Origin: Steroidobacteraceae bacterium
GTDB lineage: Bacteria; Pseudomonadota; Gammaproteobacteria; Steroidobacterales; Steroidobacteraceae
Assembly: GCA_050185195.1 (NCBI GenBank)
Contig: JBFWZQ010000014.1
Coordinates: forward strand, 3,002 to 67,001
Reading direction: 5' to 3'
DNA length: 64,000 nucleotides
Shown here: positions 1 to 64,000 of the stretch, piece by piece
How the letters are laid out: each line of letters begins with the position of its first letter
Numbering within the stretch: the first letter of the stretch is position 1
The notes under the pieces: generated by a model
Told to the model about the DNA's origin: nothing
Database searches by the model: none
The model's input: the letters and a program-made list of their open reading frames with translations, nothing else
Made by a program: the position numbers and the translations under genes

Positions 1-303
1 GAAGCAGTCGTGGATCACCTGCGCGGTCGGTTCGGCCGCCCACGGCACGCGGCGCACGGTCTTCGGGTCCGCGCGCAGCACGATGTCGATCTCGGCCGGG
101 CTCATGGCCCCTTCGGGCTCGTCCGGGTAATCGCCGGTCACGGTCTGCAGGAAAATGCTTTCCGGCAGGCGCATGCCCTCGTCTTCGGCGAACTTCGCCG
201 CGGGCATGACCTTGCCGCGCGCGATGCCCGCCATGTCCGGAATGATGGCCTCGACCTCGGATATGCCGTGGTCGCGGAAGAACTGCTGGATGTCACTCGC
301 CAT
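1..303 (-). CDS. Glutamine synthetase family protein, PuuA/PauA(SpuB)-like glutamate--polyamine ligase; only the 5' part lies in the window (gene continues past the left edge)
   Basis: Absent from the ORF track because it runs off the edge. Reverse translation from the ATG (plus-strand 'cat' at 301-303) gives MASDIQQFFRDHGISEVEAIIPDMAGIARGKVMPAAKFAEDEGMRLPESIFLQTVTGDYPDEPEG..., the N-terminal region typical of GS-like gamma-glutamylpolyamine synthetases. Starts 3 nt downstream of the puuD-like stop, matching spuA-spuB order. Confidence 0.7.
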   Translation of the reverse strand, partial: MASDIQQFFRDHGISEVEAIIPDMAGIARGKVMPAAKFAEDEGMRLPESIFLQTVTGDYPDEPEGAMSPAEIDIVLRADPKTVRRVPWAAEPTAQVIHDCF

Positions 304-306
304 AAA

Positions 307-1062
307 TCACCTGACCTGGGCGCGCTCGGCACTCGCGGCGCCAAATGCCGCGAACAGAGCGCGCGAAAAGGAATTGCCCATCACCTGCCACTCGGGGTGC
401 CACTGCACCGCGAGTGCGAAATGCGGCGCGTCCGCCACCCGGAAGGCCTCGACCAGCCCGTCCGGCGCGCGCGCCTCGACCGCAAGCCCCGGCGCGAGCG
501 CGCGCACGCCCTGCGCGTGCAGTGAATTGACCTTTGCGCGCCCCGCGCCCGCAATCGCGCGCAGCACGCCGCCGTCCACCAGTTCGACCTCGTGCGCCGG
601 CGCATATTGCAGCTCGAGCGGCTGCGCCTTGTCCTCGCGGTGGTCGAGCTTGCCCGGCTGCTCCTGCACCTTCTGCCACAGCGAACCGCCGAAGGCGACG
701 TTCATCTCCTGGAAGCCGCGGCAAATGCCGAACACCGGCACGCCGGCCTCGACCGCGCGCGGAATGAGCGGCAGCGTGGTCGCGTCGCGCTCGGCGTCGT
801 GGAGGGTGCCCGGTTCACTCGCCTCGCCTTCGTAGTGGCGCGGCTCGACGTTCGAAGGCGAACCCGTGAAGAGGATCCCGTCGACCTGCCCGAGCAGCTG
901 ATCGAGGTCGAGGCGGTTACCGAGCGCCGGAATCAGCAGCGGCAGCCCACCGGCGGCCTCCATCACGGCGAGGATGTATTTCTCGCCCACGGCATGGAAC
1001 GGATGAGCGCCGAGCATGCGGCGATCCGCCGGAATGCCGATCACTGGACGCCTCATGGCCAT
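307..1062 (-). CDS. puuD: Gamma-glutamyl-gamma-aminobutyrate hydrolase family (class I glutamine amidotransferase, peptidase C26; PuuD/SpuA-like)
   Basis: ORF 307..1188. Nucleophile-elbow motif GICRGFQEMNVAFGG and His/Glu motif AVQWHPE. Start trimmed to ATG at 1060-1062 (MAMRRPVIGIP) because the upstream 42 codons look like non-coding read-through. Confidence 0.8.
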   Translation of the reverse strand: MAMRRPVIGIPADRRMLGAHPFHAVGEKYILAVMEAAGGLPLLIPALGNRLDLDQLLGQVDGILFTGSPSNVEPRHYEGEASEPGTLHDAERDATTLPLIPRAVEAGVPVFGICRGFQEMNVAFGGSLWQKVQEQPGKLDHREDKAQPLELQYAPAHEVELVDGGVLRAIAGAGRAKVNSLHAQGVRALAPGLAVEARAPDGLVEAFRVADAPHFALAVQWHPEWQVMGNSFSRALFAAFGAASAERAQVR

Positions 1063-1284
1063 CGGGGTACCCGGTCGCGCGTTTAGGATATTTATCACCC
1101 GGCCCGTCCGGACCGGCTGCAGCAGCATTAGACCACAGCTCGCGGCGGAGCGGATGGTGCGCCGCATCAATGACCCCTGCGGCCTCACGACAGCCCCCTG
1201 CCATTTGCTGCGGCCCGCCGGGCCCGAATAAGCTTGCGGGTCGGCCGCCCGTACCGGGTGTCCGAAATCCTAAACGAGGCCTCC

Positions 1285-2655
1285 ATGCCGAGCGAAGCGC
1301 ACGCCGAACTGCAGCGGTTTCTCGACGCGCACCCGGAGACGCGTTTTTTCGACGTTTTCCTCAACGATCTCAACACGGTCGAGCGGGGCAAGCGCCTCGA
1401 TCTCGACGGTGCCCGCGCCGCCTACCGCAGCGGCATGTTGCTGCCGGGCTCGATGTTCGCGCTCGACGTGCTCGGCGGCACCGTGCAGGCCACCGGGCTC
1501 GGGTTCGATGACGGCGATGCGGACCGGCCGTGCCGTCCGATCCCCGGAACGCTGGTACCGGTTCCCTGGCAGCAGGATGCCCTCGCCCAGTTGCAGGTGA
1601 CGATGCACGAGCCGGACGGACGACCGTTCTACGGCGACCCGCGCCACGTGCTCACGTCGATGCTCCAGCGCGTGACCGCGCTCGGCCTCACGCCCGTCGT
1701 GGCGATCGAATACGAGTTCTACTTCGTCGACCTCGAGCGCGGCGCGGACGGCCTGCCGCAGCCACCGCGCGGGCCGCTCACGGGGCGGCGCGAGTTTCGC
1801 ACGCAGATCAATGCCATGACCGACCTGAACGAGTACTCCCCAGTGCTCGCGCAGATCGCGCGCGATTGCCACACGCAGGGCGTGCCCGCGACCGGGGCAC
1901 TGCCCGAGTACGGGCCGGGGCAATACGAGGTGAACCTGCAGCACCTGCCCGATGCCCTCGCCGCCTGCGACCAGGCGCTGCGCTTCAAGCGCATCGTCAA
2001 GAGCGTCGCGCGCGCCCACGGCATGGACGCGACGTTCCTCGCCAAGCCCTACCGCGACATGGCCGGCAGCGGGCTGCACATCCACCTGAGCCTGCTCGAC
2101 GGCGAGGGGCGCAACATCTTCGCCTGCGACGATCCCGCCGCCCACGCACCGCTGCGCCACGCGGTCGCCGGCCTCCTCGACTCGATGGCGGACGGCATGG
2201 CGATCTGCGCACCCGGCCCGAACTCCTTCCGGCGCTTTCGCAGCGAATCCTATGTGCCACTGACGCCGAACTGGTCGATCAACAACCGCGGCGCCGCCGT
2301 GCGCATCCCGGTGAGCGACGCCGCCAATCGCCGCATCGAATACCGCCAGGCCGGCGCCGACGCCAATCCGTACCTCGTGCTCGCCTGGATGCTCGCCGGA
2401 CTGCACCACGGCCTCACGCGGCGCGCCGATCCACCGCCCCCGGTGATGGGCAATACCTACGCGCAAACGGCGGGCGAGCCGCTGCCGACGCAGTGGGCCA
2501 CGGCGATCGAGCAGTTCGTGGACAGCCCCTTCGCGAGCGAATACCTCGGCGAGCGCTTCGCGCGCCTGTATGCCACGGTCAAGCGCGCCGAACTGGAGGC
2601 CTTCAGCTCCTACGTGACGCCGCTCGAGTGCGCGTGGTACCTGGGGCCGCTGTGA
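1285..2655 (+). CDS. Glutamine synthetase family protein (second PuuA/PauA-like glutamate--amine ligase)
   Basis: ORF 1234..2655 (TTG). Internal ATG at 1285 (MPSEAHAELQRFL). GS catalytic-domain strings EYGPGQYEVNL, ATFLAKPY, GSGLHIHLSL, NRGAAVRIP. Confidence 0.8.
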   Translation: MPSEAHAELQRFLDAHPETRFFDVFLNDLNTVERGKRLDLDGARAAYRSGMLLPGSMFALDVLGGTVQATGLGFDDGDADRPCRPIPGTLVPVPWQQDALAQLQVTMHEPDGRPFYGDPRHVLTSMLQRVTALGLTPVVAIEYEFYFVDLERGADGLPQPPRGPLTGRREFRTQINAMTDLNEYSPVLAQIARDCHTQGVPATGALPEYGPGQYEVNLQHLPDALAACDQALRFKRIVKSVARAHGMDATFLAKPYRDMAGSGLHIHLSLLDGEGRNIFACDDPAAHAPLRHAVAGLLDSMADGMAICAPGPNSFRRFRSESYVPLTPNWSINNRGAAVRIPVSDAANRRIEYRQAGADANPYLVLAWMLAGLHHGLTRRADPPPPVMGNTYAQTAGEPLPTQWATAIEQFVDSPFASEYLGERFARLYATVKRAELEAFSSYVTPLECAWYLGPL

Positions 2656-3932
2656 GCGAGGACTACGTCGCCAGCTACTACGCCGCCACGCGCCACGCAG
2701 CGCCGGCGCACCCGCCGCTCAAGGGCGACGTGGAGTGCGACGTCTGCGTCATCGGCGCGGGGATCGCGGGCTGCTCGGCCGCACTGCATCTCGCCGGGCG
2801 TGGCTACCGGGTCGTGCTGCTCGAAGCCGCGCGCGTCGGCTGGGGCGCGTCGGGCCGCAGCGGGGCACAGGCGCTCTTCGGCCTCGCCGCGGGCGAAGAG
2901 AAGACCGAAGCGCTGATCGGGGAAAGCGACGCGCGTCGCGCCTGGGACATCACCGTCGAGGGCCTCGGGCTCATGCGCGAACTCATCGCGCGCCATGCGA
3001 TCGACTGCGACTACGTGCCCGGCCAGATGCACGTGGCGGTCAAGCCGCGGCAGGTCACGGAACTGCGCCGCTGGACCGAACGCATCAATGACCGCTACGG
3101 CTACACGAGCCTGCGCTTCGTGCCGCAGGAAGAAGTGCGCGCGCTGATCGCGAGCAAGCGCTATCTCGCCGGCACCTTCGATTCGCAGAGCGGCCACCTG
3201 CATCCGCTCAACTACACGCTCGGCCTCGCGGCGGCCGCAAGGGCGGCAGGCGCGCGCATCTTCGAGGGCAGCCGCGCGCTCGCGTACGAAGCCGGCGCCG
3301 GCCCCGTGATGGTGCGAACGGCGCAGGGGAGCGTGCGCTGCCAGCACCTGGCGCTCTGCGGCAATGCCTGGCTCGGCAGCACCGCCCCGAGGATCGCGAA
3401 ACGCATCATGCCGGTTGGCACCTATATCGTCGCGACCGAGCCGCTGGGCGAGGCGCGCGCGCGCGAACTCATCGCCAACGATGCGGCCGTCACCGACATC
3501 AACTGGGTGCTCGACTACTTCCGCCGCTCGCGCGACCACCGGCTGCTCTTCGGCGGGCGCGTCAGTTACTCGGGGCTAGACCCGTTCAACACCGCGAACG
3601 CGACGCGTGATCGAATGTTGCACGTCTTCCCGCAGCTGCGCGGCGCGCGCATCGAGCACAGCTGGGGCGGTTATGTCGACATCACGATGAACCGCGCGCC
3701 GGACTTCGGGCGCCTCGCGCCGAACGTGTACTACCTGCAGGGGTTCTCCGGGCACGGCATGGTGCTCACCGGCATCGCGGGGAAATTGCTCGCGGAAGCG
3801 ATCGCCGGCACGGCGGAGCGCTTCGATGTGTTCAGCCGCATCCCGCATCGCGAGTTCCCCGGCGGCGCGCTGCTGCGCCGGCCCGCGCTCGTGCTCGCGA
3901 TGGCGTGGTACCGTTTGAAGGACTTGTTGTAG
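2652..3932 (+). CDS. FAD-dependent oxidoreductase (DAO family; PuuB/PauB-like gamma-glutamylamine oxidase)
   Basis: C-terminal 426 codons of ORF 1530..3932. GTG at 2652 overlaps the upstream stop (GTGA). Dinucleotide-binding motif DVCVIGAGIAGCSAALHLA. Confidence 0.8.
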   Translation: MSEDYVASYYAATRHAAPAHPPLKGDVECDVCVIGAGIAGCSAALHLAGRGYRVVLLEAARVGWGASGRSGAQALFGLAAGEEKTEALIGESDARRAWDITVEGLGLMRELIARHAIDCDYVPGQMHVAVKPRQVTELRRWTERINDRYGYTSLRFVPQEEVRALIASKRYLAGTFDSQSGHLHPLNYTLGLAAAARAAGARIFEGSRALAYEAGAGPVMVRTAQGSVRCQHLALCGNAWLGSTAPRIAKRIMPVGTYIVATEPLGEARARELIANDAAVTDINWVLDYFRRSRDHRLLFGGRVSYSGLDPFNTANATRDRMLHVFPQLRGARIEHSWGGYVDITMNRAPDFGRLAPNVYYLQGFSGHGMVLTGIAGKLLAEAIAGTAERFDVFSRIPHREFPGGALLRRPALVLAMAWYRLKDLL

Positions 3933-3935
3933 GGC

Positions 3936-4493
3936 CTAGAGGAAACGCCACGCCACCGTGAGCCACAAGGCATCGGCGTCGTCGAATTCGTCGGGGTCCA
4001 GCCGCTCGTACTCGAGGCGCAGGTTGATGTGGCGCCCGAGCATCGCGCCGACCCCCGCACCGAAGGTGATCGAGTCCTGGCTGCTCTTCACCTCGATCCG
4101 GTCGCTCCCCGAGATGAGCTCGAACTCGGTCGTGTTGATGAAATATCCGACGCGCGCGAGCAGCTCGAAGCGGCCCAGCGGCCAGGACGCGACGATCCAG
4201 GGCGTGACGCCCCGCTGGCCGACGGACAGGCGCTCGCCGGCCGCGTCGGCCGAAAAATCCCCATAGTCGGAATAGGTGGCCTCGACCGCGACATAGGGCG
4301 AGAAGCGATACCCGGCCAGCACCCGCCACGCCGTGTCGTCGGCGTCGATCGCGAAGACATTGACGCCGGTATCGAGATCGACGCTCGCCTGCGAGCGGCC
4401 TGCCCCGAGCCCCACGTAGGGCCCGAAATTCTCGTAGGCGAAGCACGTGCCGGAGACCGTGAGTGCTGCAAGCAGCATGGCCGTACGTTTCAT
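3936..4493 (-). CDS. Small outer-membrane beta-barrel protein (OmpA-like TM / OMP_b-brl type) with Sec signal
   Basis: ORF 3936..4592 trimmed to MKRTAMLLAALTVSGTCFA. Alternating hydrophobic beta-strand pattern; aromatic C-terminus ...LTVAWRFL. Confidence 0.65.
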   Translation of the reverse strand: MKRTAMLLAALTVSGTCFAYENFGPYVGLGAGRSQASVDLDTGVNVFAIDADDTAWRVLAGYRFSPYVAVEATYSDYGDFSADAAGERLSVGQRGVTPWIVASWPLGRFELLARVGYFINTTEFELISGSDRIEVKSSQDSITFGAGVGAMLGRHINLRLEYERLDPDEFDDADALWLTVAWRFL

Positions 4494-4542
4494 GCAACCC
4501 CCTGCACATCGTTGCGATGACGATCCCGGGCGAGTATACGCC

Positions 4543-6708
4543 TCAGCGCGCGCGCAACTCGTAGCAGCTGTGGATGCGCGGATTGCGCGCAAAGTCCTCG
4601 GGGATGGTCGCGCGGGTGATGTCGGTCACCGCGAACCGGCTCGCGAGCGCGGGATCGAGGCGGAATTTCTGCGCGTTGGTGGAGAACACGAGCAGCCCGC
4701 CCGGCGCGAGGATCTGCATGCAGGCGTCGATCAGCGCCGCATGGTCGCGCTGCACGTCGTGCACGCCTTCCATGCGCTTCGAGTTCGAGAAGGTCGGCGG
4801 ATCGAGGAAGATGAGATCGAAGCACTCGCGACCGTGCGCGGCCCCGGCGAGCCACTCGCGGCAGTCGGCCTGCACGAAGCGGTGCTGGCGACCCGCGAGG
4901 GAGTTTGCGGCCAGGTTCGCCTGCGCCCAGTCGAGATAGGTGTGCGACAGGTCGACGCTCGTCGTCTCGCGGGCGCCGCCCGCGGCGGCATGGACCGTGG
5001 CGCTGCCGGTGTAGGCGAAGAGATTGAGGAAGCGCCCTCCCGCGGCCGCCTCGCGCAGGCGCGCGCGCGTGATGCGGTGGTCCAGGAACAGGCCCGTATC
5101 GAGGTAGTCGGTGAAATTCACGCGAAAGCGCAGGCCCGCCTCCCCGACGACCCGGAACTCGCCGCGCTCCGCTTCCTTGCCGTATTGCTCGCCGCGCGCC
5201 GTGCGCCGGCGCATGCGCACGTGCACGTGGGTCTCGGGCAGGCCCAGCACGTCGGGCAGCACGGAGAGCGCTTCCGCGCGCCGGCGTCGCACCGCCTCGA
5301 GCTCGATCTCGCGTGGCGCCGCGTACTCCTGCACGTACGCCCAGCGCTCGTCCGAATCCGCCGCCGTATAGAGGTCGATGGCGAACGCGTACTCGGGCAT
5401 GTCGGCGTCGTAGACCCGATAGCAGCGCACGCCGGCCTTCGCCGCCCACGCGCCGAGGCGCTTGGCGTTCTTCGCCAGCCGGTTGCCGAACATGCGCGCG
5501 CCCGCCGTCTCGCGCAGCGCCGGATCGAACAGCGGCCGCGGACGCCGGAAATCGCGTGCGCTGCCCGGTTCGATCTCGAAACGCAGCAGACGGCACTCGA
5601 GCGCGCCGTTCCACACCGTGTGGGTGCGCTGCGCCCGCAGGCCGATGTCGAGGCCGAGGTCCGGCGAGCCCGTGATGACCGCGGCGCGCCAGCCCTGGAA
5701 ACGCTCGCGCATCACCGTGCCGAGTTCGCGGTGCAGGGCGCGCGCCGTCTCGAGATCCTCGAGGCGTACGCCGTAGGGCGGATTCGCGCACAGCAGGCCG
5801 CGCGCACCGCTGGGCGCGGCCTGCGCGAGCGGCGCCTGCGTGAACTCGACCCACGACGCAACGCCCGCGCGTGCCGCGTTGTCCGCCGCGATGCGCACCG
5901 CGCGCGCGTCGCTGTCGCTGCCGCGCAGTGGCAACGATGCGGTGGCCTGCGGGCGCACGCGCGGCGCAGCCGCCGCATGCAGGCGTTCCAAGGTCGCGGC
6001 GTCGTGCCCCTTCCAGCCCGTGAAGCCGTAGTAGGCGCGTTGCAGTCCCGGCGCCCGGTCGGCGGCCATGAGGGCGGCCTCGATCACGAAGGTGCCCGAG
6101 CCGCACATCGGGTCGAGCAGCGCCGCGCCCTCGGCCGCGAGCGCCGGCCAGCCGGCGCGCAGCAGGATGCCGGCCGCCACGTTCTCGCGCAGCGGCGCCT
6201 CGCCGGCCTGCGCACGATAGCCGCGGCGGTGCAGGCCCTCGCCCGACAGGTCGATCGAGACGGTGACGGCGGATCCATTCGCATGGGCGTGCACACGCAC
6301 CGACGGCCGCTCGAGCGCGACGTCCGGGCGGCGCCCATGGGACTCGCGCAAGCTGTCGCAGATCGCGTCCTTCACGCGTTGCGCGCCGTAGCGCGTGTGG
6401 TTGATACCGGGATGGCGGCCGCTGTAATCACAGGCGAGCGTGCCGTCGGGATCGACGTGATCGTTCCACGGCAGCGTGCGCAGCGCCGCGTACAGCGCAT
6501 CCGCGGTTTCGGCCTGCACCTGCGCGATCTCGAGGAACACGCGGCTGGCGACGCGCGATTCGAGGCAGGCGCGATAGGCCACTTCGAGCGAGCCCGAGAA
6601 CCCGACGCCGAGCGCGCGCTCGCGCACGTCGGTGGCGCCGAACGACACCAGCTCCGCGGCGAGCAGATCGGCAAAACCACGCGGCGCGCTCGCGAGGAAG
6701 CGCATCAT
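4543..6708 (-). CDS. rlmL: Bifunctional 23S rRNA (guanine2445-N2)/(guanine2069-N7) methyltransferase RlmKL
   Basis: ORF 4543..6723. N-terminus MMRFLASAPRGFADLLAAEL resembles E. coli RlmL. First SAM MTase motifs LLDPMCGSGTFVIEAA and ANPPYG; second C-terminal MTase FLNLFAYTGS and IFLDPPTFSNSK. The ATG at 6708 overlaps the upstream stop (ATGA). Confidence 0.85.
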   Translation of the reverse strand: MMRFLASAPRGFADLLAAELVSFGATDVRERALGVGFSGSLEVAYRACLESRVASRVFLEIAQVQAETADALYAALRTLPWNDHVDPDGTLACDYSGRHPGINHTRYGAQRVKDAICDSLRESHGRRPDVALERPSVRVHAHANGSAVTVSIDLSGEGLHRRGYRAQAGEAPLRENVAAGILLRAGWPALAAEGAALLDPMCGSGTFVIEAALMAADRAPGLQRAYYGFTGWKGHDAATLERLHAAAAPRVRPQATASLPLRGSDSDARAVRIAADNAARAGVASWVEFTQAPLAQAAPSGARGLLCANPPYGVRLEDLETARALHRELGTVMRERFQGWRAAVITGSPDLGLDIGLRAQRTHTVWNGALECRLLRFEIEPGSARDFRRPRPLFDPALRETAGARMFGNRLAKNAKRLGAWAAKAGVRCYRVYDADMPEYAFAIDLYTAADSDERWAYVQEYAAPREIELEAVRRRRAEALSVLPDVLGLPETHVHVRMRRRTARGEQYGKEAERGEFRVVGEAGLRFRVNFTDYLDTGLFLDHRITRARLREAAAGGRFLNLFAYTGSATVHAAAGGARETTSVDLSHTYLDWAQANLAANSLAGRQHRFVQADCREWLAGAAHGRECFDLIFLDPPTFSNSKRMEGVHDVQRDHAALIDACMQILAPGGLLVFSTNAQKFRLDPALASRFAVTDITRATIPEDFARNPRIHSCYELRAR

Positions 6709-8114
6709 GGCCGCGGCGGCCACGGCAGCACGCGCGGCGCGTGCGTGGCCAGGTAGCGCGCGAGCACGCGATACGTTTCAAGGTCGAAGCCCACGGCCTG
6801 CGAACCCAACTGAAACAGCGCCTCTGGCCCGTCGCGCGTGACGGTCCCGAGGTAGCGCCATCCCTCCACCACATGCCACTGCTCGAGGCCCCCGAAATCG
6901 CGCTCGCGGATCGCGACGGCGCCGTCGTACGGCCAGGGCTTCAGCCGCTCGCCCGCAAACGCGAGCTTGGTGCGCGCAAGGTGCCGTTGGGGCGCTTCGG
7001 CCCCGACGCAGGCACCGCGGCAATGCTGGGCCTGGAAGGCGACGCAGGACCCCTCTCCCTCCTCGAGCCCGAGCAGCTTCGCGCAGAGGCGGTGTTCACG
7101 CGCGAGCGACTCGAGCGCACGCCGCGCTTCGCGCGCGGTGCGATAGAGACCGAAACAGTCGCCCTCGGGCCAGCCGTCGGCGAGCGACTGCAGCTGCGGC
7201 GGGGCCGGTATATCGCCAAAGCGCCAGGTGAGCGCCTCGCCGGCATCGCGAGCGCGCCGGTTGTAGGCCGGCCGCGCCTCGCGCACACAGCGCGCCTCGT
7301 GCAGTTGCGCGCCGAGCTCGCCCGCCGTCTCGATCCAGTCGACGCGCACGGTCTCGCTCGCGAGCCGTCGCGTCTTCGCCGCGCGTGGCGCATCGCGCCA
7401 GTAGCCGAGCACGCGCTCGCGCAGGTTCACCGCCCGACCCACGTACAACAACGACTCCGGGCTGTCCGCCCCGGTGCGGCCGTAGAAACGATAGACGCCG
7501 GCGGTCTGCGGCAGTTCGTCGGCCAGCCCCGGCGACAGCTGCGGCGGCAGCGACACGCGTTGCGTGAGGTCCGCAAGCGCCGCTTCGAGCGCCTCGGGCG
7601 GCCAGGCGGCGCGCAACCGCCGCCAGAATTGCCAGAGGGCCATCGCATCGGGCAACGCACGGTGGCGCGCCGCACAGGGCAGGTCGTGGAAGGCGATCAC
7701 GGCATCCAGGTTGTGGTGGTGCTGTTGCGGATAGAAGCGTCGCGACAGCCTGACGGTGCAGGCGCAGCGCGCGTCGAAAGCGTGCCCCGCGCGCTGCAGC
7801 TCGTTGCGAACGAAGCCGTAGTCGAAGCGCACGTTGTGCGCGATGAAGAGCCGCCCCTCGAGCCGCTGCGCGAGGGAGGCTGCGATGTCGGCAAAACGGG
7901 GCGCGTCCTCGAGCGAGGCCGGATCGATGCCAGTGAGGCGCTGGATGCCGGCCGGCAAGCGGGTGCCGGGATTGACGAGCGTGGTCCACGATTCCTCGAC
8001 CGTGTCGCCGCGCGCGAGCACCACGCCCACCTCGATGACGCGGTGGTACAGCGGATGCCCGCCCGTCGTCTCGACATCGACGAAGGCGAGCGGGGCGTCG
8101 ACGAGTGCGCTCAC
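6705..8114 (-). CDS. DEDDh 3'-5' exonuclease (DnaQ/epsilon-like) fused to a GIY-YIG (Cho/UvrC-N-terminal-like) nuclease
   Basis: Exo motifs FVDVETTG, AHNVRFDYGFV and HRALPDAMA. GIY-YIG motifs GVYRFYG...LLYVGRAVNLRERV and ...ELGAQLHEARCVREARPAYN. GTG start overlaps the stop of the upstream aldehyde dehydrogenase (GTGA at 8111-8114). Confidence 0.75.
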   Translation of the reverse strand: MSALVDAPLAFVDVETTGGHPLYHRVIEVGVVLARGDTVEESWTTLVNPGTRLPAGIQRLTGIDPASLEDAPRFADIAASLAQRLEGRLFIAHNVRFDYGFVRNELQRAGHAFDARCACTVRLSRRFYPQQHHHNLDAVIAFHDLPCAARHRALPDAMALWQFWRRLRAAWPPEALEAALADLTQRVSLPPQLSPGLADELPQTAGVYRFYGRTGADSPESLLYVGRAVNLRERVLGYWRDAPRAAKTRRLASETVRVDWIETAGELGAQLHEARCVREARPAYNRRARDAGEALTWRFGDIPAPPQLQSLADGWPEGDCFGLYRTAREARRALESLAREHRLCAKLLGLEEGEGSCVAFQAQHCRGACVGAEAPQRHLARTKLAFAGERLKPWPYDGAVAIRERDFGGLEQWHVVEGWRYLGTVTRDGPEALFQLGSQAVGFDLETYRVLARYLATHAPRVLPWPPRP

Positions 8115-9604
8115 GACAGGTCGAGCCAGGTCGTCTTCAGTTCCGTGTACTTGTCAAAGGCGTGCAGCGACTTGTCGCGGCCGATCCCCGACTGCTTGAA
8201 GCCGCCGAAGGGCACCGTGATGTCGTCGGCGTCGTAGCAGTTGACGTAGACCGTGCCGGCGCGCAGCGCGCGCGCCGTGCGGTGCGCGGTGGTCACGTCG
8301 CGCGTCCAGATGGCCGCGGCGAGGCCGTATTCGACGTCGTTCGCGATGTCGATGGCCTCCTCGATGGTGTCGAAGGCGATCGTTGCGAGCACGGGGCCGA
8401 AGATCTCCTCGCGCGCCACGCGCATGCCGCGCGCCACGCCGTCGAATACGGTCGGCTCGACGAAATACCCGCCGCTCGCCTCGCGCACGCGGCGGCCCCC
8501 GAAGGCAAGCTGCGCGCCCTCGCCGCGACCCGTGTCGATGTAGCCGAGCACGCGCTGCATCTGGGTTTCATCCACGATCGCGCCGAGCTTCGTCGCCGGG
8601 TCGAGCGGGTCGCCGGGCGCCATGGTGCGGCCGATCGCGGCGATCTTCTCGAGCACGGCCTCCTTCGCGCTGCGCTGCACGAGCAGGCGCGAACCGGCCG
8701 AGCACATCTCGCCCTGGTTGAAGAAGATCGCGTAGGCCGCCGCGGTGGCCGCGCGCTCGAGGTCCGGGTAATCGGCGAGCACGATGTTGGGCGACTTGCC
8801 GCCGCACTCGAGCGACACGCGCTTCAGGTTCGACTGCGCGGCGTACTGCATGACGAGCTTGCCGGTCGCGGTCGAGCCGGTGAAGGCGATCGCGCCGACA
8901 TCCATCGAAAGCGCGAGCGCCTTGCCGGCGGTGTGGCCATAACCCGGCACCACGTTGAAGACGCCGGGCGGCAGGCCGGCCTCGAGCGCGAGTTGCGCGA
9001 CGCGGATCGCCGTGAGCGGGGACTTCTCCGACGGCTTCAGCACGAGCGAATTGCCCGCGGCGAGCACCGGGCCGATCTTCCAGGCCGCCATCACGAGCGG
9101 GAAATTCCACGGCACGATCGCGCCGACGACGCCGATGGGTTCGCGCGTCACGAGCGCGAGCGCCTCCGGCCCGGTGGGCGCGACCTCGTCGTAGAGCTTG
9201 TCGACGGCTTCCGCGTACCACTGGATCGCACGGGCCGCGGCGGGGATGTCGACCTTCAGGCTGTCGGTGATCGGCTTGCCCATGTCGAGCGTTTCGAGCA
9301 GCGCGAGTTCTTCGCGGTGCGCGAGGATCGATTGCGCGAAGGCGGCGAGCACCTTCTTGCGGTGCGCGGGCTTCGTGCGCGACCAGACCCCCTTGTCGAA
9401 CGCCGCCTTCGCCGCCGCGACCGCGCGCTCGATGTCGGGCGCGTCGCCTGCCGCCACGCGCGCGAAGACCTGGCCGGTGGCCGGATTGACGCTGTCGAAC
9501 TGCGCGCCGGACAGCGCGTCCACGTAATCGCCACCGATGAACGCGCGTGTCTGCGGCGCAAGCTGTGCGGCACGTTCGTGCCAATTCGGGATGTGGGCGG
9601 ACAT
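8111..9604 (-). CDS. NAD(P)-dependent aldehyde dehydrogenase (PuuC/PauC-like gamma-glutamyl-aminobutyraldehyde dehydrogenase)
   Basis: ORF 8111..9658 trimmed to MSAHIPNWHERAAQL. Motifs FTGSTATGK, LECGGKSP (catalytic Glu) and FFNQGEMCSAGSR (catalytic Cys). Confidence 0.85.
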   Translation of the reverse strand: MSAHIPNWHERAAQLAPQTRAFIGGDYVDALSGAQFDSVNPATGQVFARVAAGDAPDIERAVAAAKAAFDKGVWSRTKPAHRKKVLAAFAQSILAHREELALLETLDMGKPITDSLKVDIPAAARAIQWYAEAVDKLYDEVAPTGPEALALVTREPIGVVGAIVPWNFPLVMAAWKIGPVLAAGNSLVLKPSEKSPLTAIRVAQLALEAGLPPGVFNVVPGYGHTAGKALALSMDVGAIAFTGSTATGKLVMQYAAQSNLKRVSLECGGKSPNIVLADYPDLERAATAAAYAIFFNQGEMCSAGSRLLVQRSAKEAVLEKIAAIGRTMAPGDPLDPATKLGAIVDETQMQRVLGYIDTGRGEGAQLAFGGRRVREASGGYFVEPTVFDGVARGMRVAREEIFGPVLATIAFDTIEEAIDIANDVEYGLAAAIWTRDVTTAHRTARALRAGTVYVNCYDADDITVPFGGFKQSGIGRDKSLHAFDKYTELKTTWLDLS

Positions 9605-9620
9605 GGAAGCCTCGTCGGGA

Positions 9621-10169
9621 TCAGAAGGTCGGGGGCGCGCTCGCGCTGATGATCTCACAGGGCTCGCGGCCGACGTTGCGGAAACGATGCGGGATGGTGC
9701 TGGAAAAATAGTAGGCGTCGCCGGGCCCGAGCACGCGGGAGTTGCCGCCGACCGTCAGCTCGATGCGCCCCCGCACCACGACGCCGCCTTCCTCGCCACG
9801 GTGTGACAACGCATCGTCGCCGGTCGCGGCACCGGGCGCGTAGCGTTCGCGCAGGATCGTGAGCTGGCGCGCCGGGCGTTGCGCGGCGACGAGGCGCAAC
9901 GACACTTCGTCCGTGCCGATTTCGACGAGGTCGTCGTCGCCGTAGAAGATCTGCGGCGCCTCGTCGACATTGATCGTGAAGAACTCCGCGAGCGACATCG
10001 GCACGCCGTCGAGCACTTTCTTCAGCGAACCGACCGAGGGGCTCACGCGGTTCTGCTCGATGAGCGAGATGAGCCCGTTCGTGACGCCGGCGCGGCGCGC
10101 CAGCTCGCGCTGCGAAAGGCCGTAGATCAGCCGCACCCTGCGCAGCCGGGCGCCGACGTCGATGCTCAT
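9621..10169 (-). CDS. XRE-family HTH plus C-terminal cupin transcriptional regulator (PuuR/PauR-like)
   Basis: C-terminal 182 codons of ORF 9621..10457. HTH string LSQRELARRAGVTNGLISLIEQNRVSPSV; cupin strings GEEGGVVVRG...GPGDAYYF...PHRFRN. Confidence 0.75.
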   Translation of the reverse strand: MSIDVGARLRRVRLIYGLSQRELARRAGVTNGLISLIEQNRVSPSVGSLKKVLDGVPMSLAEFFTINVDEAPQIFYGDDDLVEIGTDEVSLRLVAAQRPARQLTILRERYAPGAATGDDALSHRGEEGGVVVRGRIELTVGGNSRVLGPGDAYYFSSTIPHRFRNVGREPCEIISASAPPTF

Positions 10170-10257
10170 ATCGGGGGCCTGTTTAGCATCATGGACACAA
10201 GTGGCCAAATCTCGGCCTTTCTCGCCATGTATGTCAACTTTCCTTATCATTCCGACC

Positions 10258-11562
10258 ATGAAGACCGCCCCAAGCCTCGATGCGCTGTGGATGCCGTTCA
10301 CGGCGAACCGCCAGTTCAAGCAGGCGCCCCGTCTCCTCGCCCGGGCGCGCGGCATGGAGTACTTCACGCCCGAGGGGCGTCGTGTGCTCGACGGCGCGGC
10401 CGGCCTCTGGTGCGTGAACGCGGGCCACGGGCGCGATGAGATCACCACGGCCGTCACTCGCCAGCTCGAAACGATGGATTACGCGCCGAACTTCCAGATG
10501 GGGCACGGCCCGGGGTTCGAACTCGCCGCCGCGCTGGCGGCGTTGTGCCCGCCGGAACTGAACCGCGTGTTCTTCACGAACTCCGGCTCGGAAGCAGTCG
10601 ACACGGCGCTCAAGATCGCCCTCGCCTACCACCGCCTCCGGGGCGATGCGGCGCGCACCCGCCTGATCGGGCGCGAGCGGGCCTACCATGGCGTCGGTTT
10701 CGGCGGCATCTCGGTCGGCGGCATCGTCGCCAATCGCAAGACCTGGGCGGCGAGCATGCTGCCCGGCGTCGACCACCTGCGCCACACGCACGACCTCGCG
10801 CGCAACGCCTACTCGCGCGGGCAACCGGAGCACGGCGCGGAACTCGCCGACGACCTCGAGCGCCTGGTCGCGCTGCATGACGCATCGACCATCGCGGCGG
10901 TGATCGTCGAGCCGGTCGCGGGTTCGACCGGCGTGCTGCTGCCGCCGAAGGGCTATCTCGAACGGCTGCGCCGGATCTGCGACACGCACGGCATCCTGCT
11001 GATCTTCGACGAAGTGATCACCGGCTTCGGCCGCACCGGCGCGCCGTTCGCGGCGCAGGAATTCGGCGTGACGCCCGACCTCATCACGATGGCGAAGGGC
11101 CTCACCAATGGCTGCGTGCCGATGGGGGCCGTCGTCGCGAAGCAGTCGATCCACGACGCCTTCATGCAGGGCCCGCCCGGCGCGATCGAGCTGTTCCACG
11201 GCTACACCTATTCGGCGCACCCGCTCGCCTGCGCCGCGGGGCTCGCGACGCTCGACATCTACCGGCGGGAAGGCTTGCTGACGCGCGCGAAGGAGCTTTC
11301 GGGGCTGTGGCAGGACGCCGTGCACTCGCTGCGCGGGCGTCCGAACGTGATCGACACGCGCAACTACGGCCTCATCGCGGGCATCGAGCTCGAGCCGATC
11401 CCCGGCAAGCCGGGCGCGCGGGCCTTCGAGATATTCCTCAAGTGTTTCGAACGCGGCCTGCTGATCCGCACGACCGGCGACATCATCGCCCTCTCGCCGC
11501 CGCTCATCATCGAGCCGGCCCATATCGACGAGATCTTCGGCACGCTCGCGGGCGTGCTCTGA
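10258..11562 (+). CDS. Class III aminotransferase, omega-amino acid:pyruvate / beta-alanine--pyruvate type
   Basis: ORF 10162..11562 trimmed to MKTAPSLDALWMPFTANRQF. Motifs FFTNSGSEAVD, LLIFDEVITGFGRTG and DLITMAKGLTNG (PLP lysine). Confidence 0.85.
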   Translation: MKTAPSLDALWMPFTANRQFKQAPRLLARARGMEYFTPEGRRVLDGAAGLWCVNAGHGRDEITTAVTRQLETMDYAPNFQMGHGPGFELAAALAALCPPELNRVFFTNSGSEAVDTALKIALAYHRLRGDAARTRLIGRERAYHGVGFGGISVGGIVANRKTWAASMLPGVDHLRHTHDLARNAYSRGQPEHGAELADDLERLVALHDASTIAAVIVEPVAGSTGVLLPPKGYLERLRRICDTHGILLIFDEVITGFGRTGAPFAAQEFGVTPDLITMAKGLTNGCVPMGAVVAKQSIHDAFMQGPPGAIELFHGYTYSAHPLACAAGLATLDIYRREGLLTRAKELSGLWQDAVHSLRGRPNVIDTRNYGLIAGIELEPIPGKPGARAFEIFLKCFERGLLIRTTGDIIALSPPLIIEPAHIDEIFGTLAGVL

Positions 11563-11564
11563 AT

Positions 11565-11601
11565 GGTGCCGGGTTTTCGGCGTGACCGAAAACCCGGCAC
11601 C
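11565..11601. repeat. REP-like perfect palindrome (16-bp arms GGTGCCGGGTTTTCGG / CCGAAAACCCGGCACC, 5-nt loop) between convergent genes
   Basis: Read directly: ggtgccgggttttcgg cgtga ccgaaaacccggcacc, starting 3 nt after the aminotransferase stop. The same arms recur at 28160..28230. No flanking T-run on either strand. Confidence 0.85.
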
Positions 11602-11613
11602 AGGCTCAGTTCC

Positions 11614-12333
11614 TCACTCGCCCCACGGCAGCGTGGTGCTCACCGAGAAGATCGCGCGGGCTTCGTTGTTGAACACGTCGTCCCGGACCTTGTCGGCACC
11701 GCTCGCATCCGTGCCGGTCAGCTTCAGCGCGAGGCTGAAGTTGCCCACATCGACACCCACCGTCACGCCGTAGTCGAGGTACTCGATGTCCTCGAAGGCG
11801 TCGCCGTAGCTGTAGCCGGCGTGCAGCGTCAGCGAGAAGTTCTGCGGCAGGCCGAAGGTGTAGTTCGCTTCGGTGTACAGCGCGCCGTCGTTCGATCCGC
11901 CGTAGTCGATCGCGTACCATTGCTTGAAGCCGAAGCCTTTCCAGTCGATACCGACCGACAGCTCCGGGTACGAAGAAATCTTCGACTTCGTCGCCGAGTT
12001 GTCCGAGCCCGGATAGGTGTACCAGACGAGGCCCGCGTTCCACGACAGGTCGTCGTTGATCGACGCCTCGTAGCCGGCGTACAGATCGATCTCGAGCGTG
12101 CCATCGACGTCATCGCCGTAGTCGATGTTGCTGCCCCACGCGCCGACGGAGAAACCCGTCTCGCCGAACGCGTAGTCGAAGCTCGCCTGCAGCGCAGGGT
12201 CCTTGGCGCTCAGCGACACGCCACGAAAATCGTAGTCGCTCACCGCCGTGACGGTCGAGCTGAACTGCGCCTGTGCCGCGCCCGCAACACCGAGCAGTGC
12301 GACCGCGACAGAAATTTTCTTGAGCCGATTCAT
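11614..12333 (-). CDS. TorF-family putative outer-membrane porin (TIGR02001-like)
   Basis: C-terminal 239 codons of ORF 11614..12744. Signal peptide MNRLKKISVAVALLGVAGAAQA followed by FSSTVTAVSDYDFRGVSLS..., as I remember for this family. Beta-strand periodicity throughout. Confidence 0.6.
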   Translation of the reverse strand: MNRLKKISVAVALLGVAGAAQAQFSSTVTAVSDYDFRGVSLSAKDPALQASFDYAFGETGFSVGAWGSNIDYGDDVDGTLEIDLYAGYEASINDDLSWNAGLVWYTYPGSDNSATKSKISSYPELSVGIDWKGFGFKQWYAIDYGGSNDGALYTEANYTFGLPQNFSLTLHAGYSYGDAFEDIEYLDYGVTVGVDVGNFSLALKLTGTDASGADKVRDDVFNNEARAIFSVSTTLPWGE

Positions 12334-12380
12334 GAATACTCCCTTGTAAGCGACACCCGTGCGCGGATTATACGCAGCAC

Positions 12381-12737
12381 TCACGGCTGGGGAATGAAGA
12401 TTGCGTAGATCTTGGTGCAATCCTCGAGAACCGCCCACGTACCGGCAAAACCCGCCGGAACCACGAACGCGTCGCCGGGACCGAAGTTCATGCGCGCGCC
12501 CGCCTCGCTCACGAGCTCGACCCGGCCGGCCGTCAGCACGCATAACTCGCACTCTGTGTAGCGCACGCGCCACAGGCCGCGCGTACTGGACCAGTGGCCG
12601 ACGTGGAACCGTTCGCTGGCATCGGAGAAGGCGTTCCAGGCGTGCTGCACGGGATCGCCATCGATCAGGCGATCGGCCGCCGGGCGGGACGCTTCGCCCG
12701 CCCCCTGTATCGTCACCGGTATGATTTCGGTACCCAT
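12381..12737 (-). CDS. Small single-domain cupin protein (DUF861/cupin_3-like)
   Basis: C-terminal 118 codons of ORF 12381..13667 (MGTEIIPVTIQ...). Strings ECELCVLTAGRVELV...GPGDAFVVPAGFAGTW. The ATG shares 1 nt with the upstream stop (TGATG at 12735-12739). Confidence 0.6.
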   Translation of the reverse strand: MGTEIIPVTIQGAGEASRPAADRLIDGDPVQHAWNAFSDASERFHVGHWSSTRGLWRVRYTECELCVLTAGRVELVSEAGARMNFGPGDAFVVPAGFAGTWAVLEDCTKIYAIFIPQP

Positions 12738-14101
12738 CAGACATTGATACGCCGACCGGCGTCCTCCTGCATCTTCAGCATGAAGGCGCGCACCGCCGGC
12801 AGCGCATCCTCCGCTTTCAGCAAACGCTGCTCGACGAGCACCTGCGCCATGTCGGCGAGCGAGCGGCGGCCATCGACCAGCGACATCATGAAGGCATGGA
12901 TGCGCGTCGCCCGCGCATGCGCCTGCAGGTCGGCGGTGAGCGGCACCGGCCGCTTCGTATCGACGACCCAGTCGGGCGGGCCGCGGGTGGCCGGCGGCGT
13001 GACCGATCCGACCTTGCGTGCCGTCCAGGCCACCGTCGACTCGATGCGCGCATGGCGGCTCGCGGGCGACTGCATGTAAGGCAGCGCCGCCTCGCGCAGC
13101 GCGGGCCGCGAGAACCCCGCGCCCTGCACGATCTCGACGGCTTCCTCGAGGCTGAACTGCTGCACGCGCTGCGTGCTCATGAACGCGAACGCGACGGACC
13201 CGAGGTTGAGCCATCGCCCCCCTTGCGCAATGAGCGGGTTGATCCGCGCGGCCAGGGCCGGGAACGGCTCTTCCACGATGTCGATGAACCAGGGCGTGAC
13301 CACCGCGTCGAACGCGCCCGGCTGGAAAGGCGCACACATCGCATCGGCCGCGACGAGCTGCAGCCGCTCGTCCGCGGCGGCGGGCGCCGCGAGCCGGCGC
13401 AGCACGGCGTGATCCGCCGCGCCGCGCGGCGCGAGCGGGAACTCGTACAACTCGAGCGGGCGCCCGGCATACATCTCCCGGGCGACCGCGAGCAGCAGCG
13501 GGTTCAGGTCCATCGCCACCGTGAGCGCCGGGGCATGGCGGCGATGCAGGTCGTAGGCGAGGCGCCCGGCGCCCGCGCCGAGCACGAGCACCCGCGCCCC
13601 GGCGAGCGATTCCCCGCCGGCGGCATCGAGCAGGTCGAGCGACGCGGCGTTCTCGGCCTCGCCCCACGCCCAGTCCCGGTGGATGTTGGCGTAATAGTTG
13701 GTGAGCCCCTGGGACACCGGCAGGCGGGCGCGCAACGCGCGCAGCGTGTCCCGGTCGGCGGCGCCCAGGTGCACCTGCAGGGGCTCGAGCAGTTGCGTTA
13801 CCCGCAATCCGTGGTCCTCGAGCGCATCGGCAAGCCGCGCCAGCCGTTCACGGGTGGTCGGCAACAGATCGGGTGCAGCCAGGGCCGCACGCACGCCGTC
13901 CGCATCGGCCCGCAATTCCGCCAGCATCAGCGTGAGGCGTGCCCGCCATTCGCCGGCGGCCCCGCGCGGGTCGCGAAACAGCCAGGCCGCCCCGCCGAGG
14001 ACGGGGAAGCCCGCGCTGCATTGGGTGCAGATGTATCCTGCGCGATCGGCCCGCAGGCTGCCGCGCTCGCATCCCGGGCACCTCAGTACATCCACGAGCA
14101 T
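12737..14101 (-). CDS. Trm112-like zinc ribbon + class I SAM-dependent methyltransferase (N2227-like core) + uncharacterised C-terminal region
   Basis: N-terminus LRCPGCERGSL...YICTQCSAGFPVLGGAAWL (CxxC...CxxC ribbon). SAM motif VLVLGAGAGRLAYDL. FDAVVTPWFIDIVE...GGRWLNLGS resembles the FFIDT...GG.WIN.GP pattern of N2227/carnosine N-methyltransferase-type enzymes. The last ~100 aa have no family I recognise. Confidence 0.6.
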   Translation of the reverse strand: MLVDVLRCPGCERGSLRADRAGYICTQCSAGFPVLGGAAWLFRDPRGAAGEWRARLTLMLAELRADADGVRAALAAPDLLPTTRERLARLADALEDHGLRVTQLLEPLQVHLGAADRDTLRALRARLPVSQGLTNYYANIHRDWAWGEAENAASLDLLDAAGGESLAGARVLVLGAGAGRLAYDLHRRHAPALTVAMDLNPLLLAVAREMYAGRPLELYEFPLAPRGAADHAVLRRLAAPAAADERLQLVAADAMCAPFQPGAFDAVVTPWFIDIVEEPFPALAARINPLIAQGGRWLNLGSVAFAFMSTQRVQQFSLEEAVEIVQGAGFSRPALREAALPYMQSPASRHARIESTVAWTARKVGSVTPPATRGPPDWVVDTKRPVPLTADLQAHARATRIHAFMMSLVDGRRSLADMAQVLVEQRLLKAEDALPAVRAFMLKMQEDAGRRINV

Positions 14102-14134
14102 ACAACTTCACTCCACTGCTGTTACTATCTTGCC

Positions 14135-14920
14135 ATGGCTAGAAAAGCACGCCCGAAGGCCAACGGCCTCGCCCTGCACCATCGCCTGTACATGATGCTG
14201 CAGCAACAACTCACCGACGGCACCATCCCCCCTGGTGGCGCGCTGCCGAGCGAGCCCGACCTCGCCCGTGAAACCCGCCTGTCGCGCACGACCGTGCGCC
14301 GCGCGCTCGCCCGGCTCGCCGCCGAAGGCATGATCGAGCGCCGCCACGGCAGCGGCACCTACGCGACCATGCAGGGCACGGCCAAGGCCCGCACCGAGGC
14401 CACCACCGACGCCGGTGCCTTGCTGAGCGACCTGCAGGCGATGTCCCGCACGACCGTCGCCCGGGTATTGCAACACGCCGTCATCGCGACCCCGCCGCGC
14501 ATCCTCGCGGCCTGTCCGGAACTCGGCCCGCGCGTGCTGCTGCTACAGCGCGCCCGCACCCATCGTGGCAAGCCGCTCGCCGTCATCAGCCACTACATTC
14601 CCGAGCGCCACGCGGCGCGCTTTGCCAGGGCGCAGCTGAAGAACCTGCCGACCACCGTGATCTTCGAGAAGGCGCGCCTCGTGCCTTCCGTCGGCAGCCA
14701 ACAGATCACCGCGATCGCGGCCGACCACGTGCTGTCGCGCGAGCTCGGCGTGAACATCGGCGCGCCGGTCCTCTCGATCCGCCGCACCGTGCGCGATGCG
14801 AAGGGCACGCTGCTCGAATACCACGAAGTGTTCTACGACCCCGACTCCATCATCGTGCAGATGGACGTGCAGCGGGACAAGGGCGGCAAGGGCGGCGTGC
14901 GCTGGCGCCCGGTGCGCTGA
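14135..14920 (+). CDS. GntR-family transcriptional regulator (HutC/UTRA subfamily)
   Basis: Last 261 codons of ORF 12896..14920, starting at ATG 14135. wHTH string LPSEPDLARETRLSRTTVRRALARLAAEGMIERRHGSGTYA. Confidence 0.8.
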   Translation: MARKARPKANGLALHHRLYMMLQQQLTDGTIPPGGALPSEPDLARETRLSRTTVRRALARLAAEGMIERRHGSGTYATMQGTAKARTEATTDAGALLSDLQAMSRTTVARVLQHAVIATPPRILAACPELGPRVLLLQRARTHRGKPLAVISHYIPERHAARFARAQLKNLPTTVIFEKARLVPSVGSQQITAIAADHVLSRELGVNIGAPVLSIRRTVRDAKGTLLEYHEVFYDPDSIIVQMDVQRDKGGKGGVRWRPVR

Positions 14921-14953
14921 TTCGTCGGCGTCGCGCCCGGTGACGGTAATCCC

Positions 14954-16354
14954 GTGACACTTGCCGCACGCCCGACCACGCCCACCTCGTGCGCCGACCT
15001 GCTCGCCGACGCCGCAAGCCGGGCAGCGCGCTACCTCGACTCACTCGGCACCCGGCCGGTCGCACCGCCGCCCGCCGCCGTGGCGCGGCTCGATGAGCTC
15101 GACGTCCCGATGCCCGCCGCACCGACCGATGCGGCGAGCGTCCTGGCGCGCCTCGACGACATCGTCGGCCCGGCGACGATGGCGATGGCGGGTCCGCGAT
15201 TCTTTGGCTTCGTGATCGGCAGCGCCTTGCCGGCGACGGTGGCCGCGAACTGGCTGGCGACGGCCTGGGACCAGAACGCGGCCTTGTCGACGGCCACGCC
15301 GGGCGTCTCGCGCCTCGAGGCGGTGGCCCTCGCATGGCTGAACGAACTGCTGGGCCTGCCGGCCTCGGCGCAGGGCGCGTTCGTCACTGGCGCCACGATG
15401 GCGAACTTCACCGCCCTCGCCGCGGCACGCCATCGTGTACTCGAGCAGGCGGGCTGGTCGGTCGAAGCCGACGGCCTGTTCGGCGCACCGCCGATCACGG
15501 TCATCGTGGGCGAAGAGGCCCATCCGACGTTGATCAAGTCGCTCGGCCTCCTGGGCCTCGGCCGCAAGCGCGTCGTGCGGGTGCCCGTCGACAGCCAGGG
15601 TCGCATGCGCCCCGATCGCCTGCCGCGCATCGCGGGGCCCACGATCCTGTGCCTGCAGGCGGGCAACCTGAACACCGGCGCTTTCGACCCAATTGCGGAA
15701 TTGTGTGCCGCCGCCCATGCGTCCGGCGCGTGGTGCCACGTCGATGGCGCGTTCGGCCTCTGGGCACGCGCGTCCGGCCATCTGGCTCCACTCGCGGCGG
15801 GCATCGAGCAGGCAGACTCATGGGCCACCGACGCGCACAAGTGGCTCAATGTCCCGTATGACTGCGGCATCGCCTTCGTGCGCGAGCCGGGCATCCTGCC
15901 GGCGGCAATGGCGGTCTCGGCCGAGTACCTGCCCGCCGGCAGTGGCGCGCGCAATCCCGCGGACTTCACGCCCGAGTTGTCCCGTCGCGCGCGCGGCGTC
16001 GAAGTGTGGGCGGCGCTCGCGGCGCTCGGGCGCAGCGGACTCGCGGAGCTGCTCGAACGGAACTGTCGCAGCGCGCGCCGCTTCGCCGCGGGCCTTGCGG
16101 CGGCAGGCCACGAAATCCTGAACGAAGTCGTGTTGAATCAGGTGCTGGTCTCGTTCGGCGCAGCCGACGTCACCGAACGCGTCGTCGAGGCCGTGCAGGC
16201 CGACGGCACGTGCTGGTGCGGGCGCACCGTCTGGCAGGGCCGAACGGCGCTGCGCATCAGCGTCTGCTCGTGGGCCACCACCGCCGCGGACGTGGAGATG
16301 AGCCTCGCGGCGATCCTGCGTGCCGCGGAGCAGGTCGCGGCGCAAGCGCACTGA
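14954..16354 (+). CDS. PLP-dependent group II decarboxylase family protein (substrate unknown)
   Basis: ORF 14954..16354 (GTG start). Strings GATMANFTALAAAR and SWATDAHKWLNVPYDCG (PLP lysine in D-x-HK). Confidence 0.75.
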   Translation: MTLAARPTTPTSCADLLADAASRAARYLDSLGTRPVAPPPAAVARLDELDVPMPAAPTDAASVLARLDDIVGPATMAMAGPRFFGFVIGSALPATVAANWLATAWDQNAALSTATPGVSRLEAVALAWLNELLGLPASAQGAFVTGATMANFTALAAARHRVLEQAGWSVEADGLFGAPPITVIVGEEAHPTLIKSLGLLGLGRKRVVRVPVDSQGRMRPDRLPRIAGPTILCLQAGNLNTGAFDPIAELCAAAHASGAWCHVDGAFGLWARASGHLAPLAAGIEQADSWATDAHKWLNVPYDCGIAFVREPGILPAAMAVSAEYLPAGSGARNPADFTPELSRRARGVEVWAALAALGRSGLAELLERNCRSARRFAAGLAAAGHEILNEVVLNQVLVSFGAADVTERVVEAVQADGTCWCGRTVWQGRTALRISVCSWATTAADVEMSLAAILRAAEQVAAQAH

Positions 16355-16372
16355 CGACAACCCCCGCCGCCG

Positions 16373-17632
16373 TCAGGCCGCGCACCAGTCCCGATCGAGG
16401 CGCCGCGACGCCGCGAAGAAGAACGCGGCGCTCACGAAGTAGAAGCCGGTGGCGATGACGATCGCGTAACGCAGGGCATCCTGGCCGAAGTGCGGTGCGA
16501 GCTGGTCCGACAGCGCGCCGACGAACAGCGTGCCGCCGCCGATGCCGATCAGGTTGATCATGAAGAGGAACACCGCCGACGCCGTCGCGCGCATCTGCGG
16601 GACGACGAGGTGCTGCAGGGTCGCATAGACGGGCCCGGTCCAGCTCGCGTTGAGCGTCATCGGCACGCTGAACAGCACGCACGCCGCGAGCGTGGAAGGC
16701 ACGAGCACGCCCGCCACGAGGAACGGCACGATCGCGAGCAGCATCACCCCCGGCACGAGCGCATAGGCCGCCTTGCGCCGCGCGCCGAGCCGATCGGCTG
16801 CCCAGCCACCGAGCCAGATCCCCGCAATGCCGAAGGCCATCGTACCGAGGCCGACGAACCAGGCGGTCTGCGCGAGGGTGAGGCCGTGGCTGCGGATGAA
16901 GAATGACGGCGTCCAGAAGAGCAGCCCATAGCCGACGATCGACGAACTCGAGGCGCCGAGGGTGAGCAGCAGGAACGACGGCTTGCCCGCAAGGACGCGC
17001 AGCGCATCGGGGAACGAGCCGTGGATGGCGGGTGACGGGCCGGCGCGGAGCGCATCGAGGGCGCCGCGGATCGGCTCGCGCACCGTGCAGCGAAAGAGCG
17101 GCGCCAGCAGCAGGCCGCCCGCGCCCACCGCGAGGAACGCGACCCGCCAGTCGATCGCGCTCGCCACGAGGCCGCCGAGCAGCGTGCCGAGGCCGCTGCC
17201 GATCGGCACGCCGAACGAGAACACTGCGAGCGCGCGGGCCCGCTGCCGCGGGGGGAAATAGTCGCTGATGAGCGAAAAGGCCGGCGCCACCCCGCCTGCC
17301 TCGCCGACCCCGACGCCGACCCGCGCCAGGAACAGTTGCGCGAACGACTGCGCCTGGCCGCAGAGCGCCGTGAAGGCGCTCCAGGTCGCGAGTGCACCGG
17401 TCATGATCCAGGTGCGGCTGCCACGATCGGCGAGCCGCGCGATCGGGATGCCGAGCAACGTATAAAAGAGGGCGAACGCGGCGCCGCTCATCAGGCCGAG
17501 CTGGGTGTCGGAGAGCGCCAGGTCGCGTTTCAGTGGCTCCGCGAGGATGCCGACGATCACACGGTCGATGAAATTGAACGTGTAGACGACAACGAGCAGC
17601 GCAAGGACGTAGGCGCGATAGGCGGCACTCAT
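16373..17632 (-). CDS. MFS transporter
   Basis: ORF 16373..17689, about 12 predicted TM segments. MFS loop motif GIPIARLADRGSR. Start is uncertain (17632, 17671 or 17689); 17632 avoids overlap with the divergent gene. Confidence 0.8.
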   Translation of the reverse strand: MSAAYRAYVLALLVVVYTFNFIDRVIVGILAEPLKRDLALSDTQLGLMSGAAFALFYTLLGIPIARLADRGSRTWIMTGALATWSAFTALCGQAQSFAQLFLARVGVGVGEAGGVAPAFSLISDYFPPRQRARALAVFSFGVPIGSGLGTLLGGLVASAIDWRVAFLAVGAGGLLLAPLFRCTVREPIRGALDALRAGPSPAIHGSFPDALRVLAGKPSFLLLTLGASSSSIVGYGLLFWTPSFFIRSHGLTLAQTAWFVGLGTMAFGIAGIWLGGWAADRLGARRKAAYALVPGVMLLAIVPFLVAGVLVPSTLAACVLFSVPMTLNASWTGPVYATLQHLVVPQMRATASAVFLFMINLIGIGGGTLFVGALSDQLAPHFGQDALRYAIVIATGFYFVSAAFFFAASRRLDRDWCAA

Positions 17633-17669
17633 CGGCCCGATGATCGCATATGCGTACAATTGCCGTGCC

Positions 17670-18425
17670 ATGAGGACCGTCACCGCCACCCGCTATGTCA
17701 CGCCCCTGCGCGAAGGCGGCTCGCTGCCCGCGATCGTCGAAGCCGACGACGACGGGCTCTACGTGCTGAAATTCCGGGGCGCGGGCCAGGGCGCGCAGGC
17801 GCTCGTCGCCGAACTGATCGCCGGCGAGATCGCGCGCGCCGCCGGCCTGCCCGTGCCGGAAATCGTGCTGGTGCAGCTCGACGCGGCCCTCGCCCGCACC
17901 GAGCCCGACCCCGAGATCCAGGACCTCATCAAGGCGAGCGTGGGGCTCAACCTCGCCCTCGACTACCTGCCCGGCTCCATCACCTTCGACCCCGTCGCCG
18001 AACGGGTCACGGGCGAACTCGCCTCGGGCATCGTCTGGTTCGACGCGTTCGTCATGAACGTCGATCGCACGGCGCGCAATGCCAATCTCCTCATGTGGCA
18101 CGGCCAGCCCTGGCTCATCGACCACGGCGCATCGCTGTACTTCCACCATGGCTGGGACGGCAGCCCCGAACGCAGCGGCGACCCGTTCACGCGCATCCGC
18201 GATCACGTGCTGTTGCCGCTGGCCGATGCCCTGCCCTCGGCGGATGCGCGCCTGGGCGGGCGCCTGACGCGCGAGATACTCGCGCAGGCCGTCGCGCATG
18301 TGCCGGGCGAGTGGTTGCCGGACGAGTCGCGACGGACCGACTATGTCGAATTCCTGGCGCACCGCCTGCAGCGGCGGCAGCTGTTCGTCGAGGAGGCCCT
18401 GCGTGCGCGATCGCAGCTCGTATGA
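17670..18425 (+). CDS. HipA-like (PI3/4-kinase fold) kinase-domain protein without the HipA N-terminal domain
   Basis: ORF 17640..18425 trimmed to MRTVTATRYVTPL. Catalytic-loop-like NVDRTARNANLLMW and Mg-binding-like LIDHGASLYFHH. Family assignment is from memory of HipA C-terminal motifs. Confidence 0.55.
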   Translation: MRTVTATRYVTPLREGGSLPAIVEADDDGLYVLKFRGAGQGAQALVAELIAGEIARAAGLPVPEIVLVQLDAALARTEPDPEIQDLIKASVGLNLALDYLPGSITFDPVAERVTGELASGIVWFDAFVMNVDRTARNANLLMWHGQPWLIDHGASLYFHHGWDGSPERSGDPFTRIRDHVLLPLADALPSADARLGGRLTREILAQAVAHVPGEWLPDESRRTDYVEFLAHRLQRRQLFVEEALRARSQLV

Positions 18426-18795
18426 CTACGCCGTGATCCGCGTGGTGCCCCGCGTCGAACGCGGGGAGTTCATCAATGCCGGCGTGATCGTGCTGTGCAG
18501 TGCGCGCGACTACCTCGAGGCGCGCATCGATCTCGACGAGGCCCGGCTCGCGGCACTGGCGCCCGCGGTCGATATCGCGGCGGTGCGCCGCCACCTCGAC
18601 GGCATGGTCGCCATCTGCCGCGGCGGCGAGGCTGCGGGACCGATCGGCCGCCTCACGCTGCGCGAACGCTTCGACTGGCTGGTCGCACCGCGCAGCACGA
18701 TCATCCAGGTTTCGGCGGTGCACACCGGGCGCTGCGACGACCCGGCGCGAGTCGTCGATCGCCTGCTGGGTACGATGGTGAGGCCCACTCCATGA
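18403..18795 (+). CDS. DUF3037-like protein
   Basis: GTG at 18403 inside ORF 18298..18795, overlapping the upstream gene by 23 nt. N-terminus YDYAVIRVVPRVERGEFINAGVIVL matches my recollection of the DUF3037 signature. Confidence 0.5.
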   Translation: MRDRSSYDYAVIRVVPRVERGEFINAGVIVLCSARDYLEARIDLDEARLAALAPAVDIAAVRRHLDGMVAICRGGEAAGPIGRLTLRERFDWLVAPRSTIIQVSAVHTGRCDDPARVVDRLLGTMVRPTP

Positions 18796-19313
18796 CGAAT
18801 GCCATCACGATCCGGCGCGCCACGATCGGCGACGCCTTCACGCTCGCCGAGATCGGCGGCGCCACGTTCACCGATACCTTCGGCCACATGTATCCGGCCG
18901 CCGACCTGGCCGATTTCCTGCGCACGGCACATGCGCCCGAGGCCTGGAGCCGGCGCCTGCAGGATCCCCACATCGCCGTCTGGCTCGTCGAGGCGGGCAG
19001 CGGCACCGTGGCCGGCTACGCCTCGGCCGGCCCGTGCAAGTTGCCCGTGCCCGACCTGGAGTCGAACGCCGGCGAACTCTTCCAGCTGTACGTACTGCGC
19101 CATTTCCGCGGCGGCCAGCTCGGCTCGCGCCTGCTCGAGACCGCGCTCGCGTGGCTCGAGTCGCGCGGCTTCGATCCGCTCTACCTCGGCGTCTGGAGCG
19201 GCAACGAAGGGGCCCAGCGCCTCTATGGGCGCTTCGGGTTCACGCGCTGCGGCGAGTATGAGTTCCCGGTCGGCACGCAGCGCGACCACGAATTCATCCT
19301 GCGACGCGCATGA
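18792..19313 (+). CDS. GNAT-family N-acetyltransferase
   Basis: Last 173 codons of ORF 18495..19313. The ATG at 18792 overlaps the upstream stop (ATGA). Acetyl-CoA motif LYVLRHFRGGQLGSRLL. Confidence 0.8.
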   Translation: MTNAITIRRATIGDAFTLAEIGGATFTDTFGHMYPAADLADFLRTAHAPEAWSRRLQDPHIAVWLVEAGSGTVAGYASAGPCKLPVPDLESNAGELFQLYVLRHFRGGQLGSRLLETALAWLESRGFDPLYLGVWSGNEGAQRLYGRFGFTRCGEYEFPVGTQRDHEFILRRA

Positions 19314-20458
19314 GGGGCCCGAACGTCACGCCGTTCCATGCGGGCGAGATCGGCACGCGCGGCGCCGCACGCATGCGCGCGGGCCTGCCGTTCATCGGGA
19401 TGCATTACGGCCAGCCCTCGGCGGGCGCACCGCCCGCCGCCCTCGCCGCCGCGCACCGGGTGCTCGATCGCGACGCACTCGGTTACACGGAACTCGTCGA
19501 ACTGCGCGAGAAGATCGTCGCTTACTACGCCGCCAACCACGGCGTCGGGGTCGAACCCGAACGCGTGCTCCTCACCGCAGGCGCGAGCGCCGGACTCGTC
19601 GCCGCCTATGCCGCGATGTTTCGGCCCGGCGACCGGGTCGCGATGCTGCGCCCCGGTTATCCGGCCTATCGCAACACGCTCACCGCCCTGCGCCTCGAAC
19701 CCGTCGAGATCGACTGCGGCCCGGAACAGGGGTTTCATCCGACCCCCGCGCAGCTCGAGGCCCTCACGCCCGCACCGCAGGGCTTCGTCGTCGCAAGCCC
19801 CGCCAATCCCACCGGCGCCATGCTCGACGGGCAACAACTCGGCGCCCTGCTCGAGACCTGTCGCGCCCGCCACATCCGGGTGATCTCCGACGAGATCTAC
19901 CACGGCATCAGCTTCGGCCGGCGCGCGGTGAGCGCGCTCGAGATCGACCCGCGCGCGGTCGTGATCAACAGTTACTCGAAGCTCTATCGCATGCCGGGCT
20001 GGCGGCTCGGCTGGATGATCGTGCCGGCCGACTGGGCCGCGCAGGTCCACGCCTACCTCATCAACATGTTCCTGACGCCCTCCACGCTGGCGCAGCATGC
20101 TGCGCTCGCGGCGATGGACGAGCACGAGGACCTCGAGCGCTGGGTGCGCATCTATGAGCGCAATCGCGCGCGGCTCATCGAGGGGCTCGCCGCGATCGGC
20201 ATCGCAGGCATCGTGCCGCCCGACGGGGCGTTCTATCTATATGCGGACATCGGGCACCTGACCCGGGACAGCATGCAGTTTTGCCTGCGCGCCGTGGATG
20301 AGTGCGGCGTGGGCCTCGCGCCCGGCGTCGATTTCGACCCGGTGGGCGGTCATCGATTCGTGCGTTTTTCCTTCGCGGTGAATCCGGACGAAATCGAGCA
20401 GGCGCTCGAGCGCCTCGCGGCCTGGCTGCCGCGCTATCGGGACGGCGCGTCCGCGTAG
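19310..20458 (+). CDS. Class I/II (aspartate-aminotransferase fold) PLP-dependent aminotransferase
   Basis: ORF 19310..20458. ATGA overlap with the GNAT gene. Motifs SPANPTG, NSYSKLYRMPGWRLGW (PLP lysine) and VRFSF. Confidence 0.8.
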   Translation: MRGPNVTPFHAGEIGTRGAARMRAGLPFIGMHYGQPSAGAPPAALAAAHRVLDRDALGYTELVELREKIVAYYAANHGVGVEPERVLLTAGASAGLVAAYAAMFRPGDRVAMLRPGYPAYRNTLTALRLEPVEIDCGPEQGFHPTPAQLEALTPAPQGFVVASPANPTGAMLDGQQLGALLETCRARHIRVISDEIYHGISFGRRAVSALEIDPRAVVINSYSKLYRMPGWRLGWMIVPADWAAQVHAYLINMFLTPSTLAQHAALAAMDEHEDLERWVRIYERNRARLIEGLAAIGIAGIVPPDGAFYLYADIGHLTRDSMQFCLRAVDECGVGLAPGVDFDPVGGHRFVRFSFAVNPDEIEQALERLAAWLPRYRDGASA

Positions 20459-21879
20459 GCAAGGATGCGCCGCGCGAGCGCGTCGTAGTCGCCATCGAAG
20501 TGATGGCCCCCCTCGAGTTCCGCGACCTCCACGCCCGGCCGGCGCACGGCGGGACAGGCCGAATCCTTCTCGTCGGCGCCGTAGAGGCACAGCACGCGCG
20601 CCGCGGCGCCCATGGCCGCGACTTCGGGCACGGTGGGCAGGCCGCCGCCGTCCGCGCCGGGTATCCAGCTCGAAAGATGAAACTCGAAGCTCGCGGAGCT
20701 GCTCAGGCCGAGCAGGCTGACGGTTTGCACGCGTTCGCGGGTTTCCCGTGGCAGGCGGTTGTAGAGGAACGGCATGACGTCGGCGCCGAAGGAGTAGCCG
20801 ATGAGCAGCACCTTGGCGCGTTGCCAGCGCTCGCCGTAGGCACGCACGATGCGGTCGAGATCGGCGGCCGCCTCCCCGGGCGTGCGCGCGTGCCAGAAGT
20901 ATTTCAACGAGCTCATCGCCACGACCGGAATGCCGCGTGCGGCGAGTGCCGCCGCGACATCCTGGTCGAGGCCGGTCCAGCCGCCATCCCCCGTGAGCAG
21001 CACCGCGAAGCGCAGCCGGTCGTCCGCGCTGGCGGCCTGCGTGGCCGCGGGCTGGGCGGGAACCTCGATCAGTGGCAGGTCGTGGACTTGCGGCGGCGAC
21101 GGAGGCGGCCGCACGGCATCCGCCGCGAGCGAGCGCTGCGCCGTGCGAAACTGCGGCAGCCAGTTGCGCTCGACGCCGAAGCCGTGGCCGACCCGGGGCA
21201 ACCACACGAGTTCGCCACGGTTCGTTGCCGCCACGAACTCGCGCGTGCCCTGCGGATTGCAGACCTGGTCGGCGTCGCCCTGCATCACGATCCAGCGCGT
21301 GCGGTTCGTGGCCGAGGGGCGGTAGACGAGGCCTTTCGGTTGCGCCGCCGTGCCCTGCATCGTGTACTCGAGCCCGCTGCCGCGGCACGGCCGCCGCACG
21401 AGATCGAGGTCGGGGCAGAATCCGAGGCTCAGCACGCCCGCAAAGGTACCGGGTGGTGCTTGCACCATCACGGCGTACACGAGCGTTGCGCCCGAGGAAT
21501 ACCCGGCGAGCACGGGCAGGTGATACTGCTCGAGTTTCAGGCGCCGCTGCAGGGCATGCGACAGTTCCTCGAAATCCGCGCCGTAGTAGCGGCACTCGTC
21601 GCCCGGTGCGTTGATCGCCGCGCGATAGGCACGCACGTCGATGCCGGCGACGATCAGGCCTTCCTCCACCATGTGCTTCGCCATGCCGACGACACCGAGA
21701 TGCCAGCCGCCGTCGCCCGAAACGAACAACACGACGCCCGCGGGCTTCGAGTCGGGCAGGTAGACGGTCACCTTGCCGAAGCGGCCCATGTCGAAGCTCT
21801 GCTCCGTGACGGAGGGCGTCGCCCACGCTGGCACGCAGCAGCCCAGGGCGGCGAGGCCACACCACATCCTGATCGTCAT
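20434..21879 (-). CDS. acvB: AcvB/VirJ-family lysyl-phosphatidylglycerol hydrolase (periplasmic, two alpha/beta-hydrolase-like halves)
   Basis: C-terminal 481 codons of ORF 20434..22389. Signal peptide MTIRMWCGLAALGCCVPAWA. Two nucleophile elbows, LAGYSSGATL and LIGYSFGADV. ATGA overlap with the mprF stop. Confidence 0.75.
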   Translation of the reverse strand: MTIRMWCGLAALGCCVPAWATPSVTEQSFDMGRFGKVTVYLPDSKPAGVVLFVSGDGGWHLGVVGMAKHMVEEGLIVAGIDVRAYRAAINAPGDECRYYGADFEELSHALQRRLKLEQYHLPVLAGYSSGATLVYAVMVQAPPGTFAGVLSLGFCPDLDLVRRPCRGSGLEYTMQGTAAQPKGLVYRPSATNRTRWIVMQGDADQVCNPQGTREFVAATNRGELVWLPRVGHGFGVERNWLPQFRTAQRSLAADAVRPPPSPPQVHDLPLIEVPAQPAATQAASADDRLRFAVLLTGDGGWTGLDQDVAAALAARGIPVVAMSSLKYFWHARTPGEAAADLDRIVRAYGERWQRAKVLLIGYSFGADVMPFLYNRLPRETRERVQTVSLLGLSSSASFEFHLSSWIPGADGGGLPTVPEVAAMGAAARVLCLYGADEKDSACPAVRRPGVEVAELEGGHHFDGDYDALARRILAYADAPSR

Positions 21880-24482
21880 TTGGTCACCAGCTCCTTCAGC
21901 CCGCCGGAGATCAGCGTGGACACGTCGTACAGCGCCCGCGCGAGCTGCCACCCGCCCGGCGAGGCGAGATAGCGCGGCTCCCACACCGGCGTGAATTTCT
22001 CCTTGTAGCGACGCAGGCCCTCGAAGTTGTAGAACGATTCGCCGTGGCGGTAGAGGAAGCCCCCCATGCGATGCCACAGCGGCGCCAGCGCGCGCGACTC
22101 GAGGCCCGAGAGCGGCGCCATGCCGAGGTTGAACCAGCGGTAACCCTGCGCCCGGCCCCACAGCATCAGCTCGACGAGCAGGTAGTCCATCGCGCCGGCC
22201 GGCGCATCGCGGCCGAACCGCATCAGGTCGATCGACAGCTCTTCGCGCGAAGCAGTCGGCCACAGGTTCGCGAACGCGACGACGTGGCCCTCGAGCCGCA
22301 CGATCGCCGTCGCGAACTGGCGCACGTAGGGTTCCGAGAACGCCCCGACCGAGAAGCCCTTCTCGGCGGTGGCCTTGTCCTCGAGCCACGCGTCCGAGAT
22401 CGCGCGCAGGCGCGTAAGCAGCCGCTCATCTCCCGGCGGCGCGACCTCGAACGTGGCGCCCGCGCGCTCGGCACGCCGGCGGGCCTGGCGCAGTTCGGCG
22501 CGCGCGCTGCCCTCGATGCCGAAGTCCGCGAGCGGGATGCGCGCCTCCTCGCCCAGCTTGACGAGCGAGAGGCCGAGGTCCACGTACAGCGGCAGGCACG
22601 CGGGGCCCACCTGGTAGAACACGGTGCGGCCGCCCCGCCGATCGACGAGCTCGCGAAACGCCCAGACGAGCTCCTGGCGCTGGGACGGGGCGCCGACGGG
22701 ATCGCCGAGCGCGATCCAGCTGTGGCCCGACACCTGGTACATCAGGAAGGCGTCCCCGTCGCCGTGGAACAGCACGCGCTTGTCGCCGGCGAGCACCGCG
22801 TTCGCGAGGCTCGCGTCGGCGTGCGCGAGCGCCACCCCGATGCGCGCGGCATCCGGCGCCTGCGGCACGTGCGGCTCGGCCGGCGCCGGCCGCAGCAGGT
22901 TCGTCGCGACGACGGCCGCGAGCACGACGACCACGACGAGCGAGGCGCGCAGCATGCGCGGGGCGTCACCGTGCATGGCGAACGTCCACCACAGTTCATT
23001 CGAGTACGGCACGTGGCGATTGGCGAGGAAACCGATCCACACCGACAGCACGACGATGATGCCGACGCTCGCGATCCAGCCCGGCGTGAAGCGCTGGCTC
23101 ATGATCGAGGCGGGTCGATAGAAAGCGGCCGCCGACAGCAGCGAGACGAGCAGCACGATCACGAGGTAGGACGCCTCCTCGAAATCGAAGCCCTTGAGGA
23201 GCGATGCCACGATGCCGGCGACGAGCAACCACACCGTCAGGTGCCAGGCGGCACGCAGGCGGCGAAACAGGCCGCGCGCCAGCACCAGCAGGCCGACGCC
23301 GATCACGCTGCCGGCCAGGTGCGACACCTCGAGGAGCGGCAGCGGCACGACGCGGCGAATCTCGCGGATGCGTCCGTCGAGCGCCGGCGTCGCGCCCGAG
23401 ACGAGCAGCACGGCGCCAGCCACGAACACGAGGACACCGATCAGTTGCGGCGCGATCGGCGAGAGCAGCGGCGTGACCCAGCCGCCCGCCGCCCGCCGCA
23501 GGTGCGCGAGGCGCGAGCGCTGCACGTACAACTCGTGCAGGAGCAGGGCAACTGCGGCGCAGGCGAGCGGCGCGAGATAGTAGAGCCCGCGCCACGCGAG
23601 CAGCGCGCCGAGGAGCTGCGGCGCCGGCAGTTTCGGCAGCGCGAGCAGCAGGATCGACTCGAACACGCCGAGGCCGCCCGGCACCTGGCTCACGATGCCG
23701 CCGACGACGGCGATCGCGTAGATGCCCGCGAAGGTCGGAAAGTCCACCCCGGTCGACGCTGGCAACAGCACCCAGAGCACGGCGCCCGAGGCCGTCAGGT
23801 CCGCGACGCCGACGGCGAGCTGTGCGCTGGCGAGGCGTGCCCCCGGCGGTCGTATCTCCCAGGAGCCGAGCGCAAGCGGCCTGCGGGCGAGCGACGACCA
23901 GGCGAAATACCCCGCGACGAGCCCGAGGAGCACGACGCCGAACAACTGCGACCAGACATGCCCCAGGTGCAGGGCCGTCGTCCCGGGCACGGCGTACATA
24001 GCCGCAACACCGCCCAGCACCGCGAGGCCTATCGCGGTGGTCAACGCGCAGAACGACGCGATGGTGGCCACGTCGAGGGCGGTGAGTCCCTGCGTCGAAT
24101 AGATGCGATAGCGGACCGCAGTGCCGGTGAAGGCCGCGAGGCTGAAATTGTGGCCGAACGCATAGGCGATGAAGGAGGTCAGCGCGACGCGTGGATACGG
24201 CACCGGCTTGCCGACGTAGTGCACGCCGAGCGTGTCCTGCAGCGTGAGCAGGAAATAGCTCGCGGCGGTGAGCGCCGCGGCCGTCGCGAGCGCCGGCGCG
24301 GCGATCCCGCGCAGTTCCACCATGACATCGCGCAGGTGGTAGCGCCCGAGCGCGTGGTGCAGGACCAGGATGACGAGCGCAAAAGCGAACACGGAGACCG
24401 CCGGCGCGAGCCACCTGCGCCATGCGGCCGTCGGATCGACTGCGGACGACATGATGTACGAGGGTAAATCACTGCGCGCCAT
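21876..24482 (-). CDS. mprF: Bifunctional lysylphosphatidylglycerol flippase/synthetase MprF
   Basis: 868-aa ORF. About 14 TM N-terminal region plus a C-terminal aminoacyl-PG synthase domain (...DYLLVELMLWGRAQGYRWFNLGMAPLSG...). Alternative ATG at 24452. Confidence 0.8.
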   Translation of the reverse strand: MARSDLPSYIMSSAVDPTAAWRRWLAPAVSVFAFALVILVLHHALGRYHLRDVMVELRGIAAPALATAAALTAASYFLLTLQDTLGVHYVGKPVPYPRVALTSFIAYAFGHNFSLAAFTGTAVRYRIYSTQGLTALDVATIASFCALTTAIGLAVLGGVAAMYAVPGTTALHLGHVWSQLFGVVLLGLVAGYFAWSSLARRPLALGSWEIRPPGARLASAQLAVGVADLTASGAVLWVLLPASTGVDFPTFAGIYAIAVVGGIVSQVPGGLGVFESILLLALPKLPAPQLLGALLAWRGLYYLAPLACAAVALLLHELYVQRSRLAHLRRAAGGWVTPLLSPIAPQLIGVLVFVAGAVLLVSGATPALDGRIREIRRVVPLPLLEVSHLAGSVIGVGLLVLARGLFRRLRAAWHLTVWLLVAGIVASLLKGFDFEEASYLVIVLLVSLLSAAAFYRPASIMSQRFTPGWIASVGIIVVLSVWIGFLANRHVPYSNELWWTFAMHGDAPRMLRASLVVVVVLAAVVATNLLRPAPAEPHVPQAPDAARIGVALAHADASLANAVLAGDKRVLFHGDGDAFLMYQVSGHSWIALGDPVGAPSQRQELVWAFRELVDRRGGRTVFYQVGPACLPLYVDLGLSLVKLGEEARIPLADFGIEGSARAELRQARRRAERAGATFEVAPPGDERLLTRLRAISDAWLEDKATAEKGFSVGAFSEPYVRQFATAIVRLEGHVVAFANLWPTASREELSIDLMRFGRDAPAGAMDYLLVELMLWGRAQGYRWFNLGMAPLSGLESRALAPLWHRMGGFLYRHGESFYNFEGLRRYKEKFTPVWEPRYLASPGGWQLARALYDVSTLISGGLKELVTK

Positions 24483-24549
24483 GGCGGCTTACATTTCCGT
24501 AATGGGTGGAACGCCCTCACCTGACCGCAAGCCGGTAACATGCGCACCG

Positions 24550-25317
24550 ATGGCCCGGACAATCGACTCGGCGGTTCGTGAAGTCTGCCTCTCGTTCCCC
24601 GAGGCGCAGGAAGTCCTGTCGCACGGATGGCCCGTCTACAAGGTCCGTGGCAAGACTTTTGCCTTCTACGTGGTCAACCACCACGGTGACGGTCGTGTGG
24701 CGTTGTGGCTCAATGCGCCGCAAGGTGCGCTGGCGTTCCACACGCGCGACGAGCCGAAGTTTTTCTTCGCGCCACCCTACGTCGGCCCGCGAGGCTGGCT
24801 CGGCGTCAACCTGGACAAGGGCCTGTCGTGGAAGCGCATCGCCGCGCTCGTGCGTTCGGCCTATGAAAAAGTCGCGCCGGCGCGCCTCGTTGCCACCCTC
24901 GGCGGCACGATCGAGATCGAACCGCCCGCCCGGTCGCTGGCGGCCCCCGACATCGACCCGTTGCAGGCTCCTGCCGCGAAGCGCCTGCTCGCGCAGCTGC
25001 GCACGATCTGCAGCGCCTTGCCGGAGGTTTCCGAGGGCGCGCAGTTCGGGCACCCGGTCTGGCGCGCCGGCAAGCGCGTGTTCGCCTCCGCGTATGCGCG
25101 GGACCGCGCCATCCAGTTCGCGTTCTGGGTGGGCGCCGATCGGCAAGGCCTGCTGACGGACGACGGGCGCTATCGGATCCCGGTCTACACGGGCCACCTC
25201 GGCTGGATCGAACTCGATGTCACGAAGGGCTGCCGTCGCGAGGAAGTGCAAAGCCTCGTGCGGGACAGTTACCGGCACTTCGCGCTGAAACGAATGCTGG
25301 CGGCACTCCCGTCATAG
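24550..25317 (+). CDS. Tandem MmcQ/YjbR-family (DUF419) protein
   Basis: ORF 24370..25317 trimmed to MARTIDSAV. Two internally similar halves: VREVCLSFPEAQEVLSHGWPVYKVRGKTFAF... and LRTICSALPEVSEGAQFGHPVWRAGKRVFAS... Confidence 0.6.
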   Translation: MARTIDSAVREVCLSFPEAQEVLSHGWPVYKVRGKTFAFYVVNHHGDGRVALWLNAPQGALAFHTRDEPKFFFAPPYVGPRGWLGVNLDKGLSWKRIAALVRSAYEKVAPARLVATLGGTIEIEPPARSLAAPDIDPLQAPAAKRLLAQLRTICSALPEVSEGAQFGHPVWRAGKRVFASAYARDRAIQFAFWVGADRQGLLTDDGRYRIPVYTGHLGWIELDVTKGCRREEVQSLVRDSYRHFALKRMLAALPS

Positions 25318-25372
25318 ACCGGGTGTCGGAATCCCCGCGGGGAGAACGACCCTGGGGCACAAGGAGGCCACC

Positions 25373-25676
25373 ATGTCCGCACTCATCCTGGTCGTCATCG
25401 GGCTGCTCATCCTGGGTGGGCGCACGCTACGAGTTCGACGGCAATCGCGAAGTGGGCGCGGGCGTCATCGAGATCACGGCCGTGGAGGCACCGCGCCGTG
25501 TCGTGCTGTCCCTGCAAATGAGAAAGCCGATGAAGGCGGACAACGTCGTCGAGTACACGCTCGAACGGCAGCACGCAGGCACGATCGCCTGCCTCTTCTT
25601 CGACATGGACCGGATGGTCGGGCGGGATTTCGAAGCCGGGCTCGCGTCGCTGAAGGCGCTGGCCGAGGAACGGTGA
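25373..25676 (+). pseudogene. Decayed SRPBCC-family (START/polyketide-cyclase-like) gene: N-terminal TM helix fused out of frame to a truncated C-terminal part
   Basis: The frame starting at 25373 gives MSALILVVIGLLILGG, then loses sense. The frame of ORF 25323..25676 then reads ...YEFDGNREVGAGVIEITAVEAPRRVVLSLQMRKPMKADNVVEYTLERQHAGT-IACLFFDMDRMVGRDFEAGLASLKALAEER. From memory, intact members are about 150-160 aa in one frame. Confidence 0.45.
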
Positions 25677-25749
25677 GCTGCCCTGCGGGCGCGATGAACC
25701 GAGCGTCCGCGGGCGGTGCGCGCGCCCGACGGCCGCTATCGTTGCGGCC

Positions 25750-27051
25750 ATGCAAGGCACGGCGACGATCGTCACCCTGTTGCTCGCGGCCCAGCTTGCG
25801 CAGGGGCAAGCCACCTTTCACGGCAACGCCGCGCGCACCGGTGTGTATCCATCGGCCGGCCCCGAACAACTGCACGGCGTGAAATGGTCGTTCGACACGG
25901 GCGGACCGGTCTACGGCTCGCCCGTGCTTGCGGATGGCGTGGTCTATGTGGCGAGCGCGAGCGGCGCCCTCTTCGCGCTCGACCGCGACACCGGCCAGGA
26001 GCGCTGGAAGTTCACGTCGCGCATGCCGATCGCGTCGACCCCTGCGATCGATCGGGGCACGCTCTATTTCGTCTCCTCCACCGGTGCGCTCGCGGCGCTC
26101 GACACCGCGACCGGCAAGCCGAAATGGATTTTCGCCACCGAGTACGAACGGCGCTTCGAGGCCAGGGGCCTGCACGGCTACGGCCCGGCAGGGCAGACGA
26201 TGCCCGACTCGTGGGACGTCTTCACCTCGTCGCCCGTGGTAGCCGAGGGCAAGGTGTTCTTTGGCAGCGGCGACGGCAACGTGTACGCGGTCGACGCCTC
26301 GAGCGGCGTGCTGCAGTGGAAGTTCCCGATGCGCGATGTCGTGCACGCCTCGCCCGCCTACGCCGACGGCACCATCTATGTCGGCAGCTGGGGCGGCGAT
26401 TTCCGGGCGATCGACGCCGCGACGGGCCAGTCGAAATGGTTGTTCCAGGCCGGTGAGGACCCGGCGATGCACAACCAGGTGGGCTTCCAGTCGTCCGCCG
26501 CCGTCGTCGACGGGGTGGTCTACGTCGGTTGCCGCGACGCGCACGTGTACGCGCTCGATGCGAAGACCGGGCGCAGGAAGTGGGACTATCCCACGAGCAA
26601 GTCCTGGGTGAACGGCACGCCCGCGGTGCGCGACGGCCTCGTCTACGTCGGCACGTCCGACAGCTCGCGTTTCATGGCGCTCGAGGCGAAGACGGGCCGG
26701 TTGCGCTTCAATTTCGATGCGAGGGGGTATGTCTTCTCGTCGGCCGCGCTCGCGGGCGATCGCGTCTATTTCGGCAGCCACGATGGCGTGCTGCATGCAC
26801 TCGATGCGCAGTCCGGCCGCCTCGCCTGGGAATTTCGCACCGAGGCTTCGAAGGCGGACTCCCTGCACCTGCTCGATGCACAGGGCCGCCTGGACCCGGC
26901 CGGGTTTGCACCGGTATTTCGCGACTACCAGGACATGGTCATCGACCTCTATCGTTTTCGATCGCTGGGCGCCATCCTCTCCTCGCCCGTCGTGGATGCC
27001 GGCATCCTCTATGTCGGCAGCCTCGACGGTCGCCTCTACGCCCTCCACTGA
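25750..27051 (+). CDS. Secreted PQQ-like (BamB-like) beta-propeller repeat protein
   Basis: Signal peptide MQGTATIVTLLLAAQLAQG. Repeated units of the form DG.VYVGS.DG.LYALDA.TG...W.F across the protein. Confidence 0.75.
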   Translation: MQGTATIVTLLLAAQLAQGQATFHGNAARTGVYPSAGPEQLHGVKWSFDTGGPVYGSPVLADGVVYVASASGALFALDRDTGQERWKFTSRMPIASTPAIDRGTLYFVSSTGALAALDTATGKPKWIFATEYERRFEARGLHGYGPAGQTMPDSWDVFTSSPVVAEGKVFFGSGDGNVYAVDASSGVLQWKFPMRDVVHASPAYADGTIYVGSWGGDFRAIDAATGQSKWLFQAGEDPAMHNQVGFQSSAAVVDGVVYVGCRDAHVYALDAKTGRRKWDYPTSKSWVNGTPAVRDGLVYVGTSDSSRFMALEAKTGRLRFNFDARGYVFSSAALAGDRVYFGSHDGVLHALDAQSGRLAWEFRTEASKADSLHLLDAQGRLDPAGFAPVFRDYQDMVIDLYRFRSLGAILSSPVVDAGILYVGSLDGRLYALH

Positions 27052-27058
27052 AGGATCC

Positions 27059-28153
27059 ATGGCCATGACCAATCGTCGCGACGTCCTGCGCATCGGGCTC
27101 GGCGCCACCGCGCTCGCCACACTGCATCGCACGCTCGCCGCCGAGCGTGCACCGAAGACCTTGCTGATCCTCGGTGGCACGGGTTTCCTCGGGCCGCACC
27201 TGACGGCCGCTGCGCTCGAGGGCGGCTGGCAGGTGACGCATTTCAATCGCGGCAAGCGTGACGCCGATGGCGTGCCCGGCGTCGAGACGCTGCACGGCGA
27301 TCGCAAGGGCCAGCTCGATGCGTTGCGTGGCCGCAAGTGGGATGCCGTCGTCGACAACACGGGCTACATCCCGAAATACGTGCAGCAGTCCGCCGAACTG
27401 CTCGGGCCGAACGTCGGTTACTGCCTGTTCATCTCGAGCATTTCCGCCTACGCGGGCTTCGCCACGCCGAATGACGAGGCGTCGCCGACCGGCAAGCTCG
27501 CGAACATCGACGAGGAGAAGGTCACCGGCGAGACGTACGGCCCCATGAAGGCGCTGTGCGAGGCCTACACGATGCAGGCCTTCGCGGATCGCGCGAGTGT
27601 CGTGCGACCCGGCTACATCGTCGGTCCGCTCGACCCCACGGATCGCTTCACGTACTGGCCCGTGCGCGCGGCGCGGGGCGGGGAGATGCTCGCGCCCGGC
27701 ACGGCGCAGGATCCCGTGCAGTACATCGATGCGCGCGACCTCACCGCCTGGATGCTGAAACTGGTCGCGGGCCGTGCGACAGGCACCTACAACGCCGTGA
27801 CACGGCCCCGCGAGTACACGATTGGCGACATCGTGCGCGCGAGCCTCGACGCATCGCCCGGCAGCGGCACGAAAGTGAGCTGGGTCCCCGAGGACTTCCT
27901 GTTCAAGCAGTGGAAACCCGAGGAAGTCGATATGCCGCCCTGGTCGCCGATGAGCGGCGCGTCGGCGGGCGCATCGCTCACCGCAAGCGATCGCGCGCAC
28001 GCCGCGGGCCTCACGACCCGGCCGCTCGCCCAGACGGTCCGCGACACGTTGCAGTGGTTTCGCACGCTGCCTGACGAGCGGCAGGCCAAGCTCAAGGCGG
28101 GCCTCGACCCGGCCGTCGAAACCGCCACCCTCGAGGCCTGGCACAAGCAATAG
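27059..28153 (+). CDS. NAD-dependent epimerase/dehydratase-family (extended SDR) protein with twin-arginine signal
   Basis: Last 364 codons of ORF 26717..28153. Tat-like MAMTNRRDVLRIGLGATALA; Rossmann motif LILGGTGFLGPHL. Starts 7 nt after the propeller gene. Confidence 0.7.
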   Translation: MAMTNRRDVLRIGLGATALATLHRTLAAERAPKTLLILGGTGFLGPHLTAAALEGGWQVTHFNRGKRDADGVPGVETLHGDRKGQLDALRGRKWDAVVDNTGYIPKYVQQSAELLGPNVGYCLFISSISAYAGFATPNDEASPTGKLANIDEEKVTGETYGPMKALCEAYTMQAFADRASVVRPGYIVGPLDPTDRFTYWPVRAARGGEMLAPGTAQDPVQYIDARDLTAWMLKLVAGRATGTYNAVTRPREYTIGDIVRASLDASPGSGTKVSWVPEDFLFKQWKPEEVDMPPWSPMSGASAGASLTASDRAHAAGLTTRPLAQTVRDTLQWFRTLPDERQAKLKAGLDPAVETATLEAWHKQ

Positions 28154-28159
28154 GGCCTT

Positions 28160-28230
28160 GGTGCCGGGTTTTCGGTTATTCGGCTGTTCGCGCAGCGGGC
28201 AAACAACCGAATAACCGAAAACCCGGCACC
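28160..28230. repeat. Extended copy of the REP-like palindrome (24-bp arms, 23-nt loop)
   Basis: ggtgccgggttttcggttattcgg - ctgttcgcgcagcgggcaaacaa - ccgaataaccgaaaacccggcacc. The outer 16 nt of each arm are identical to 11565..11601. Begins 7 nt after the upstream stop. Confidence 0.85.
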
Positions 28231-28271
28231 AGCTCTCGGCACCGAACGGGGGGCTGGGGCATACTGCCCGG

Positions 28272-28667
28272 ATGCTGCGTCGATCCCCGATCGCCAGGTG
28301 CCTTGGGTACCTCGCCATCGCCCTGCTGCTCGTGCGGGTGGGTGAGGCGCACCTGCACCTGTGCCTCGACGGGCAGGACCGCGCGGCGGCCATGCACATC
28401 GAGGACGCACCGCGGCACGACGGGACGCAGGCTTCCGTCGACGGCCACAACGATCTCGATGTCGACCTCTCCGTGCTGCCGTGGCTGAAAAACGCGGCGA
28501 CGGACGACACGACGCTCGCAACGCTCGGCCTGTTCCCGCTCGACGCGATATTGCTCGCCCTGCTGCTGCCGGCGTTGCTGCTCACGTTCCCCCCGGCGCG
28601 GCTGCGTCTCCCAGTTCCCGATTCCCTCTTCGACCTGCGCCCGCCGCTGCGCGGACCGCCCCGCTAA
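28272..28667 (+). CDS. Small hypothetical membrane protein with His/Asp-rich central segment, first gene of the czc-type operon
   Basis: 131-aa ORF with high third-position G+C. N-terminal hydrophobic segment LGYLAIALLLV, then EAHLHLCLDG...MHIEDAPRHD...DGHNDLDVDLS. Second hydrophobic segment LFPLDAILLALLLPALLL; C-terminus LRPPLRGPPR. Confidence 0.5.
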   Translation: MLRRSPIARCLGYLAIALLLVRVGEAHLHLCLDGQDRAAAMHIEDAPRHDGTQASVDGHNDLDVDLSVLPWLKNAATDDTTLATLGLFPLDAILLALLLPALLLTFPPARLRLPVPDSLFDLRPPLRGPPR

Positions 28668-28737
28668 CAACCTCCCGACGCTCCCATCGATTCGACCTGC
28701 AGGCGCTTGAGTCGCGCATGCAGCAGGAGGTTTTGCC

Positions 28738-30000
28738 ATGTTGTCGCCCCTTGCGCGCGCGTGTATCGCGTGCGCCCTCGTCCTGTCCCCGCCCTGGGCG
28801 CTCGCCCGTACCGGTGAACTGACACTCGCCGCCGCGCTCGACACCGCGCTGCGCAACCATCCGGACCTGCGTGCGAGCGCCTATGAGCTCACGGCCGCGC
28901 AGGCCCGCATCATCCAGGCGGGCCTGCGCCCCAACCCGGAGTTGTCCCTCGAGCTCGAGAATTTCGCGGGCAGCGGCGCAACCCGCGGCGCCGACGCGCT
29001 CGAGACCACGCTGAGCCTCTCCCAGGTCGTGGAGTGGGGCGATCGCCGCGAGCTGCGACGTTCGGCCGCGGAGGCGGACTACGAAGTGGCCGGCATCGAG
29101 CAGCGGGCGCGCGAACTGGACGTGCTCGCGGAAGTCACGCGGCGCTTCATCGACGTCGTCGCCCTGCAGGAGCACGGGCGCCTCGCCGCCGAATCGGTGC
29201 AGCTCGCGCAGGCGACGCTCGAGGCTATCGACGCGCGGGTCGCGGCCGGCCGATCACCGCTCGCCGAACAGAGCCGCGCGCGCATCGCGCTCACGCGCGC
29301 GCTGATCGAGCAGCGCCAGGCGGATAGCGAACTGCGCACCGCGCGCTTCGCGCTCGCCGCGTCCTGGGGCAGCCCCGAGCCCGATTTCACGACGGCGCGC
29401 GCCGGGCTGTTCGACCTGCGCGCCGTCGAACCCGTGCAGGCGCTGCTCGATCGGCTGGAGCGTTCGCCCGATCTGCGCCGCTACGCCTCGGAGCAGCGCC
29501 TGCGTGCAGCCGAGCTGCGCCTCGCCCGCGCGCAGGCGCGGCCGAACCTCGCCTTCAGCCTCGGCCTGCGTCGCCTCGCGGAAGACGACGACACCGCGCT
29601 CGTCGCAGGCGTCTCGTTGCCGCTCGCGTTCCGGGACCGCAACCAGGGCGGGATATCCGAAGCGCAGGCGCGCCTCGAGCAGACCGGCGCGAGCGCGGAT
29701 GCGGCGCGCACCCGCGCACGCGCGAGCCTGCTTGGCCTGCATCAACAGGTGAACGCCGATCGTGCACGCGTCGAGACGCTGCGCAACGAAGCCCTGCCCC
29801 AGGCCGGGCTCGCGCTCGAGCAGACGCGCAGCGGCTACGAGCGCGGGCGGTTCTCGTTCCTGGAACTCGCCACCGCGCAGGAAGAGCTCCTCGCACTGCA
29901 GGCCGCGGCGATCGACGCCGCCGCCGACTATCACCGCCTCCTCGCGGAGATCGAGCGCCTCACCGGCGCGGCTTTGGATCCCGCGTCCTCCATTCCCTGA
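28738..30000 (+). CDS. czcC: CzcC-family outer-membrane efflux protein (TolC-like OMF)
   Basis: 420-aa ORF with signal peptide MLSPLARACIACALVLSPPWALA. Two OEP repeats. Located directly upstream of the adaptor and RND pump. Confidence 0.8.
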   Translation: MLSPLARACIACALVLSPPWALARTGELTLAAALDTALRNHPDLRASAYELTAAQARIIQAGLRPNPELSLELENFAGSGATRGADALETTLSLSQVVEWGDRRELRRSAAEADYEVAGIEQRARELDVLAEVTRRFIDVVALQEHGRLAAESVQLAQATLEAIDARVAAGRSPLAEQSRARIALTRALIEQRQADSELRTARFALAASWGSPEPDFTTARAGLFDLRAVEPVQALLDRLERSPDLRRYASEQRLRAAELRLARAQARPNLAFSLGLRRLAEDDDTALVAGVSLPLAFRDRNQGGISEAQARLEQTGASADAARTRARASLLGLHQQVNADRARVETLRNEALPQAGLALEQTRSGYERGRFSFLELATAQEELLALQAAAIDAAADYHRLLAEIERLTGAALDPASSIP

Positions 30001-30012
30001 GACACAGCAGCC

Positions 30013-30948
30013 ATGCGATACACAGCTTTCACGATCCTGGCCGTCGCCGCACTCTCGCTCGCGGCCTGCGGCAAGACAACGCCCTCCGCGCCCCCCGAAG
30101 CGGGCGAAGCCGGTCACGAGGCCGAACACGAAGGCGGCCACGTCGCCCTGACCCCCGGGCAGATCCGCACCGCCGCGATCGTCGTGGCGCAGGCGGGCCC
30201 CGCGGTGATCCGCGAGACGCTGCCTGTCTACGGTGTCATCGCCCCCGACGCCGAGCGCGTGCGCGAAGTGGGCGCGCGCTTCCCGGGTGTCATTCGCAGC
30301 GTGCGCTCGAAAGTGGGCGACAGCGTGCGCGCCGGCGAGACACTCGCCACCGTCGAGAGCAACGAGAGCCTGCAGACCTATGCCGTCGTCGCGCCGCTCA
30401 GCGGTGTCGTGACCGCGCGGCAGGCCAACTCCGGGGAGCAGACGGGGGACAAGGCGTTGTTCACCGTCGCGGACCTGTCGAAGGTCTGGGTCGAACTCGC
30501 GCTCTTTCCACGTGACAGCGCGAAGGTGCGCGTGGGACAGGCCGTACGCGTCGCCAGCGCCGACGCGGGCCTGACTGCGCAAGGCCACATCGTCTACGTC
30601 GCCCCGTTCGGCAGCAGCAGCAACCAGACGCTGACGGCTCGCGTGCGCCTCGACAACGCGCAGCGCCGCTGGGCGCCGGGCCTGTACGTGAGTGCCGACG
30701 TGACGCTCGGCGAAGCGCCCGCGCGCCTCGCGGTGCGCAACGAGGCCCTGCAGGGCCTCGAGGGCCGCACCGTCGTGTTCGTGCAGGACCACGACGGCTT
30801 CGAGCCGCGTCCCGTGCGGACCGGCCGCACCGACGGCGAGTGGAGCGAGGTGCTCGAGGGGCTCGAACCCGGCGAACGCTACGCGACGGAAAACAGCTTC
30901 ATCCTCAAGGCAGAGCTCGGCAAGGGCGAAGCCTCGCACGAGCATTGA
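30013..30948 (+). CDS. czcB: Efflux RND periplasmic adaptor (CzcB-like), lipoprotein, unusually short
   Basis: Lipobox LSLAAC. His-rich termini (EAGHEAEHEGGH and GEASHEH). Lipoyl-like halves VGDSVRAGETLATVES and VVAPLSGVVTAR separated by only about 9 residues; beta-barrel and MP domains follow. Confidence 0.75.
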   Translation: MRYTAFTILAVAALSLAACGKTTPSAPPEAGEAGHEAEHEGGHVALTPGQIRTAAIVVAQAGPAVIRETLPVYGVIAPDAERVREVGARFPGVIRSVRSKVGDSVRAGETLATVESNESLQTYAVVAPLSGVVTARQANSGEQTGDKALFTVADLSKVWVELALFPRDSAKVRVGQAVRVASADAGLTAQGHIVYVAPFGSSSNQTLTARVRLDNAQRRWAPGLYVSADVTLGEAPARLAVRNEALQGLEGRTVVFVQDHDGFEPRPVRTGRTDGEWSEVLEGLEPGERYATENSFILKAELGKGEASHEH

Positions 30949-35878
<4,930 letters not shown>

Positions 35879-35879
<1 letters not shown>

Positions 35880-36781
35880 CAGAAGTACCCTTCCTGTTTC
35901 TTGCGCTCCATCGAAGCCACCTGGTCGCGGTCGACCGCGCGCCCCTGCCGTTCGGCGCGGCGTGACAGCAGCATCTCGGTCGTCACGTCGGCGATGGAGG
36001 CGGCGCGGCTCTCGAGCGCACCGGAGAGCGGATAGCAGCCGAGCGTGCGAAAACGCACGCTGCGCCGCCGCGGCAGCTCACCCGGCAGCAGGCGCATGCG
36101 TTCGTCGTCGACGAGCAGCAACTGCCCACCGCGCTCCACCACCGGGCGCTCGGCGGCGAAATAGAGCGGCACGAGCGGAATCTCCTCGCGCGCGATGTAT
36201 TGCCAGATGTCGAGCTCGGTCCAGTTCGACAGCGGAAACACCCGCAGGCTCTCGCCGCGCTGCTTGCGCGCGTTGTAGAGCTGCCAGAGCTCCGGCCGCT
36301 GCGCGCGTGGATCCCAGCGGTGCTGCGCCGAGCGCACCGAGAAGACCCGCTCCTTGGCGCGCGAGACTTCCTCGTCACGCCGCGCGCCGCCGAACGCGGC
36401 ATCGAAGCCGTGCCGGTCGAGCGCGGCCTTGAGCGGCTCGGTCAGCATCTGCCGCGTGTATTCCGGCGTCGGCGTATCGAACGGGTTCACGCCGCGCTGC
36501 GCCGCTTCGCGGTTTTCGGCCACGATCAGCCGCAGGCCGTGTTCGCGCACCGTGCGGTCGCGGTGCTCGAGCATCGCGCGAAAGTCCCAGCCGGACGCCA
36601 CGTGCAGCAACGGAAAGGGCGGCGGCGCCGGGTAGAACGCCTTCAGGGCAAGGTGCAGCATCACCGAGCTGTCCTTGCCGATCGAGTAGAGGAGCACGGG
36701 ATTCTCGCACTCCGCGACGACCTCGCGGAAGATGAAGAGGCTTTCGGCCTCGAGCCGGTCGAGGTGCGTCAGGGTCGTCAT
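35879..36781 (-). CDS. cysD: Sulfate adenylyltransferase subunit 2
   Basis: 300-aa ORF. PP-loop [13 protein letters not shown]; C-terminus ...[10 protein letters not shown] typical of CysD. Confidence 0.9.
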
Positions 36782-36788
36782 GGCCTTC

Positions 36789-37562
36789 CTAGAAAGTGCT
36801 GAAGTCGCGGGCGAGCCGCAGCAGGCTCGTGGCGATCACGAGCACACCCACTGCGATCGTGAAGGGCCGCACCGACACGCGCCGCGCGAGCAGGGCCGCG
36901 AACGGCGCCGCGAGCAGCGCCCCGCACAGCAGCCCCAGCGCGATGCCGGAGAGTTTCTCGAACCCGACATGGGAGACGAGCAGTCCGAACACGGTCGCCG
37001 CGACGAAAGTCTCGGCAATCGCGCCGGTGCCGACGACATGCCGCGGATTCGCACCGAGCGCCACGAGATTGCTCGTGACGAGCGGTCCCCAGACGCCCGA
37101 CGTCGCCTCGAGCAGGCCGCCGGCGAAACCGACGCCAACCTGGGCCCGGCCCGACGCGCGGTTCGGCAGCGCATGCAGGGCGCGCCAGATGATGAAAGCG
37201 CCCGCGACGAGCAGGTAGAGGCTGATCGCGATGCCGATCCACTGCGAGAAGCTGCGTGTCAGCAGCGTCACGCCCGTCACGCCGCCGAGGATGCCCGCGA
37301 TCGACAGCACGACCAGCATGCGTGCGTCGACATTGCGCATCCAGACGTGCGAGAGGCCGGAGGCGGTGCCGGTGAAGAGCTTCGCGCCATTGACCGACGC
37401 GCTCGCGATCTCGCGCGGCACGCCGACCGCCGCGAGAGCCGCCGAGCTGATCGCGCCGAAGCCCATGCCGAGCGCGCCATCGAAGACCTGGGCCACGAAA
37501 CCCACGGCCGCAAACGCCCAGGTTTCAGGGCTCGACAGGATCGTGAGTACGGATTGCCACAT
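36789..37562 (-). CDS. TauE/SafE-family (DUF81) anion transporter-like membrane protein
   Basis: ORF 36789..37697 trimmed to [11 protein letters not shown]. Polytopic, with Gly-rich TM segments ([32 protein letters not shown]). Confidence 0.75.
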
Positions 37563-37672
37563 AGGGTCCGGGGAGCATGCCGTGGGGGAGAAGGCCGAAC
37601 GATACTTTTCGATTATGAGGGTATAGCCCTGAAATCGGCGACTCGGCGCGGCGTCGCCCGTAGGCTCGACCC
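37563..37672. promoter_or_regulatory. Divergent control region between tauE-cysD-cysNC and cysJIH-hem-cysG
   Basis: 110-bp spacer between divergent start codons. It contains the only A/T-rich patch nearby (cgatacttttcgattatgagggtatag), including a T-N11-A element (TACTTTTCGATTA) of the loose LysR/CysB-box type. Promoters are inferred, not demonstrated. Confidence 0.4.
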
Positions 37673-39505
37673 ATGTCCGCCGTCCCCGCCTTGCCACTGC
37701 TGCCCGCCGACGCGCAACCCCTGCCGGCGAGTCGCCTGCACCTGCTCACCGAGCTGACCCAGGGCCTCGACGCAGGCGCCCTGCTCTATGTGTCGGGATA
37801 TGCCGCCGGGCTCGCGGCGGCACAGCGCCAGGGCTACACGCCCGCCCACGCACCCGAGCGGATGCAGGACGCGCAGGGGGTGCGCGCCACCGTCCTCTAT
37901 GCCTCGCATACCGGCAACGGCCGCCGCATCGCCGAACGGCTCGTCGCGACACTCGAGACACGCGGCCTCGCCGCACGGGCCATTGCTGCAGGCGAGTACC
38001 CCAGTCGGGACCTCGCACAGGAACGCCTGCTGTATCTCGTCGCGAGCACGCACGGCGACGGAGACCCGCCGGACGGCGCGCGCCCGTTCTTCGACTTCCT
38101 GCTCGGCCGCAAGGCGCCACGCCTCGAGCAGCTGCACTATGCGGTGCTGGCACTCGGGGACTCGAGCTATCCGCAGTTCTGCGAAGCCGGCCGCGTGCTG
38201 GACGAGCGGCTCACTGCACTCGGGGCGACCGCGATCACGGCCCGAATCGACTGCGACCTCGATTACGAGGCCCGGGCGTCCGACTGGTCGGAGGCAGCGA
38301 TCCGGTTCGCGCTCGAGACCCTGAAACCCGTCGGCGATGCGCCCCGCCTCGCCATCGTCTCGCCACTGCGCGCCGCGACACACGCCGCGGCGCCGGCGAC
38401 CGCAACCCGCGACGCGCCGGTCGTGGTCGAAGTGCTGGCCCGCCAGCGCATCACCGGGCGCTCCAGCGATCATCCGGTGATGCACCTCGAGATCGCGGCG
38501 CCCGCGGACCTGCTCGCGTACGAACCGGGCGACGCCATGGGCGTCTGGCCTCGCAACCCGGATTTCCTCGCGGCGCGCATCGCGGAAGTGCTGAAGCTCG
38601 ACCTCGCCGCCACGGTTTCACACGCCGGCGCAGAACGATCGCTCGGCGACTGGCTCACGCAGCATCGGGAAATCACGCGCCTCTCGCGCCCGCTGCTCGA
38701 AGCGCACGCCGCGCGTTCCGGCGCGCCTGCGCTGCAGTCCCTCGTGAACGGGGATCAGCAGGCACGCGCCGCCGTCCTGCGCGACTGGCAGGTGCTCGAC
38801 CTGTTCGAGGCGTACGCGGCCGAATGGTCCGCCGAAGACCTCGTCGGCGCGCTGCGTCCGCTCGCGCCGCGCCTCTATTCGATTGCCTCGAGCCGCCGTG
38901 AAGTCGGCGACGAACTGCACCTCACGGTGGCCGCGGTCGACTATGAACGCGAGGGTGCGCGCCGCGTGGGCGCCGCGTCGTTCTTCCTCGGGTCGGATGC
39001 CCCCACGCTGCGCGCCTATGTCGAGCCGAACACGCATTTTCGCCTGCCGGCGGACCACGACCGCGACCTCATCCTGATCGGCGCGGGCACCGGCGTCGCG
39101 CCCTACCGCGGCTTCCTGCAGCAGCGCGCCGCCGATGGCGCCCGTGGTCGCCACTGGCTGCTCTTCGGGGCGCGGCGCTTCTCGAGCGACTTCCTCTACC
39201 AGGCCGAGTGGCTTGCGGCGCGCAAGCGCGGCCTGTTGCACCGGCTCGACCTCGCGGCCTCGCGCGACCAGGCGGAGAAGGTCTACGTGCAGCATCGCCT
39301 GCGCGAACAGGGTGCGGAACTATGGCGCTGGATCGAGGGCGGTGCGTCGGTCTATGTCTGCGGCGACGCGGCGCGCATGGCGCCCGACGTGCATGCGGCC
39401 CTCCTCGACGTGGCGCAGGTGCACGGCGGGCAAACGGACGATGCCGCGCAGGCCTACCTGAGCGAACTCGTCGCGGCGCGGCGCTACCTGCGGGACGTGT
39501 ACTGA
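37673..39505 (+). CDS. cysJ: Assimilatory sulfite reductase [NADPH] flavoprotein alpha-component
   Basis: Flavodoxin-like [10 protein letters not shown]; FAD motif RLYSIASS; NADPH motif [15 protein letters not shown]; C-terminus YLRDVY. Confidence 0.9.
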
Positions 39506-39506
39506 C

Positions 39507-41180
39507 ATGGCAGACGCCCCCCTGTCTCCCGTGGAACACATCAAGGCGGCGAGCCGGCTGCTGCGCGGCACGCTCGCTGACAGCCTCGCGGATGCGCCCA
39601 CGGGCGCGCTCGCCGAGGACGACACGAACATCCTCAAGTTCCACGGCAGCTACCAGCAGGACGACCGCGACCTGCGCGAAGAGCGCCGCCTGCAGAAGCT
39701 CGAGCCGGCGTACAGCTTCATGATCCGTACGCGCCTGCCGGGCGGCGTGTGCACGCCCTCGCAGTGGCTCGCGCTCGACGCCATCGCGCGCGAGCACGGC
39801 AATGGCACGCTGCGACTCACGACGCGCCAGGCCTTCCAGGTCCATGGCGTCGTGAAGCGCGACCTCAAGGCGACCATGGCCGCGATCAACGCCACGCTGA
39901 TCGACACGATCGCCGCCTGCGGCGACGTGAACCGCAACGTGATCGCGAGCGCCAATCCGGTCGAATCCAGGCTGCACGCCGAGGCCCACGGCTGGGCGTC
40001 GAAGATCTCCGCGCACCTGCTGCCGCACACGCGCGCCTATCACGAGATCTGGCTCGGCGAGGAAAAAATCGCGGGCACGCCCGAGGTCGAGCCCATCTAC
40101 GGCGCGACCTACCTGCCGCGCAAATTCAAGATCGCGCTCGCGGTGCCTCCCGTCAACGACGTGGACGTCTTCGCGCACGACCTCGGCTTCATCGCCATCG
40201 TCGAGGACGGCGCGCAGGGCCCGCGTCTCGCGGGATTCAATGTCGCGGTTGGAGGCGGCCTCGGCGCGACGCACGGGGATGCGGCCACCTACCCGAAGCT
40301 CGCGCAGGTGATCGGCTTCGTCGCGCCCACGGACACGCTCGCGGTCACCGAAGCCGTGGTCACGACGCAGCGCGATTTCGGCGATCGCGCCAACCGCAAG
40401 CACGCGCGCCTCAAGTACACGCTCGAGACCCTGGGCGTGCAGGCCTTCGTCGCCGAAGTCGAGCGGCGCGCGGGGGTCCGTTTCGCGCCAGCACGCCCCT
40501 ATGTGTTCACGACGAACGGCGATCGCTTCGGGTGGACGCAAGGCTTCGATGGCCGCTGGCATCTCAACCTGCGCATTCCATCCGGCCGCATCGCCGACCG
40601 CGACAGCGCGCGCCAGCTCACCGGCCTGCGCGAAATCGCCCGGGTGCACCGCGGGGACTTGCGCCTCACGCCGAACCAGAACCTCATCATCGCGAACGTC
40701 GCCGCCGAAGATCGCGCGACGATCGACGCGCTCGTCGTCGACCACGGCCTCGACCTCTACACGCGCGCCTCGCCGACGACTCTCGACGCGCTCGCCTGCG
40801 TCGCGCTGCCCACCTGCCCGCTCGCGATGGCCGAGGCCGAGCGCTACCTGCCCGACTTCCTCGTGGCCTTCGAAGCGCGCCTCGCGCACCATGGCCTCGC
40901 GCAGGTGCCGGTGCTCGTGCGCATCTCCGGCTGCCCGAACGGCTGCTCACGGCCCTACCTCGCCGAGGTGGCGCTCGTAGGCAAGGCGCCGGGGCGCTAC
41001 AACCTGCACCTCGGCGGCAATGCCACCGGCGAGCGCCTGAATGTGATGTATCGCGAAAACCTGTCGGAGACCGCAATCTTCGAGGCGCTCGACCCGCTGC
41101 TATGGCAGTTCGCGAACGAACGCAAGCCCGACGAACGATTTGGAGACTTCCTGTGGCGCGCGAAGCTGCTGTCCGCGTGA
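39507..41180 (+). CDS. cysI: Assimilatory sulfite reductase hemoprotein beta-component (siroheme/[4Fe-4S])
   Basis: 557-aa ORF. Cluster/siroheme cysteines in [14 protein letters not shown] and [12 protein letters not shown]. Starts 1 nt after the cysJ stop. Confidence 0.9.
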
Positions 41181-41917
41181 CGACCGACCCCGTGGCGGCG
41201 CAAGTGGCGCAGGCGCGCGCCGGTGATGTGCAGGCGCTCGAGGCGTTGAATGCCGCGCTCGCGCCGCTGTCCGCCGCCGCGCGCATCGCGTTTGCCCTCG
41301 CGCGGCTGCCGGGCCGGCACGTACTCTCCTCGAGCTTCGGCGCACAGGCCGCCGTCGCGCTGCATCTCGCGACGCAGGTTTCGCCGGACCTGCCGGTCGT
41401 GCTCGTCGACACCGGCTATCTCTTCCCCGAGACCTATCGCTTCGTCGATGAACTGACGCTGCGCCTGAACCTGAACCTGCACATCGCGCACCCGGCGGTG
41501 TCCGCAGCCTGGATCGAGGCGCGCCACGGCAAGCTCTGGGAGAACGGCGTCGAGGGGCTCGACCAGTACGGCCGGCTCGCCAAGGTCGAGCCAATGCAGC
41601 GCAAGCTCGACGAACTCGGCGCGGGCACCTGGATTTCCGGGCTGCGCCGCGTGCAGTCGGCGAGCCGCGCGGCCGCGCCGTTCCTCGCCTTGCACGGCCA
41701 TCGCTTCAAGCTGCACCCGATCGCCGACTGGACCGATCGCGACGTGGGTCGTTACCTCAAGCAGCACGCGCTGCCGTATCACCCGCTATGGGAGAAGGGC
41801 TACGTGTCGATCGGCGACTGGCATACGACGCGTTCGCTTGCCGAAGCGGGCCACCTCGAAGGCACGCGCTTCTTCGGCCTGAAGCGCGAGTGCGGCCTGC
41901 ACGGGCTCGAGGGCTGA
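41177..41917 (+). CDS. cysH: Phosphoadenylyl-sulfate (PAPS) reductase, thioredoxin-dependent type
   Basis: Last 246 codons of ORF 39749..41917. GTG at 41177 overlaps the cysI stop (GTGA). The C-terminal KRECGLH is the only Cys, with no CC...CxxC Fe-S motif. That indicates the PAPS rather than APS type, consistent with the CysC domain on CysN. Confidence 0.85.
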
Positions 41918-41920
41918 CGC

Positions 41921-43462
41921 ATGCCGACGTCCTTGCACGGGCCCCGCACCGTCACCATCGGCGCGCGCGCGAGTGCGCTGGCGCGGGTGCAGGCGCGGCT
42001 CGTCGGCGCCGCCCTTGCCGCGCAGGACCCGCGGATTGCCATTCGCTATGCCTTCGCGGACAGCGCTGGCGATCGCGAGCCGGGGGCCTCGCTGCCTGCG
42101 CTCCTGCGCGCGGGCGGCTTCACGAGTGAACTGTCAGAGGCGCTTTCCAGCTCGCACATCGACCTCGCCGTGCATTCCTGGAAGGACCTGCCGTTCGTGG
42201 AGTCGGCCACCACGCACGTCGCCGCGACCCTCGCGCGCGCCGATCCGCGTGACCTGCTGCTGGTGCGCCGCGACCGGCTCGCGCAGGGCCCCCTGCGCGC
42301 GCTGCGAGTACTGACCTGCTCGGCGCGGCGCGCTTTCAACCTGCGCGAGTTCCTCCCGTGGGCCCTGCCGGGTGGCGTGGAGCAGGTCCACTTTCATCCC
42401 GTGCGGGGCGATGTCCTGCGCCGCCTGCACCAACTGCTGACGGGAGACGCAGACGCCCTCGTCGTGGCCAAGGCGGCCATCGATCGGCTGATGGGCGACG
42501 GTGAGGCGGCTGCCGGCGCGCGTGCACAGGTGCGCACCGCACTCGAAGCCTGTCGTGTCATGGTGCTGCCGCTCACCGCGAACCCTGCGGCGCCCGCGCA
42601 AGGCGCGCTCGCCATCGAAGTGCGGCGCGATCGCAAGGACCTCGTCGAGGCCCTTGCCGCGATCAACCATGCGCCGACCTTTGCGCGGGTGACCGAGGAA
42701 CGCGCGCAGCTCGAGGCCACGCGTGACGAAGACCATCCGCTCGGCATCTCGATTGTGCCGCTCGACGGCGGCCCCGTATCGAGCGCAGCGGAAGCCCTGT
42801 TCCGGCGCGGCGCCTTGCAGGGCGTGCGCATCGACACCGCACATCTTCGCAACCGGGAGTCGCCGCTGCCCCGACCCGCACATCGCGAGGCGGTGTGGTC
42901 AGGAGCCGAATTGGAGCGCTTTGCCTTGCGTCGGCAGGCTCTCCCTGTCGACACCACGGCGTTTCTGGCGCCCGGCACGGGTCTGCTGGTCGCACGCGCG
43001 GACGCCCTGCCCGATGCCTCGCAACATCCGCACGAACAGGTGATCTGGACCGCCGGCCTCGACACCTGGCGCCGGCTCGCCGCGCGCGGCCTGTGGGTGA
43101 GCGGCAGCGACGAGAGCCTCGGCGAAACCGGAGCGCTCACCGCGCGGCACCTCTTTCCGCACGTCGATCGGTGGGTGAAGCTGACGCACGCGGCAGGCCA
43201 CGACACGCCGCACGCCACACGCGTTGCGACCTACCGGCTCGAACGCGTCGCGCCGCTCGCCGACATCCGCCCTCACACGCACTTCTTCTGGCGCAGCGGC
43301 TCGCAATTCCTCGAATACTTTCGCGCCAACGCCCGCCTGCGCGATGCCTGGCACGGCTGCGGCCCCGGCAACACCCTCGCGATCATCCGCTCGGTCATCG
43401 GGCCCGAACGCGTACGGCCGTTCCTTTCCGCCGGGCAGTTCCGCGCCGAGATGGGAGCCTGA
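41921..43462 (+). CDS. Fusion protein: HemC-like (hydroxymethylbilane synthase-like) N-terminal part + HemD-like (uroporphyrinogen-III synthase-like) C-terminal part
   Basis: N-terminal strings TIGARASALARVQA, IDLAVHSWKDLP, ADPRD, CSARR, VRGDV, AQGALAIEVR and VTEERA align by eye with E. coli HemC landmarks. The C-terminal ~200 aa (…FFWRSGSQFLEYF…GCGPGNTLAIIRSVIG) resemble the weakly conserved HemD pattern. The HemD call is tentative. Confidence 0.6.
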   Translation: MPTSLHGPRTVTIGARASALARVQARLVGAALAAQDPRIAIRYAFADSAGDREPGASLPALLRAGGFTSELSEALSSSHIDLAVHSWKDLPFVESATTHVAATLARADPRDLLLVRRDRLAQGPLRALRVLTCSARRAFNLREFLPWALPGGVEQVHFHPVRGDVLRRLHQLLTGDADALVVAKAAIDRLMGDGEAAAGARAQVRTALEACRVMVLPLTANPAAPAQGALAIEVRRDRKDLVEALAAINHAPTFARVTEERAQLEATRDEDHPLGISIVPLDGGPVSSAAEALFRRGALQGVRIDTAHLRNRESPLPRPAHREAVWSGAELERFALRRQALPVDTTAFLAPGTGLLVARADALPDASQHPHEQVIWTAGLDTWRRLAARGLWVSGSDESLGETGALTARHLFPHVDRWVKLTHAAGHDTPHATRVATYRLERVAPLADIRPHTHFFWRSGSQFLEYFRANARLRDAWHGCGPGNTLAIIRSVIGPERVRPFLSAGQFRAEMGA

Positions 43463-43466
43463 GGCA

Positions 43467-44480
43467 ATGCTGGACCGGGTCGCACCCATTGCGTCGCTGC
43501 GCGACACTGTCGCGCCACCCCGCCGCCTGCAGCGCCTGCGTCGCACGGCAGCGCTGCGCGACCTCGTCGCCGAAACTTCTTTCACGCACAGCCAGTTGAT
43601 CCAGCCCCTCTTCATCGTCGAGGACGACGCCGACGCGGGCCCGATCGCAGGCCTGCCCGGCAATGAGCGCCTGTCGCGCAACAGTGCGCTGGCGCAACTC
43701 GATGCCGATCTCGACGCGGGCGTGCGCCAGTTCCTCCTCTTTCCAGTGCCCGCTCGCAAGCACGAGCGCCACTTCGACCCCCACTTCATCTGCGAGACCC
43801 TCGCCACCCTGAAGCGTCGAACCGGCCGGGATGCCAGCCTGTGGCTCGACACCTGCCTGTGCAGCTACACCGCCGACGGACACTGCTGCCTGCACGATGC
43901 GCACGGCGAACAGGACCTGCCCGCGACCCTCGATGCGCTCGCTGAACTCGCGCTCGCCTATGCCCATGCCGGCGCCGATGGCATTGCGCCGAGCGACATG
44001 AACGACGGTCGCGTCGCGGCGCTGCGCCTCGCGCTCGATGCCGCCGGCCACGACCTCGTGCCCATCATGAGCTACAGCGCAAAGTTCGCGAGCCAGCTCT
44101 ACGGTCCCTTCCGCGGCGCCGCCCATTCGGCGCCCACGCACGGCGACCGGCGCAGCTACCAGATCGACGTGCGCTCCCGTCGCGACGCGATTGCCAGTTC
44201 GCAGCGCTGCGCCGCCGAGGGCGCCGATCTCCTGATGGTGAAACCCGGCATGAGCTCGCTCGATCTCATCCGCCCGATCGCGCAGGCCACGGGACTCGCG
44301 GTGGGCGCCTACCAGGTGAGCGGCGAATACGCCGCGCTCGCCCTGCTCGCGCGCGAAGGTTTCCTGGACTTCGATGCGGCGCTACTCGAGAGCTGGTTCG
44401 CACTGCGCCGGGGTGGCGCGGCGTTCGTCATCACCTACGGCGCGCGGCTCGGCCGCACGCTCGGCCTCGCGGCGAGGTAG
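43467..44480 (+). CDS. hemB: Porphobilinogen synthase (5-aminolevulinate dehydratase), Zn-cysteine type
   Basis: Last 337 codons of ORF 43224..44480. Zn site DTCLCSYTADGHCC. Active-site lysines in SYSAKFAS and LMVKPG. Confidence 0.9.
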   Translation: MLDRVAPIASLRDTVAPPRRLQRLRRTAALRDLVAETSFTHSQLIQPLFIVEDDADAGPIAGLPGNERLSRNSALAQLDADLDAGVRQFLLFPVPARKHERHFDPHFICETLATLKRRTGRDASLWLDTCLCSYTADGHCCLHDAHGEQDLPATLDALAELALAYAHAGADGIAPSDMNDGRVAALRLALDAAGHDLVPIMSYSAKFASQLYGPFRGAAHSAPTHGDRRSYQIDVRSRRDAIASSQRCAAEGADLLMVKPGMSSLDLIRPIAQATGLAVGAYQVSGEYAALALLAREGFLDFDAALLESWFALRRGGAAFVITYGARLGRTLGLAAR

Positions 44481-44485
44481 CGCCC

Positions 44486-45694
44486 GTGTTCGACTACGAA
44501 GGGTTCTTCGAAAGCGCCAAAGCAAGGCTCAAGCGTGAGCACCACTACCGCGTGTTCCGCGAGTTGCGCCGGGCGCCGGGGCGCTTCCCACAGGCCGAAT
44601 GGCGCGCCGCCGACGGCGGGTGGCGACCCGTCACCGTCTGGTGCAGCAACGACTACCTCGGCATGAGCCAGCATCCGGCGGTGCTTCATGCCGCGCTGCA
44701 GGCGCTCGACCGCTACGGGGCGGGCGCAGGAGGCACCCGCAACATCTCCGGCACCATCGACCTGCTCGTCGCACTCGAGCGCGAGCTCGCCGGCTGGCAC
44801 GCCAAGGATGCGGCCCTGTTGTTCTCGTCGGGCTACGTCGCCAACGACACGACGCTTGCCACGCTCGCGCGCGCGCTGCCGGACGGTGTCGTATTCTCCG
44901 ACGCCGCGAACCACGCCTCCATGATCCAGGGCATCCGCGCGAGCCGGCAGCGGTGCAGCGTGTTTCGCCACAACGACGCGGCGCATCTCGACGCACTGCT
45001 CGCCGCGCACGACCCGGCCGCACCGAAGCTCGTCGCGTTCGAATCGCTCTACTCCATGGACGGCGACATCGCGCCACTTGTCGACCTGCTGGCCGTCGCA
45101 AAACACCACGGCGCCCTCACCTACGTCGATGAAACGCATGCGGTCGGCGTGCACGGGCCGCAAGGGGGCGGGTTGCTCGAAGCGCACGGCCTCCTCGACG
45201 CCGTCGACATCGTGCAGGGCGGGCTCGGCAAGGGCGTGGGCGTCGTGGGCGGCTTCATCACCGGCGCCGCCCCGATCATCGACTACGTGCGCAGCCACGC
45301 GCCGGGCTTCATCTTCACGACCGCGCTGCCGCCCCACGTCGCGGCCGCTGCGCTCGCTTCGGTTCGTCACCTCAAGGCGAGCAATGCCGAACGCGCCGCG
45401 CTTGAAGCGCGCGTGGCGAGCGTGCGCGCGGCGCTCACCGCGGCGGGCGTGCCGATTGCGCCGACCCGCAGCCAGATCCTGCCGCTGATCGTCGGCGACG
45501 CCGCGGCCTGCCACGCACTCGCAGACGACCTCCTCGAGGGGCACGGCATCTATCTGCAGGCCATCGTCCATCCCACCGTGCCCCGCGACGGCGCCCGCCT
45601 GCGCATCACACCTGGCCCGCTGCACGCCGACGCCGACCAGGCGCGGCTCGTTGCGGCGCTCGCGGACGCGTACGCGCGGCAACGCGCGGCCTGA
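44486..45694 (+). CDS. hemA: 5-aminolevulinate synthase (C4/Shemin pathway, alpha-oxoamine synthase family)
   Basis: GTG start. Long runs match remembered alphaproteobacterial ALAS: VWCSNDYLGMSQHPAVL, GAGAGGTRNISGT, FSSGYVANDTTL, NHASMIQGIRAS, VAFESLYSMDGD, YVDETHAVGVHGP, GGLGKGVGVVGGFI (PLP Lys), VRSHAPGFIFTTALPP, PTVPRDGARLRITPGPLH. Confidence 0.85.
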   Translation: MFDYEGFFESAKARLKREHHYRVFRELRRAPGRFPQAEWRAADGGWRPVTVWCSNDYLGMSQHPAVLHAALQALDRYGAGAGGTRNISGTIDLLVALERELAGWHAKDAALLFSSGYVANDTTLATLARALPDGVVFSDAANHASMIQGIRASRQRCSVFRHNDAAHLDALLAAHDPAAPKLVAFESLYSMDGDIAPLVDLLAVAKHHGALTYVDETHAVGVHGPQGGGLLEAHGLLDAVDIVQGGLGKGVGVVGGFITGAAPIIDYVRSHAPGFIFTTALPPHVAAAALASVRHLKASNAERAALEARVASVRAALTAAGVPIAPTRSQILPLIVGDAAACHALADDLLEGHGIYLQAIVHPTVPRDGARLRITPGPLHADADQARLVAALADAYARQRAA

Positions 45695-45701
45695 GCCACG
45701 C

Positions 45702-47132
45702 ATGCGCTACTTCCCGGTCTTCCTCGACCTGCAGGACCGCGACGTCCTCGTCGTCGGCGGCGGCACGGTGGCCCTGCGCAAGATCGAGACGCTGCGCTCG
45801 GCCGGTGCGCGCGTCACGGTCATTGCGGCGACCATTCACGAAGACCTGCAGCGCATCGCGGCGCAGGGCGCAATCCGGCTGGTCCAGCGCCGCTTCGAGG
45901 CCGCCGATATCGCTGGCCCCCACCTCCCGCGGCCGTGGCTGATCGTGGCGGCAACAGACGAACCCGCGGTCAACGCGACGACGGCGCGCGCCGCGCAAGC
46001 GGCCGGCATCGTGTGCAACGTCGTCGACGACCGCGAACTGTCGAGCGCGCTGATGCCCGCCATCATCGACCGCTCACCCGTGCAGATCGCTGTCTCGACA
46101 GGTGGCGCCTCGCCCGTGCTCGCGCGTCTCATCCGCGAACGCCTCGAGACACTCCTCGACGAGTCGCTCGGCCCGCTCGCGCGGTTCGCCGAACGCTGGC
46201 GCGCGAGCGCACGCAAGGTGCTCGCGAGTGCGGGTGCGCGGCGCCACTTCTTTTCGTGGCTTCTGACCGGGCCGGCCGCGAACGCCATCCAAGCCCGGCG
46301 CCAGGCTGATGCAGATCGAATCGCCACGCGCGAACTGGCGCGGCGCCAGCGTCTCACCGATAGCGCCGCGGCCGATCAGGGCGCCACCGGCCACGTGACG
46401 CTCGTCGGCGCAGGCCCCGGTGACCCCGGGCTGCTCACGCTCAAGGGACTGCGCGCACTGCAGGAAGCCGACGTCGTCATCCACGACCGCCTCGCGTCCG
46501 CCGAAGTGCTCGACCTCGCACGCCGCGACGCGGAGCGTATCGACGTCGGCAAACGCCCGGGTGCAGGCACGACACAGGAGGTCATCAACGCACGGATCGT
46601 CGAACATGCGCACCGCGGGCAGCGCGTGGTGCGCCTGAAGGGCGGCGACCCCTTCATCTTCGGCCGCGGCGGCGAAGAGATCGACACCCTGCGCGCGGCC
46701 GGCATTCCCTTCGATGTGGTGCCGGGCATCACCGCCGCCATCGCCGCGGGCGCCGCGGCCGCGATCCCGCTGACCGACCGGCGACATGTACACGCCGTGC
46801 GCCTGATCACGGGCAACGATCCCGCGGTCCTCGACGCGTTCGACTTCTCCGACGTCGCCGCCGGCCGCGAGACACTGGCGGTCTACATGGGCGTCGCGCA
46901 ACTGCCGGCGTTGCGCGCGCGCCTGCTGCGTGCGGGCGTTGCGCCGGATCTACCCGTCGCGCTGGTTGGGAATGCGAGCGGCGCGGGGCAGCGGGTCGTT
47001 GCGGCTACGGTGGAAAAGCTCGCATCCGCTGCCCGTTCACACGACGTTACGTCGCCTGCAATCTTGCTGGTGGGGACCGTTACGGCATCGGCTCGCGGTG
47101 GATCGGAGACCCACGTCTGCGTCGCAGTGTGA
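45702..47132 (+). CDS. cysG: Siroheme synthase (precorrin-2 dehydrogenase/sirohydrochlorin ferrochelatase + uroporphyrinogen-III C-methyltransferase)
   Basis: ORF 45651..47132 trimmed to MRYFPVFLDL. N-terminal NAD motif VVGGGTVALRKI; SUMT motifs LVGAGPGDPGLLTLKG and RLKGGDPFIFGRGGEE. Confidence 0.9.
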   Translation: MRYFPVFLDLQDRDVLVVGGGTVALRKIETLRSAGARVTVIAATIHEDLQRIAAQGAIRLVQRRFEAADIAGPHLPRPWLIVAATDEPAVNATTARAAQAAGIVCNVVDDRELSSALMPAIIDRSPVQIAVSTGGASPVLARLIRERLETLLDESLGPLARFAERWRASARKVLASAGARRHFFSWLLTGPAANAIQARRQADADRIATRELARRQRLTDSAAADQGATGHVTLVGAGPGDPGLLTLKGLRALQEADVVIHDRLASAEVLDLARRDAERIDVGKRPGAGTTQEVINARIVEHAHRGQRVVRLKGGDPFIFGRGGEEIDTLRAAGIPFDVVPGITAAIAAGAAAAIPLTDRRHVHAVRLITGNDPAVLDAFDFSDVAAGRETLAVYMGVAQLPALRARLLRAGVAPDLPVALVGNASGAGQRVVAATVEKLASAARSHDVTSPAILLVGTVTASARGGSETHVCVAV

Positions 47133-47644
47133 CAGGAAGATCGTCGAGTTGCCCGAACTGCTCGGTGAATCCCTGTGTACTTTCGGAGGCGATGGCGCCG
47201 TCCGGGCTTTCGTCATTGCCCCAGGAGAGGCGTGAATGTGCGGTCGCCTCGCGGTACTTGCCGAAGAACGCGATGGGCTCCGGGTTCCCGGCGAACACCC
47301 GTCGATACCCGCCCAGGACGCGAACGTCCATCTCGCATGAAAGCATGGCCAGGCCAGTTGCTTTCGGCACCCACCAACGCCTGAACAGCTCCGGCCACGA
47401 GCTCACGCCCGGACTTCCGCTCTGTCGTCGTGTCGTTCTGCATGGGGTAGGCTCGGTCGGGTTCTGAGCCATCCAGCAGCGCGCTGAGATGATCGTGCGA
47501 GGCATTCATGCGCGTATTCCTGATCGCTGCCCTCACGTTCGCCGGCAACCCCTTGACACGGTAGACCCGGCGCTGGAGCTCGCGCAGGCGGGGCAGTTCC
47601 TCGCACTCGTCGTCAATAACGAGGCAGGAACACACCGGCGGCAA
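47080..47644 (-). pseudogene. Possible frameshifted or decayed ORF of unknown family at the tail of the minus-strand operon
   Basis: Two overlapping minus-strand ORFs (47213..47644 and 47080..47505) each look protein-like over only half their length: ...RVYRVKGLPANVRAAIRNTRMNASHDHLSALLDG... and then ...WWVPKATGLAMLSCEMDVRVLGGYRRVFAGNPEPIAFFGKYREATAHSRLSWGNDESPDG... This is consistent with one gene broken near 47400. No family recognised. Confidence 0.25.
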
Positions 47645-47666
47645 ACGCGGCCACTGTCATGCCAAT

Positions 47667-48974
47667 CTAAGCGCGGACGATCGATCGAACGTCGACTACA
47701 TACATCTGCCTTTGGTGCTCGTGCACCGAGTCGATGCACACTTCATCGCCAGTCCGGCTCCAGCGGGGGTGCAGGTCGCAGCGGTTCACCTTGCCGAGCC
47801 TGGGGTCGGTGTAGAAACGACCGATGTCGTGTCGCCGCGCGGTGAGCGTGTCGAACAGGATCAGCAGGCGATGGTCGGTCTCGTCCGGATACGTATCCGA
47901 GAGAATCCAGCGCTTGTCAGGCGAATAGGTCATGTGCCCGTTCTCCGTGAGGCACTCGCGGCCGATGACCTCGACCTTGTCGCTGCGGTCGGTGTACAGG
48001 TGGTAGTGCGCTTCGTGCGCATGCGGCCCCCAGATCAACACGTGGTTGTCGTCACGCCAGGTGGGATGCGAGAGCTGATAAATCGACTTCTCGTAGTCGA
48101 AGATGCCCGCCTCCGTTCCAGCCGCAGCCGGGAGCGGCGCGAGGGGATGATCGCCGCATTCGAGCAGGGTGAGCTCGCTCCCGTCTGGGTTGACCGTGAA
48201 CAGGCGATGCAGCCAGCGCGTCTCATCGTCGAAGCACTCCGTCCAGCGATGCAGGAAGAGAAAGCGCTTCGAGCCCGGCGCAATTTCCAGATGCGTAACC
48301 CAGTGAAACGCGCGCTCCATCGAGGCGACCGGCTGAAACTCCCGCAGCTTGCGCAGGTCGACGATCAGTTCATGCACACCGGTCGCGATATCCATTCGCC
48401 GGATGCCTTCGTTCGACGGCGCCGGGTCGAGTGGAGCGTGAGCCGTATGTGGGAAATAGCCGATGGTCGGGTGAGCGAGCTGGAGCCGGTCGTAGTCGAT
48501 GCATAGCGCATATTCGCCGTTCGGCGCGACGACATAGACGGGCAGCGGCAGCGTTCGGCGCTCGCCGCTTTCCAGATCGGCCAACGTCGAGCCGAAATCG
48601 GGATAGGCGCCACCGGCAGCGAACGAACGGGTATTGAAGATCACGCTGGACCGCGTGTTCTCCAGCCATTGCAGCTGGCAGCCCATCTGAAAATTCCACG
48701 TCGTGGTTTCACCGAACGCCCGAAATGCCCCGCCCCGATCCAGGTCGAACACACCCACTTCGGCCGCGAAATGGATACCGAGCTGCCCCTGCATCGCATC
48801 GACCCGATGGGCAAGAAGCCGCCGCCCATCTGCGCTCCAGACCGGCTTGTTGTAATAGCCGAAGAAATGATGGGCGCTACCGTCGCCCAGTCGCACGACG
48901 GGACACTCCATCCACTGCGCCGGGGCGGCGACGGTGGCTGCGCTGTTCTGCTCCTGCATCTTGAACCTCATCAT
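47667..48974 (-). CDS. Cytoplasmic beta-propeller protein, TolB-like / PL22 oligogalacturonate-lyase-like
   Basis: 435-aa ORF with no signal peptide. HHFFGYYNKPVWSADGRRLL near the N-terminus and CDLHPRWSRTGDEVCIDSVHEHQRQMYVVDV at the C-terminus resemble the blade pattern remembered from PL22/TolB-type propellers. Confidence 0.5.
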   Translation of the reverse strand: MMRFKMQEQNSAATVAAPAQWMECPVVRLGDGSAHHFFGYYNKPVWSADGRRLLAHRVDAMQGQLGIHFAAEVGVFDLDRGGAFRAFGETTTWNFQMGCQLQWLENTRSSVIFNTRSFAAGGAYPDFGSTLADLESGERRTLPLPVYVVAPNGEYALCIDYDRLQLAHPTIGYFPHTAHAPLDPAPSNEGIRRMDIATGVHELIVDLRKLREFQPVASMERAFHWVTHLEIAPGSKRFLFLHRWTECFDDETRWLHRLFTVNPDGSELTLLECGDHPLAPLPAAAGTEAGIFDYEKSIYQLSHPTWRDDNHVLIWGPHAHEAHYHLYTDRSDKVEVIGRECLTENGHMTYSPDKRWILSDTYPDETDHRLLILFDTLTARRHDIGRFYTDPRLGKVNRCDLHPRWSRTGDEVCIDSVHEHQRQMYVVDVRSIVRA

Positions 48975-50467
48975 TTCCTGTTCGCGTCGATCGCGGCTGC
49001 GGCCATCGCCTTCGCCCGTGCGAGCACCGTATCGGTGGTGCCGAACCAGTCCGTCGGCACGGGCTCCATCGGAACATCCGGGGCAATGCCCACGGTGTCA
49101 TAGAGCTGCCCCGTTTTCTGGAAGGACGCCATGGTCGAGAGGTTGACCACGAGCTTGCTGTGCGGGAGCAGGAATTCCCGCCCGTGCCCGCTGCGCCCCA
49201 TGGTCGGCGTGCCGACCAGCGTTACATCGCGCCAATCCTTGAATGCCGACACGAAGATGTCGCCGGCACTGCCGATCCCCCAGTCGATCAGCACATAGAC
49301 GGGCCGGGAGTAGAAGCGCTTGAGCGGGTCCGCCCGCTGCGTCATGAAATACCAATCGGTGAACTTGCCCGCGGGGGGCGACCACACGGGCTGAAACGAG
49401 ACCGCAAACTGCCGGTAGGCCGCCGCTTCATCGGCGGGATTCTTCGGATTCTGCGCATAGAGCAGGCGTTTGTCCGGGCTGTCGAACACCGCGAGCGGAT
49501 CGAACGTCTTGTCGCCCTGCGGAATACGCACCTTGGCGACATTGAAGACATAGGGTGGAGAGCCCGGCGGCATGAAATAGGGGAACAGCGCATTCAGGAT
49601 TTCGCGCTTCCCGCCGCCCGATTGCCGGGCATCGATAATCAGCGCCTCGGTATTGCGAAACTCGCGCATCAGCCGGTCGATACTGTCCCGCAGCTCATCG
49701 CCCTCCTTGCCCCGGTGTGCGGCGACCCTGAGATAGCCGATGTTGCCGTCCAGGAGCCGGCTGTGCGCAGGCAGATTGAAGGGTTTCGTTGTCTCGTCAA
49801 GTGCTGTCGCAACGGGAAGCTTCAGGTGGATCGCACGTGCACCATCGGCCGACACCATCTCCAGCGCAATGTCCGGCCGGACCGGCAGCCCCATTTCGCC
49901 ACGCATGTAATTGATGTGGCGCATCAGCCGCACGCCGCGCGCAAAGCGTGCTGCCGCCGAGCTGAGTGGCCCCTGGCCAATATCCCCCGCAACCCGGAAC
50001 CACTCCTCGATGAGCACGCCATCGATCGATCGGACGAATGGAAAGTCGGCGTTCACGAATCCCGCGGGCGCGCCCGAGTAGAGAAAGTAGCGCTTGTCCG
50101 CTTTGCCGAACTGAAATGACGTGTACCCCGGCGGCACCCGTGCCGCCCAGTCGATCACTTGCGCATGATCGTCACCGAAAAGCCGGACGAGCTTGTTGAT
50201 TTGCGTCGATAGCCCGTTGACGGAGACCTTGTCGGGGAGCTTCGCCTGCATGCGCTCGATCGACTGCGCGAACGGAAACGTGACCGACCAGATGTACGAG
50301 CTGTTGCCACCGATGCACTCCTTCAGGACTTCCAGATCCGCCGCAGCCTCGGTCCGGCTGATGTACGTATCGTTGTCCTTTCGACCCAGATCGTTGCGCC
50401 CCAGATCCGCGTACACCACTGGCACGCCGCACAACGCCACGAGAGCCGGCCACATCAACGAGGTCAT
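48971..50467 (-). CDS. S41-family peptidase (tail-specific-protease-like), secreted
   Basis: ORF 48971..50566 trimmed to MTSLMWPALVALCGVPVVYA. Motifs LIIDARQSGGG and IDWGIGSAGDIFVSAFK (nucleophile Ser region). Confidence 0.7.
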   Translation of the reverse strand: MTSLMWPALVALCGVPVVYADLGRNDLGRKDNDTYISRTEAAADLEVLKECIGGNSSYIWSVTFPFAQSIERMQAKLPDKVSVNGLSTQINKLVRLFGDDHAQVIDWAARVPPGYTSFQFGKADKRYFLYSGAPAGFVNADFPFVRSIDGVLIEEWFRVAGDIGQGPLSSAAARFARGVRLMRHINYMRGEMGLPVRPDIALEMVSADGARAIHLKLPVATALDETTKPFNLPAHSRLLDGNIGYLRVAAHRGKEGDELRDSIDRLMREFRNTEALIIDARQSGGGKREILNALFPYFMPPGSPPYVFNVAKVRIPQGDKTFDPLAVFDSPDKRLLYAQNPKNPADEAAAYRQFAVSFQPVWSPPAGKFTDWYFMTQRADPLKRFYSRPVYVLIDWGIGSAGDIFVSAFKDWRDVTLVGTPTMGRSGHGREFLLPHSKLVVNLSTMASFQKTGQLYDTVGIAPDVPMEPVPTDWFGTTDTVLARAKAMAAAAIDANRK

Positions 50468-50481
50468 GGGTTGTCCTTCAC

Positions 50482-51216
50482 TCAATGGCTGATGATCTTC
50501 GAAAGAAAACGTTGCGCACGCTCCGAGCATGCGCTTGCGGGGCCGAAGAACCGCTCGCTCGCGCAATCATCGATGATCCGTCCGGCGTCCATGAAGATGA
50601 CCCGGTCCGAAACCTTGCGCGCGAATCCCATCTCGTGCGTCACGCATATCATCGTCATGCCGTCGCGGGCCAACTCGGTCATGACATCGAGCACTTCATT
50701 GACCATTTCCGGGTCCAGCGAGGACGTGGGCTCATCGAACAGCATATACGCAGGATCCATGCACAAGGCGCGTGCGATTGCCACGCGCTGCTGCTGGCCA
50801 CCGGAAAGCTGCCCGGGATGCTTCGTTGCGAACTTCCCCAGGCCGACCCGCTCCAGGTATCGCATGGCGCGCGCGTGCGCCTCCTCAGGCTTGCGCTTGA
50901 GCACCTTGACTTGCGCGAAGACCAGGTTGCGCAGAACCGTCATGTGCGGGAACAACTCAAAGTGCTGAAAGACCATGCCGACGCGCGCACGGATCGCCGG
51001 CAGCAATTTCGCCGGCCCCGGCATGGCCAGGTCGTCGATACGGATTCTCCCCTGCTGCATCGGTTCGAGCCCGTTGATGCATTTGATGAGTGTCGATTTC
51101 CCGGAGCCCGAAGGTCCGCAAACGACGACGACTTCGCCAGTCGCCACGTGCGTGGTGCAGTCGTAGAGAACCTGCGTAGATCCATACCACTTGGAGACGT
51201 TCTCTATGCTGATCAT
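50482..51216 (-). CDS. Polar amino acid ABC transporter ATP-binding protein (GltL/GlnQ-like)
   Basis: Walker A GPSGSGKST; signature LSGGQQQRVAIARAL; Walker B MLFDEPTSSLD. Confidence 0.9.
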   Translation of the reverse strand: MISIENVSKWYGSTQVLYDCTTHVATGEVVVVCGPSGSGKSTLIKCINGLEPMQQGRIRIDDLAMPGPAKLLPAIRARVGMVFQHFELFPHMTVLRNLVFAQVKVLKRKPEEAHARAMRYLERVGLGKFATKHPGQLSGGQQQRVAIARALCMDPAYMLFDEPTSSLDPEMVNEVLDVMTELARDGMTMICVTHEMGFARKVSDRVIFMDAGRIIDDCASERFFGPASACSERAQRFLSKIISH

Positions 51217-51893
51217 GTCAATACTTTCCTGCCCGACCAGTGCTCGACCAGCTTCGAGGCCGCGAAGCATAGAATGAAATATACGCCACCCGCGAACAGA
51301 TACAGCTCGACCAGCCGGCTGTCTCTTTGGCCGATCTTGGTCGCGGCACCGAGGAAATCGCTCACGCTGATGACATAGACCAGCGACGTGTCCTGGAAGA
51401 TGATGATTGCCTTGGTGAGTATCAGCGGCATCATGGCGCGAAATGCCTGCGGCAGAACGATGTAGCGCATTGCTTGGGCCCGCGTCATGCCGAGAGCGAG
51501 CGCCGCACTCCTCTGGCCCCGGCCGACACTGAGAATGCCGGCACGGATGACCTCGCAGAAGTAGGCGGCTTCGAACACCACATAGGCGATGAATGCCGAG
51601 TAATAGGGGCCGATCGGGGTGTATGTGCCCCGGACCGCTTCGATGAGCGTGGGCACCAGCAGGTAGAACCAGAAGATCGCGAGTACCAGGGGTATAGAGC
51701 GAAACAGCGTGACGTAGCCGCTCGCGAACGACGACACCCAGGTGTTCGTGGACAGGCGCATCAGGGCGAGGCCCGTCCCAAGCATGAGCCCGCCGATGAG
51801 CGAAGCGATCAGCAGCCCGAGCGAGAACGCCATGCCTTGCAACAGGAAAGGCATCGCGTCAGGCAGCACGCCCCAGTCGAACGCGTAGTTCAT
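51213..51893 (-). CDS. Amino acid ABC transporter permease (GltK-like)
   Basis: C-terminal 226 codons of ORF 51213..52538. EAA-like region AALALGMTRAQAMRYIVLPQA. ATGA overlaps at both ends. Confidence 0.85.
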   Translation of the reverse strand: MNYAFDWGVLPDAMPFLLQGMAFSLGLLIASLIGGLMLGTGLALMRLSTNTWVSSFASGYVTLFRSIPLVLAIFWFYLLVPTLIEAVRGTYTPIGPYYSAFIAYVVFEAAYFCEVIRAGILSVGRGQRSAALALGMTRAQAMRYIVLPQAFRAMMPLILTKAIIIFQDTSLVYVISVSDFLGAATKIGQRDSRLVELYLFAGGVYFILCFAASKLVEHWSGRKVLT

Positions 51894-52609
51894 CGCGCCA
51901 GCCGCGCTTCTATCGCGTGCATGAGCCGCGTCACCGCCTGCGCGATGAGAAAGTACAGCAGCGTCGCCACGATGAACGCCTCGAAAATGTGCCCGGTGAA
52001 TTCCCCGATCTGGCGGCTTTGCGCGGTGAGCTCCAGCAGGCCGATGGTCAATACCGCCGCGGAGTTCTTGAAGACGTTCAGGAACTCCGAAGTCAAAGGC
52101 GGCATGATGATGCGAAACGCCGTGGGCAAGAGCACGTAGCGATAAACCTGCCGGCGTTTCAGCCCGAGCGCGAGTCCGGCGCTGAACTGCCCGGCGGGCT
52201 GCGCTTCGATGCCCGCACGCACCTGCTCGCAAACCCGAGCCGCGGTGAAGAGACCGAGACAGAGGGTAGCGGTCGCGAACTGGACAAGCACCGGGTGCGC
52301 GCGATTGATCGCATCCTGAAGAGCGACCGGCAGAAACACCGGCGCGATGTAATACCAGAGCAACAGCTGCACCAGCAGCGGGACATTGCGGAAGAGTTCG
52401 ACATAGATGCCGACGGCGGCTCGCAGCGGCCGTAGCTGAAGCGTACGCGCAACTCCCAGCATCACGCCGAGCGCCAGTGCGATCATCCAGGCGAGCAGCG
52501 AGATCCCGACCGTCAGCCCCAGGCCGAACAGTATCCACTCGACGTAGCGGCCGCTGCCGGTGATCGTCGTCTCGAGGAACACGCCCCAGTTCCAGTCGTA
52601 GCTCATCAT
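51890..52609 (-). CDS. Amino acid ABC transporter permease (GltJ-like)
   Basis: 239-aa ORF. EAA-like region AGLALGLKRRQVYRYVLLPTA. Confidence 0.85.
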   Translation of the reverse strand: MMSYDWNWGVFLETTITGSGRYVEWILFGLGLTVGISLLAWMIALALGVMLGVARTLQLRPLRAAVGIYVELFRNVPLLVQLLLWYYIAPVFLPVALQDAINRAHPVLVQFATATLCLGLFTAARVCEQVRAGIEAQPAGQFSAGLALGLKRRQVYRYVLLPTAFRIIMPPLTSEFLNVFKNSAAVLTIGLLELTAQSRQIGEFTGHIFEAFIVATLLYFLIAQAVTRLMHAIEARLAR

Positions 52610-52610
52610 T

Positions 52611-53540
52611 TCATTGCAGCGGCAGATCGTTGGGTGCGGCGAATAGCGCCTCTAGCGCACCGTCGAGCGGCACGCCGAGGTTCACCCCGCGGGGTGGAAT
52701 CGGCGATTGAAACCATCGTACGTACAATTCTCGCATCGTTCCCGCACGCATCATCGTGACGATCGTCCGATCTGCGATCGCCTTGAACGACGGATCCGCC
52801 TTGCGCATTCCGCAGGCATAAACCTCCTTTGTCAGCGGCGTGCCGACCACATGCCATTCGCCCGGGTTCTTCGCCTTCGACATCTCCCCGAACAGGATCG
52901 CGTCGTCGCTCATGAAGGCCACCACCTTGCCAAATTCGAGCGCGACGAAGGCATCACCGTGGTCACGTGCGGCGACGACACGAATGCCGAGTCCGCGTGT
53001 GGCGTTGAGGCGGCGAAGCGCGATCTCGGAAGTCGTGCCCGCGGAGACGACGACATTGCGGCCGGCCAGGTCCTCGACGTCACGTATGCCGCTGGTCTTC
53101 TTCACGAGAAACCGCGTCCCGGCGATGAAATAGTTGATCGAGAATGCGATCTGGCGCCTCCTGCTCGTGTTGTTGGTCATCGTTCCGCATTCGAGATCGA
53201 TCGTGTTGTTCACCAGCAGGGGAATGCGCGTCTGGGACGTCACCGGGACGAGATTGATCTGCAACTCAGGTAACTGGAGCTCTTTCGCGACCTCGCGGGC
53301 GATTGCGATCGAAATATCGTGGGCGTAGCCGACGACCCGCTGCTGATTGTCGAAATACGAGAACGGGATGCTGTTCTCGCGGTGCCCGAGCGTGATCGTG
53401 CGGGTCCTTGCGATTTTCTCGAGCGTTGTCGGCGCCTGCCCCGCTGCGGCCGGTCCTTCCCTGCCGCAGCCTGCCAGCAGAATGATCGTGCCGCCGACGA
53501 TCGCGAGCGTTGCGTGCCGCCGGGTCGGAGTCCTTCGCAT
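52611..53540 (-). CDS. Amino acid ABC transporter substrate-binding lipoprotein (Glu/Asp GltI-like, family 3 SBP)
   Basis: ORF 52611..53570, probable start MRRTPTRRHATLAIVGGTIILLAGC (lipobox). Strings ITLGHRENSIPFSY and DLECGTMTNN. Confidence 0.8.
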   Translation of the reverse strand: MRRTPTRRHATLAIVGGTIILLAGCGREGPAAAGQAPTTLEKIARTRTITLGHRENSIPFSYFDNQQRVVGYAHDISIAIAREVAKELQLPELQINLVPVTSQTRIPLLVNNTIDLECGTMTNNTSRRRQIAFSINYFIAGTRFLVKKTSGIRDVEDLAGRNVVVSAGTTSEIALRRLNATRGLGIRVVAARDHGDAFVALEFGKVVAFMSDDAILFGEMSKAKNPGEWHVVGTPLTKEVYACGMRKADPSFKAIADRTIVTMMRAGTMRELYVRWFQSPIPPRGVNLGVPLDGALEALFAAPNDLPLQ

Positions 53541-53575
53541 CGCCTGCAATCGTACGCCAAGTCCGCGCAAAGACG

Positions 53576-56410
53576 TCAGAACTGCAGTTGCACGCCAACA
53601 CTCACCGATCGGCCCTGCAGCCCATAGATCGCATTGGTATTGTAGACGCGATTGCTGATCGAGCCCGCCGGCAGGAAGGGTACATCGGCGTCAAAGACGT
53701 CGCGCAGCGTGCCGAAGAACCTCATTTCGACTTTGCCGATGGTGGGCGTGAAAGTCAGGCTGAGATCGTGGCGCACATGGGCGTCGATGTTCAGGACCAG
53801 CGGCTCGGTGACCCCGTTCTCTGCAAAGAAGCTCTTGCGCTCGTTGCTGTCCACCGCCTCGCCGATATAGACGGTGGTCCAGTCCGCGGAGAACTTCCGA
53901 TAGGTCCAATCCAGGCTGGCGCGTGCTTGGAGCTTCGGATTGTTCAGCTCTCCCAGGAAGCTGACCAGTTGTTCGCCGTCGACAACCTGGATCTTCTGCT
54001 CTGCCTTCAGCCGGCGAGTGATGTTCAGCCCGATCGAAAAATCCCCGCTTGTGGCCGCCGGATCTCCGAGGCCATAGCGCACGGCGAAATCGACCCCGGC
54101 AACGCGCATCTCATTCAGATTCTCGGATTGATTGAGGATCCGGGTGATCTGTCCGCCTGGATCGCGCGTGACCAGACCGCAGAACCGATTGTTTGCATCC
54201 GTCGCGTTCACATAGCACTCACCAAGGATCGTCTCGTTGGTCAGCTCGCCGATCGCATCACTGATCTTGATATCGTAGTAGTCGACACTTGCGACGAGGC
54301 GGGGCAACGGATTGATCACCACCCCGAGAGTGAACGTATCTGCCGCCTCCTCCTTCAGATCGGGATTGCCGCTGCTTGGCCCATTGATGCCGGGAGCCTC
54401 CTGAATGAACACGCCTTCAGCAGCAATCGCAGCGGCAATGCCTGGATTGGCACGGCAATTGTCCGCCAGGGTCCCGCTCGTCGATGCCGTGACGCCGCTG
54501 CAAGGATCGACCACGTTGTCGGCGTCATCCATGGCCGGCGAGTTGAGCTCGGTCAGATCCGGGGCGCGTAGTGCGCGGCTAAACGCGGCGCGCAACCGTA
54601 CCGACGGAATCGGCGACCACTGTCCGCCGATGCGCGAGCTGAAGATCGTGCCCACGTTGTCGAGACTGTAGTCAGCGACTCGAAGCGCCCCGTCGAGGGT
54701 CAAACGATGGACGAATGACTTGTCCGCCAATAGCGGCACGGAGACCTCCGTATAGGCTTCCTTGACGCGCACTTCACCCGAGTACTCGGGGATCGCGCTG
54801 ACCGATGTAAGCCCCGCGGCATTGATCGGATCGACGACGCTACGGGTCGTGTCTTCGCGCAACTCAAAGCCGAAGACGGTCTGCAATGCGCCTGCCGGAA
54901 GCTCGACCGGCGATCCGGTGACATAGCCCGACAGCGTCTGCTGCTCGTTGCGATAATCCCAGACCGCGAGCGCGCCGATGTACTGCGCCGCCTCGGGTGT
55001 TATCGAACCGACGCCGAAAATATTGAGCGGCACACAGCCATTCGCCCGCGCCACGGCATCGCGGCAGCGGATGGTTCCGTCGGGCAGTCGTTCTGCATCC
55101 AATGCCAGGGCGACGTTGGGCATGTTGATGCCGCCGTCACGTTCCTGCCTGCCCTCCGATTGACCGTAACCGTAGGCCACATTCCAGGTCCAGTCGTTGA
55201 GGAAATTGCCGTCCGCGCCGAGCCAGGCGCGATACGTATCGCGCTGATTGAAGCGTGTGCGATTGCCGAGCTCCGATGCGCGACGCTGGAATGAAATTCC
55301 CGAGGCAGGGGCAGCCGCCGCGATTTCGGCCGGCACGAACGGATTAGTGCGCGCGATGGGTCGCAGTCGCAACTGACCGAGGGAACCGTAAGTGGACGTG
55401 CTCGTGAAGTTATCGGGCTCGCGCTCCGATCGTGTTGTTACCCAGGATCCGATTGCCGTCGCCCATAACCGTGCACTCGGCGTCAGAGCGAAGGTCGCCT
55501 TGAGGGCGGCGCTCGCGCTCTCGCGCGGCGTGACCAATGTGGTCGCTTCGCGGACGTCGTAGCCGTCCTGCAATGGATCGTAGCCGTCGTGCAAGCCGTC
55601 TTCGTCGTAGAAGAACCTGCTCAGGAACCTGCCGCCGGGAATCGAGGTGGAAAGATCCGGCTGTGTCAGGGTATTGGTCACGGGGTCGAATCTCACCGAG
55701 CGCGTAGCGTAGTCGCGTTCGGTCGCCTTTAGGCCGTAGTCCTTGCGATAACTCCCGCCCACCAGCAGTGAGAGGCGATCATCGGCGAGCATCGTGCCGG
55801 CCAGCAGTGAAGTCTCGAGGGTTTCAGCACCGCCCTCCGTCGCCGCGCCGCCGCCGGCGCGCACCTTGACGCCCTCGAACTTGTTCAACGTGATGAGGTT
55901 GACCACACCGGAGATGGCATCCGAGCCGTAGACCGCGGAGGCGCCGCCCGTCATGACTTCGACGCGCTCGACGAAGAACTCCGGAATCGTGCTCAGGCTC
56001 ACCACATTGCCCGTGCCCGAGTTCGACACGGTGCGACGGCCATCGATCAAGGTCAGCGTGCGGTTCGCGCCGAGACCACGCAGGCTGATCGTACTGAGGC
56101 CGTTGTCCGTGATCGAATTCTGGTTGTTGGAAAGGCTCCCCGCCAGGTCGACACCCGGCATATCCGTGAGCGCCTCTGCGATATCGGTCGCACCTCTTTC
56201 CAGCAGAGCTTCCTGCGGCACGTCGACTATGGGCGCCGGCGCATCGAAAACGTTGCGCGGCAGGCGCGATCCGGTGACGAGGACTTCCTCCGGATCAACT
56301 CCCGACGAAGCCGGGACCGCCCTGACGGGTTCGGCTTCGCCGCCGATGGCGTAGCCCACTGGAATCGCGAGCGCGATGATCGCGGTATGCCGTATTGTGT
56401 TCTTGAACAT
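53576..56410 (-). CDS. TonB-dependent receptor
   Basis: ORF 53576..56425 trimmed to MFKNTIRHTAIIALAIPVGYA. Plug start EEVLVTGSRL...; terminal ...SVGVQLQF. Confidence 0.9.
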   Translation of the reverse strand: MFKNTIRHTAIIALAIPVGYAIGGEAEPVRAVPASSGVDPEEVLVTGSRLPRNVFDAPAPIVDVPQEALLERGATDIAEALTDMPGVDLAGSLSNNQNSITDNGLSTISLRGLGANRTLTLIDGRRTVSNSGTGNVVSLSTIPEFFVERVEVMTGGASAVYGSDAISGVVNLITLNKFEGVKVRAGGGAATEGGAETLETSLLAGTMLADDRLSLLVGGSYRKDYGLKATERDYATRSVRFDPVTNTLTQPDLSTSIPGGRFLSRFFYDEDGLHDGYDPLQDGYDVREATTLVTPRESASAALKATFALTPSARLWATAIGSWVTTRSEREPDNFTSTSTYGSLGQLRLRPIARTNPFVPAEIAAAAPASGISFQRRASELGNRTRFNQRDTYRAWLGADGNFLNDWTWNVAYGYGQSEGRQERDGGINMPNVALALDAERLPDGTIRCRDAVARANGCVPLNIFGVGSITPEAAQYIGALAVWDYRNEQQTLSGYVTGSPVELPAGALQTVFGFELREDTTRSVVDPINAAGLTSVSAIPEYSGEVRVKEAYTEVSVPLLADKSFVHRLTLDGALRVADYSLDNVGTIFSSRIGGQWSPIPSVRLRAAFSRALRAPDLTELNSPAMDDADNVVDPCSGVTASTSGTLADNCRANPGIAAAIAAEGVFIQEAPGINGPSSGNPDLKEEAADTFTLGVVINPLPRLVASVDYYDIKISDAIGELTNETILGECYVNATDANNRFCGLVTRDPGGQITRILNQSENLNEMRVAGVDFAVRYGLGDPAATSGDFSIGLNITRRLKAEQKIQVVDGEQLVSFLGELNNPKLQARASLDWTYRKFSADWTTVYIGEAVDSNERKSFFAENGVTEPLVLNIDAHVRHDLSLTFTPTIGKVEMRFFGTLRDVFDADVPFLPAGSISNRVYNTNAIYGLQGRSVSVGVQLQF

Positions 56411-56485
56411 ATCCAGCCCCCTCACTTGATCTCTGGTTGCTCGTGCGTGTATCCCGGATGCGCGATCCGCGGACGTGATGGCGAA

Positions 56486-59203
56486 TCAGTAGCCTCTCGC
56501 GGAGACGGCATCGGGCTGCCGCGGTCGTTCGCTCGCCGCTGCATGCAAGGCGTTGAACAGCAACTTGAACGTGGCGGACGACTGAGCGCGAAACTGCGGC
56601 CGGAATCCGACCAGGACCACGTTGCCGCGCTCGACCCGAACGCGAACGACCGCCGGCTTGCCAGCGAGGTGACGCTGCGCACCGACCTGCAAGCCGCTGA
56701 GCAGCAGATCCTTGTCGGCGTAGTACGCCGCGACGTCGACGCTCCGCGAAGGCGCATCGTGCGGCCGCGGGAGCACCTCGAATGCGCGACTGTTGACGAA
56801 GAACGCCGCCGATTCCCGTGGCATTCCATAGGCAATCGGGTGATCGGGCTCGACCCGCAGACGAATCAGTGAGCCTGGCACATAGAATTCTTCCTCGGGA
56901 AGCTTCGCAGTGCTTTCGCGCACGGGCAGGCCGAACTGCTGGATCGCGAGCGTCGAAGCCTCATCGAGCGCCACGAGTGTGCCGCCTCGCTCCACGAATC
57001 GTCGTAGCGCCGCAGCGCCTGCCGTGCCCATCCCTCCCACGTACTCAGGGGGCATCGCTCCGGCAGCGTGACCGTTCAGAATCGAGTCGGCCGACTGGTC
57101 AGGCAGAATGATCGCATCGTAATTCGCCAGCTCCCCGCCGCGGACCTGGCTGTCATTCAACGTGTCGAGCGGGAACTCGTAGCGCTCGAGCAGCCAGCGC
57201 GTCCAGCCTTCATCCATGTTGGCGACCCAGCTCTTGTAGATTCCAACCCTGGGAAGTCGCAGTGCTTGCAGCGGTGCGGACGGTTCAACATCGATCCCTA
57301 CGGCGTCGATTCCCAACTCGTCCGAAAGCGCCTGCAGTCGCGTTCGCAGCTCCGGGCCGCCCCGCACGACGAATGTTCCGGCCTCATGCTGCCGGCCACC
57401 TGCGCCGAAGTCGCCACGGGCGAGGCTCACCGGTACGCCGCCCCGTAGCAGCCGATTGATCGCCAGCACGCTGGCGTTGGCGCGATGCGCGATGAGGTAG
57501 CCGAAACGCGCATCTCCTGTCACGGTCCCGGCCCGAACCGGATGGTTGTCGCGCACCTCTTCTACTTGCGCTCGAAAAGGCGCGTCGATCCGATCGGTTC
57601 TCACGCCCATCTGAACCGGAAGCGTCCAGCCGGTCAGGTCGCGTGGCGGATCGATGGGTCCGCCGGGAACGAGTCTTCGATCGGGGTATTGGCTCTCTTC
57701 CAGCAATACCCCAAGCACCGGCCGGAATGCCTGGCCGGCGAACGCGATGAAACTGCCGGCGGCATAGCTTTGGCCACCCGCTGTGAACGGCGCCGCGGCT
57801 CGGTGCACCTCCACGCCGCCGCGGCGCAGAATGTTCACCATCTGCACGGCCTCGCCCGCATCCCATTGCCCGGCCGGCACAACGTAGGCGAAAGGGCCAC
57901 CGCGAACGCCCGCCGCGATGGCATCGCGCCCCAACGTGTATCGGTTATACAACCACTGCTCCCGGCGCAGCGAAGCGATATCCAGCACCGCCATCGATGC
58001 CGTGAGGTGATACGCAACAGCGTCAGACAGCCGGGCCCAACCGCCCTGCCACGGATTCGCGTAGAACACGCTGGGCTCCCGCGTGGAGAGGACCTCCATG
58101 GCCGAAGCGCCCGGGCGGAAGTACTGCGGCAGCGACGCGGGATCGACAAAACGCGGCGTCGCGGATGCGTGGCCGACTTCAGTGTGCAGTCCGACAATGT
58201 TGCGGTAGTACGGCGCGTATCGCATGCCGTCTGCCCGCCACATCTCGAAGGTCCGGCGGGAGAGTACGCCCGGCTTGCGCTCTTCTTCGAAGCGCTGTGC
58301 CATGTAAGTGCCGATGAGATTGACGCCCCGGGTCACCAGCGCAGGCACATGTGGATTCAGCGGATCCTGGAACGGAGGAATGTGAATCCGCGCCGGGAAC
58401 GGCGCCTCTTGGTGATGATTCAACACGATCTGCGGGTGCCATTCCCTATACAGCACCCGCGCCAGATGACGCGTCTCCTGCTGGAGAATCGCGTAGAAGT
58501 CCCGGTTTATGTCGTGCCCGACGTACTGGTGGTAGAGCTCGGGTGGCTGCGTGGTCTCGAAGGGAGTGCCGAGCTGCCGGCGATACCAGTTGACCACGAC
58601 CTCGTGCCCGTCCGGGTTCATCATCGGCATGAGCATCACGACTACATCGTTGCGGATGCGCCGGACCTCGTCGCTCTCATCGGTCAGCAGATGATGCGCG
58701 AGACGCGGCATGTGCTGTGAGGTGGCCACCTCGTTCGAGTGCAGGCCCGCGTCGATCCAGACGATCGCCTTTCCTTCGTGAGCCAGCTGGCGCGCACCGG
58801 CGTCATCCAGCGAGCCGGCGCGAGCGAGCCGCTCGCTGATCGAGCGCCATCGGTCGAGCTGCCGAAGGTTGTCCTCGCTTGAGACGAACGCGACCACCAT
58901 GGGACGGCCCTGCGTGGACTCGCCGATCTCCACGAGCGTCATGCGATCGCTGGCCGCGTCCAGCGCGCGGTAGTAGTCGAGGAGCTGGCCGTAGTCCGCG
59001 AGCTTGTAGTCCGTGCCCGGCTCGAAGCCGAGCACGTCTCGTGGCTCGGGGAGCGCCGCGGCAGCGGAACTGCACAGCGCGACAATCAGCGCAGCGAAGT
59101 GGAAGGCACGATGCCTCACGGCATGGCGCCCACTGACCGCCGCTTTGCGCCCGAAGGTGAGCAAATCGGCCCGAGAGTGCGTACCGTGTGGAATCGTTAC
59201 CAT
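56486..59203 (-). CDS. M14-family zinc carboxypeptidase with large C-terminal (GATase1/DJ-1-like) extension, secreted
   Basis: 905-aa ORF. Zn motif WIDAGLHSNE (HxxE). The signal-like segment FHFAALIVALCSSAAAA suggests an alternative GTG start at 59119. Confidence 0.75.
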   Translation of the reverse strand: MVTIPHGTHSRADLLTFGRKAAVSGRHAVRHRAFHFAALIVALCSSAAAALPEPRDVLGFEPGTDYKLADYGQLLDYYRALDAASDRMTLVEIGESTQGRPMVVAFVSSEDNLRQLDRWRSISERLARAGSLDDAGARQLAHEGKAIVWIDAGLHSNEVATSQHMPRLAHHLLTDESDEVRRIRNDVVVMLMPMMNPDGHEVVVNWYRRQLGTPFETTQPPELYHQYVGHDINRDFYAILQQETRHLARVLYREWHPQIVLNHHQEAPFPARIHIPPFQDPLNPHVPALVTRGVNLIGTYMAQRFEEERKPGVLSRRTFEMWRADGMRYAPYYRNIVGLHTEVGHASATPRFVDPASLPQYFRPGASAMEVLSTREPSVFYANPWQGGWARLSDAVAYHLTASMAVLDIASLRREQWLYNRYTLGRDAIAAGVRGGPFAYVVPAGQWDAGEAVQMVNILRRGGVEVHRAAAPFTAGGQSYAAGSFIAFAGQAFRPVLGVLLEESQYPDRRLVPGGPIDPPRDLTGWTLPVQMGVRTDRIDAPFRAQVEEVRDNHPVRAGTVTGDARFGYLIAHRANASVLAINRLLRGGVPVSLARGDFGAGGRQHEAGTFVVRGGPELRTRLQALSDELGIDAVGIDVEPSAPLQALRLPRVGIYKSWVANMDEGWTRWLLERYEFPLDTLNDSQVRGGELANYDAIILPDQSADSILNGHAAGAMPPEYVGGMGTAGAAALRRFVERGGTLVALDEASTLAIQQFGLPVRESTAKLPEEEFYVPGSLIRLRVEPDHPIAYGMPRESAAFFVNSRAFEVLPRPHDAPSRSVDVAAYYADKDLLLSGLQVGAQRHLAGKPAVVRVRVERGNVVLVGFRPQFRAQSSATFKLLFNALHAAASERPRQPDAVSARGY

Positions 59204-59283
59204 ATTATTAGCGCAATCTGCTGCCTTTGGAGATACTAGCCCTGATAATTACGCCTGCATTCAAGTAAACGATTCCATATTGA
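59204..59283. promoter_or_regulatory. A/T-rich divergent control region between the M14/TBDR operon and the LacI-family gene
   Basis: One of the most A/T-rich stretches seen (attattagcgcaatctgctgcctttggagatactagccctgataattacgcctgcattcaagtaaacgattccatattga), lying between divergent start codons. Weak CG-centred half-palindrome GTAAACGATTCC at 59265-59276. Confidence 0.4.
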
Positions 59284-60354
59284 ATGAATGCTCCAACGAT
59301 ACGCGACGTGGCTGCCCGTGCAGGAACTACCCCCGCGACGGTGTCGCGCGCGTTGAACGGGACCGGCTATGTGAGCGCTGCGAAGCGTCGTGCGGTTCTC
59401 GACGCTGCCGCCGAACTCGGTTACATCCCTCATGCGAGCGCTCAGCTGCTGCGCTCGACCCGGTCGCGGCTGCTCGCGGTCATCGTCGGCGACCTGGAGA
59501 ATCCGCGCTCTACGATGCTCATCAACGGCGTGCAAAAGCTCGCCGGCGAACGCGGCTACACGACTTTTTTCGCAAGCGTTGCCGACTCGGGAGGCCAGAG
59601 CGAGCAGGATGTGCTGCGCGTACTGCTCCGTCAGAGGCCGGAGGGATTGATCCTTGCCACTCTGCGCACGCCACCCTCTGACCAGTTTTTGCACGAGGTA
59701 GCCTCGCGCGGCCTGCCAGTCTCACTGGTCGGGCGCGACCTGGAGCAAGCGGGCGTCGACTCGATCTCTGCGAACTATCGTCGCGGAGGCGAGACCATCA
59801 CCGGTCACCTGCTGGAACTGGGGCACCGGCGCATCGCCTTTCTGGGCGCTCAGCTGTCGGAAGCCGATCGGATCGGTCGCCTGCGTGGTTATCTCGACGC
59901 GCTACAGCGCGCGCGGATTCAGGTGCGTCCTGCGTGGGTGATCGGCGATGCAGAACAGCCCTCGGGCCCGCGGTATCCGACGCATCTCACGGGCTATCAG
60001 GGCGTGCAGCGGCTGCTACAACTGTCCGCGAGGCCCACGGCGATCGTCGCTCGCAATGATGTCACTGCCGTCGGGGCCATTCAGGCGCTGAAGGACGCGG
60101 GCCTGCGCGTGCCCGGCGACGTCTCGGTCACCGGCTTCGACAACATCCCTCTGGCTGGCGCGATCACGCCAGCGTTGACAACCATGAGCCAACCGACAGA
60201 AGAAGAGGGCAATCTCGCCGCAGAATTCCTGATCGCGCGGCTAGAGCGCCCACAAGAGACCATCCCGCCGCGCGCGATCGTGCTCGAGTGCAATCTGATC
60301 GTACGAGCCTCGACAGCGGCCCTCCCCCGCCAGCATCGACGTTCGATGGGTTAG
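59284..60354 (+). CDS. LacI-family transcriptional regulator
   Basis: HTH string TIRDVAARAGTTPATVSRALNGTGYVS followed by a periplasmic-binding-protein-like core (IAFLG..., ARNDVTAVGAIQAL..., VTGFDNIPLA). Confidence 0.9.
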   Translation: MNAPTIRDVAARAGTTPATVSRALNGTGYVSAAKRRAVLDAAAELGYIPHASAQLLRSTRSRLLAVIVGDLENPRSTMLINGVQKLAGERGYTTFFASVADSGGQSEQDVLRVLLRQRPEGLILATLRTPPSDQFLHEVASRGLPVSLVGRDLEQAGVDSISANYRRGGETITGHLLELGHRRIAFLGAQLSEADRIGRLRGYLDALQRARIQVRPAWVIGDAEQPSGPRYPTHLTGYQGVQRLLQLSARPTAIVARNDVTAVGAIQALKDAGLRVPGDVSVTGFDNIPLAGAITPALTTMSQPTEEEGNLAAEFLIARLERPQETIPPRAIVLECNLIVRASTAALPRQHRRSMG

Positions 60355-60905
60355 CGGGCGGATCTGCCGAAGAACAGTGCGCGCTGCTGACACAGCTGTC
60401 CTGAGCAATGCCGGTGACCCATTGGCGCGCGGCATCGGGCGCCCCTAACCTCGCCGCGAAGTTTCAGTGGCTTTCACTCGCTCCCACTCAAGAACATTTG
60501 CGCTCCTCAAGTTGCTGCCGCAGCTGGAACTCTCGTGACGGCGGCGTGATTTTACCGCCAGGCTGACCATCGAATAGTTCAGCTTGACGGCGCGATGTAT
60601 CGGCTTCGGCCCCCTGTAACCGGGCTTTACTTATGCGCATGCAGCATTAGTTCTATTCGATTAATGCTATTTATCTGGTAAATGCCAGGGGTTAGGTTGC
60701 TTCAGTCGACCCAAGGACTGGAGCAGCCATGAAGACGAGCATCCCCCGCAACTTCCTTTTCAGCAGTGTCGCGTTCGGCTCGACTTTCAAATGCACCACG
60801 AGCAGCTTGCTGGACCTGATGCGTTGGGACGCCACGGACCAGATCGGGTTGACCGGGTTCGACGGCAGGACTCCTTGAGTCCAATCATCCAGGAGGCGCT
60901 CAACC

Positions 60906-61643
60906 ATGGAAAACATAGCAGGCAAAGTCGTCGCCATCACGGGTGCCAGCTCGGGTCTGGGCGCGGAATCCGCGCGCCACCTGGTCCGGGCCGGTGCCAA
61001 AGTCGCGCTCGGCGCTCGCCGAATGGACCGGCTCGAGGCGTTGGCCCAGGAACTGGGCAACGACAACTGCGCGGCCTTCCAGCTGGATGTCGTGGACCGC
61101 AAGCAAGTCGCGGCATTCGTCGATCACGCGGTGAAGACCTTCGGGCGCATTGACGTGATGATCAACAACGCCGGGGTGATGCCGCTCGCGCCACTGGAGA
61201 TGATGCGGTTCGACGAGTGGGATCGCTGCATCGACGTGAACATCAAGGGTGTGCTGTGGGGCATTGCCGCCGCGCTTCCGCACTTCAAGCAGCGGAAGAG
61301 CGGGCAATTCATCAACGTCTCCTCGGTGGCGGGCCACACGATCAGCTCGGGCGGCGCGATCTACTCGGCCAGCAAATACTCGGTGCGGGTGATCTCCGAG
61401 GCGCTGCGCAAGGAAGTGAAACCCTACAACATCCGCACGACCGTGCTCTCACCGGGCGCGGTGGATACCGAACTCCCCGGCTCGGTAGGGGCGCCGGGCG
61501 TGAATGAAGCCATTGCCGGCTATTACCGCGAGAACGCGATATCCGCTGACAGCTTCGCCCGTTGCGTGCTGTTCGCAATGAGCCAGCCCGAGAACGTGGA
61601 CATCAACGAAATCCTGTTCCGTCCCACGAAGCAGGAACTTTAA
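60906..61643 (+). CDS. Classical SDR-family oxidoreductase
   Basis: Motifs [12 protein letters not shown] and YSASK. AGGAGG Shine-Dalgarno 9 nt upstream. Confidence 0.9.
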
Positions 61644-61666
61644 TCGCGATGACTGGAGGATCCCAC

Positions 61667-62158
61667 ATGATCAGGACTGTATTGGGGATGGCGGTGTGCG
61701 CTGCAGCCCCCCTCACCGGCGCTGCCGACCACGGCAATACCAACGGATCCGCAACCAGGCAGCAGATCGCGCGCGCAGGCACCCAGGCTTCGACATCGGG
61801 TCCCGCCGAATACTTCACCGGGCGGGCGCGCGTCGACCCCCTGTTTCCTGCGAGCGCAGAGGTCAATGCATCCGGCGCGTATGTGACCTTCGAGCCGGGC
61901 GCGCGTTCGAATTGGCACACCCACCCGGCCGGACAACGGCTCGTCGTGGTGTCCGGTGTCGGCCTCACGCAGGAATGGGGCAAGCCCATCCAGGAAATCC
62001 GTCCCGGTGATGTGGTCGTGTGCCCCGCCGGCGTCAAGCACTGGCACGGCGCCGCGCCCACCACGGCGATGACGCACCTGGCCGTGACCGGCTCGGTCGA
62101 CGGCAAGAGCGTGGACTGGATGGAGAAAGTCAGCGATGACCAATACAACGCCCGCTGA
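61667..62158 (+). CDS. Cupin-domain protein with N-terminal signal peptide
   Basis: ORF 61562..62158 trimmed to [20 protein letters not shown] (GGAGGA upstream). Cupin motifs [13 protein letters not shown] and GVKHWHGA. Confidence 0.75.
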
Positions 62159-62930
62159 GTGCGGCCTGATCGCGCGCGCCGCCGTGTGGAGTGCCGCGTG
62201 GTCACTGGGACTCGTGCTCGCAACCGCACCGGCTCTCGCCGCGCAACCGACAGGAGAACCCGCCATGACTTCCGCCGCGCCCACTTCGGAAACACTCACG
62301 GCCAGGCAGCAAGCCATCCCGCTGATCGCGGCCGCCATGGCCACGAGCAACATGCCCCAGCTCGACGCCGCGCTGAACCGCGGGCTCGACGCGGGCCTGA
62401 CCATCAGCGAGGCCAGGGAAATCCTGGTGCAGCTCTACGCCTACACCGGCTTCCCGCGCAGCCTCAATGCGCTGGGCGAATTGCTGAAGGTGGTCGAAGC
62501 GCGCAAAGCGCGTGGCATCCAGGACGCACCCGGACGCGAACCCAGCCGGACGATTCCCACTGGAGAGGAGTTGATCGCGGTCGGCACGGCCAACCAGACC
62601 AGGATCTCCGGGAGTGTCGTTGAAGGCCCGCTGTTCGACTTTGCGCCAATCATCAACCAGTACCTGCAAGCGCACCTCTTCGGCGACATCTTCGAGCGCG
62701 ACAACCTCGATTGGCAGAGCCGCGAGCTGGCCACTGTCGGTGCGCTGGCCGCCACGCCCGGCGTGGAAGCGCAGTTGCGCTCGCACATGGCAGCCAGCCT
62801 GCGCGTGGGCCTGACTGTTTCGAAGTTGCGTCAGCTCATCCAGTTACTGGCCGAGAGCGGCAACGCCGAAGCCGCCAAGCGTGCGCGTGAGGCGCTGGAT
62901 CAACACCTGGCCCAAACCCCAAAGCCGTAA
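62136..62930 (+). CDS. Carboxymuconolactone decarboxylase (CMD/AhpD-like) family protein, two CMD repeats
   Basis: 264-aa ORF. Repeats ...[17 protein letters not shown]... and ...[22 protein letters not shown]... Possible signal peptide; alternative internal ATG (MTSAAPTS). Confidence 0.7.
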
Positions 62931-62956
62931 GCACGGCATCAACCACCGAGTACACC

Positions 62957-63832
62957 ATGCAGACAACGACATTGAACAACGGCATCACCATGCCGATGCT
63001 GGGACTGGGCGTGTTTCAGGCCCCGCCCGATGCCACGGCGGCCGCCGTCGAGGAAGCCTTGCGATCGGGCTACCGACTCATCGACACGGCCGCCGCCTAC
63101 GCCAACGAGCGCGAGGTGGGTGAAGGCATCCGCCGTTCGGGCATCGGCCGGGGCGAGGTCTTCATCGAAACAAAGGTGTGGATCAACGACTACGGCTACG
63201 ACGCCACATTGCATGCGTTCGACAAGGGCGCCGGCAAGCTGGGTGTCGAACGAATCGACCTGCTGCTCCTGCATCAGCCGCTGACCAGCCGCTTCGATCT
63301 CACCCTTGGGGCCTACAAAGCGCTGGAGAAACTGCTGGCCGATGGCAAGGTGCGTGCGATCGGCGTCAGCAACTTCATGCCGGACGTGCTGCGGCGCCTG
63401 CTGGCGGAAACATCGGTGGTGCCGGCGGTCAACCAGATCGAGGTCCACCCCTACTTCCAGCAAAAGGAACTGCAACGTCTCCACGCCGAGCACGGCATCC
63501 TGACCCAGGCGTGGTCGCCGATGGGCGGCATCACTTCCTACTATGGGGGCAAGAGGAGCACGTTCGACGATCCCACCTTGCAGCGGATTGCGCGTGAGCA
63601 TGGCAAGTCCGCCGCGCAAGTGATGCTGCGCTGGCACCTGCAGGAAGGCCGCGCGGTGATCCCGAAGTCGACCAGGCCCGCTCGCATCGCCGAGAACCTG
63701 AACGTGTTCGACTTCGAACTCACCGCCACGCAGATCGCCGAGATCGACGCGCTCGATACCGGCGTGCGCAGCGGACCGGAACCCGACAGCATCACCCTGG
63801 AAAACTACGGCCGCGAGATTCCGGAAGCCTGA
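62957..63832 (+). CDS. Aldo/keto reductase (2,5-diketo-D-gluconate reductase-like)
   Basis: Strings LIDTAAAYANE, DLLLLHQP, IGVSNF, NQIEVHPY and VIPKSTRPARI. Confidence 0.9.
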   Translation: MQTTTLNNGITMPMLGLGVFQAPPDATAAAVEEALRSGYRLIDTAAAYANEREVGEGIRRSGIGRGEVFIETKVWINDYGYDATLHAFDKGAGKLGVERIDLLLLHQPLTSRFDLTLGAYKALEKLLADGKVRAIGVSNFMPDVLRRLLAETSVVPAVNQIEVHPYFQQKELQRLHAEHGILTQAWSPMGGITSYYGGKRSTFDDPTLQRIAREHGKSAAQVMLRWHLQEGRAVIPKSTRPARIAENLNVFDFELTATQIAEIDALDTGVRSGPEPDSITLENYGREIPEA

Positions 63833-63851
63833 GCACGGTGGAGAAGCAGGG

Positions 63852-64000
63852 ATGAACGATGATCTGACCCGAACCAGTCGCCGCGAGCTGCTGGTGGGAG
63901 CCGCGACGTTGGCCGCCGCGGCCCCACTGATGGCCGGGGCCAGCGGTACGCCTGCTGCCGTGAAGCCGGGCGCAAACACCACCTTGACCGCTCGTCGCAA
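63852..64000 (+). CDS. 5' end of a gene encoding a twin-arginine-signal protein (function unknown; continues past the right edge)
   Basis: ATG at 63852 preceded by GGAG. Translation MNDDLTRTSRRELLVGAATLAAAAPLMAGASG... is a Tat-type signal. Confidence 0.5.
   Translation, partial: MNDDLTRTSRRELLVGAATLAAAAPLMAGASGTPAAVKPGANTTLTARR

Follow-up and report, generated by a model that had tools for sequence, protein, structure and literature searches.

Four open reading frames that follow one another head to tail in a Steroidobacteraceae genome raise the question of which genes make up the functional unit at this locus, and what that unit does. The frames, which encode a HipA-like kinase, a DUF3037 protein, a GNAT acetyltransferase and an aminotransferase, lie in a stretch of 64,000 nucleotides, referred to here as the window, and an initial annotation had proposed them as a single uncharacterised system, either a toxin-antitoxin (TA)-like or stress module, or a small-molecule pathway. 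The explanation that we favor, and in which, taken as a whole, we place moderate confidence, is that the kinase and DUF3037 genes by themselves form the functional unit, an autonomous module of two genes.

The initial annotation described this pair as having no assigned function, which is outdated, as the family is covered by PDC-M66, by DS-6/HipAD and by the annotation "HipA toxin / HipD antitoxin" in phage PhiR5_1. HipAD (the same system as DS-6, and PADLOC candidate PDC-M66) provides anti-phage defense from E. coli prophages (Brenes & Laub 2025, as cited in PMC13092281), and Pfam assigns DS-6A to HipA_2 and DS-6B to DUF3037. Validation of HipA_2/DUF3037 as a phage-defense TA system dates from 2025-2026 only and concerns only the long, prophage-borne form, whereas the window holds the far more abundant short form, with housekeeping-like conservation. 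What is new here is this distinct short chromosomal form of the pair, while the HipAD/DS-6/PDC-M66 kinase-DUF3037 defense systems were already known.

Reading frames, junctions and conserved gene content

The four overlapping frames, their coordinates, the 23-nt overlap and both ATGA junctions were verified as initially annotated (Table 1), and the strings NVDRTARNANLL, IDHGAS and YDYAVIRVVPRVERGEFINAGV were all found in the translations. Homologue alignments back the start of the kinase (MRTV...) as well as that of the DUF3037 protein (M/V-R-D-x-x-x-Y-D-Y). Of 70 loci spread over many phyla, 69 have a Shine-Dalgarno (SD)-like GGAGG core ahead of the DUF3037 start codon. The kinase and DUF3037 genes overlap by 11-26 nt in 66 of 69 loci, and by 23 nt in 44 of these 69 as well as in Bacteroides finegoldii. 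As both the SD-like core and the overlap length are conserved across loci, this overlap is more than a product of chance. The two ATGA junctions are uninformative alone, because mprF-like and virJ genes elsewhere in the window are joined by the same ATGA (21876-21879), and stop/start overlaps in high-G+C genomes generally call for caution before they are read as proof of one system. A scan of positions 17200-20700 returned no sigma-70-like promoter and terminator-like sites at no more than chance level, and searches for tRNA genes and Rfam families in the window gave no matches.

Table 1. Coordinates of the four reading frames and of their junctions (positions in the window)
Feature	Position	Strand	Details
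Kinase ORF (HipA_2)	17670-18425	+	251 aa; TGA stop 18423-18425
SD-like GAGGAGG	18390-18396	+	Within kinase C-terminal codons (F-V-E-E-A); 6 nt 5' of the DUF3037 GTG
Kinase/DUF3037 overlap	18403-18425	+	23 nt, out of frame
DUF3037 ORF	18403-18795	+	130 aa; GTG start at 18403
GNAT ORF	18792-19313	+	173 aa; Pfam Acetyltransf_1
Aminotransferase ORF (class I/II PLP)	19310-20458	+	382 aa; Pfam Aminotran_1_2
ATGA junctions	18792-18795 and 19310-19313	+	DUF3037/GNAT and GNAT/aminotransferase

The conserved kinase-DUF3037 couple that the initial annotation had named was borne out by co-occurrence, as the kinase gene lies directly upstream of the DUF3037 gene in all 79 loci that have upstream DNA, drawn from many phyla, and the two proteins show correlated pairwise identities (r = 0.70). 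The claim that all four genes belong to one system did not survive the same comparison: GNAT and aminotransferase genes adjoin the pair only in the three nearest relatives (L001, L002 and L081), neither is within reach in 77 of 80 genome loci, and the four-gene arrangement is restricted to one small clade. Aminotran_1_2 is the nearest downstream neighbor in 2 of 71 loci, the nearest neighbors span 102 different Pfam families downstream and 77 upstream, and clustering of the ORFs in search of a third conserved gene found no other family in more than 7 of the 80 loci.

It is nevertheless conceivable that the four genes work together, as a small-molecule phosphorylation/acetylation/transamination pathway or as a composite stress module, since their head-to-tail overlaps make co-transcription likely and the arrangement has been kept in the three relatives. 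The surrounding genes also resemble amine metabolism, with a GntR regulator, a PLP decarboxylase and an MFS gene upstream (the adjoining MFS transporter gene is divergent), and a single DUF3037-PNPOx fusion protein was found (P0379). However, ATGA junctions are frequent in this region, the fold of the kinase is shared with protein and lipid kinases, and relatives of the kinase act as toxins; together with the co-occurrence data, by which the four-gene reading is largely refuted, this leaves such a system highly improbable. A link of the pair to PLP metabolism, for which the leads were this fusion and legacy "aminotransferase" names on kinase orthologues, was itself rejected; the leads were treated as a gene-call or annotation artefact, as PLP enzymes do not recur among the neighbors.

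The two downstream genes are hence best described as lineage-specific neighbors outside the conserved module, the GNAT gene probably being co-transcribed with it. The GNAT protein matches Acetyltransf_1 (E 7e-17), its nearest NCBIfam model is PaiA-like (69.8 bits, below the cut-off of 250) and, in the PDB, 4e2a, 8osp and 1tiq (PaiA) come closest to it. The suggestion that it could be a TA toxin of the TacT/AtaT/KacT type was rejected, as its closest relatives are PaiA-like acetyltransferases and no TA-toxin GNAT name occurs among the PDB matches; moreover, GNAT toxins are paired with a small RHH/DUF1778 antitoxin, whereas this one is flanked by DUF3037 and the aminotransferase. The latter matches Aminotran_1_2 (E 9.3e-54) but stays below the cut-off of every specific NCBIfam model, and, in the PDB, 5yhv and 3h14 come closest to it, followed by aspartate aminotransferases.

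The kinase and its DUF3037 partner

The kinase matches the Pfam family HipA_2 (PF20613; E 6.8e-20, 71.8 bits against a cut-off of 27) over positions 7-225 of the 240-position profile, and is a divergent member of that family, given that DS-6A scores 258 bits. The HipA-like domain of the initial annotation was thereby upheld, although its more specific assignment to HipA_C was not, as neither HipA_C nor HipA_N matched the protein at E ≤ 0.01 in Pfam; the HipA N-terminal subdomain is absent, as had been claimed. PADLOC model PDC-M66A matches the kinase over its full length (E 1.8e-22), and a full-length alignment with DS-6A gives 25% identity and pairs D132 with DS-6A D139. Sequence profiles run against the PDB gave no match for the kinase or for the DUF3037 protein. 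With the AlphaFold2 model of the kinase (pLDDT 84), Foldseek returned CtkA (E 8.6e-5) and HipA (4pu5, E 6.8e-4), and also Fam20C, PI4KII-alpha and HipT. By analogy with such kinases, the candidate functional residues are a Gly-rich loop (E15-G-G-S18), K34, the catalytic loop N130-x-D132-R-x-x-R-N137 and D151-H-G, and all of them, including E15, G16, G17, S18, K34, D132, N137 and D151, are unchanged in 76 of 76 orthologues. With its catalytic residues all kept and a modeled fold like that of CtkA, HipA and HipT, the kinase is predicted to be active.

The DUF3037 assignment was upheld by Pfam PF11236 (E 3.4e-43, 147 bits against a cut-off of 22.6), which aligns over all 118 profile positions. 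The protein represents a short form that consists of the DUF3037 domain alone and is presumed to be a kinase-binding antagonist. When alignments of the short form and of the HipD family were compared by hhalign, residues 7-129 aligned to HipD 5-128 with a probability of 97.7% (E 1.3e-12), while PADLOC model PDC-M66B (E 9e-8) matches the window protein at just 3-63 of its 281 profile positions, and identity to DS-6B is 18%. The AlphaFold2 model is confident (pLDDT 92.6), and Foldseek found no solved fold for it in the PDB (best E 2.2). The top matches, to the HORMA fold, were rejected (probability 0.03, RMSD 16 Å), as was the HipS/HipA N-subdomain-1 fold, with nothing better than E 2.2; a HipS-HipT complex entry (8ezr) came up in the kinase search, so such complexes were among the structures compared.

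All 13 DUF3037 positions that were checked are unchanged in 76 of 76 orthologues, and many of the invariant residues are polar (R13, E22, N25, R89, R97, S98, Q102 and H107), a pattern more suggestive of ligand binding or catalysis than of a protein that simply blocks the kinase. Two hydroxyl positions are common to the short and long forms, T99 and S104 being the counterparts of S98 and S103 in the HipD alignment. A Cys/His metal site formed by C32, C72, H107 and C111 was also considered and is weakened by changes at two of these positions, as 8 of 76 orthologues have Ser, Ala or Thr in place of C111 and C32 varies in 4 of 76.

Distribution and proposed function of the short form

Among 185,579 species genomes, at least 590 carry the short-form pair, which has a patchy distribution; clusters at 90% identity matched by the window proteins number at least 7900 for DUF3037 and at least 8000 for the kinase. 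Both proteins keep ~60-70% identity across phyla (range 58-79%), whereas HipD drops to 46% identity within the Enterobacterales and to ~27% in sphingomonads, and the short-form clade is tight, comprising just 119 of 2280 representative clusters at E ≤ 1e-30. The G+C content of the pair tracks that of the host genome from 0.52 to 0.72 and its clades follow taxonomy at the family level, hence recent horizontal transfer was rejected as the source of the high identity. The pair is syntenic between related genomes, has an evolutionary rate close to that of the neighboring genes in conserved synteny with it and is surrounded by ordinary chromosomal genes, with no integrase, restriction or defense genes near the short-form loci examined. 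It occurs in 9 of 72,556 plasmid records, and phages gave 2 distant matches only. The short form thus appears to behave as a long-resident, vertically inherited chromosomal module and not as a mobile defense gene. In these respects it differs from typical TA or defense genes, which weighs against the explanation that we favor, as do the invariant polar residues of DUF3037.

The most likely reading of the short-form pair is a module of a kinase and its antagonist whose translation is coupled; as judged from sequence, the pair is homologous, domain for domain, to the kinase toxin and antitoxin of HipAD/DS-6/PDC-M66. In such a module, DUF3037 would bind the kinase at ~1:1 and hold it inactive, and upon loss or displacement of DUF3037, the kinase would phosphorylate a conserved cellular protein and growth would be arrested; by analogy, the target may be a translation factor or an aminoacyl-tRNA synthetase. 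The toxin-like part of this proposal draws on experiments in long-form relatives, which also lend backing by analogy to the TA-like reading of the initial annotation: in the Retron-Sda1 operon, deletion of DUF3037 was toxic and deletion of the kinase abolished defense (PMC12548924), while a DS-6A D139A mutant lost defense and contact between DS-6A and DS-6B was predicted by AlphaFold3 with an ipTM of 0.76-0.79 (PMC13092281). As the short form is devoid of the HipD C-terminal domain, which is predicted to contact DNA, it would probably also be devoid of antitoxin-mediated DNA binding and autoregulation. Stress or growth control and phage defense are both candidate roles of the short form.

A less probable, though serious, alternative is that the pair is a non-toxic, housekeeping-type phospho-switch, i.e., an ancient, vertically inherited regulatory device of soil and gut bacteria of many phyla with no part in TA or defense, in which the 130-aa protein, whose fold has no solved relative, serves as substrate, activator, adaptor, small-molecule sensor or other modulator of the kinase; HipAD would then be a derived branch that gained its C-terminal domain and became mobile. 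A model for such a switch is SpoIIAA, which is both substrate and antagonist of SpoIIAB. The very high identity across phyla within a tight clade, the family-level clades that follow taxonomy, the synteny and the ordinary chromosomal contexts all speak for this alternative, as do the confidently folded DUF3037 domain with its many invariant polar residues, the hydroxyls of T99 and S104 common to both forms, and the missing DNA-binding extension. However, the distribution is patchy, coupled expression of overlapping genes is typical of TA pairs too, and such experiments as exist for members of the family show toxin/antitoxin behavior (PMC12548924, PMC13092281), so that we give it tentative weight.

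It is unlikely, on the other hand, that the pair works in anti-phage abortive infection in exactly the manner of HipAD/DS-6. Its Pfam families and gene order are those of the validated systems and the catalytic D132 is equivalent to DS-6A D139, but the C-terminal half of HipD/DS-6B is missing, as seen both from the PDC-M66B match and from hhalign, and the pair lies outside prophages and defense islands, evolves slowly and is inherited vertically. E. coli hipAD differs in these respects: it is present in 284 of 5426 complete genomes, with ≥99% identity in 282 of them, and cI adjoins it in PhiR5_1. The short form raises the questions of whether the DUF3037 domain alone is sufficient for kinase control, and whether the defense system arose out of a resident regulatory module or gave rise to it; its function would also help to identify a conserved target of the kinase.

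Comparison with known systems

The window kinase shares with canonical HipBA the fold class of the kinase (HipA 4pu5), a Ser-containing Gly-rich loop, an Asp/Asn catalytic loop and the Mg-binding Asp. It differs from the canonical proteins of E. coli K-12 and Shewanella in its size (251 aa, compared with ~440 aa), in the absence of N-subdomain 1 and in the lack of a HipA_C or HipA_N match, and, while HipBA has an upstream HTH antitoxin, HipB, the partner here, encoded downstream, is neither an HTH protein nor a relative of HipB. The best structural match is CtkA, a HipA-like secreted Ser/Thr kinase of Helicobacter pylori and of similar size (TM 0.55-0.59), yet sequence identity to it is just 13-14%. 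CtkA is not known to have a DUF3037 partner. The short core Hip kinases HipG/M/I/J and HipBST, which have HipS-like antitoxins encoded downstream (PMC8262856), resemble the window kinase in lacking N-subdomain 1, in their N-terminal Gly-rich loop and in having a small putative antagonist adjoining, but they are longer (279-321 aa) and HipS is not matched by the fold of the DUF3037 protein; no DUF-named domain is mentioned in the 2021 paper on the phylogeny of Hip kinases (PMC8262856).

The closest resemblance in domain content is to HipAD/DS-6/PDC-M66, whose HipA_2 kinase and partner with an N-terminal DUF3037 domain belong to the same Pfam families as the window pair. As in HipAD, the kinase gene comes first and the DUF3037 gene overlaps it directly downstream (in PhiR5_1, hipA runs to position 5690 and hipD begins at 5687), and the kinase contains N-x-D-R-T and I-D-H motifs with the catalytic Asp intact. 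Unlike HipD/DS-6B, which comprises 270-280 aa, the 130-aa window partner is without the ~150-aa, DUF1829-like C-terminal part that is predicted to touch DNA, and whereas HipAD is prophage-borne, sporadic and fast-evolving, the short form resides on the chromosome in conserved synteny and evolves slowly.

Conservation of the kinase/DUF3037 pair and its neighbours

The four ORFs lie in DNA of about 70% G+C and are joined as the initial annotation had described, by a 23-nt kinase/DUF3037 overlap and by ATGA at 18792-18795 and 19310-19313; of its two domain assignments, DUF3037 is confirmed by Pfam, whereas the kinase has no match to HipA_C and belongs to HipA_2 instead. The start codons of kinase and DUF3037 are both backed by homologue alignments, and two database homologues (P0001 and P0121) match the window proteins at 100% identity.

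Features of the window, with Pfam matches of the four ORFs
Feature	Position	Strand	Details
Amine-metabolism-like gene set	12737-16354		
TACAAT (-10-like hexamer)	17655-17660		ends 9 nt 5' of kinase ATG
Kinase ORF	17670-18425	+	251 aa; stop TGA at 18423-18425; HipA_2 (PF20613), E 6.8e-20
GAGGAGG	18390-18396		6 nt 5' of DUF3037 GTG
DUF3037 ORF	18403-18795	+	130 aa; start GTG at 18403; DUF3037 (PF11236), E 3.4e-43, whole model covered
GNAT ORF	18792-19313	+	173 aa; Acetyltransf_1, E 7e-17
Aminotransferase ORF	19310-20458	+	382 aa; Aminotran_1_2, E 9.3e-54
virJ/acvB-like hydrolase gene	20434-21879	-	
mprF-like lysyl-phosphatidylglycerol synthase gene	21876-24482	-	
Lower-G+C block	about 47000-64000		G+C 0.60-0.66 vs about 0.70 elsewhere

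A scan of 185,579 species, each represented by a single genome, with a DUF3037 alignment gave matches in at least 590 genomes; the 80 loci retained span Gamma-, Beta- and Alphaproteobacteria, Acidobacteriota, Gemmatimonadota, Nitrospirota, Myxococcota, Cyanobacteria, Rhodothermales and others. The proposed conserved couple holds, as the kinase lies directly upstream of DUF3037 in 79/79 loci with upstream DNA (tblastn, window proteins as query). GNAT and aminotransferase genes follow the pair only in the loci of the nearest relatives, L001 and L002 (tblastn) and the JGI contig L081, which form one small clade with the window in the tree. No other family recurred near the pair in more than 7 of the 80 loci when every ORF within 6 kb was clustered all-against-all. 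According to Pfam tallies, the nearest neighbours, one per side, belong to 102 and 77 families; DeaD helicase is the most frequent (5/71 loci), and Aminotran_1_2 occurs in 2/71; integrase, restriction and known defence families are absent from the nearest-neighbour families listed. What is conserved is therefore the pair of genes, and the order of all four is a local arrangement. Taken alone, the ATGA junctions count for little as evidence, since an identical overlap (21876-21879) joins the mprF-like and virJ genes. The headline claim of the initial annotation, that all four genes form one uncharacterised system, is thus largely refuted and very improbable.

The GNAT is PaiA-like and the aminotransferase a generic class I enzyme; they are metabolic genes neighbouring the pair in the window's clade. 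Upstream of the pair, in the window and in L081 (1-7952), lies an amine-metabolism-like set. Among its genes are those for a CARME-like methyltransferase, a cupin, a GntR/UTRA regulator and a PLP-dependent decarboxylase that weakly matches DABA decarboxylases or PanP-like proteins, and L081 carries genes for a class III aminotransferase and aldehyde dehydrogenase farther upstream; such surroundings may be the reason for the nearby GNAT and aminotransferase. The commonest lineage-level neighbour of the pair in Steroidobacteraceae-like genomes is virJ, which at its 3' end runs 25 nt into the convergent aminotransferase gene (20434-20458) and whose product starts with a signal-peptide-like MTIRMWCGL. 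The lower-G+C block holds a nutrient-uptake set made up of S41 peptidase, amino-acid ABC transporter (ATPase, permease and SBP_bac_3), TonB-dependent receptor, M14 carboxypeptidase and LacI-type regulator, and no tRNA or Rfam element was found at its border.

Translational coupling and the two proteins

The GAGGAGG preceding DUF3037 is coded within the F-V-E-E-A codons of the kinase C-terminus, and an SD-like core occupies the corresponding site in 69/70 loci. DUF3037 starts with GTG, six codons ahead of a conserved Tyr, in 55 of 70 loci, and the overlap measures 23 nt in 44/69, as it does in Bacteroides finegoldii, and 11-26 nt in 66/69. Pairwise identities of the two proteins correlate across loci (r = 0.70). 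Because the bases coding for the near-invariant F-x-E-E-A motif (kinase residues 239-243) double as the GGAGG ribosome-binding site, conservation of the motif may partly reflect a nucleotide-level constraint. At the 5' end, the kinase ATG (17670-17672, + strand) and the candidate ATG of a divergent MFS transporter gene (17671-17669, - strand) share one palindromic CATG and thus leave no intergenic region, in agreement with the 2-nt overlap of the L081 gene calls. Since TACAAT lies so close to the kinase ATG, the leader of the kinase mRNA may be very short or absent; a promoter scan at the pair detected nothing.

The AF2 model of the kinase (pLDDT 84) matches CtkA (E 8.6e-5), Shewanella HipA (6.8e-4), Fam20C, PI4KII-alpha and HipT in Foldseek, and no sequence-level relative was found in the PDB. 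Thirteen residues (E15, G16, G17, S18, K34, D125, N130, D132, R133, N137, N139, D151 and H152) are invariant in 76/76 orthologues. Judged from its sequence, the kinase is probably active, and the Ser in its Gly-rich loop is reminiscent of the autophosphorylation site described for HipA and HipT (PMC8262856). Some 255-257 aa HipA_2 kinases, among them the orthologues P0129 and P0216, are recorded as 'aminotransferase class I and II', which looks like a propagated annotation error, as PF20613 is their sole Pfam domain.

The DUF3037 model (pLDDT 92.6) consists of three strands, four helices, two strands and one helix; it has no fold match in the PDB (best E 2.2), and hence is not HipS-like, and its fold is shared with a few uncharacterised phage proteins (best E 1.3e-4). 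R13, P16, E22, N25, G27, R89, F90, W92, R97, S98, Q102, H107 and G109 are invariant in orthologues. In the 337-aa homologue P0379 a short-form DUF3037 domain (residues 11-128) is joined to a pyridoxamine 5'-phosphate oxidase domain, a fusion that may be genuine or may stem from two gene calls merged into one, and other extended proteins (P0309, P0261, P0275 and others) carry C-terminal tails without a Pfam match.

Distribution and likely function of the short form

The window's partner represents a short form that is abundant and distinct, with more than 7900 DUF3037 and more than 8000 kinase clusters at 90% identity among the matches listed and mean pairwise identities of 66% (kinase) and 63% (DUF3037); 119/2280 DUF3037 representative clusters reach E <= 1e-30 against its profile. 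Its G+C tracks host values between 0.52 and 0.72, with a mean difference of +0.012, family-level clades of its tree agree with taxonomy, and the conservation of both proteins roughly equals that of the median flanking orthologue across 12 syntenic genome pairs. The contexts are ordinary chromosomal ones, with plasmid occurrences in 9/72,556 records, all large replicons; phages gave only two hits, both distant and of the long, HipAD type.

On balance, the most likely reading is a translationally coupled kinase-antagonist module working like HipAD, in which DUF3037 would keep the kinase inactive and the kinase, once released, would phosphorylate a conserved target; the short form would be a long-term chromosomal resident without the antitoxin C-terminal domain. 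The main rival, to which we give a clearly smaller chance, is a non-toxic regulatory switch with DUF3037 as substrate, activator or sensor, and is favoured by the housekeeping-like evolution of the pair, the many invariant polar residues and two hydroxyl positions common with HipD, the long partner (T99 and S104 align with HipD S98 and S103). A straightforward HipAD-type defence role is possible, yet less supported and rather unlikely.

Comparison with HipAD

Publications on the long form already describe the family, the gene couple and a TA/defence function. In the Retron-Sda1 operon, defence against phage Bas51 was lost on deletion of the kinase, deletion of DUF3037 was toxic, and the authors called the DUF3037-HipA association strong (PMC12548924). 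DS-6, renamed HipAD, was validated by DefensePredictor; D139A in the kinase DS-6A abolished defence, its partner DS-6B combines DUF3037 and DUF1829, and AlphaFold3 predicted an A-B contact plus a weaker B-DNA contact (PMC13092281). The long form is present in 284/5426 complete E. coli genomes (at least 99% identity in 282), and only 121 relatives of HipD were found.

The pair itself corresponds to the PADLOC candidate PDC-M66, with the window kinase matching the A model over its full length (E 1.8e-22) and DUF3037 the B model only at positions 3-63 of 281 (E 9e-8). Profile-profile comparison aligned short residues 7-129 with long residues 5-128 (probability 97.7%, E 1.3e-12). The Pfam HipA_2 model scores DS-6A (258 bits) far above short-form kinases (67-72 bits), while Pfam DUF3037 favours the short form (147-150 vs 85 bits), as does PDC-M66A (78-83 vs 53 bits for DS-6A); with models favouring different forms, the HipA_2/DUF3037 family comprises at least three sub-clades, unevenly covered at present.

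The window kinase shares 25% identity with DS-6A over the entire length, with D132 aligned to DS-6A D139, and the window DUF3037 shares 18% with the N-terminal half of DS-6B. However, the short partner has 130 aa and the DUF3037 domain only, whereas that of HipAD has 270-280 aa and a C-terminal domain; short-form identity is 58-79% across phyla, but that of HipD drops to 46% among Enterobacterales and to about 27% among sphingomonads. In contrast to the chromosomal setting of the short form, phage PhiR5_1 has, immediately after cI, genes annotated 'HipA toxin' (249 aa) and 'HipD antitoxin' (275 aa). The difference between the two forms, one chromosomal and slow to evolve, the other mobile and defensive, is a genuine lead that can be tested.

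Follow-up and report, generated by a model that had tools for sequence, protein, structure and literature searches.

The stretch of DNA analysed here (64,000 nucleotides, called the window below) belongs to a Steroidobacteraceae MAG, i.e. to an uncultured gammaproteobacterium of soil/water, in line with the gamma/beta-proteobacterial look that an earlier note on this DNA had seen in neighbouring genes. Seven genes, cysJ, cysI, cysH, P4, hemB, ALAS and cysG, follow each other on the + strand between positions 37673 and 47132, P4 being the 513-aa HemC/HemD fusion encoded by the hemC/D-like gene of the cys operon. The successive junctions measure +1, -4, +3, +4, +5 and +7 nt. The boundaries and the tight same-strand packing (-4 to +7 nt) reported in that note were reproduced by the open reading frames and by independent gene calls on two public contigs with an identical ALAS, except that cysH was called 15 nt shorter there. 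A terminator scan detected no terminator-like site at the gene junctions; on both strands it returned 4 matches vs. approx. 5.0 expected by chance, and the two on the + strand were weak and lay within cysJ and within cysG. The GC content is uniform (0.70-0.715) from cysJ to cysG; downstream of 48 kb it falls from approx. 0.70 to 0.61-0.65. We infer that the genes from cysJ to cysG are co-transcribed.

The sulfite reductase flavoprotein CysJ (37673..39505, + strand; TIGR01931, 675 bits vs. a cutoff of 668) contains the Flavodoxin, FAD and NAD domains. It is followed by the siroheme-dependent sulfite reductase haemoprotein CysI (39507..41180, +; TIGR02041, 837 bits, cutoff 757), the client enzyme for the siroheme cofactor, and by CysH (41177..41917, +; NF002537, 275 bits, cutoff 154), which shares its first 4 nt with the end of cysI. 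CysH has a single Cys and is therefore of the PAPS reductase type. On the - strand a divergent arm begins with the gene of a TauE/SafE-family anion permease (36789..37562; Pfam PF01925 on the identical gene of L002, the window's own contig), which adjoins cysJ conservedly in the class a and class c loci described below. It continues with cysD, sulfate adenylyltransferase subunit 2 (35879..36781, -; NF009214, 483 bits, cutoff 413), and cysNC, the bifunctional sulfate adenylyltransferase subunit 1/APS kinase (34047..35879, -; NF004035, 935 bits, cutoff 715), so that this arm and the cysJ operon share one sulfate-assimilation locus. The 110 bp intergenic region between tauE and cysJ contains a conserved AT-rich core (37600..37642, CGATACTTTTCGATTATGAGGGTATAGCCCTGAAATCGGCGAC), nearly invariant in six class a genomes while its flanks vary. 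The core holds ATA-N9-TAT, i.e. a LysR-type T-N11-A box, upstream of cysJ, and judged by its sequence it could serve both arms as a promoter and as a CysB-like operator. A consensus scan gave no sigma-70 promoter, and no regulator gene was identified within the 64-kb window. The operon probably answers to a CysB-like LysR regulator.

The hemB product (43467..44480, +; NF006762, 328 bits, cutoff 297) is a porphobilinogen synthase of the Zn-type (DTCLCSYTADGHCC), in which both Schiff-base lysines are kept in the alignment to E. coli HemB (1b4e). The next gene (44486..45694, +; GTG start) encodes the 5-aminolevulinate synthase (ALAS) of the Shemin route (TIGR01821, 541 bits, cutoff 338-339). In the PDB it matches ALAS structures best (7x98, 444 bits; 2bwn, 410 bits), and its PLP lysine aligns with theirs, while the AONS, KBL and SPT structures score at most 215 bits. 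An identity as BioF, Kbl, SPT or CqsA was rejected, each model staying below its own cutoff. The enzyme is closest to ordinary alphaproteobacterial ALAS, at 58-60% identity, and this group is also the sister of the monophyletic ALAS of the cys-linked clade. The family score, the PDB matches and the tree all agree with the earlier reading of a true ALAS of alphaproteobacterial type, and not a Kbl/BioF protein. The last gene of the operon, cysG (45702..47132, +; NF007922, 534 bits, cutoff 400), encodes a trifunctional siroheme synthase carrying all four domains (NAD_binding_7, Sirohm_synth_M, CysG_dimeriser and TP_methylase). The names proposed previously for CysJ, CysI, CysH, HemB, ALAS and CysG are thus backed by family models.

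Residues 1-317 of P4 (41921..42871, +; PF01379, 1.6e-41) form a hydroxymethylbilane synthase (HMBS, HemC)-like three-domain module, the AlphaFold model of which (pLDDT 89.9) matches 1pda and 1ah5 with E values of about 1e-21 over approx. 306 columns. Among the Pfam families P4 matches the HemC N-terminal domain only, no HEM4 match was found in it, and its score with the HemC equivalog model (144) is below the cutoff of 164. Residues 318-513 (42872..43462, +) form a module resembling uroporphyrinogen-III synthase (HemD): each of the top 8 PDB matches of its domain model (pLDDT 87) is a HemD, 4es6 and 3re1 with E 2.9e-5 and TMq 0.59. At the sequence level this module gave no match, the HemD part being shown only by the predicted fold. 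P4 is a three-domain HMBS fold joined to a uroporphyrinogen-III synthase fold.

All solved HMBS structures share the dipyrromethane-binding cysteine (C242 in E. coli, C261 in human; PMC7959689). In alignments of P4 to HMBS structures an acidic residue sits opposite the cysteine, and the acidic loop R268-D269-E270-D271 (42722..42733, +; translation ATRDEDHPLG) stands in place of the GGGC cofactor-attachment motif. This replacement (GDED or RDED, the latter in the window) was found in 34/34 cys-linked P4 loci and in all 120 database homologues, whereas the cysteine is kept in 44/44 non-cys-linked relatives. It is also present in 144 of the 150 best 50%-identity representatives, the six exceptions being three members of the Cys-less clade, two C-terminal fragments and one protein with a shifted Cys. 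C211 was rejected as a replacement: it aligns with E. coli R182, lies in a beta-strand and is present in the Cys-bearing relatives too. None of the other cysteines of P4 is a plausible substitute. Residues R16, Q24, K88, D89, R137, R162, R168 and Q227 are invariant in 78/78 members of the P4 family, R136 and R189 in 77 of them. In the cys-linked clade all ten of these substrate and catalytic residues are invariant vs. 19% of the N-terminal columns, which argues that its HemC-like active site is under selection. The changes fixed in this clade next to the active site are N to D164, G to D269 and C to D/E271; V/L to G66, adjoining F67, is fixed as well. A conserved Asn of the substrate site (human N169; PMC7959689) is replaced by Asp in the clade.

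Since P4 lacks the dipyrromethane-binding cysteine, the HMBS step should fail by the textbook mechanism. The earlier note had claimed that the operon encodes every step from glycine and succinyl-CoA to siroheme; this stands as regards the identities of ALAS, HemB and CysG but is not shown for the HMBS step, so that a "complete pathway" depends on a non-canonical or altered reaction there. In the reading favoured below, P4 would still convert porphobilinogen to uroporphyrinogen III despite the missing cysteine.

The operon is neither a chance arrangement nor an assembly artefact, because it recurs in 35 other genome loci of Steroidobacterales-type gammaproteobacterial MAGs (36 with the window's own contig). 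The module occurs in three gene orders, all among sulfate-assimilation genes: class a, cysJIH-P4-hemB-ALAS-cysG (5 further genomes and one partial contig); class b, cysD-cysNC-cysJIH-P4-hemB-cysG, without ALAS (approx. 18 loci); and class c, cysJIH-cysG-P4-hemB-ALAS (11 loci). In every variant hemB is directly downstream of P4. In a complete chromosome (OZ257256.1) a LysR regulator gene diverges from cysG-P4-hemB-ALAS, which has a sulfate ABC transporter and cysJ as neighbours, with cysIH not adjacent; the link to sulfate assimilation suggested before is thus kept over three operon layouts and even here, with cysIH elsewhere. All sequences are metagenome-assembled and the operon is known from no cultured representative. 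Well-studied taxa are without it, every genome locus with a P4 identity of at least 47% is a MAG, and no description of a cys-linked ALAS/hem operon was found in the literature searched, as the earlier note had supposed.

Siroheme-synthase genes are co-transcribed with a siroheme-dependent enzyme in the nirBDC-cysG operon of E. coli and Salmonella, and in the Bacillus cysH operon with sumT-sirB-sirC. As in the window, late siroheme steps share an operon there with a siroheme-using reductase or sulfate-assimilation genes, and therefore cofactor supply tracks demand. Those operons begin at uroporphyrinogen III, whereas that of the window adds ALA synthesis, porphobilinogen synthase and the HemC/HemD steps, i.e. 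the whole route from primary metabolites. The fusion itself is not peculiar to the cys operon but belongs to a large family, a housekeeping enzyme elsewhere; in the haem clusters of SAR86, alphaproteobacteria and Acidobacteriota its members take the place of hemC/hemD. Cys-bearing relatives are found in ALAS<>P4-hemB-hemE-hemH-hemF in SAR86 and in GluTR-like-P4-hemB-hemL in Acidobacteriota. This housekeeping family, with at least 145 clusters at 50% identity, has members in SAR86, OCS116/Rhodobiaceae alphaproteobacteria, Acidobacteriota and Bdellovibrionales. It is sister to the P4 clade of the window and resembles it in length, domain order, invariant active-site residues and having hemB always next. 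However, it keeps GGGC(H) and lies in haem clusters (hemE/hemH/hemF, or hemL and GluTR), while the window's clade has GDED/RDED and lies in cys operons with cysG. The Leptospira HemC/HemD fusion (Guegan et al. 2003, as cited in PMC8698207) likewise joins an HMBS module and then a uroporphyrinogen-III synthase module in one polypeptide; the likeness is one of architecture, and P4 differs in lacking the cofactor cysteine and in its short HemD part (approx. 196 aa), recognisable by fold only. ALAS is likewise known outside the alphaproteobacteria, as the C5N-unit ALAS of Streptomyces (PMC4525017) and the phage vAlaS (PMC11480375). The window enzyme shares with these and with alphaproteobacterial HemA (R. 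capsulatus 2bwn) the PLP-dependent condensation of glycine and succinyl-CoA. Unlike them it belongs to a gammaproteobacterium, its gene lies within a sulfate-assimilation operon, and it would work for siroheme, not for haem, bacteriochlorophyll, secondary metabolites or viral takeover.

We favour, with some reserve, the reading of a cys operon with a private siroheme supply line for CysI, P4 acting as HemC-HemD. The genes cysJ-cysI-cysH-P4-hemB-ALAS-cysG would form one sulfate-assimilation transcription unit, divergent from tauE-cysD-cysNC. ALAS would start the line by the Shemin route, bypassing the glutamyl-tRNA reductase of the usual gammaproteobacterial C5 route (the distribution of the two routes to ALA is textbook knowledge; PMC11480375). 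HemB would then supply porphobilinogen, the HemC-HemD fusion would turn it into uroporphyrinogen III, and CysG would make siroheme from the latter.

The most serious competitor, to which we assign a minor though real share, is that the HemC-like module of P4 is no longer an HMBS but a non-catalytic or re-purposed pyrrole-binding domain, e.g. capturing the hydroxymethylbilane of a housekeeping HemC and passing it to the fused HemD module. The strict loss of the cysteine in the cys-linked loci and the database homologues and the score below the HemC equivalog cutoff speak for it, as do D164, D269 and D/E271, which put carboxylates at the cofactor position and could mimic cofactor side chains. 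However, hemB directly downstream in all variants is sensible only if the next enzyme uses porphobilinogen, and the invariance of the catalytic D89 and the Arg/Lys/Gln ligands in a clade only 48-55% identical is unexpected for a dead site. Moreover, a second, canonical HemC would be needed, and none was seen. It is rather improbable that the operon is the sole tetrapyrrole trunk of the organism, its ALAS, HemB and HemCD having displaced the C5 route and separate hemB/C/D. SAR86 and some alphaproteobacteria do use homologous ALAS/P4/hemB as an evident housekeeping set, with hemE, hemH and hemF, and no GluTR, HemL or canonical HemC or HemD was found within the 64-kb window or the fetched Steroidobacterales flanks. 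Yet class b, which lies nested in the P4 tree between clades that carry ALAS, has lost ALAS while keeping hemB-P4-cysG. These close relatives must therefore have another source of ALA, which argues indirectly that the module is extra rather than sole. The later haem genes (hemE, hemH, hemF/N) are absent beside the module, unlike in SAR86; the module always lies in sulfate-assimilation operons or by a LysR regulator and sulfate transporter; and an aerobe would have a Cys-less enzyme as its only HMBS. That the adjacency has no functional meaning, through chimeric MAG assembly or a recent mobile hem cassette transcribed separately, is very unlikely on the present data: the metagenomic origin of all sequences and the GC drop downstream of 48 kb could suggest it, but the linkage is shared by independent assemblies of different studies and a closed chromosome, the GC is uniform over the operon, the junctions are 1-7 nt or overlapping, and an identity of 47-88% between the orthologues points to vertical retention over a long time.

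The supply line for CysI would most likely be additional to the housekeeping pathway, which would have its own separate trunk. Its module would be a mosaic, P4-hemB coming from the widespread HemCD-fusion/hemB pair and ALAS from an alphaproteobacterial-type lineage, gained once in an ancestor of uncultured Steroidobacterales. The operon would yield sulfite reductase and PAPS reductase plus a private siroheme supply for CysI. Were P4 re-purposed, the operon would boost porphobilinogen supply and uroporphyrinogen III cyclisation and be no self-contained pathway; were the operon the sole trunk, all haem synthesis would be tied to sulfur status.

The seven genes cysJ, cysI, cysH, P4, hemB, ALAS and cysG (37673-47132, + strand) had been proposed in the earlier note to form one operon, and all seven open reading frames were recovered where it had placed them, with intergenic distances of +1, -4, +3, +4, +5 and +7 nt. 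These boundaries agree with the gene calls of two public contigs encoding an identical 5-aminolevulinate synthase (ALAS), except for the start of cysH (15 nt downstream). Curated models supported six of the seven proposed gene names at the equivalog level. The name "hemC/D-like" of the fourth product, a 513-aa protein called P4 here, was not supported in this way, since its score against the HemC equivalog model TIGR00212 was below the cutoff (144 bits against 164). CysJ, CysI and CysH scored 675, 837 and 275 bits against equivalog cutoffs of 668, 757 and 154, respectively, and, being adjacent on the same strand, they make up an assimilatory NADPH-sulfite reductase operon. CysH contains one cysteine only, which fits a PAPS reductase and is in line with the fused CysN/APS-kinase gene upstream. 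In a terminator scan no terminator-like site was found at any operon junction; the scan gave four matches on both strands against a chance expectation of about 5.0, and the two weak ones on the + strand lie inside cysJ and inside cysG. Rfam gave no match anywhere in the window. Gene calling based on GC3 was dropped, because it was too noisy at 70% GC.

Some neighbouring genes had been described as gamma/beta-proteobacterial-looking, and the window proteins are recorded from a Steroidobacteraceae MAG (GCA_050249095.1). A gene for a permease of the TauE family, cysD and cysNC run divergently from cysJ, with a CzcCBA-type efflux system further upstream. Directly downstream of cysG a 435-aa open reading frame is found (47667-48974, - strand) which was not matched by any Pfam or NCBIfam model; in L001, an overlapping ENA contig, the identical gene is likewise without annotation. 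The G+C content is 0.70-0.715 all along cysJ to cysG and 0.61-0.65 past 48 kb. The low-GC stretch of the window (48000-64000), downstream of the operon, carries genes for an S41-like peptidase and a Glu/Asp-type ABC transporter, and on L001 a TonB-dependent receptor is also present in it. Since L001 is an independent contig and spans the junction, the latter is not an assembly chimera, and the stretch may be an acquired island. The Cys+Met content is 0.8-2.0% in six of the seven operon proteins and 3.3% in HemB, with its Zn-site cysteines; the low values may reflect either sulfur sparing or a plain effect of the high G+C.

The assignment of the sixth gene to ALAS proved correct, as the protein reached 541 bits against the TIGR01821 cutoff of 339. 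A Kbl or BioF identity was ruled out by the corresponding models (BioF 342 bits, cutoff 426; Kbl 291 bits, cutoff 460) together with the PDB scores, and the CqsA-type model gave 196 bits at a cutoff of 428. Among the PDB entries the ALAS structures scored 337-444 bits, while AONS, KBL, SPT and CqsA did not exceed 215; the best solved relatives were 7x98 (444 bits), the R. capsulatus enzyme 2bwn (410) and human ALAS2 (396). The PLP-binding lysine is present, the segment GGLGKGVGVVGG being aligned to GTLAKAFGVVGG of the ALAS structure 7x98. The enzyme is predicted to make 5-aminolevulinate (ALA) from glycine and succinyl-CoA. In a large protein collection the top ranks were taken by proteins of Steroidobacteraceae and other gammaproteobacterial MAGs (61-100% identity), followed by ordinary alphaproteobacterial ALAS at 58-60% (Azospirillaceae, Hyphomonas, Pseudaminobacter, Sphingomonas). 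The MAG proteins are already annotated automatically as ALAS. In a neighbour-joining tree the Steroidobacterales ALAS and that of an unclassified MAG (L039) form one clade, which is sister to ordinary alphaproteobacterial ALAS and distant from the enzymes of OCS116, Rhodobiaceae and SAR86. According to the textbook rule, Alphaproteobacteria use ALAS and the remaining bacteria the C5 route (PMC11480375).

HemB scored 328 bits against a cutoff of 297 (NF006762), and both Schiff-base lysines (in MSYSAKF and LMVKPG) as well as the Zn-type motif DTCLCSYTADGHCC can be aligned to the E. coli enzyme. With 218 bits against the HemB of E. coli and 177 against that of P. aeruginosa it is closer to the former, and it shares 58-62% identity with the HemB linked to P4 in Acidobacteriota. 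The P4-hemB pair and ALAS therefore have unlike affinities, which makes the operon a mosaic. CysG (534 bits, cutoff 400, NF007922) has its four Pfam domains in order, the N-terminal dehydrogenase/chelatase being followed by the C-terminal SUMT, which is the full trifunctional architecture.

A scan for P4 with one genome per species yielded 80 loci, which were sorted into classes by tblastn with the window proteins. The exact gene order of the window (class a) recurs in five further Steroidobacteraceae genomes and one partial contig. About 18 soil MAG loci (class b) have the order cysD-cysNC-cysJ-cysI-cysH-P4-hemB-cysG without ALAS, and eleven loci (class c) the order cysJ-cysI-cysH-cysG-P4-hemB-ALAS. 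The earlier note had suggested a survey for ALAS genes linked to cysI, and these were found in classes a and c. In L029 (OZ257256.1), a closed Steroidobacteraceae chromosome, cysG-P4-hemB-ALAS diverges from a gene of the LysR family and has a sulfate ABC transporter and a cysJ-like gene as neighbours. Class d comprises Acidobacteriota loci and one Bdellovibrionales locus, in which P4, in most cases hemB, and then hemL follow each other; in at least some of the Acidobacteriota loci a short GluTR-like gene lies just 5' of P4, with hemE nearby. Class e is made up of OCS116, Rhodobiaceae and MED-G09 alphaproteobacteria and SAR86, mostly with ALAS divergent from P4-hemB, and in the SAR86 locus L075 hemE-hemH-hemF come after P4-hemB. 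From these contexts P4+hemB can be recognized as the conserved core. In classes d and e the pair is plainly the housekeeping HemC/HemD part of a haem cluster, and it is joined to cysG within sulfate assimilation in Steroidobacterales-type gammaproteobacteria only. The fusion family has many members: when 1.84 billion cluster representatives were searched exhaustively, 325 were obtained at E<=1e-30, and almost all of the best 150 of these are about 500 aa long.

Some further features of the relatives were observed. In five SAR86 loci (L073, L075, L078, L079 and L081) ALAS is divergent from the HemCD fusion and hemB, and L075 (8648-15365), with the three hem genes that follow, is a compact haem cluster of the Shemin type outside the Alphaproteobacteria. 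The SAR86 ALAS groups with that of OCS116/Rhodobiaceae, apart from the Steroidobacterales ALAS. The same HemC-HemD fusion of about 500 aa is present in the Acidobacteriota loci L040-L072 and L080 (Pyrinomonadaceae, Blastocatellia), where L058 (9102-13988) has a cluster of the short GluTR-like gene, P4, hemB and hemL. The 300-aa GluTR-like protein encoded upstream of the Acidobacteriota P4 matched TIGR01035 weakly (33 bits) and may be a glutamyl-tRNA reductase that is truncated or has diverged.

The gap between tauE and cysJ is 110 bp long, and its AT-rich core (37600-37642), nearly invariant across six related genomes, holds the sequence ATA-N9-TAT, a LysR-type T-N11-A box. From this conserved core with its box we infer a CysB-like control of the operon, which may be induced in a CysB-dependent way under sulfur limitation; a LysR gene is also present beside the module in L029. 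A sigma-70 promoter scan gave no match. The LysR-family gene of L029 (7418-8392, - strand) stands head-to-head with cysG-P4-hemB-ALAS, and its product is a good candidate regulator of the module. Beside this LysR gene a phosphate-selective-type porin and a sulfate ABC transporter are encoded.

At the sequence level P4 matched PF01379 alone (residues 11-241). The C-terminal domain of hydroxymethylbilane synthase (HMBS, HemC), PF03900, was not detected in P4 even at E<=1, and the HemD model PF02602/HEM4 did not match any of seven P4 family members at E<=1. Alignment of the P4 C-terminus with E. coli HemD by hhalign had a probability of 0.2, and a PDB profile search with the full P4 alignment returned HMBS matches only. 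HemD sequences are poorly conserved. An AlphaFold model of P4 built from 27 homologues (pLDDT 89.9, pTM 0.91) superposed in Foldseek with residues 1 to about 315 on all three HMBS domains of 1pda, 1ah5 and 7ccy (E about 1e-21; about 306 columns aligned; TM, by target, 0.75-0.79). Since HMBS dominated the search with the whole model, residues 318-513 were modelled apart (pLDDT 87). The eight best PDB matches of this two-lobed model were all HemD (4es6, 3re1, 1wcx, 3p9z and 3d8t among them), the best being 4es6 and 3re1 with E 2.9e-5, a match probability of 1.00 and TMq 0.59. By the fold of both modelled halves P4 is thus a HemC-HemD fusion. The hemD position in the haem clusters of SAR86 and Acidobacteriota is taken by its Cys-bearing relatives, and by homology to these the window P4 is a putative HemD-position protein as well. 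The HemC-HemD fusion of Leptospira is a precedent for the architecture (Guegan 2003, as cited in PMC8698207).

The cysteine which carries the dipyrromethane cofactor (C242 in E. coli, C261 in human) is kept in every solved HMBS (PMC7959689). The loop that follows helix 1 of domain 3 has the sequence GGGCH(Q)K in 44 of 44 members of classes d and e; in the full-length P4 proteins linked to cys genes or cysG an acidic loop (GDEDHP or GDDE-P) replaces the cofactor motif in 34 of 34. The window P4 has RDED in place of GGGC (42722-42733), and GGGC was found in none of its 120 database homologues of at least 49% identity. Among the best 150 representatives at 50% identity, GGC is present in this region in 144; of the six without it, three belong to the Cys-less clade, two are fragments from the C-terminus and one has its Cys in a shifted position. 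When the P4 tree was rooted on E. coli HemC, the Cys-less proteins fell into a single clade, sister to all others, which implies a single loss of the cysteine. Sulfur sparing is an unlikely explanation of this loss; HemB, encoded in the operon too, still has a Zn site rich in Cys. No other cysteine of P4 could be recognized as the cofactor anchor. C211, the only invariant Cys of the clade, aligns with E. coli R182 (human R201) on a beta-strand outside the cleft; it also occurs in the Cys-bearing Acidobacteriota proteins, though not in the members from SAR86 and alphaproteobacteria, and owing to this position and distribution it is not a convincing substitute. The remaining cysteines are sporadic.

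The rest of the active site is conserved. R16, Q24, K88, D89, R136, R137, R162, R168, R189 and Q227 are invariant in the 34 loci of the Cys-less clade, and each is kept in at least 77 of 78 family members, R136 and R189 differing in one sequence each; the residues of the window P4 correspond to E. coli R11, Q19, K83, D84, R131, R132, R149, R155, R176 and Q198, of which the Asp is catalytic and the Arg, Lys and Gln residues bind pyrrole carboxylates. Within the Cys-less clade the invariant columns make up only 19% of the N-terminal part, so the full conservation of these ten residues speaks against an active site in decay. Few differences are fixed between the clades, and these are clustered round the cleft: V/L to G66, beside the Phe matching E. 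coli F62; N to D164, at the position of E. coli N151 and human N169; G to D269; and C to D/E271. Human N169 forms a hydrogen bond to a substrate acetate (PMC7959689).

A sulfur-regulated operon of this kind would supply sulfite reductase together with a dedicated cofactor line of ALAS, HemB, the HemCD fusion and CysG, in which ALAS would give ALA without the glutamyl-tRNA reductase (C5) route. The complete glycine-to-siroheme route put forward in the earlier note is supported for ALAS, HemB and CysG, all above their equivalog cutoffs, and is in doubt for P4, which has no cofactor cysteine; the P4 step is the weak link. It can be argued that P4 consumes porphobilinogen, because hemB always adjoins it and its active site is invariant. 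However, without the cysteine the known HMBS mechanism cannot apply. The acidic loop may offer a non-covalent or ester-type anchor, in which case the aminomethyl group of a primer porphobilinogen would be held electrostatically or through a labile ester. That the cys-linked P4 itself converts porphobilinogen to uroporphyrinogen III without covalent dipyrromethane, D269-E270-D271 and D164 replacing the thioether anchor and the finished tetrapyrrole passing directly as azafulvene precursor to HemD, is a tentative proposal, which we regard as possible but on balance doubtful. Alternatively, the HemC-like part of P4 may be a binding module serving the HemD part.

On whether the operon is an extra pathway the evidence is indirect. 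By tblastn with E. coli queries over the window and 82 loci, GluTR, HemL and canonical HemC/HemD were found neither in the window nor in the Steroidobacterales flanks. The sole match in the window, a class-III aminotransferase (10327-11277, + strand) 29% identical to E. coli HemL, probably belongs to the spu-like region as its putrescine/beta-alanine-type aminotransferase and is not glutamate-1-semialdehyde aminomutase. In the P4 tree classes a and b are sister groups, class b lying inside the ALAS-bearing lineages, and the ALAS tree mirrors the split of classes a and c; on these trees ALAS was probably ancestral to the module and lost in class b. Since class b retains hemB, P4 and cysG without ALAS, another source of ALA must exist there, for which the ordinary gammaproteobacterial C5 route is the simplest candidate, and this route was probably already present in the ancestor. 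Later haem genes are absent from the Steroidobacterales-type operons, unlike in SAR86. We consider it likely that the host has a separate housekeeping tetrapyrrole trunk. That the operon is the sole trunk pathway of the organism, as the empty flanks might suggest, is improbable.

Coupling of a siroheme synthase to the operon of a siroheme enzyme is known from nirBDC-cysG and from cysH-sumT-sirBC of Bacillus. While such operons carry the siroheme synthase, that of the window starts as early as glycine and succinyl-CoA. Fusions of HemC with HemD are already known, as is ALAS outside the Alphaproteobacteria. The operon organisation had been thought undescribed, and we too found no description of it in the literature searched; no work on Steroidobacter or Steroidobacteraceae with hem genes was found in the searches made. 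As far as these searches show, the extension of a siroheme operon back to ALA synthesis, its occurrence in a gammaproteobacterial lineage and the conserved Cys-less HMBS homologue at its centre are new.

If our reading holds, the operon is a clean natural case of a whole cofactor pathway wired to one client enzyme, and it could explain how siroheme supply is separated from haem-regulated ALA synthesis. The Shemin enzyme would then be stably established in Gammaproteobacteria, for siroheme in Steroidobacterales and in a haem cluster in SAR86, and the rule that ALAS marks Alphaproteobacteria would be blurred. The Cys-less HMBS homologue is under strong purifying selection and is placed where porphobilinogen must be consumed. 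On the same reading, it would be either a new pyrrole-handling pseudoenzyme or a sign that tetrapyrrole assembly is possible without the dipyrromethane cofactor; if P4 is cofactor-independent, it would represent a second mechanism for a step common to all tetrapyrrole biosynthesis.

Follow-up and report, generated by a model that had tools for sequence, protein, structure and literature searches.

Introduction

A cysteine-linked dipyrromethane is considered to prime tetrapyrrole assembly universally. In every characterized hydroxymethylbilane synthase (HMBS, HemC), from E. coli to human, a dipyrromethane that is covalently bound to this cysteine serves as the primer for chain elongation (reviewed in PMC7242693). 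The next step is carried out by uroporphyrinogen-III synthase (UROS, HemD), and a bifunctional HemC/HemD fusion with reported dual activity has been described from Leptospira interrogans (Guegan et al. 2003, as cited in PMC8698207).

Here we analyzed a gene, referred to as hemCD*, in a stretch of 64,000 nucleotides (the window) from a Steroidobacteraceae bacterium. It encodes a HemC-like and HemD-like fusion protein that has no cysteine at the cofactor position. No description of such a cysteine-less variant was found in the literature searched, which covered cysteine-less HMBS, C242 variants, hemCD fusions, and 5-aminolevulinate synthase (ALAS) with siroheme operons.

Genomic context of hemCD*

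The gene is part of an operon with the order cysJIH-hemCD*-hemB-ALAS-cysG (Table 1), in which spacers of 3–8 nt indicate tight coupling. The stop codon of cysH lies 3 nt before the ATG of hemCD*, and the ATG of hemB follows 4 nt after the hemCD* stop codon. A scan of the operon for promoters and terminators gave matches that were no more numerous than expected by chance. As ALAS, HemB, and CysG are all encoded in the operon, the HMBS and UROS steps alone are left for hemCD*. Judged by its gene content, the operon covers by itself all steps that lead from glycine and succinyl-CoA to siroheme, which CysI, encoded in the same operon, requires as its cofactor. The literature searched contained no description of a sulfate-assimilation operon that has its own complete siroheme pathway and includes ALAS in a gammaproteobacterium.

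Pfam searches detected no further heme genes among the other genes of the window, and tblastn with E. coli HemC and HemD against the window and the ±10 kb flanks of 80 loci recovered the fusion gene only and no canonical hemC or hemD. Our comparisons relied on 35 cysteine-less and 42 cysteine-bearing genomes and on 120 protein clusters of the cysteine-less clade. The order hemCD*-hemB with cysG nearby was retained at 33 of the 35 cysteine-less loci, the remaining two loci being incomplete. In one subclade (L006-L019) the operon is present without ALAS.

Table 1 Features of the hemCD* operon and its surroundings, with positions in the window.
Feature	Position	Strand	Evidence or remark
cysNC	34047-35879	-	divergently transcribed
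cysD	35879-36781	-	divergently transcribed
tauE/safE-family gene	36789-37697	-	divergently transcribed
cysJ, sulfite reductase flavoprotein	37673..39505	+	Pfam
cysI, siroheme-dependent sulfite reductase hemoprotein	39507..41180	+	Pfam
cysH, PAPS/APS reductase	41177..41917	+	Pfam; start overlaps cysI stop
hemCD*, HemC-like + HemD-like fusion, cysteine-less clade	41921..43462	+	ORF, 513 aa
HemC domains 1 and 2 (aa 9-250)	41945..42670	+	PF01379, Foldseek, alignment to E. coli HemC
Asp164 (RGD; canonical RGN, E. coli N151)	42410..42412	+	alignment
Cys211	42551..42553	+	starts strand after inserted helix aa 195-209
Reduced HemC domain 3 (aa 251-310)	42671..42850	+	AlphaFold model, Foldseek, alignment
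Acidic loop R268-D269-E270-D271-H272-P273, replaces cofactor loop GGGC(H/Q)	42722..42739	+	alignment
Linker (aa 311-335), poorly conserved	42851..42925	+	model, conservation profile
Compact HemD-like domain (aa 336-513)	42926..43459	+	separate model, Foldseek
hemB, porphobilinogen synthase	43467..44480	+	Pfam, NCBIfam
5-aminolevulinate synthase (ALAS, C4 pathway)	44486..45694	+	TIGR01821, 541 bits vs cutoff 339
cysG, trifunctional siroheme synthase	45702..47132	+	NF007922, 534 bits

Domain architecture of the fusion protein

The original prediction, made by eye from the sequence of this gene, had recognized several landmarks of HemC, and all of these were present and aligned to the E. coli protein: R16/S18/Q24 (E. 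coli R11/S13/Q19), D89 in HSWKD (D84), ADPRD, SARR (R131/R132), VRGD (R149), QGALAIE (Q198/G199), and ERA. The complete catalytic and binding set is found in hemCD* (R16, S18, Q24, K88, D89, R106, R136, R137, R162, R168, R189, Q227, and G228). Pfam model PF01379 (Porphobil_deam) matched residues 11-241 (E = 1.6e-41; 142.6 bits, cutoff 22.1), and no match to PF03900 (Porphobil_deamC) was obtained in the Pfam scan at E ≤ 0.1. The HMBS model TIGR00212 scored 144.3 bits, which is below its equivalog cutoff of 164, and was covered from profile position 2 to 232 of 293.

The protein is 100% identical to one encoded by a Steroidobacteraceae MAG. Its AlphaFold model had a pLDDT of 93.4, and the acidic loop was also modeled confidently (pLDDT 93-95 for residues 261-280). 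In Foldseek, the model aligned with all 296 residues of E. coli HemC (1PDA/1AH5; E ~1e-22; target-normalized TM 0.79). The claim that most of domain 3 is lacking went too far: the C-terminal helices of the canonical domain are gone, with the linker in their place, but the model retains the helix with which the domain begins (aa 251-262) as well as three of its strands (275-280, 291-299, and 302-310).

For the C-terminal part, the proposed relationship to HemD was upheld at the level of fold and not by any sequence signal. PF02602 (HEM4) matched neither the whole of hemCD* nor 18 diverse C-terminal domains of the family. A profile search of the PDB with the C-terminal domain found no match, and hhalign against an approximate E. 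coli HemD sequence gave a probability of 0.1. A profile search of 5.8 billion proteins returned fragments of the same fusion family only and no PF02602 protein. A separate model of residues 318-513 (pLDDT 87.6) was then compared with the PDB by Foldseek, and the top four matches were uroporphyrinogen-III synthases of four species (3RE1, E = 5.4e-6; 4ES6, 9.8e-5; 3P9Z, 3e-3; 1WCX, 5e-3), all with a probability of 0.99-1.00, a TM of 0.5-0.6, and an identity of 13-15%. Because all sequence methods were negative, the fold search is the one similarity method that supports the HemD assignment, and the modeled domain thus appears HemD-like by fold only. The operon context also supports a HemD-like role, and no other hemD candidate occurs in the window operon or in the complete heme operons of relatives (L076, L040, and L084). 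Invariant motifs of the domain are W..G..TW, GS.ESLGE, HFFW.SGS, and H.CGPGNT. Of the apparent stand-alone HemD-like proteins from the search of 5.8 billion proteins, one (P0282) was inspected and rejected as a frameshift-split hemCD from a long-read assembly, in which hemB and hemE are split as well.

Loss and replacement of the cofactor cysteine

The absence of the cofactor cysteine, as originally predicted, was confirmed. In the MAFFT alignment, EGGCQVPIG of E. coli HemC corresponds to RDEDH-PLG, so that Asp271 (codon 42731-42733) takes the position of E. coli Cys242, and the protein contains exactly three cysteines (C133, C211, and C480). A cysteine at the cofactor position was found in 0 of the 35 genomes and in 0 of the 120 homologous protein clusters of the cysteine-less clade. 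Position 271 is occupied by Asp in 25, Glu in nine, and Val in one of these genomes, and acidic residues fill positions 269 and 270 in 34 of the 35. The Val belongs to a subclade (L027, P0111, P0114, and P0118) with Cys or Ser three residues upstream, and hence a carboxylate exactly at position 271 is not universal.

Further changes accompany this replacement. Position 164 is Asp in all 35 cysteine-less and Asn in all 42 cysteine-bearing members, which turns RGN into RGD. Eight positions discriminate the two clades, five of them in or beside the cofactor pocket (E. coli L61, T127, L130, N151, and G240), and position 271 is an additional split between Asp/Glu and Cys. The replacement of the cysteine is thus conserved and not random. 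From the alignment, Asp271 would be placed next to the same Asp89 and arginine framework as the canonical cysteine. His272 was considered as a nucleophile and rejected, as it is found in 42 of 42 cysteine-bearing but in just 23 of 35 cysteine-less proteins.

The catalytic machinery around the altered loop has been maintained. About half of the catalytic and binding residues, including K88, D89, R162, R168, and Q227, are invariant across the 35 cysteine-less and 42 cysteine-bearing genomes, and the others are kept in at least 33 of the 35 and in all 42, respectively, at an identity between the two clades of only 43% in domains 1 and 2. Within the cysteine-less clade, conservation was 0.59 for domains 1 and 2 compared to 0.61 for the HemD-like part.

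A widespread family of compact HemC-HemD fusions

By sequence similarity, hemCD* belongs to a widespread and unnamed family of compact HemC-HemD fusions of ~500 aa, which comprises at least 325 clusters at 50% identity (E ≤ 1e-30). The 80 best-matching loci encode proteins with 30-75% identity to hemCD* over residues 10-511, and hemB is located immediately downstream in nearly all of them. Among the 150 best family representatives, the cofactor loop reads GGGC (one GGSC) in all readable sequences outside the clade of the window. The loop GD[ED][DE] together with RGD in this clade contrasts with GGGC(H) and RGN in the family at large. Hence, it is not the fusion architecture that is the oddity, but the cysteine-less clade.

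Cysteine-bearing members were found in SAR86, OCS116/Rhodobiaceae, Pyrinomonadaceae/Blastocatellia, and Bdellovibrionales. Their source annotations read "hydroxymethylbilane synthase" or "hypothetical protein" only. Examples of their loci are ALAS | hemCD-hemB-hemE-hemH-hemF-hemG in SAR86 (L076) and gluTR-hemCD-hemB-hemL...hemE-hemN in Pyrinomonadaceae (L040). The cysteine-bearing family fills both the hemC and the hemD slots of complete SAR86 and Acidobacteriota heme operons, in which neither gene occurs separately. None of the 42 cysteine-bearing loci adjoins cysG.

The loss of the cysteine is confined to one monophyletic clade of Steroidobacteraceae, sister to cysteine-bearing members. It was a single event at the root of this old clade, which then diversified (internal identity 47-80%). 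The operon into which this Steroidobacteraceae subfamily was recruited serves assimilatory sulfate reduction, and the subfamily is tied to cysG and sulfite reductase.

Function of the cysteine-less proteins

Either tetrapyrrole building differs in this clade, or hemCD* is no longer a deaminase. We prefer the reading, and give it about an even chance of being correct, that hemCD* remains an enzyme that makes uroporphyrinogen III from porphobilinogen for siroheme, with an anchor other than a thioether. The intact HemC active site, which is kept across diverged clades, counts for an active enzyme, and the pathway logic, the heme operons of the sister family, and the UROS fold count for hemCD* performing both steps. 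The conserved replacement of the cysteine, the diversification of the clade after the loss with domains 1 and 2 about as conserved as the HemD-like part, and the confidently modeled acidic loop are further points in its favor. Against it stand the TIGR00212 score below the equivalog cutoff, the primer role of the cysteine-bound dipyrromethane in all characterized HMBS, the lack of any known carboxylate-anchored or primer-free HMBS, and the subclade with Val at position 271. Both the activity as an enzyme and the type of anchor are predictions. In the proposed mechanism, the Cys-S-dipyrromethane anchor would be replaced by the acidic loop G/R-D-[E/D]-[D/E], with a carboxylate at the position of the cysteine. 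The first deaminated porphobilinogen (azafulvene) would be trapped on this carboxylate cluster or positioned next to it, resulting in a labile ester or a non-covalent primer instead of a permanent thioether-linked dipyrromethane. Four units would be added by the intact Asp89/arginine machinery, and the bilane, being easily released, would be cyclized by the fused HemD-like domain and the product, uroporphyrinogen III, handed to CysG.

A further idea, which we regard as tentative and rather doubtful, is that the protein is a naturally cofactor-free HMBS. Chain growth would begin at the Asp/Glu carboxylate, as a labile pyrrolylmethyl ester or at an ionic primer site, and, because a carboxylate leaves easily, the bilane would be released as azafulvene straight into the cosynthase domain. 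In this way, no free hydroxymethylbilane would arise on the path to uroporphyrinogen III for siroheme, and the self-priming on which, to our knowledge, all known HMBS depend would be dispensable. We know of no carboxylate-anchored or primer-free HMBS, and none was found in the literature searched.

The main rival reading, possible although on balance improbable, combines an inactive deaminase with an active cosynthase. The cysteine that all characterized HMBS need is absent, and the HemC half, having no primer, could be a porphobilinogen- or bilane-binding scaffold without polymerase activity. The number of new acidic residues (D164, D269, E270, and D271) equals that of the four carboxylates of dipyrromethane, which the acidic loop would mimic, stabilizing an apo-like fold; the HemD half would cyclize hydroxymethylbilane from a separate housekeeping HemC and feed CysG. 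In the subclade with the ALAS-free operon, 5-aminolevulinate must come from a housekeeping pathway elsewhere, and therefore housekeeping heme genes probably exist in those genomes. Moreover, no cultured Steroidobacter is among the 80 best-matching loci, which include all cysteine-less members, and this may suggest that the family normally relies on canonical genes. If canonical hemC and hemD are present elsewhere in these genomes, such redundancy could have let the deaminase activity lapse. However, it is hard to see why a binding scaffold would keep Asp89 and every arginine across a deep clade, and the HemC half is no more relaxed than the HemD half. For the pathway, it would also make little sense to raise HemB and UROS but not HMBS, and a plain hemD would suffice for this purpose.

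A conventional mechanism with a relocated anchor is quite unlikely. Dipyrromethane would be attached to Cys211, to Cys133 in some members, or, in the L027 group, to the Cys/Ser three residues upstream of position 271. Cys211 is found in 35 of 35 cysteine-less genomes and 119 of 120 clusters, but it was rejected as a compensating anchor since it is as conserved in Acidobacteriota members with the canonical cysteine; furthermore, its strand begins ~15 residues before the QG hinge, after the inserted helix. Cys133 aligns with E. coli Ser128, beside the cofactor-binding Ser129, but occurs in just 10 of the 35 genomes, and the CGDVE of L027 is not shared by its relatives, which carry Ser and not Cys at this site. 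We also give little credence to a non-enzymatic role, in which the protein would catalyze neither reaction and act as a sensor of porphobilinogen or tetrapyrrole, or as a chaperone, that adjusts how much siroheme reaches sulfite reductase, be it through sequestration of intermediates, through contact with CysG or CysI, or in some similar way. Such a role would fit the score below the equivalog cutoff, the lack of a HEM4 signature detectable by sequence, and the constant linkage to cys genes. It would leave the operon without HMBS and UROS while ALAS, HemB, and CysG are encoded, and it is at odds with the conserved catalytic residues and with the sister family, which clearly occupies the enzymatic slots of heme operons. 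That errors of sequencing or assembly, or the decay of a pseudogene, account for the missing cysteine is already refuted: the identical 513-aa protein was obtained in at least three independent sequencing runs, the reading frame is intact with a high third-position GC as in the neighboring genes, and the cysteine-less loop recurs, strongly conserved, in the 35 genomes and the 120 clusters.

An active enzyme in this clade would reveal a second means of initiating and releasing the bilane. Were the clade inactive, it would offer a clear natural case of a cofactor-mimicking pseudo-deaminase that is coupled to a cosynthase. The cysteine-bearing compact family, in turn, explains why Acidobacteriota, SAR86, and marine alphaproteobacteria of the OCS116 group apparently lack hemD. 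HEM4 models do not recognize the compact family.

Comparison with known systems

With E. coli HemC (1PDA, 1AH5), hemCD* shares domains 1 and 2 (PF01379), the catalytic and carboxylate-binding residues, and the overall three-domain fold. It differs in having Asp in an acidic loop for C242 and RGD for RGN, an active-site lid that is three residues shorter, two insertions in domain 2, a domain 3 without the terminal helices, and 200 extra residues fused to the C-terminus. The closest relatives, the cysteine-bearing compact proteins, resemble hemCD* in their full-length homology (30-45% identity), the reduced domain 3, the H.CGPGNT domain, and the adjacency to hemB and often also to ALAS. Unlike hemCD*, they have kept the cofactor cysteine and RGN and are encoded in heme operons with hemE, hemH, hemF/N, and hemG.

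The Leptospira fusion likewise combines HMBS and UROS parts in one polypeptide, but it consists of two complete conventional enzymes that are both recognized by HMMs. Compared with this protein by description, hemCD* has no Porphobil_deamC or HEM4 match and no cofactor cysteine. Residues 318-513 of hemCD* have the fold of UROS (HemD; 3RE1, 4ES6, 3P9Z, 1WCX) in common, but the domain is ~25% shorter (~180-196 residues versus ~250) and gives no HMM, profile, or hhalign signal. At the level of the operon, cysJ, cysI, cysH, and a trifunctional cysG with typical domains are shared with the enterobacterial cysJIH/cysG operons, to which the operon of the window adds the whole upstream path, consisting of ALAS, HemB, and the fusion, and it uses the C4 enzyme ALAS although the host is a gammaproteobacterium.

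Sequence and predicted structure of the fusion protein

The HemC landmarks that the original prediction had read by eye were all found in the 513-aa HemC-like/HemD-like fusion, aligned as claimed. PF01379 (Porphobil_deam; aa 11-241, E = 1.6e-41) was its sole Pfam match, with none to Porphobil_deamC or HEM4 at E ≤ 0.1, and a search of PDB sequences returned HemC structures only (residues 11-264). The reported absence of the cofactor cysteine was confirmed by a MAFFT alignment including E. coli (Ec) HemC: Asp271 lies opposite Ec Cys242, with RDEDH-PLG facing EGGCQVPIG, and the three cysteines of the protein (C133, C211 and C480) are all outside this loop. At least three sequencing runs, independent of one another, contain the identical protein. 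Against the NCBIfam hemC model TIGR00212, the fusion scored 144 bits (cutoff 164) and covered profile positions 2-232 of 293. Since it lacks the cofactor cysteine, the equivalog score of HemC and a sequence match to HemD, the protein is best described as HemC-like/HemD-like and should not be classed with the conventional enzymes of either family; it operates inside the same pathway logic as HemC and HemD.

An AlphaFold2 model of the whole fusion, built from 81 family members (pLDDT 93.4, pTM 0.93), was aligned by Foldseek with E. coli, human, Arabidopsis, Bacillus and Vibrio HemC over about 306 columns, covering all 296 residues of the E. coli protein (TM 0.79 normalised to the target, E about 1e-22). 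This full-chain alignment indicates that domain 3 is reduced and not, as had been proposed, mostly missing: the model retains helix 1 of the domain (aa 251-262) along with three of its strands (275-280, 291-299 and 302-310), and a linker stands where the terminal helices of HemC domain 3 would be. When aa 318-513 were modelled separately (pLDDT 87.6), the top four PDB matches were uroporphyrinogen-III synthases (UROS) from Pseudomonas syringae, P. aeruginosa, Helicobacter pylori and Thermus thermophilus (E = 5.4e-6 to 5.2e-3, probability 0.99-1.00, TM 0.5-0.6), with no comparable match after them. The HemD-like nature of the second half thus holds for the modelled fold, which is predicted to be that of UROS, but not for the sequence, where neither HEM4 nor any other method tried detected the relationship.

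A compact HemC-HemD fusion family

The fusion gene belongs to a compact HemC-HemD family. Searched exhaustively with phmmer, 1.84 billion representatives yielded 325 clusters at 50% identity (E ≤ 1e-30), nearly all about 500 aa long and matched over their full length. The family has members in Steroidobacteraceae, in Acidobacteriota (Pyrinomonadaceae/Blastocatellia and others), in SAR86, in OCS116/Rhodobiaceae alphaproteobacteria and in Bdellovibrionales. About 95% of all family members carry Cys480, which lies within the H.CGPGNT motif of the HemD-like domain. Loci were taken from a scan in which each species was represented by one genome, with the best 80 of 304 relatives retained; in almost all of these, hemB directly follows the fusion gene, and a 5-aminolevulinate synthase (ALAS) gene adjoins it in SAR86, alphaproteobacteria and many Steroidobacteraceae. 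The recurrence of an ALAS, fusion and hemB module in SAR86, OCS116/Rhodobiaceae and Steroidobacteraceae (the window; loci L020-L036 and L053-L080) suggests that it moves as a unit.

A cysteine-bearing fusion is the sole hemC and hemD candidate in three complete heme operons, namely those of SAR86 locus L076 (ALAS / fusion-hemB-hemE-hemH-hemF-hemG), Pyrinomonadaceae locus L040 (gluTR-fusion-hemB-hemL-(two-component pair)-hemE-hemN) and locus L084. The architecture therefore represents a widespread housekeeping bifunctional enzyme missed by HEM4 models, and because Pfam HEM4 does not detect the C-terminal domain, automated annotation would call hemD missing in SAR86 and Pyrinomonadaceae. Apparent stand-alone HemD-like genes were rejected: many short database matches are fragments, and those in L084 are frameshift-split genes in a long-read assembly, where hemB and hemE are likewise split.

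Loss of the cofactor cysteine

The canonical cofactor loop, GGGC(H), was present in 42/42 non-Steroidobacteraceae loci among the best 80 of 304 relatives. Outside the window's own clade, the best 150 representative clusters likewise had GGGC (once GGSC) wherever the loop was readable. The cysteine was absent from all 35 Steroidobacteraceae-type genomes and from 120/120 close protein clusters, which carry GDEDH, GDDDT, GDDE or (S/C)GDVE instead. When E. coli HemC was used to root a neighbour-joining tree, the sequences lacking the cysteine grouped into a single clade, with the cysteine-bearing fusions as its sister group, and the loss was therefore a single old event. The association with cysG is complete: this gene adjoins 33 of the 35 cysteine-less loci, the remaining two lying on truncated contigs, and none of the 42 cysteine-bearing loci. 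In this monophyletic, siroheme-linked clade, the cofactor cysteine has thus given way to a conserved acidic loop. One subclade (L027, P0111, P0114 and P0118) has the loop (C/S)GDVE-PVG, with Val at the former Cys position and, three residues upstream, Cys in L027 and Ser in the other three, which may reflect either the partial recovery of a nucleophile or another loop register.

Among the catalytic and binding positions examined (Ec R11, S13, Q19, K83, D84, R101, S129, R131, R132, R149, R155, R176, Q198 and G199), about half were strictly invariant across both clades, and the others were kept in at least 33/35 cysteine-less and 42/42 cysteine-bearing genomes. Mean pairwise identity within the cysteine-less clade was 0.59 for domains 1 and 2 and 0.61 for the HemD-like domain, giving no sign of relative decay of the former. 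The remaining active site is under purifying selection. Only eight positions separate the clades (≥85% within each), five of them in or beside the cofactor pocket: 66 (G in cysteine-less vs V in cysteine-bearing fusions; Ec L61, lid), 132 (S vs T; Ec T127), 135 (A vs P; Ec L130), 164 (D in 35/35 vs N in 42/42; Ec N151) and 269 (D vs G; Ec G240). Position 179 (A vs G; Ec A166) lies in domain 2 outside the pocket, and 466 (Y vs A) and 507 (F vs W) in the HemD-like part. Positions 270 and 271 are acidic in 34/35 cysteine-less genomes vs Gly and Cys in 42/42 others. Through the changes at 164, 269, 270 and 271, four protein carboxylates (D164, D269, E270 and D271) have thus been gained in a pocket that normally holds a four-carboxylate cofactor. 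Relocation of the thioether to Cys211, which is invariant in the cysteine-less clade and lies downstream of an inserted helix, is unlikely, this residue being equally conserved in cysteine-bearing Acidobacteriota.

Genomic context in the window

The window derives from a Steroidobacteraceae (Gammaproteobacteria) metagenome-assembled genome. The operon containing the fusion gene is tightly packed, with spacers of 3-8 nt or overlapping stop and start codons, and together with the divergent genes upstream of cysJ forms one sulfate-assimilation locus. The operon encodes sulfite reduction and also the whole path from glycine and succinyl-CoA to siroheme, the latter being complete only when the hydroxymethylbilane synthase (HMBS) and UROS steps both fall to the fusion. 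No second hemC or hemD occurs elsewhere in the 64-kb window. The operon ALAS is a bona fide C4-pathway enzyme in a gammaproteobacterial cys operon. The operon's HemB has a cysteine-rich motif, DTCLCSYTADGHCC, which resembles that of zinc-dependent porphobilinogen synthases. Past cysG, the GC content falls from about 0.70 to 0.61-0.66, in what may be an acquired segment.

Coordinates of features in the window and in homologous loci of other genomes
Feature	Position	Strand	Remarks
MprF-like lysyl-phosphatidylglycerol synthase gene	21876-24482	-	
Three-gene RND efflux system	28738-34059	+	Outer-membrane factor, membrane-fusion protein, AcrB-type pump; upstream of sulfur locus
TauE/SafE-family membrane protein gene, cysD, fused cysN/cysC	34047-37697	-	GTPase + APS kinase (cysN/cysC); divergent from cysJ
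cysJ	37673-39505		
cysI	39507-41180		
cysH	41177-41917		
Fusion ORF	41921-43462	+	513 aa
Cys211 codon	42551-42553		
Asp271 codon	42731-42733		GAC
Cys480 codon	43358-43360		
hemB	43467-44480		
ALAS gene	44486-45694		TIGR01821, 541 bits
cysG	45702-47132		NF007922, 534 bits
Lower-GC region	47500-64000		S41 peptidase, amino-acid ABC transporter components, TonB-dependent receptor, M14 carboxypeptidase
ORF in lower-GC region	47667-48974	-	No Pfam match
L027	10001-11497		(C/S)GDVE subclade
L040	9108-17783		Pyrinomonadaceae
L076	8633-15884		SAR86
L084	3780-11044		Complete heme operon
L084, split genes	5139-7661		Long-read assembly

Proposed function and priming of the cysteine-less fusion

We give about an even chance to the cysteine-less fusion still turning porphobilinogen into uroporphyrinogen III, because the operon requires exactly that activity, because sister proteins supply it in heme operons, and because Asp89 and every arginine would be needless in a scaffold that only binds. 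The main rival, which we consider rather doubtful, is a dead deaminase half stabilised by the cofactor-mimicking acidic loop, with the cosynthase half using bilane from a housekeeping HemC. A canonical hemC in the cysteine-less genomes would favour it. Indirect hints of housekeeping genes come from subclade L006-L019, whose operon lacks ALAS and which must obtain 5-aminolevulinate elsewhere, and from the consideration that an aerobe would hardly be expected to tie its heme synthesis to an operon under sulfur regulation.

For retained uroporphyrinogen III synthesis, the most chemically sensible specific proposal, although an unlikely one, is a carboxylate-primed mechanism. The position-271 carboxylate and its neighbours would capture or position the first azafulvene, either by forming a labile ester or by serving as an ionic primer site, and the easily departing carboxylate would release the tetrapyrrole into the fused cosynthase.

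The finding is real and more specific than originally perceived: a whole family of overlooked housekeeping enzymes shares the fusion and the short domain 3, and cysteine loss with correlated pocket acidification marks a single clade and goes with siroheme synthesis. In HMBS, the Cys242-linked dipyrromethane is described as the primer of elongation (reviewed in PMC7242693). A literature search, with most subscription journals outside its scope, found no report of an HMBS homologue without the cofactor cysteine and no description of the compact family. HemC-HemD fusions were previously known from Leptospira (as cited in PMC8698207).

What the first reader, a model, noticed from the sequence alone, without database searches (positions are those of the whole stretch)
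44486..45694. Shemin-type 5-aminolevulinate synthase in an apparently non-alphaproteobacterial context
The protein matches remembered Rhodobacter-type ALAS block by block: VWCSNDYLGM, GGTRNISGT, NHASMIQGIR, ESLYSMDGD, VDETHAVG, the PLP lysine in GGLGKGVG, APGFIFTT and PTVPRDGARLRITP. The match is much closer than I would expect for Kbl or BioF. Its placement between hemB and cysG argues for a true ALA-forming role. Outside Alphaproteobacteria, bacterial ALAS genes are mostly known from secondary-metabolite clusters (C5N units), so a primary-metabolic cofactor role here would be notable.
Basis: partly seen in the sequence, partly recalled or inferred. Interest (0 to 1): 0.6.

Follow-up and report, generated by a model that had tools for sequence, protein, structure and literature searches.

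The report
Glycine-route siroheme operon in Gammaproteobacteria
A soil/water gammaproteobacterium (Steroidobacteraceae) that cannot make heme carries a genuine 5-aminolevulinate synthase, an enzyme that reviews still assign only to Alphaproteobacteria among bacteria, built into its sulfite-reductase operon, where it appears to serve only to make that enzyme's siroheme cofactor.

Summary
ORF 44486-45694 (+, 402 aa) is a true 5-aminolevulinate synthase (ALAS). It scores 541 bits on TIGR01821 (cut-off 339), is 50-58% identical to solved ALAS structures, and keeps all catalytic and substrate-selectivity residues checked.

The host is not an alphaproteobacterium. Six genomes of the same genus are public records titled Steroidobacteraceae or proteobacterium.

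The gene lies in one tightly packed operon: cysJ-cysI-cysH-hemC/D-hemB-ALAS-cysG. Its codon usage is native and it is under purifying selection (dN/dS 0.09-0.18).

The genome lacks glutamyl-tRNA reductase, a HemL orthologue, HemE, AhbC and corrin methylases. It does encode ferrochelatase, COX1 and CcmC/F. The inferred role is therefore that ALAS is the only ALA source and siroheme the only tetrapyrrole made, while heme is salvaged.

Within the genus, ALAS, hemB and cysI are present together or absent together.

Seventeen gammaproteobacterial ALAS sequences form one 100/100-supported clade inside the alphaproteobacterial/eukaryote-like ALAS radiation. All 14 of these loci that reach far enough upstream carry the cys genes next to hemC/D-hemB-ALAS. 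A relative has hemL where ALAS sits here, which suggests in-place displacement of the C5 route.

No paper found describes this. Enzyme activity is untested.

The parts
44486..45694 (+). 5-aminolevulinate synthase (ALAS, hemA/alaS type), 402 aa. PLP lysine Lys249 (45230-45232). Thr84 (44735-44737) and Ser88 are the ALAS-type specificity residues.
   Evidence: TIGR01821 541.4 bits vs cut-off 338.55. PDB 7X98 E = 4.4e-132 and 2BWN E = 1.2e-121. Residue map. dN/dS 0.09-0.18.
37673..39505 (+). cysJ, sulfite reductase flavoprotein; first gene of the operon
   Evidence: TIGR01931 674.6 bits vs cut-off 668.15
39507..41180 (+). cysI, sulfite reductase hemoprotein, the siroheme-dependent enzyme
   Evidence: TIGR02041 837 bits vs cut-off 756.55. 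Single copy in the genome.
41177..41917 (+). cysH, PAPS reductase; its GTG start overlaps the cysI stop (GTGA)
   Evidence: NF002537 274.6 bits vs cut-off 154; start codon
41921..43462 (+). hemC-hemD-like fusion (513 aa). The HemC part lacks the cofactor cysteine.
   Evidence: PF01379 142.6 bits. TIGR00212 144.3 bits, below its cut-off of 164. Aligns to E. coli HemC residues 6-235 and has ATR-DEDHPLG where the relative G017 has GGGC. dN/dS 0.24-0.27.
43467..44480 (+). hemB, porphobilinogen synthase (337 aa, ATG start with GGGAG upstream)
   Evidence: NF006762 326.5 bits vs cut-off 297; PF00490 328.7 bits; start codon; single copy
45702..47132 (+). cysG, trifunctional siroheme synthase; last gene of the operon
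   Evidence: NF007922 533.9 bits vs cut-off 400; start codon. It is the only tetrapyrrole methylase in the genome besides RsmI.
34047..36781 (-). cysD (35879-36781) and cysNC (34047-35879), transcribed divergently. Together with the operon they complete sulfate activation.
   Evidence: NF009214 483.3 bits; NF004035 935.3 bits

Best explanation
The gene encodes a functional PLP-dependent 5-aminolevulinate synthase that condenses glycine with succinyl-CoA. It is co-transcribed with cysJIH, hemC/D, hemB and cysG.

The inferred flow is: ALAS makes ALA, HemB makes porphobilinogen, the HemC/D fusion makes uroporphyrinogen III, and CysG converts that to siroheme. Siroheme is then inserted into CysI, which is encoded in the same transcript.

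The genome has no C5 route, no uroporphyrinogen decarboxylase, no siroheme-to-heme (Ahb) route and no corrin methylases. ALAS is therefore the only source of ALA, and siroheme is the only tetrapyrrole the cell can build. Heme for COX1 and c-type cytochromes must come from scavenged heme or porphyrin; ferrochelatase is retained.

Shown here: gene identities, operon layout, gene content, phylogeny and purifying selection. Inferred: enzyme activity, co-transcription, the siroheme-only flux and heme salvage.

Evolutionary inference: an ALAS of the alphaproteobacterial/eukaryote-like crown group was acquired once, long ago, by a Steroidobacterales-like lineage. It took the place of hemL (and of a short GluTR) in a pre-existing cys-siroheme operon.
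For: Identity:
- TIGR01821 541 bits, above its cut-off of 338.55.
- Full-length alignments to solved ALAS 7X98 and 2BWN.
- R21, N54, T83, N85, I86, S87, S137, H142, S189, D214, H217, K248, T365 and R374 (R. capsulatus numbering) are all kept. They are kept across the 17 gammaproteobacterial sequences, apart from N54->T in L031 and S87->A (an ALAS-type variant) in L031 and L045.
- AlmA/cALAS-like representatives show Ser83, and Kbl paralogues show V83/F85/C87 (criteria from PMC9356726).

Operon:
- Seven same-strand genes, with junctions from a 4-nt overlap to a 7-nt gap.

Sole route:
- No GluTR in the genome or in any of 12 genus genomes.
- No short GluTR, no hemE and no HemL orthologue by tblastn with relatives' proteins.
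- hemE 0/12 and hemH 12/12 in the genus.
- AhbC 0/19, best score 66 bits against a cut-off of 650.
- Only two TP_methylases, cysG and RsmI.
- hemB, hemC/D, cysG and cysI are single copy.
- Heme is needed: COX1 at 523 bits, plus CcmF and CcmC.

The operon behaves as a unit:
- ALAS, hemB and cysI are all present in 7 genus genomes, and ALAS and cysI fragments lie at contig ends in one fragmented assembly.
- All three are absent in 4 genus genomes.

Conservation:
- All 16 other gammaproteobacterial ALAS loci have hemB next to ALAS. The 14 that reach far enough upstream carry cys genes, in the order cysJIH-hemCD-hemB-ALAS-cysG or cysJIH-cysG-hemCD-hemB-ALAS. One is a complete 4.39-Mb chromosome.
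- Ten such genomes have no canonical GluTR and no hemE.
- dN/dS for ALAS is 0.09-0.18, like cysI and hemB.
- Codon usage is native.

Phylogeny:
- The 17 gammaproteobacterial ALAS form one clade with 100/100 support.

Displacement:
- G051 has cysH-x-cysG-cysK-shortGluTR-hemCD-hemB-hemL, so hemL occupies the ALAS position.
Against:
- The HemC part of the fusion lacks the dipyrromethane-anchoring cysteine and scores below the HemC family cut-off. The ALA-to-uroporphyrinogen step is therefore not canonical.
- Two positions that are K/R and T in nearly all alphaproteobacterial and eukaryote-like ALAS are C/T/V and G in this clade (Rc 156 and 245).
- The genome is a 96.5%-complete MAG, so absences are strong but not absolute.
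- hemF, hemG/J/Y and heme-uptake genes were not searched.
- The GluTR search on the ten other genomes used E <= 1e-15. That threshold would miss the divergent short GluTR seen in relatives (E about 1e-11 to 1e-15).
- The sister group of the gammaproteobacterial clade is unresolved, so donor and direction are inferred.
Confidence: 0.78

Rival explanations
1. The ALAS feeds full heme synthesis as well. Uroporphyrinogen III would be carried on to protoporphyrin by unrecognised, non-homologous enzymes, with the retained ferrochelatase as the last step.
For: Ferrochelatase is present in all 12 genus genomes. The cell needs heme (COX1, CcmC/F). hemF, hemG/J/Y were not searched.
Against: - hemE is absent from all 12 genus genomes and from 10 other ALAS-bearing genomes. 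The search would have detected a divergent hemE: the G017 copy scores 257.8 bits.
- No HemN orthologue was found; the best match is a 30%-identical HemW-like protein.
- Four genus genomes keep ferrochelatase while lacking ALAS and hemB altogether, so ferrochelatase does not depend on endogenous ALA.
- AhbC is absent.
Confidence: 0.08
2. The protein is an alpha-oxoamine synthase with another specificity: AlmA-like (serine + succinyl-CoA), a cyclizing ALAS for a C5N unit, or Kbl/BioF.
For: All these enzymes share the fold and 35-50% identity. AlmA homologues are reported in gamma-Proteobacteria (PMC9356726). The clade has two unusual substitutions, at Rc positions 156 and 245.
Against: - The residues at Rc83/87 are Thr/Ser, the ALAS state. 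Ser83 is seen only in more distant representatives.
- The BioF and Kbl scores are below their cut-offs, and the genome has its own Kbl at 641.7 bits.
- No acyl-CoA ligase or amide synthase genes are nearby; every neighbour is a cys or hem gene.
- hemB, hemC/D and cysG would have no substrate without ALA, because no other ALA source exists.
Confidence: 0.04
3. The gene is an alphaproteobacterial contig wrongly binned into a gammaproteobacterial MAG, or a very recent transfer.
For: The genome is a MAG of 34 contigs. The window shows a composition break at about 47.1 kb.
Against: - The ALAS side of the break has the genome's own composition: contig 68.2% GC vs genome 68.6%, ALAS GC3 z = 0.00. The low-GC right flank is the atypical part.
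- The same operon occurs in 6 other independently assembled MAGs of the genus, on contigs up to 361 kb, and in a closed 4.39-Mb Steroidobacteraceae chromosome.
- The nearest alphaproteobacterial ALAS is only about 59% identical.
Confidence: 0.02

Closest known systems
Alphaproteobacterial 5-aminolevulinate synthase (HemA/AlaS; Rhodobacter capsulatus, PDB 2BWN/2BWO/2BWP; also PDB 7X98)
   Same: Same length and fold family. 50-58% identity over the full length, all catalytic, PLP-binding and substrate-binding residues checked are kept, and it falls in the same crown clade of the tree.
   Different: The host is a gammaproteobacterium. The gene sits in a sulfite-reductase operon. The product can reach only siroheme, not heme or bacteriochlorophyll. 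The clade has its own residues at Rc156 (Cys/Thr/Val instead of Lys/Arg) and Rc245 (Gly instead of Thr).
Siroheme genes carried with the siroheme-dependent enzyme (E. coli nirBDC-cysG; Bacillus subtilis cysH operon with sumT-sirB-sirC). Recalled from knowledge, not tested here.
   Same: The cofactor-making genes are co-transcribed with the enzyme that needs the cofactor.
   Different: Those operons start from uroporphyrinogen III supplied by the cell's general heme pathway. This operon carries the whole pathway from glycine + succinyl-CoA, in a cell that has no general pathway.
C5-based cys/hem operons of relatives in the same order (G051: cysH-x-cysG-cysK-shortGluTR-hemCD-hemB-hemL; G017: shortGluTR-hemCD-hemB-hemL-...-hemE-hemN)
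   Same: Same hemCD-fusion-then-hemB core. In G051 it is also linked to cysH and cysG, and its HemC is also cysteine-less.
   Different: ALA comes from a short GluTR plus HemL. ALAS sits where hemL sits, and the short GluTR is missing from the window's genome.
AlmA (alaremycin) and cyclizing ALAS of Streptomyces C5N pathways (PMC9356726, PMC4525017)
   Same: Non-alphaproteobacterial ALAS homologues.
   Different: Those have Ser at Rc83 (and Gly at Rc87 in AlmA), lie in secondary-metabolite clusters, and coexist with the C5 pathway. None of these features applies here.

Membership tests
5-aminolevulinate synthase (EC 2.3.1.37; NCBIfam TIGR01821) | Whole-protein score above the curated equivalog cut-off, and higher than for sister families | tested here: met
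   541.4 bits vs cut-off 338.55. BioF 341.8 (<426.45) and Kbl 291 (<460).
5-aminolevulinate synthase (EC 2.3.1.37; NCBIfam TIGR01821) | PLP Schiff-base lysine and PLP-binding His/Asp/His (Rc K248, H142, D214, H217) | tested here: met
   K249, H143, D215 and H218 in the window protein. Kept in all 17 gammaproteobacterial sequences.
5-aminolevulinate synthase (EC 2.3.1.37; NCBIfam TIGR01821) | Glycine/succinyl-CoA specificity residues: Thr at Rc83, Ser/Ala at Rc87, plus R21, N85, I86 and R374 | tested here: met
   T84, S88, R22, N86, I87 and R373. Criteria taken from PMC9356726. Control rows show S83 in AlmA/cALAS-like sequences and V83/F85/C87 in Kbl.
5-aminolevulinate synthase (EC 2.3.1.37; NCBIfam TIGR01821) | Falls within the ALAS clade of the alpha-oxoamine synthase tree | tested here: met
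   It lies inside the crown group with alphaproteobacterial and long eukaryote-like ALAS, apart from the Kbl outgroup (100/100).
5-aminolevulinate synthase (EC 2.3.1.37; NCBIfam TIGR01821) | Catalyses glycine + succinyl-CoA -> ALA + CoA + CO2 | not testable with these tools
   Needs an enzyme assay or complementation of an E. coli hemA mutant.
Cyclizing ALAS / AlmA (secondary-metabolite ALAS homologues) | Ser at Rc83 (Gly at Rc87 in AlmA), and a cluster with an acyl-CoA ligase/amide synthase or alaremycin genes | tested here: not met
   The residues are Thr84/Ser88. All neighbours are cys or hem genes.
Kbl / BioF | Score above the family cut-off | tested here: not met
   Below both cut-offs. 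The genome's real Kbl is on contig C8 (641.7 bits vs cut-off 460).
Complete siroheme pathway (ALA -> siroheme) | HemB, HemC, HemD and CysG (or equivalents) all present and canonical | tested here: inconclusive
   HemB and CysG score above their cut-offs. The HemC-HemD fusion scores 144.3 bits, below the HemC cut-off of 164, and lacks the cofactor cysteine. It does keep the Arg/Lys/Asp substrate-binding motifs visible in the alignment.

The most novel reading that the evidence does not exclude
The cysJIH-hemCD-hemB-ALAS-cysG unit is a self-sufficient 'sulfite reduction plus private cofactor synthesis' cassette. In it, a laterally acquired ALAS displaced the tRNA-dependent C5 enzymes in place. 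The cassette is gained and lost as a block among heme-auxotrophic Steroidobacterales-like Gammaproteobacteria. It would let lineages that abandoned tetrapyrrole synthesis keep, or regain, sulfate assimilation. Analogous cassettes built on unrelated ALAS lineages, including ALAS-HemC fusions, would have arisen independently elsewhere. ALAS would then be a recurrent solution for siroheme-only metabolism rather than an alphaproteobacterial hallmark.
Probability: 0.4. Interest if true: 0.72.

Novelty: new variant of a known kind. Interest (0 to 1): 0.6.

Why it matters
Reviews up to August 2026 state that alpha-proteobacteria are the only bacteria with ALAS (PMC13564367; likewise PMC11480375 and PMC9356726). 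This locus shows a well-conserved clade of at least 17 species-level genomes. Roughly 58 protein clusters at 90% identity share 61% or more identity with the query. In this clade of Gammaproteobacteria, ALAS is the only ALA source.

It is also a clean natural example of a tetrapyrrole pathway cut down to a single product, siroheme, and physically tied to its single client enzyme, in bacteria that respire with heme they cannot make.

This matters in three ways:
- Pathway prediction in MAGs: a C4 module does not imply an alphaproteobacterium, and ALAS does not imply heme synthesis.
- Understanding heme auxotrophy and cofactor cross-feeding in soil and freshwater communities.
- The evolution of the Shemin route.

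It also supplies a compact four-gene glycine-to-siroheme module that can be tested directly in E. coli.

Tried and rejected
- The promoter/terminator scan of 37.0-47.8 kb found no promoter-like site, and terminator-like sites were no more frequent than in shuffles. It is uninformative in this 70% GC DNA.
- There is no tRNA gene anywhere in the window, so the composition break at 47.1 kb is not a tRNA-linked island border.
- The ferrochelatase neighbourhood on C7 showed no heme-uptake genes by inspection of the ORF translations.
- The hemB homologue search aimed to learn whether hemB came from an alphaproteobacterium along with ALAS. It returned almost only unnamed metagenome proteins at 64-87% identity and did not settle the origin.
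- Trees could not resolve the sister group of the gammaproteobacterial ALAS clade, which joins a polytomy. I therefore make no claim about a donor lineage and did not run an AU test.
- The mis-binning and recent-transfer ideas were rejected on composition and on recurrence in independent assemblies.
- The Kbl/BioF and AlmA/cALAS readings were rejected on scores, residues and context.
hemF, hemG/J/Y, heme transporters and a relaxed-threshold GluTR search on G061-G070 were therefore not run.
Full report
**1. The observation**

The window has an open frame at 44486-45694 on the + strand (GTG start, 402 aa).

The protein scores 541.4 bits on NCBIfam TIGR01821, 5-aminolevulinate synthase (cut-off 338.55). 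It is below cut-off for BioF (341.8 vs 426.45), Kbl (291 vs 460) and serine palmitoyltransferases. Against solved structures, the best matches are bacterial ALAS 7X98 (E = 4.4e-132) and Rhodobacter capsulatus ALAS 2BWN (E = 1.2e-121), each aligned end to end. Human and yeast ALAS come next, and BioF/Kbl follow far behind at about 1e-62 or weaker.

Mapped onto 2BWN numbering, R21, N54, T83, N85, I86, S87, S137, H142, S189, D214, H217, K248, T365 and R374 are all kept. Thr83 and Ser/Ala87 are the positions that separate ALAS from AlmA and cyclizing ALAS (Ser83, Gly87), according to PMC9356726. In my alignment these positions do discriminate. Distant representatives carry Ser83, and the Kbl paralogues carry V83/F85/C87. 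The genome has its own Kbl on another contig (641.7 bits vs cut-off 460).

**2. The surroundings**

ALAS is the sixth of seven same-strand genes:

| Gene | Coordinates | Evidence |
|---|---|---|
| cysJ | 37673-39505 | over NCBIfam cut-off |
| cysI | 39507-41180 | over NCBIfam cut-off |
| cysH | 41177-41917 | over NCBIfam cut-off |
| hemC-hemD-like fusion | 41921-43462 | Pfam domain; HemC model below cut-off |
| hemB | 43467-44480 | over NCBIfam cut-off |
| ALAS | 44486-45694 | over NCBIfam cut-off |
| cysG | 45702-47132 | over NCBIfam cut-off |

Junctions run from a 4-nt overlap to a 7-nt gap. cysD and cysNC are transcribed divergently just upstream. CysI is the siroheme enzyme, and the last four genes are the steps from glycine and succinyl-CoA to siroheme.

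**3. The host**

The window is part of a 3.21-Mb, 34-contig genome, 96.5% complete and 68.6% GC. Six loci from genomes that the genome search labels 'same genus' are exact substrings of public records. Those records are titled Steroidobacteraceae bacterium, uncultured Steroidobacteraceae bacterium or uncultured proteobacterium. NCBI places Steroidobacteraceae in Gammaproteobacteria, order Steroidobacterales. The closest ALAS proteins in the large protein collection are named the same way. The refutation condition 'the host is an alphaproteobacterium' is not met.

Mis-binning is unlikely for three reasons:
- The contig has the genome's composition.
- ALAS has exactly the genomic mean GC3 (0.878, z = 0.00) and a typical synonymous-codon score (z = -0.13, against 1199 proxy genes).
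- The operon recurs in independent assemblies, including a closed 4.39-Mb chromosome.

The composition break near 47.1 kb is real, but the atypical side is the right flank (GC3 z from -2.6 to -3.5).

**4. What the genome can and cannot make**

Absent:
- Glutamyl-tRNA reductase gives no match at all in the genome. In the other 11 genomes of the genus it gives only weak hits (E >= 1e-6) confined to the NAD-binding segment. The same search rings in all 14 control genomes.
- tblastn with proteins taken from relatives' hem operons finds no short GluTR and no HemE in the genome. It finds only 30-35% identical aminotransferases in place of HemL, and only a 30% identical HemW-like match to HemN.
- HemE is absent from all 12 genus genomes.
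- AhbC, needed for the siroheme-to-heme route, is absent. The best score is 66 bits against a cut-off of 650.
- The only tetrapyrrole-methylase-fold genes are cysG and one that carries an RsmI C-terminal domain, so there is no corrin pathway.

Present:
- Ferrochelatase is in all 12 genus genomes.
- hemB, hemC/D, cysG, cysI and ALAS are single copy.
- The genome encodes COX1 (523 bits), CcmF and CcmC, so it uses heme.

The straightforward reading is that ALAS is the only ALA source, siroheme is the only tetrapyrrole made, and heme or porphyrin is scavenged.

**5. The operon behaves as a unit**

Within the genus, ALAS, hemB and cysI are all present in G000-G005 and G009. They appear as fragments at contig ends in the fragmented assembly G006. 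All three are absent in G007, G008, G010 and G011. None of the other 48 genera sampled in the family and order has an ALAS above cut-off.

A scan of one genome per species across bacteria found further ALAS genes at 59-68% identity. They are in MAGs titled Steroidobacteraceae, Steroidobacterales, Nevskiaceae, Gammaproteobacteria or Pseudomonadota. In each of the nine I could check, ALAS follows hemCD-hemB. The order is cysJIH-cysG-hemCD-hemB-ALAS wherever the locus reaches that far.

Ten of these genomes have no canonical GluTR (E <= 1e-15) and no hemE (E <= 1e-8). One caveat applies: the 1e-15 threshold would have missed the divergent short GluTR described in section 7.

**6. Selection and phylogeny**

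Against six congeners, dN/dS is:

| Gene | dN/dS |
|---|---|
| ALAS | 0.09-0.18 |
| cysI | 0.11-0.15 |
| hemB | 0.10-0.16 |
| cysG | 0.15-0.22 |
| hemCD | 0.24-0.27 |

All five genes are under purifying selection.

I built a 167-row tree and a more careful 81-row tree (LG+C20 PMSF), both rooted on Kbl. In both, the 17 gammaproteobacterial ALAS form one clade with 100/100 support and a long stem (0.39). It has two subclades that match the two gene orders. The clade sits inside the crown group that holds alphaproteobacterial and long, eukaryote-like ALAS. Its sister is unresolved because it joins a polytomy.

The clade has its own residues at two otherwise conserved positions: Rc156 is Cys/Thr/Val instead of Lys/Arg, and Rc245 is Gly instead of Thr. 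From memory of the 2BWN paper, Thr245 contacts the PLP phosphate; I did not verify this.

One old acquisition from the alphaproteobacterial radiation is the most economical reading. The donor is unknown.

**7. How it may have arisen**

Relatives in the same family and order keep C5-based hem operons:
- G017 has shortGluTR-hemCD-hemB-hemL-(two-component system)-hemE-hemN.
- G051 has cysH-x-cysG-cysK-shortGluTR-hemCD-hemB-hemL.

The short GluTR is about 304-328 aa. The G017 copy scores only 56 bits on TIGR01035. The G051 copy got no NCBIfam match at E <= 1e-8 and is 34% identical to the G017 copy.

In the ALAS operons, ALAS sits directly after hemB, where hemL sits in these relatives, and the short GluTR is gone. 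This suggests that one enzyme displaced the two-enzyme C5 entry in place, within an existing cys-siroheme operon. The inference rests on two comparison genomes.

Other metagenomic variants lack ALAS: cysJIH-hemCD-hemB-cysG, and cysDNC-JIH-hemB-cysG. Both have a tyrosine recombinase gene just downstream.

**8. A caveat inside the pathway**

The HemC half of the fusion aligns to E. coli HemC residues 6-235 and keeps the Arg/Lys-Asp/Arg-Arg substrate motifs. It has ATR-DEDHPLG where G017's HemCD has the canonical GGGC with the cofactor cysteine. All ALAS-operon HemCDs, and G051's, lack a cysteine at that aligned position. The HemC model score (144.3) is below its cut-off of 164.

An earlier report of this scan deals with this gene. 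I confirm that the cysteine is missing. Purifying selection and strict co-occurrence with ALAS, HemB and CysG argue that the fusion works, possibly by a variant mechanism.

**9. Comparison with what is known**

The enzyme is an ordinary ALAS by every sequence test. What differs is the host class, the operon, and the fate of its product.

The literature I could search says the following:
- A 2026 Chemical Reviews article states that alpha-proteobacteria are the only bacteria with ALAS.
- Two other recent papers say the same.
- No paper pairs ALAS with Steroidobacter(aceae).

Public annotation pipelines already name these MAG proteins '5-aminolevulinate synthase', so the gene calls are not new. 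The biology is undescribed.

Earlier notes of this scan report ALAS in SAR86 heme clusters and ALAS-headed siroheme operons in Bacteroidota. I checked only one point: ALAS-HemC fusion proteins do exist among the representatives (P0163 at 917 aa, P0240 at 738 aa, and P0205). Their ALAS parts lie on branches far from the gammaproteobacterial clade. If those notes are right, ALAS has been recruited to siroheme operons more than once.

**10. Verdict**

It extends to a siroheme-only Shemin pathway in a heme-auxotrophic gammaproteobacterial lineage. I rate it a new variant of a known kind, with interest 0.6. Enzyme activity, co-transcription and heme auxotrophy remain to be shown experimentally.

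Noticed in passing
window 41921-43462: The HemC-HemD-like fusion lacks the dipyrromethane-anchoring cysteine: it has ATR-DEDHPLG where the relative G017 has GGGC. It scores below the HemC NCBIfam cut-off (144.3 vs 164). All ALAS-operon copies, and the C5-type cys/hem operon of G051, share the loss. The heme-operon copy of G017 keeps the cysteine.
   Followed up: partly
window 47100-64000: There is a sharp composition break. The right flank is 60-66% GC with GC3 z-scores of -2.6 to -3.5 against the genome. It has no counterpart downstream of cysG in any congener locus, and no tRNA gene lies anywhere in the window. The left flank is syntenic with only some congeners: only about 0.9 kb upstream of cysJ is shared by all six, and cysD/NC only by two.
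   Followed up: partly
L101:8107-9093 and L103:7466-8380: Relatives in the same family and order carry a short (304-328 aa) GluTR-like gene directly upstream of hemCD-hemB-hemL. The G017 copy scores only 56 bits on TIGR01035 (cut-off 209.55), and the two copies are 34% identical to each other. Standard annotation would call these genomes GluTR-less.
   Followed up: partly
L104 (ERZ25039476 contig_4289) and L105 (JBAIGX010000014.1): These are related sulfite-reductase operons without ALAS: cysJIH-hemCD-hemB-cysG (with frameshifted cysJ and cysG) and cysD-cysNC-cysJIH-hemB-cysG (with no hemCD either). Each has a phage-type integrase gene immediately downstream of cysG.
   Followed up: no
P0163 (917 aa), P0240 (738 aa), P0205 (532 aa): Representative proteins that fuse an ALAS-like aminotransferase domain to a porphobilinogen deaminase domain. 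They sit on tree branches distant from the gammaproteobacterial ALAS clade.
   Followed up: partly
L056 (NZ_VCCH02000035.1) and L082 (CAYORM010000069.1): Two records titled Mycobacterium sp. KBS0706 and uncultured Mycobacteriaceae carry ALAS. The first groups tightly with Inquilinus limosus (end branch 0.009) and the second with an alphaproteobacterial MAG. The organism labels look wrong, or the assemblies are contaminated.
   Followed up: no
window 36789-37562 (-): The ORF just upstream of cysD, first in the divergent operon, gave no NCBIfam match at E <= 1e-10. It is the only left-flank segment conserved next to cysJ in all six congener loci.
   Followed up: no
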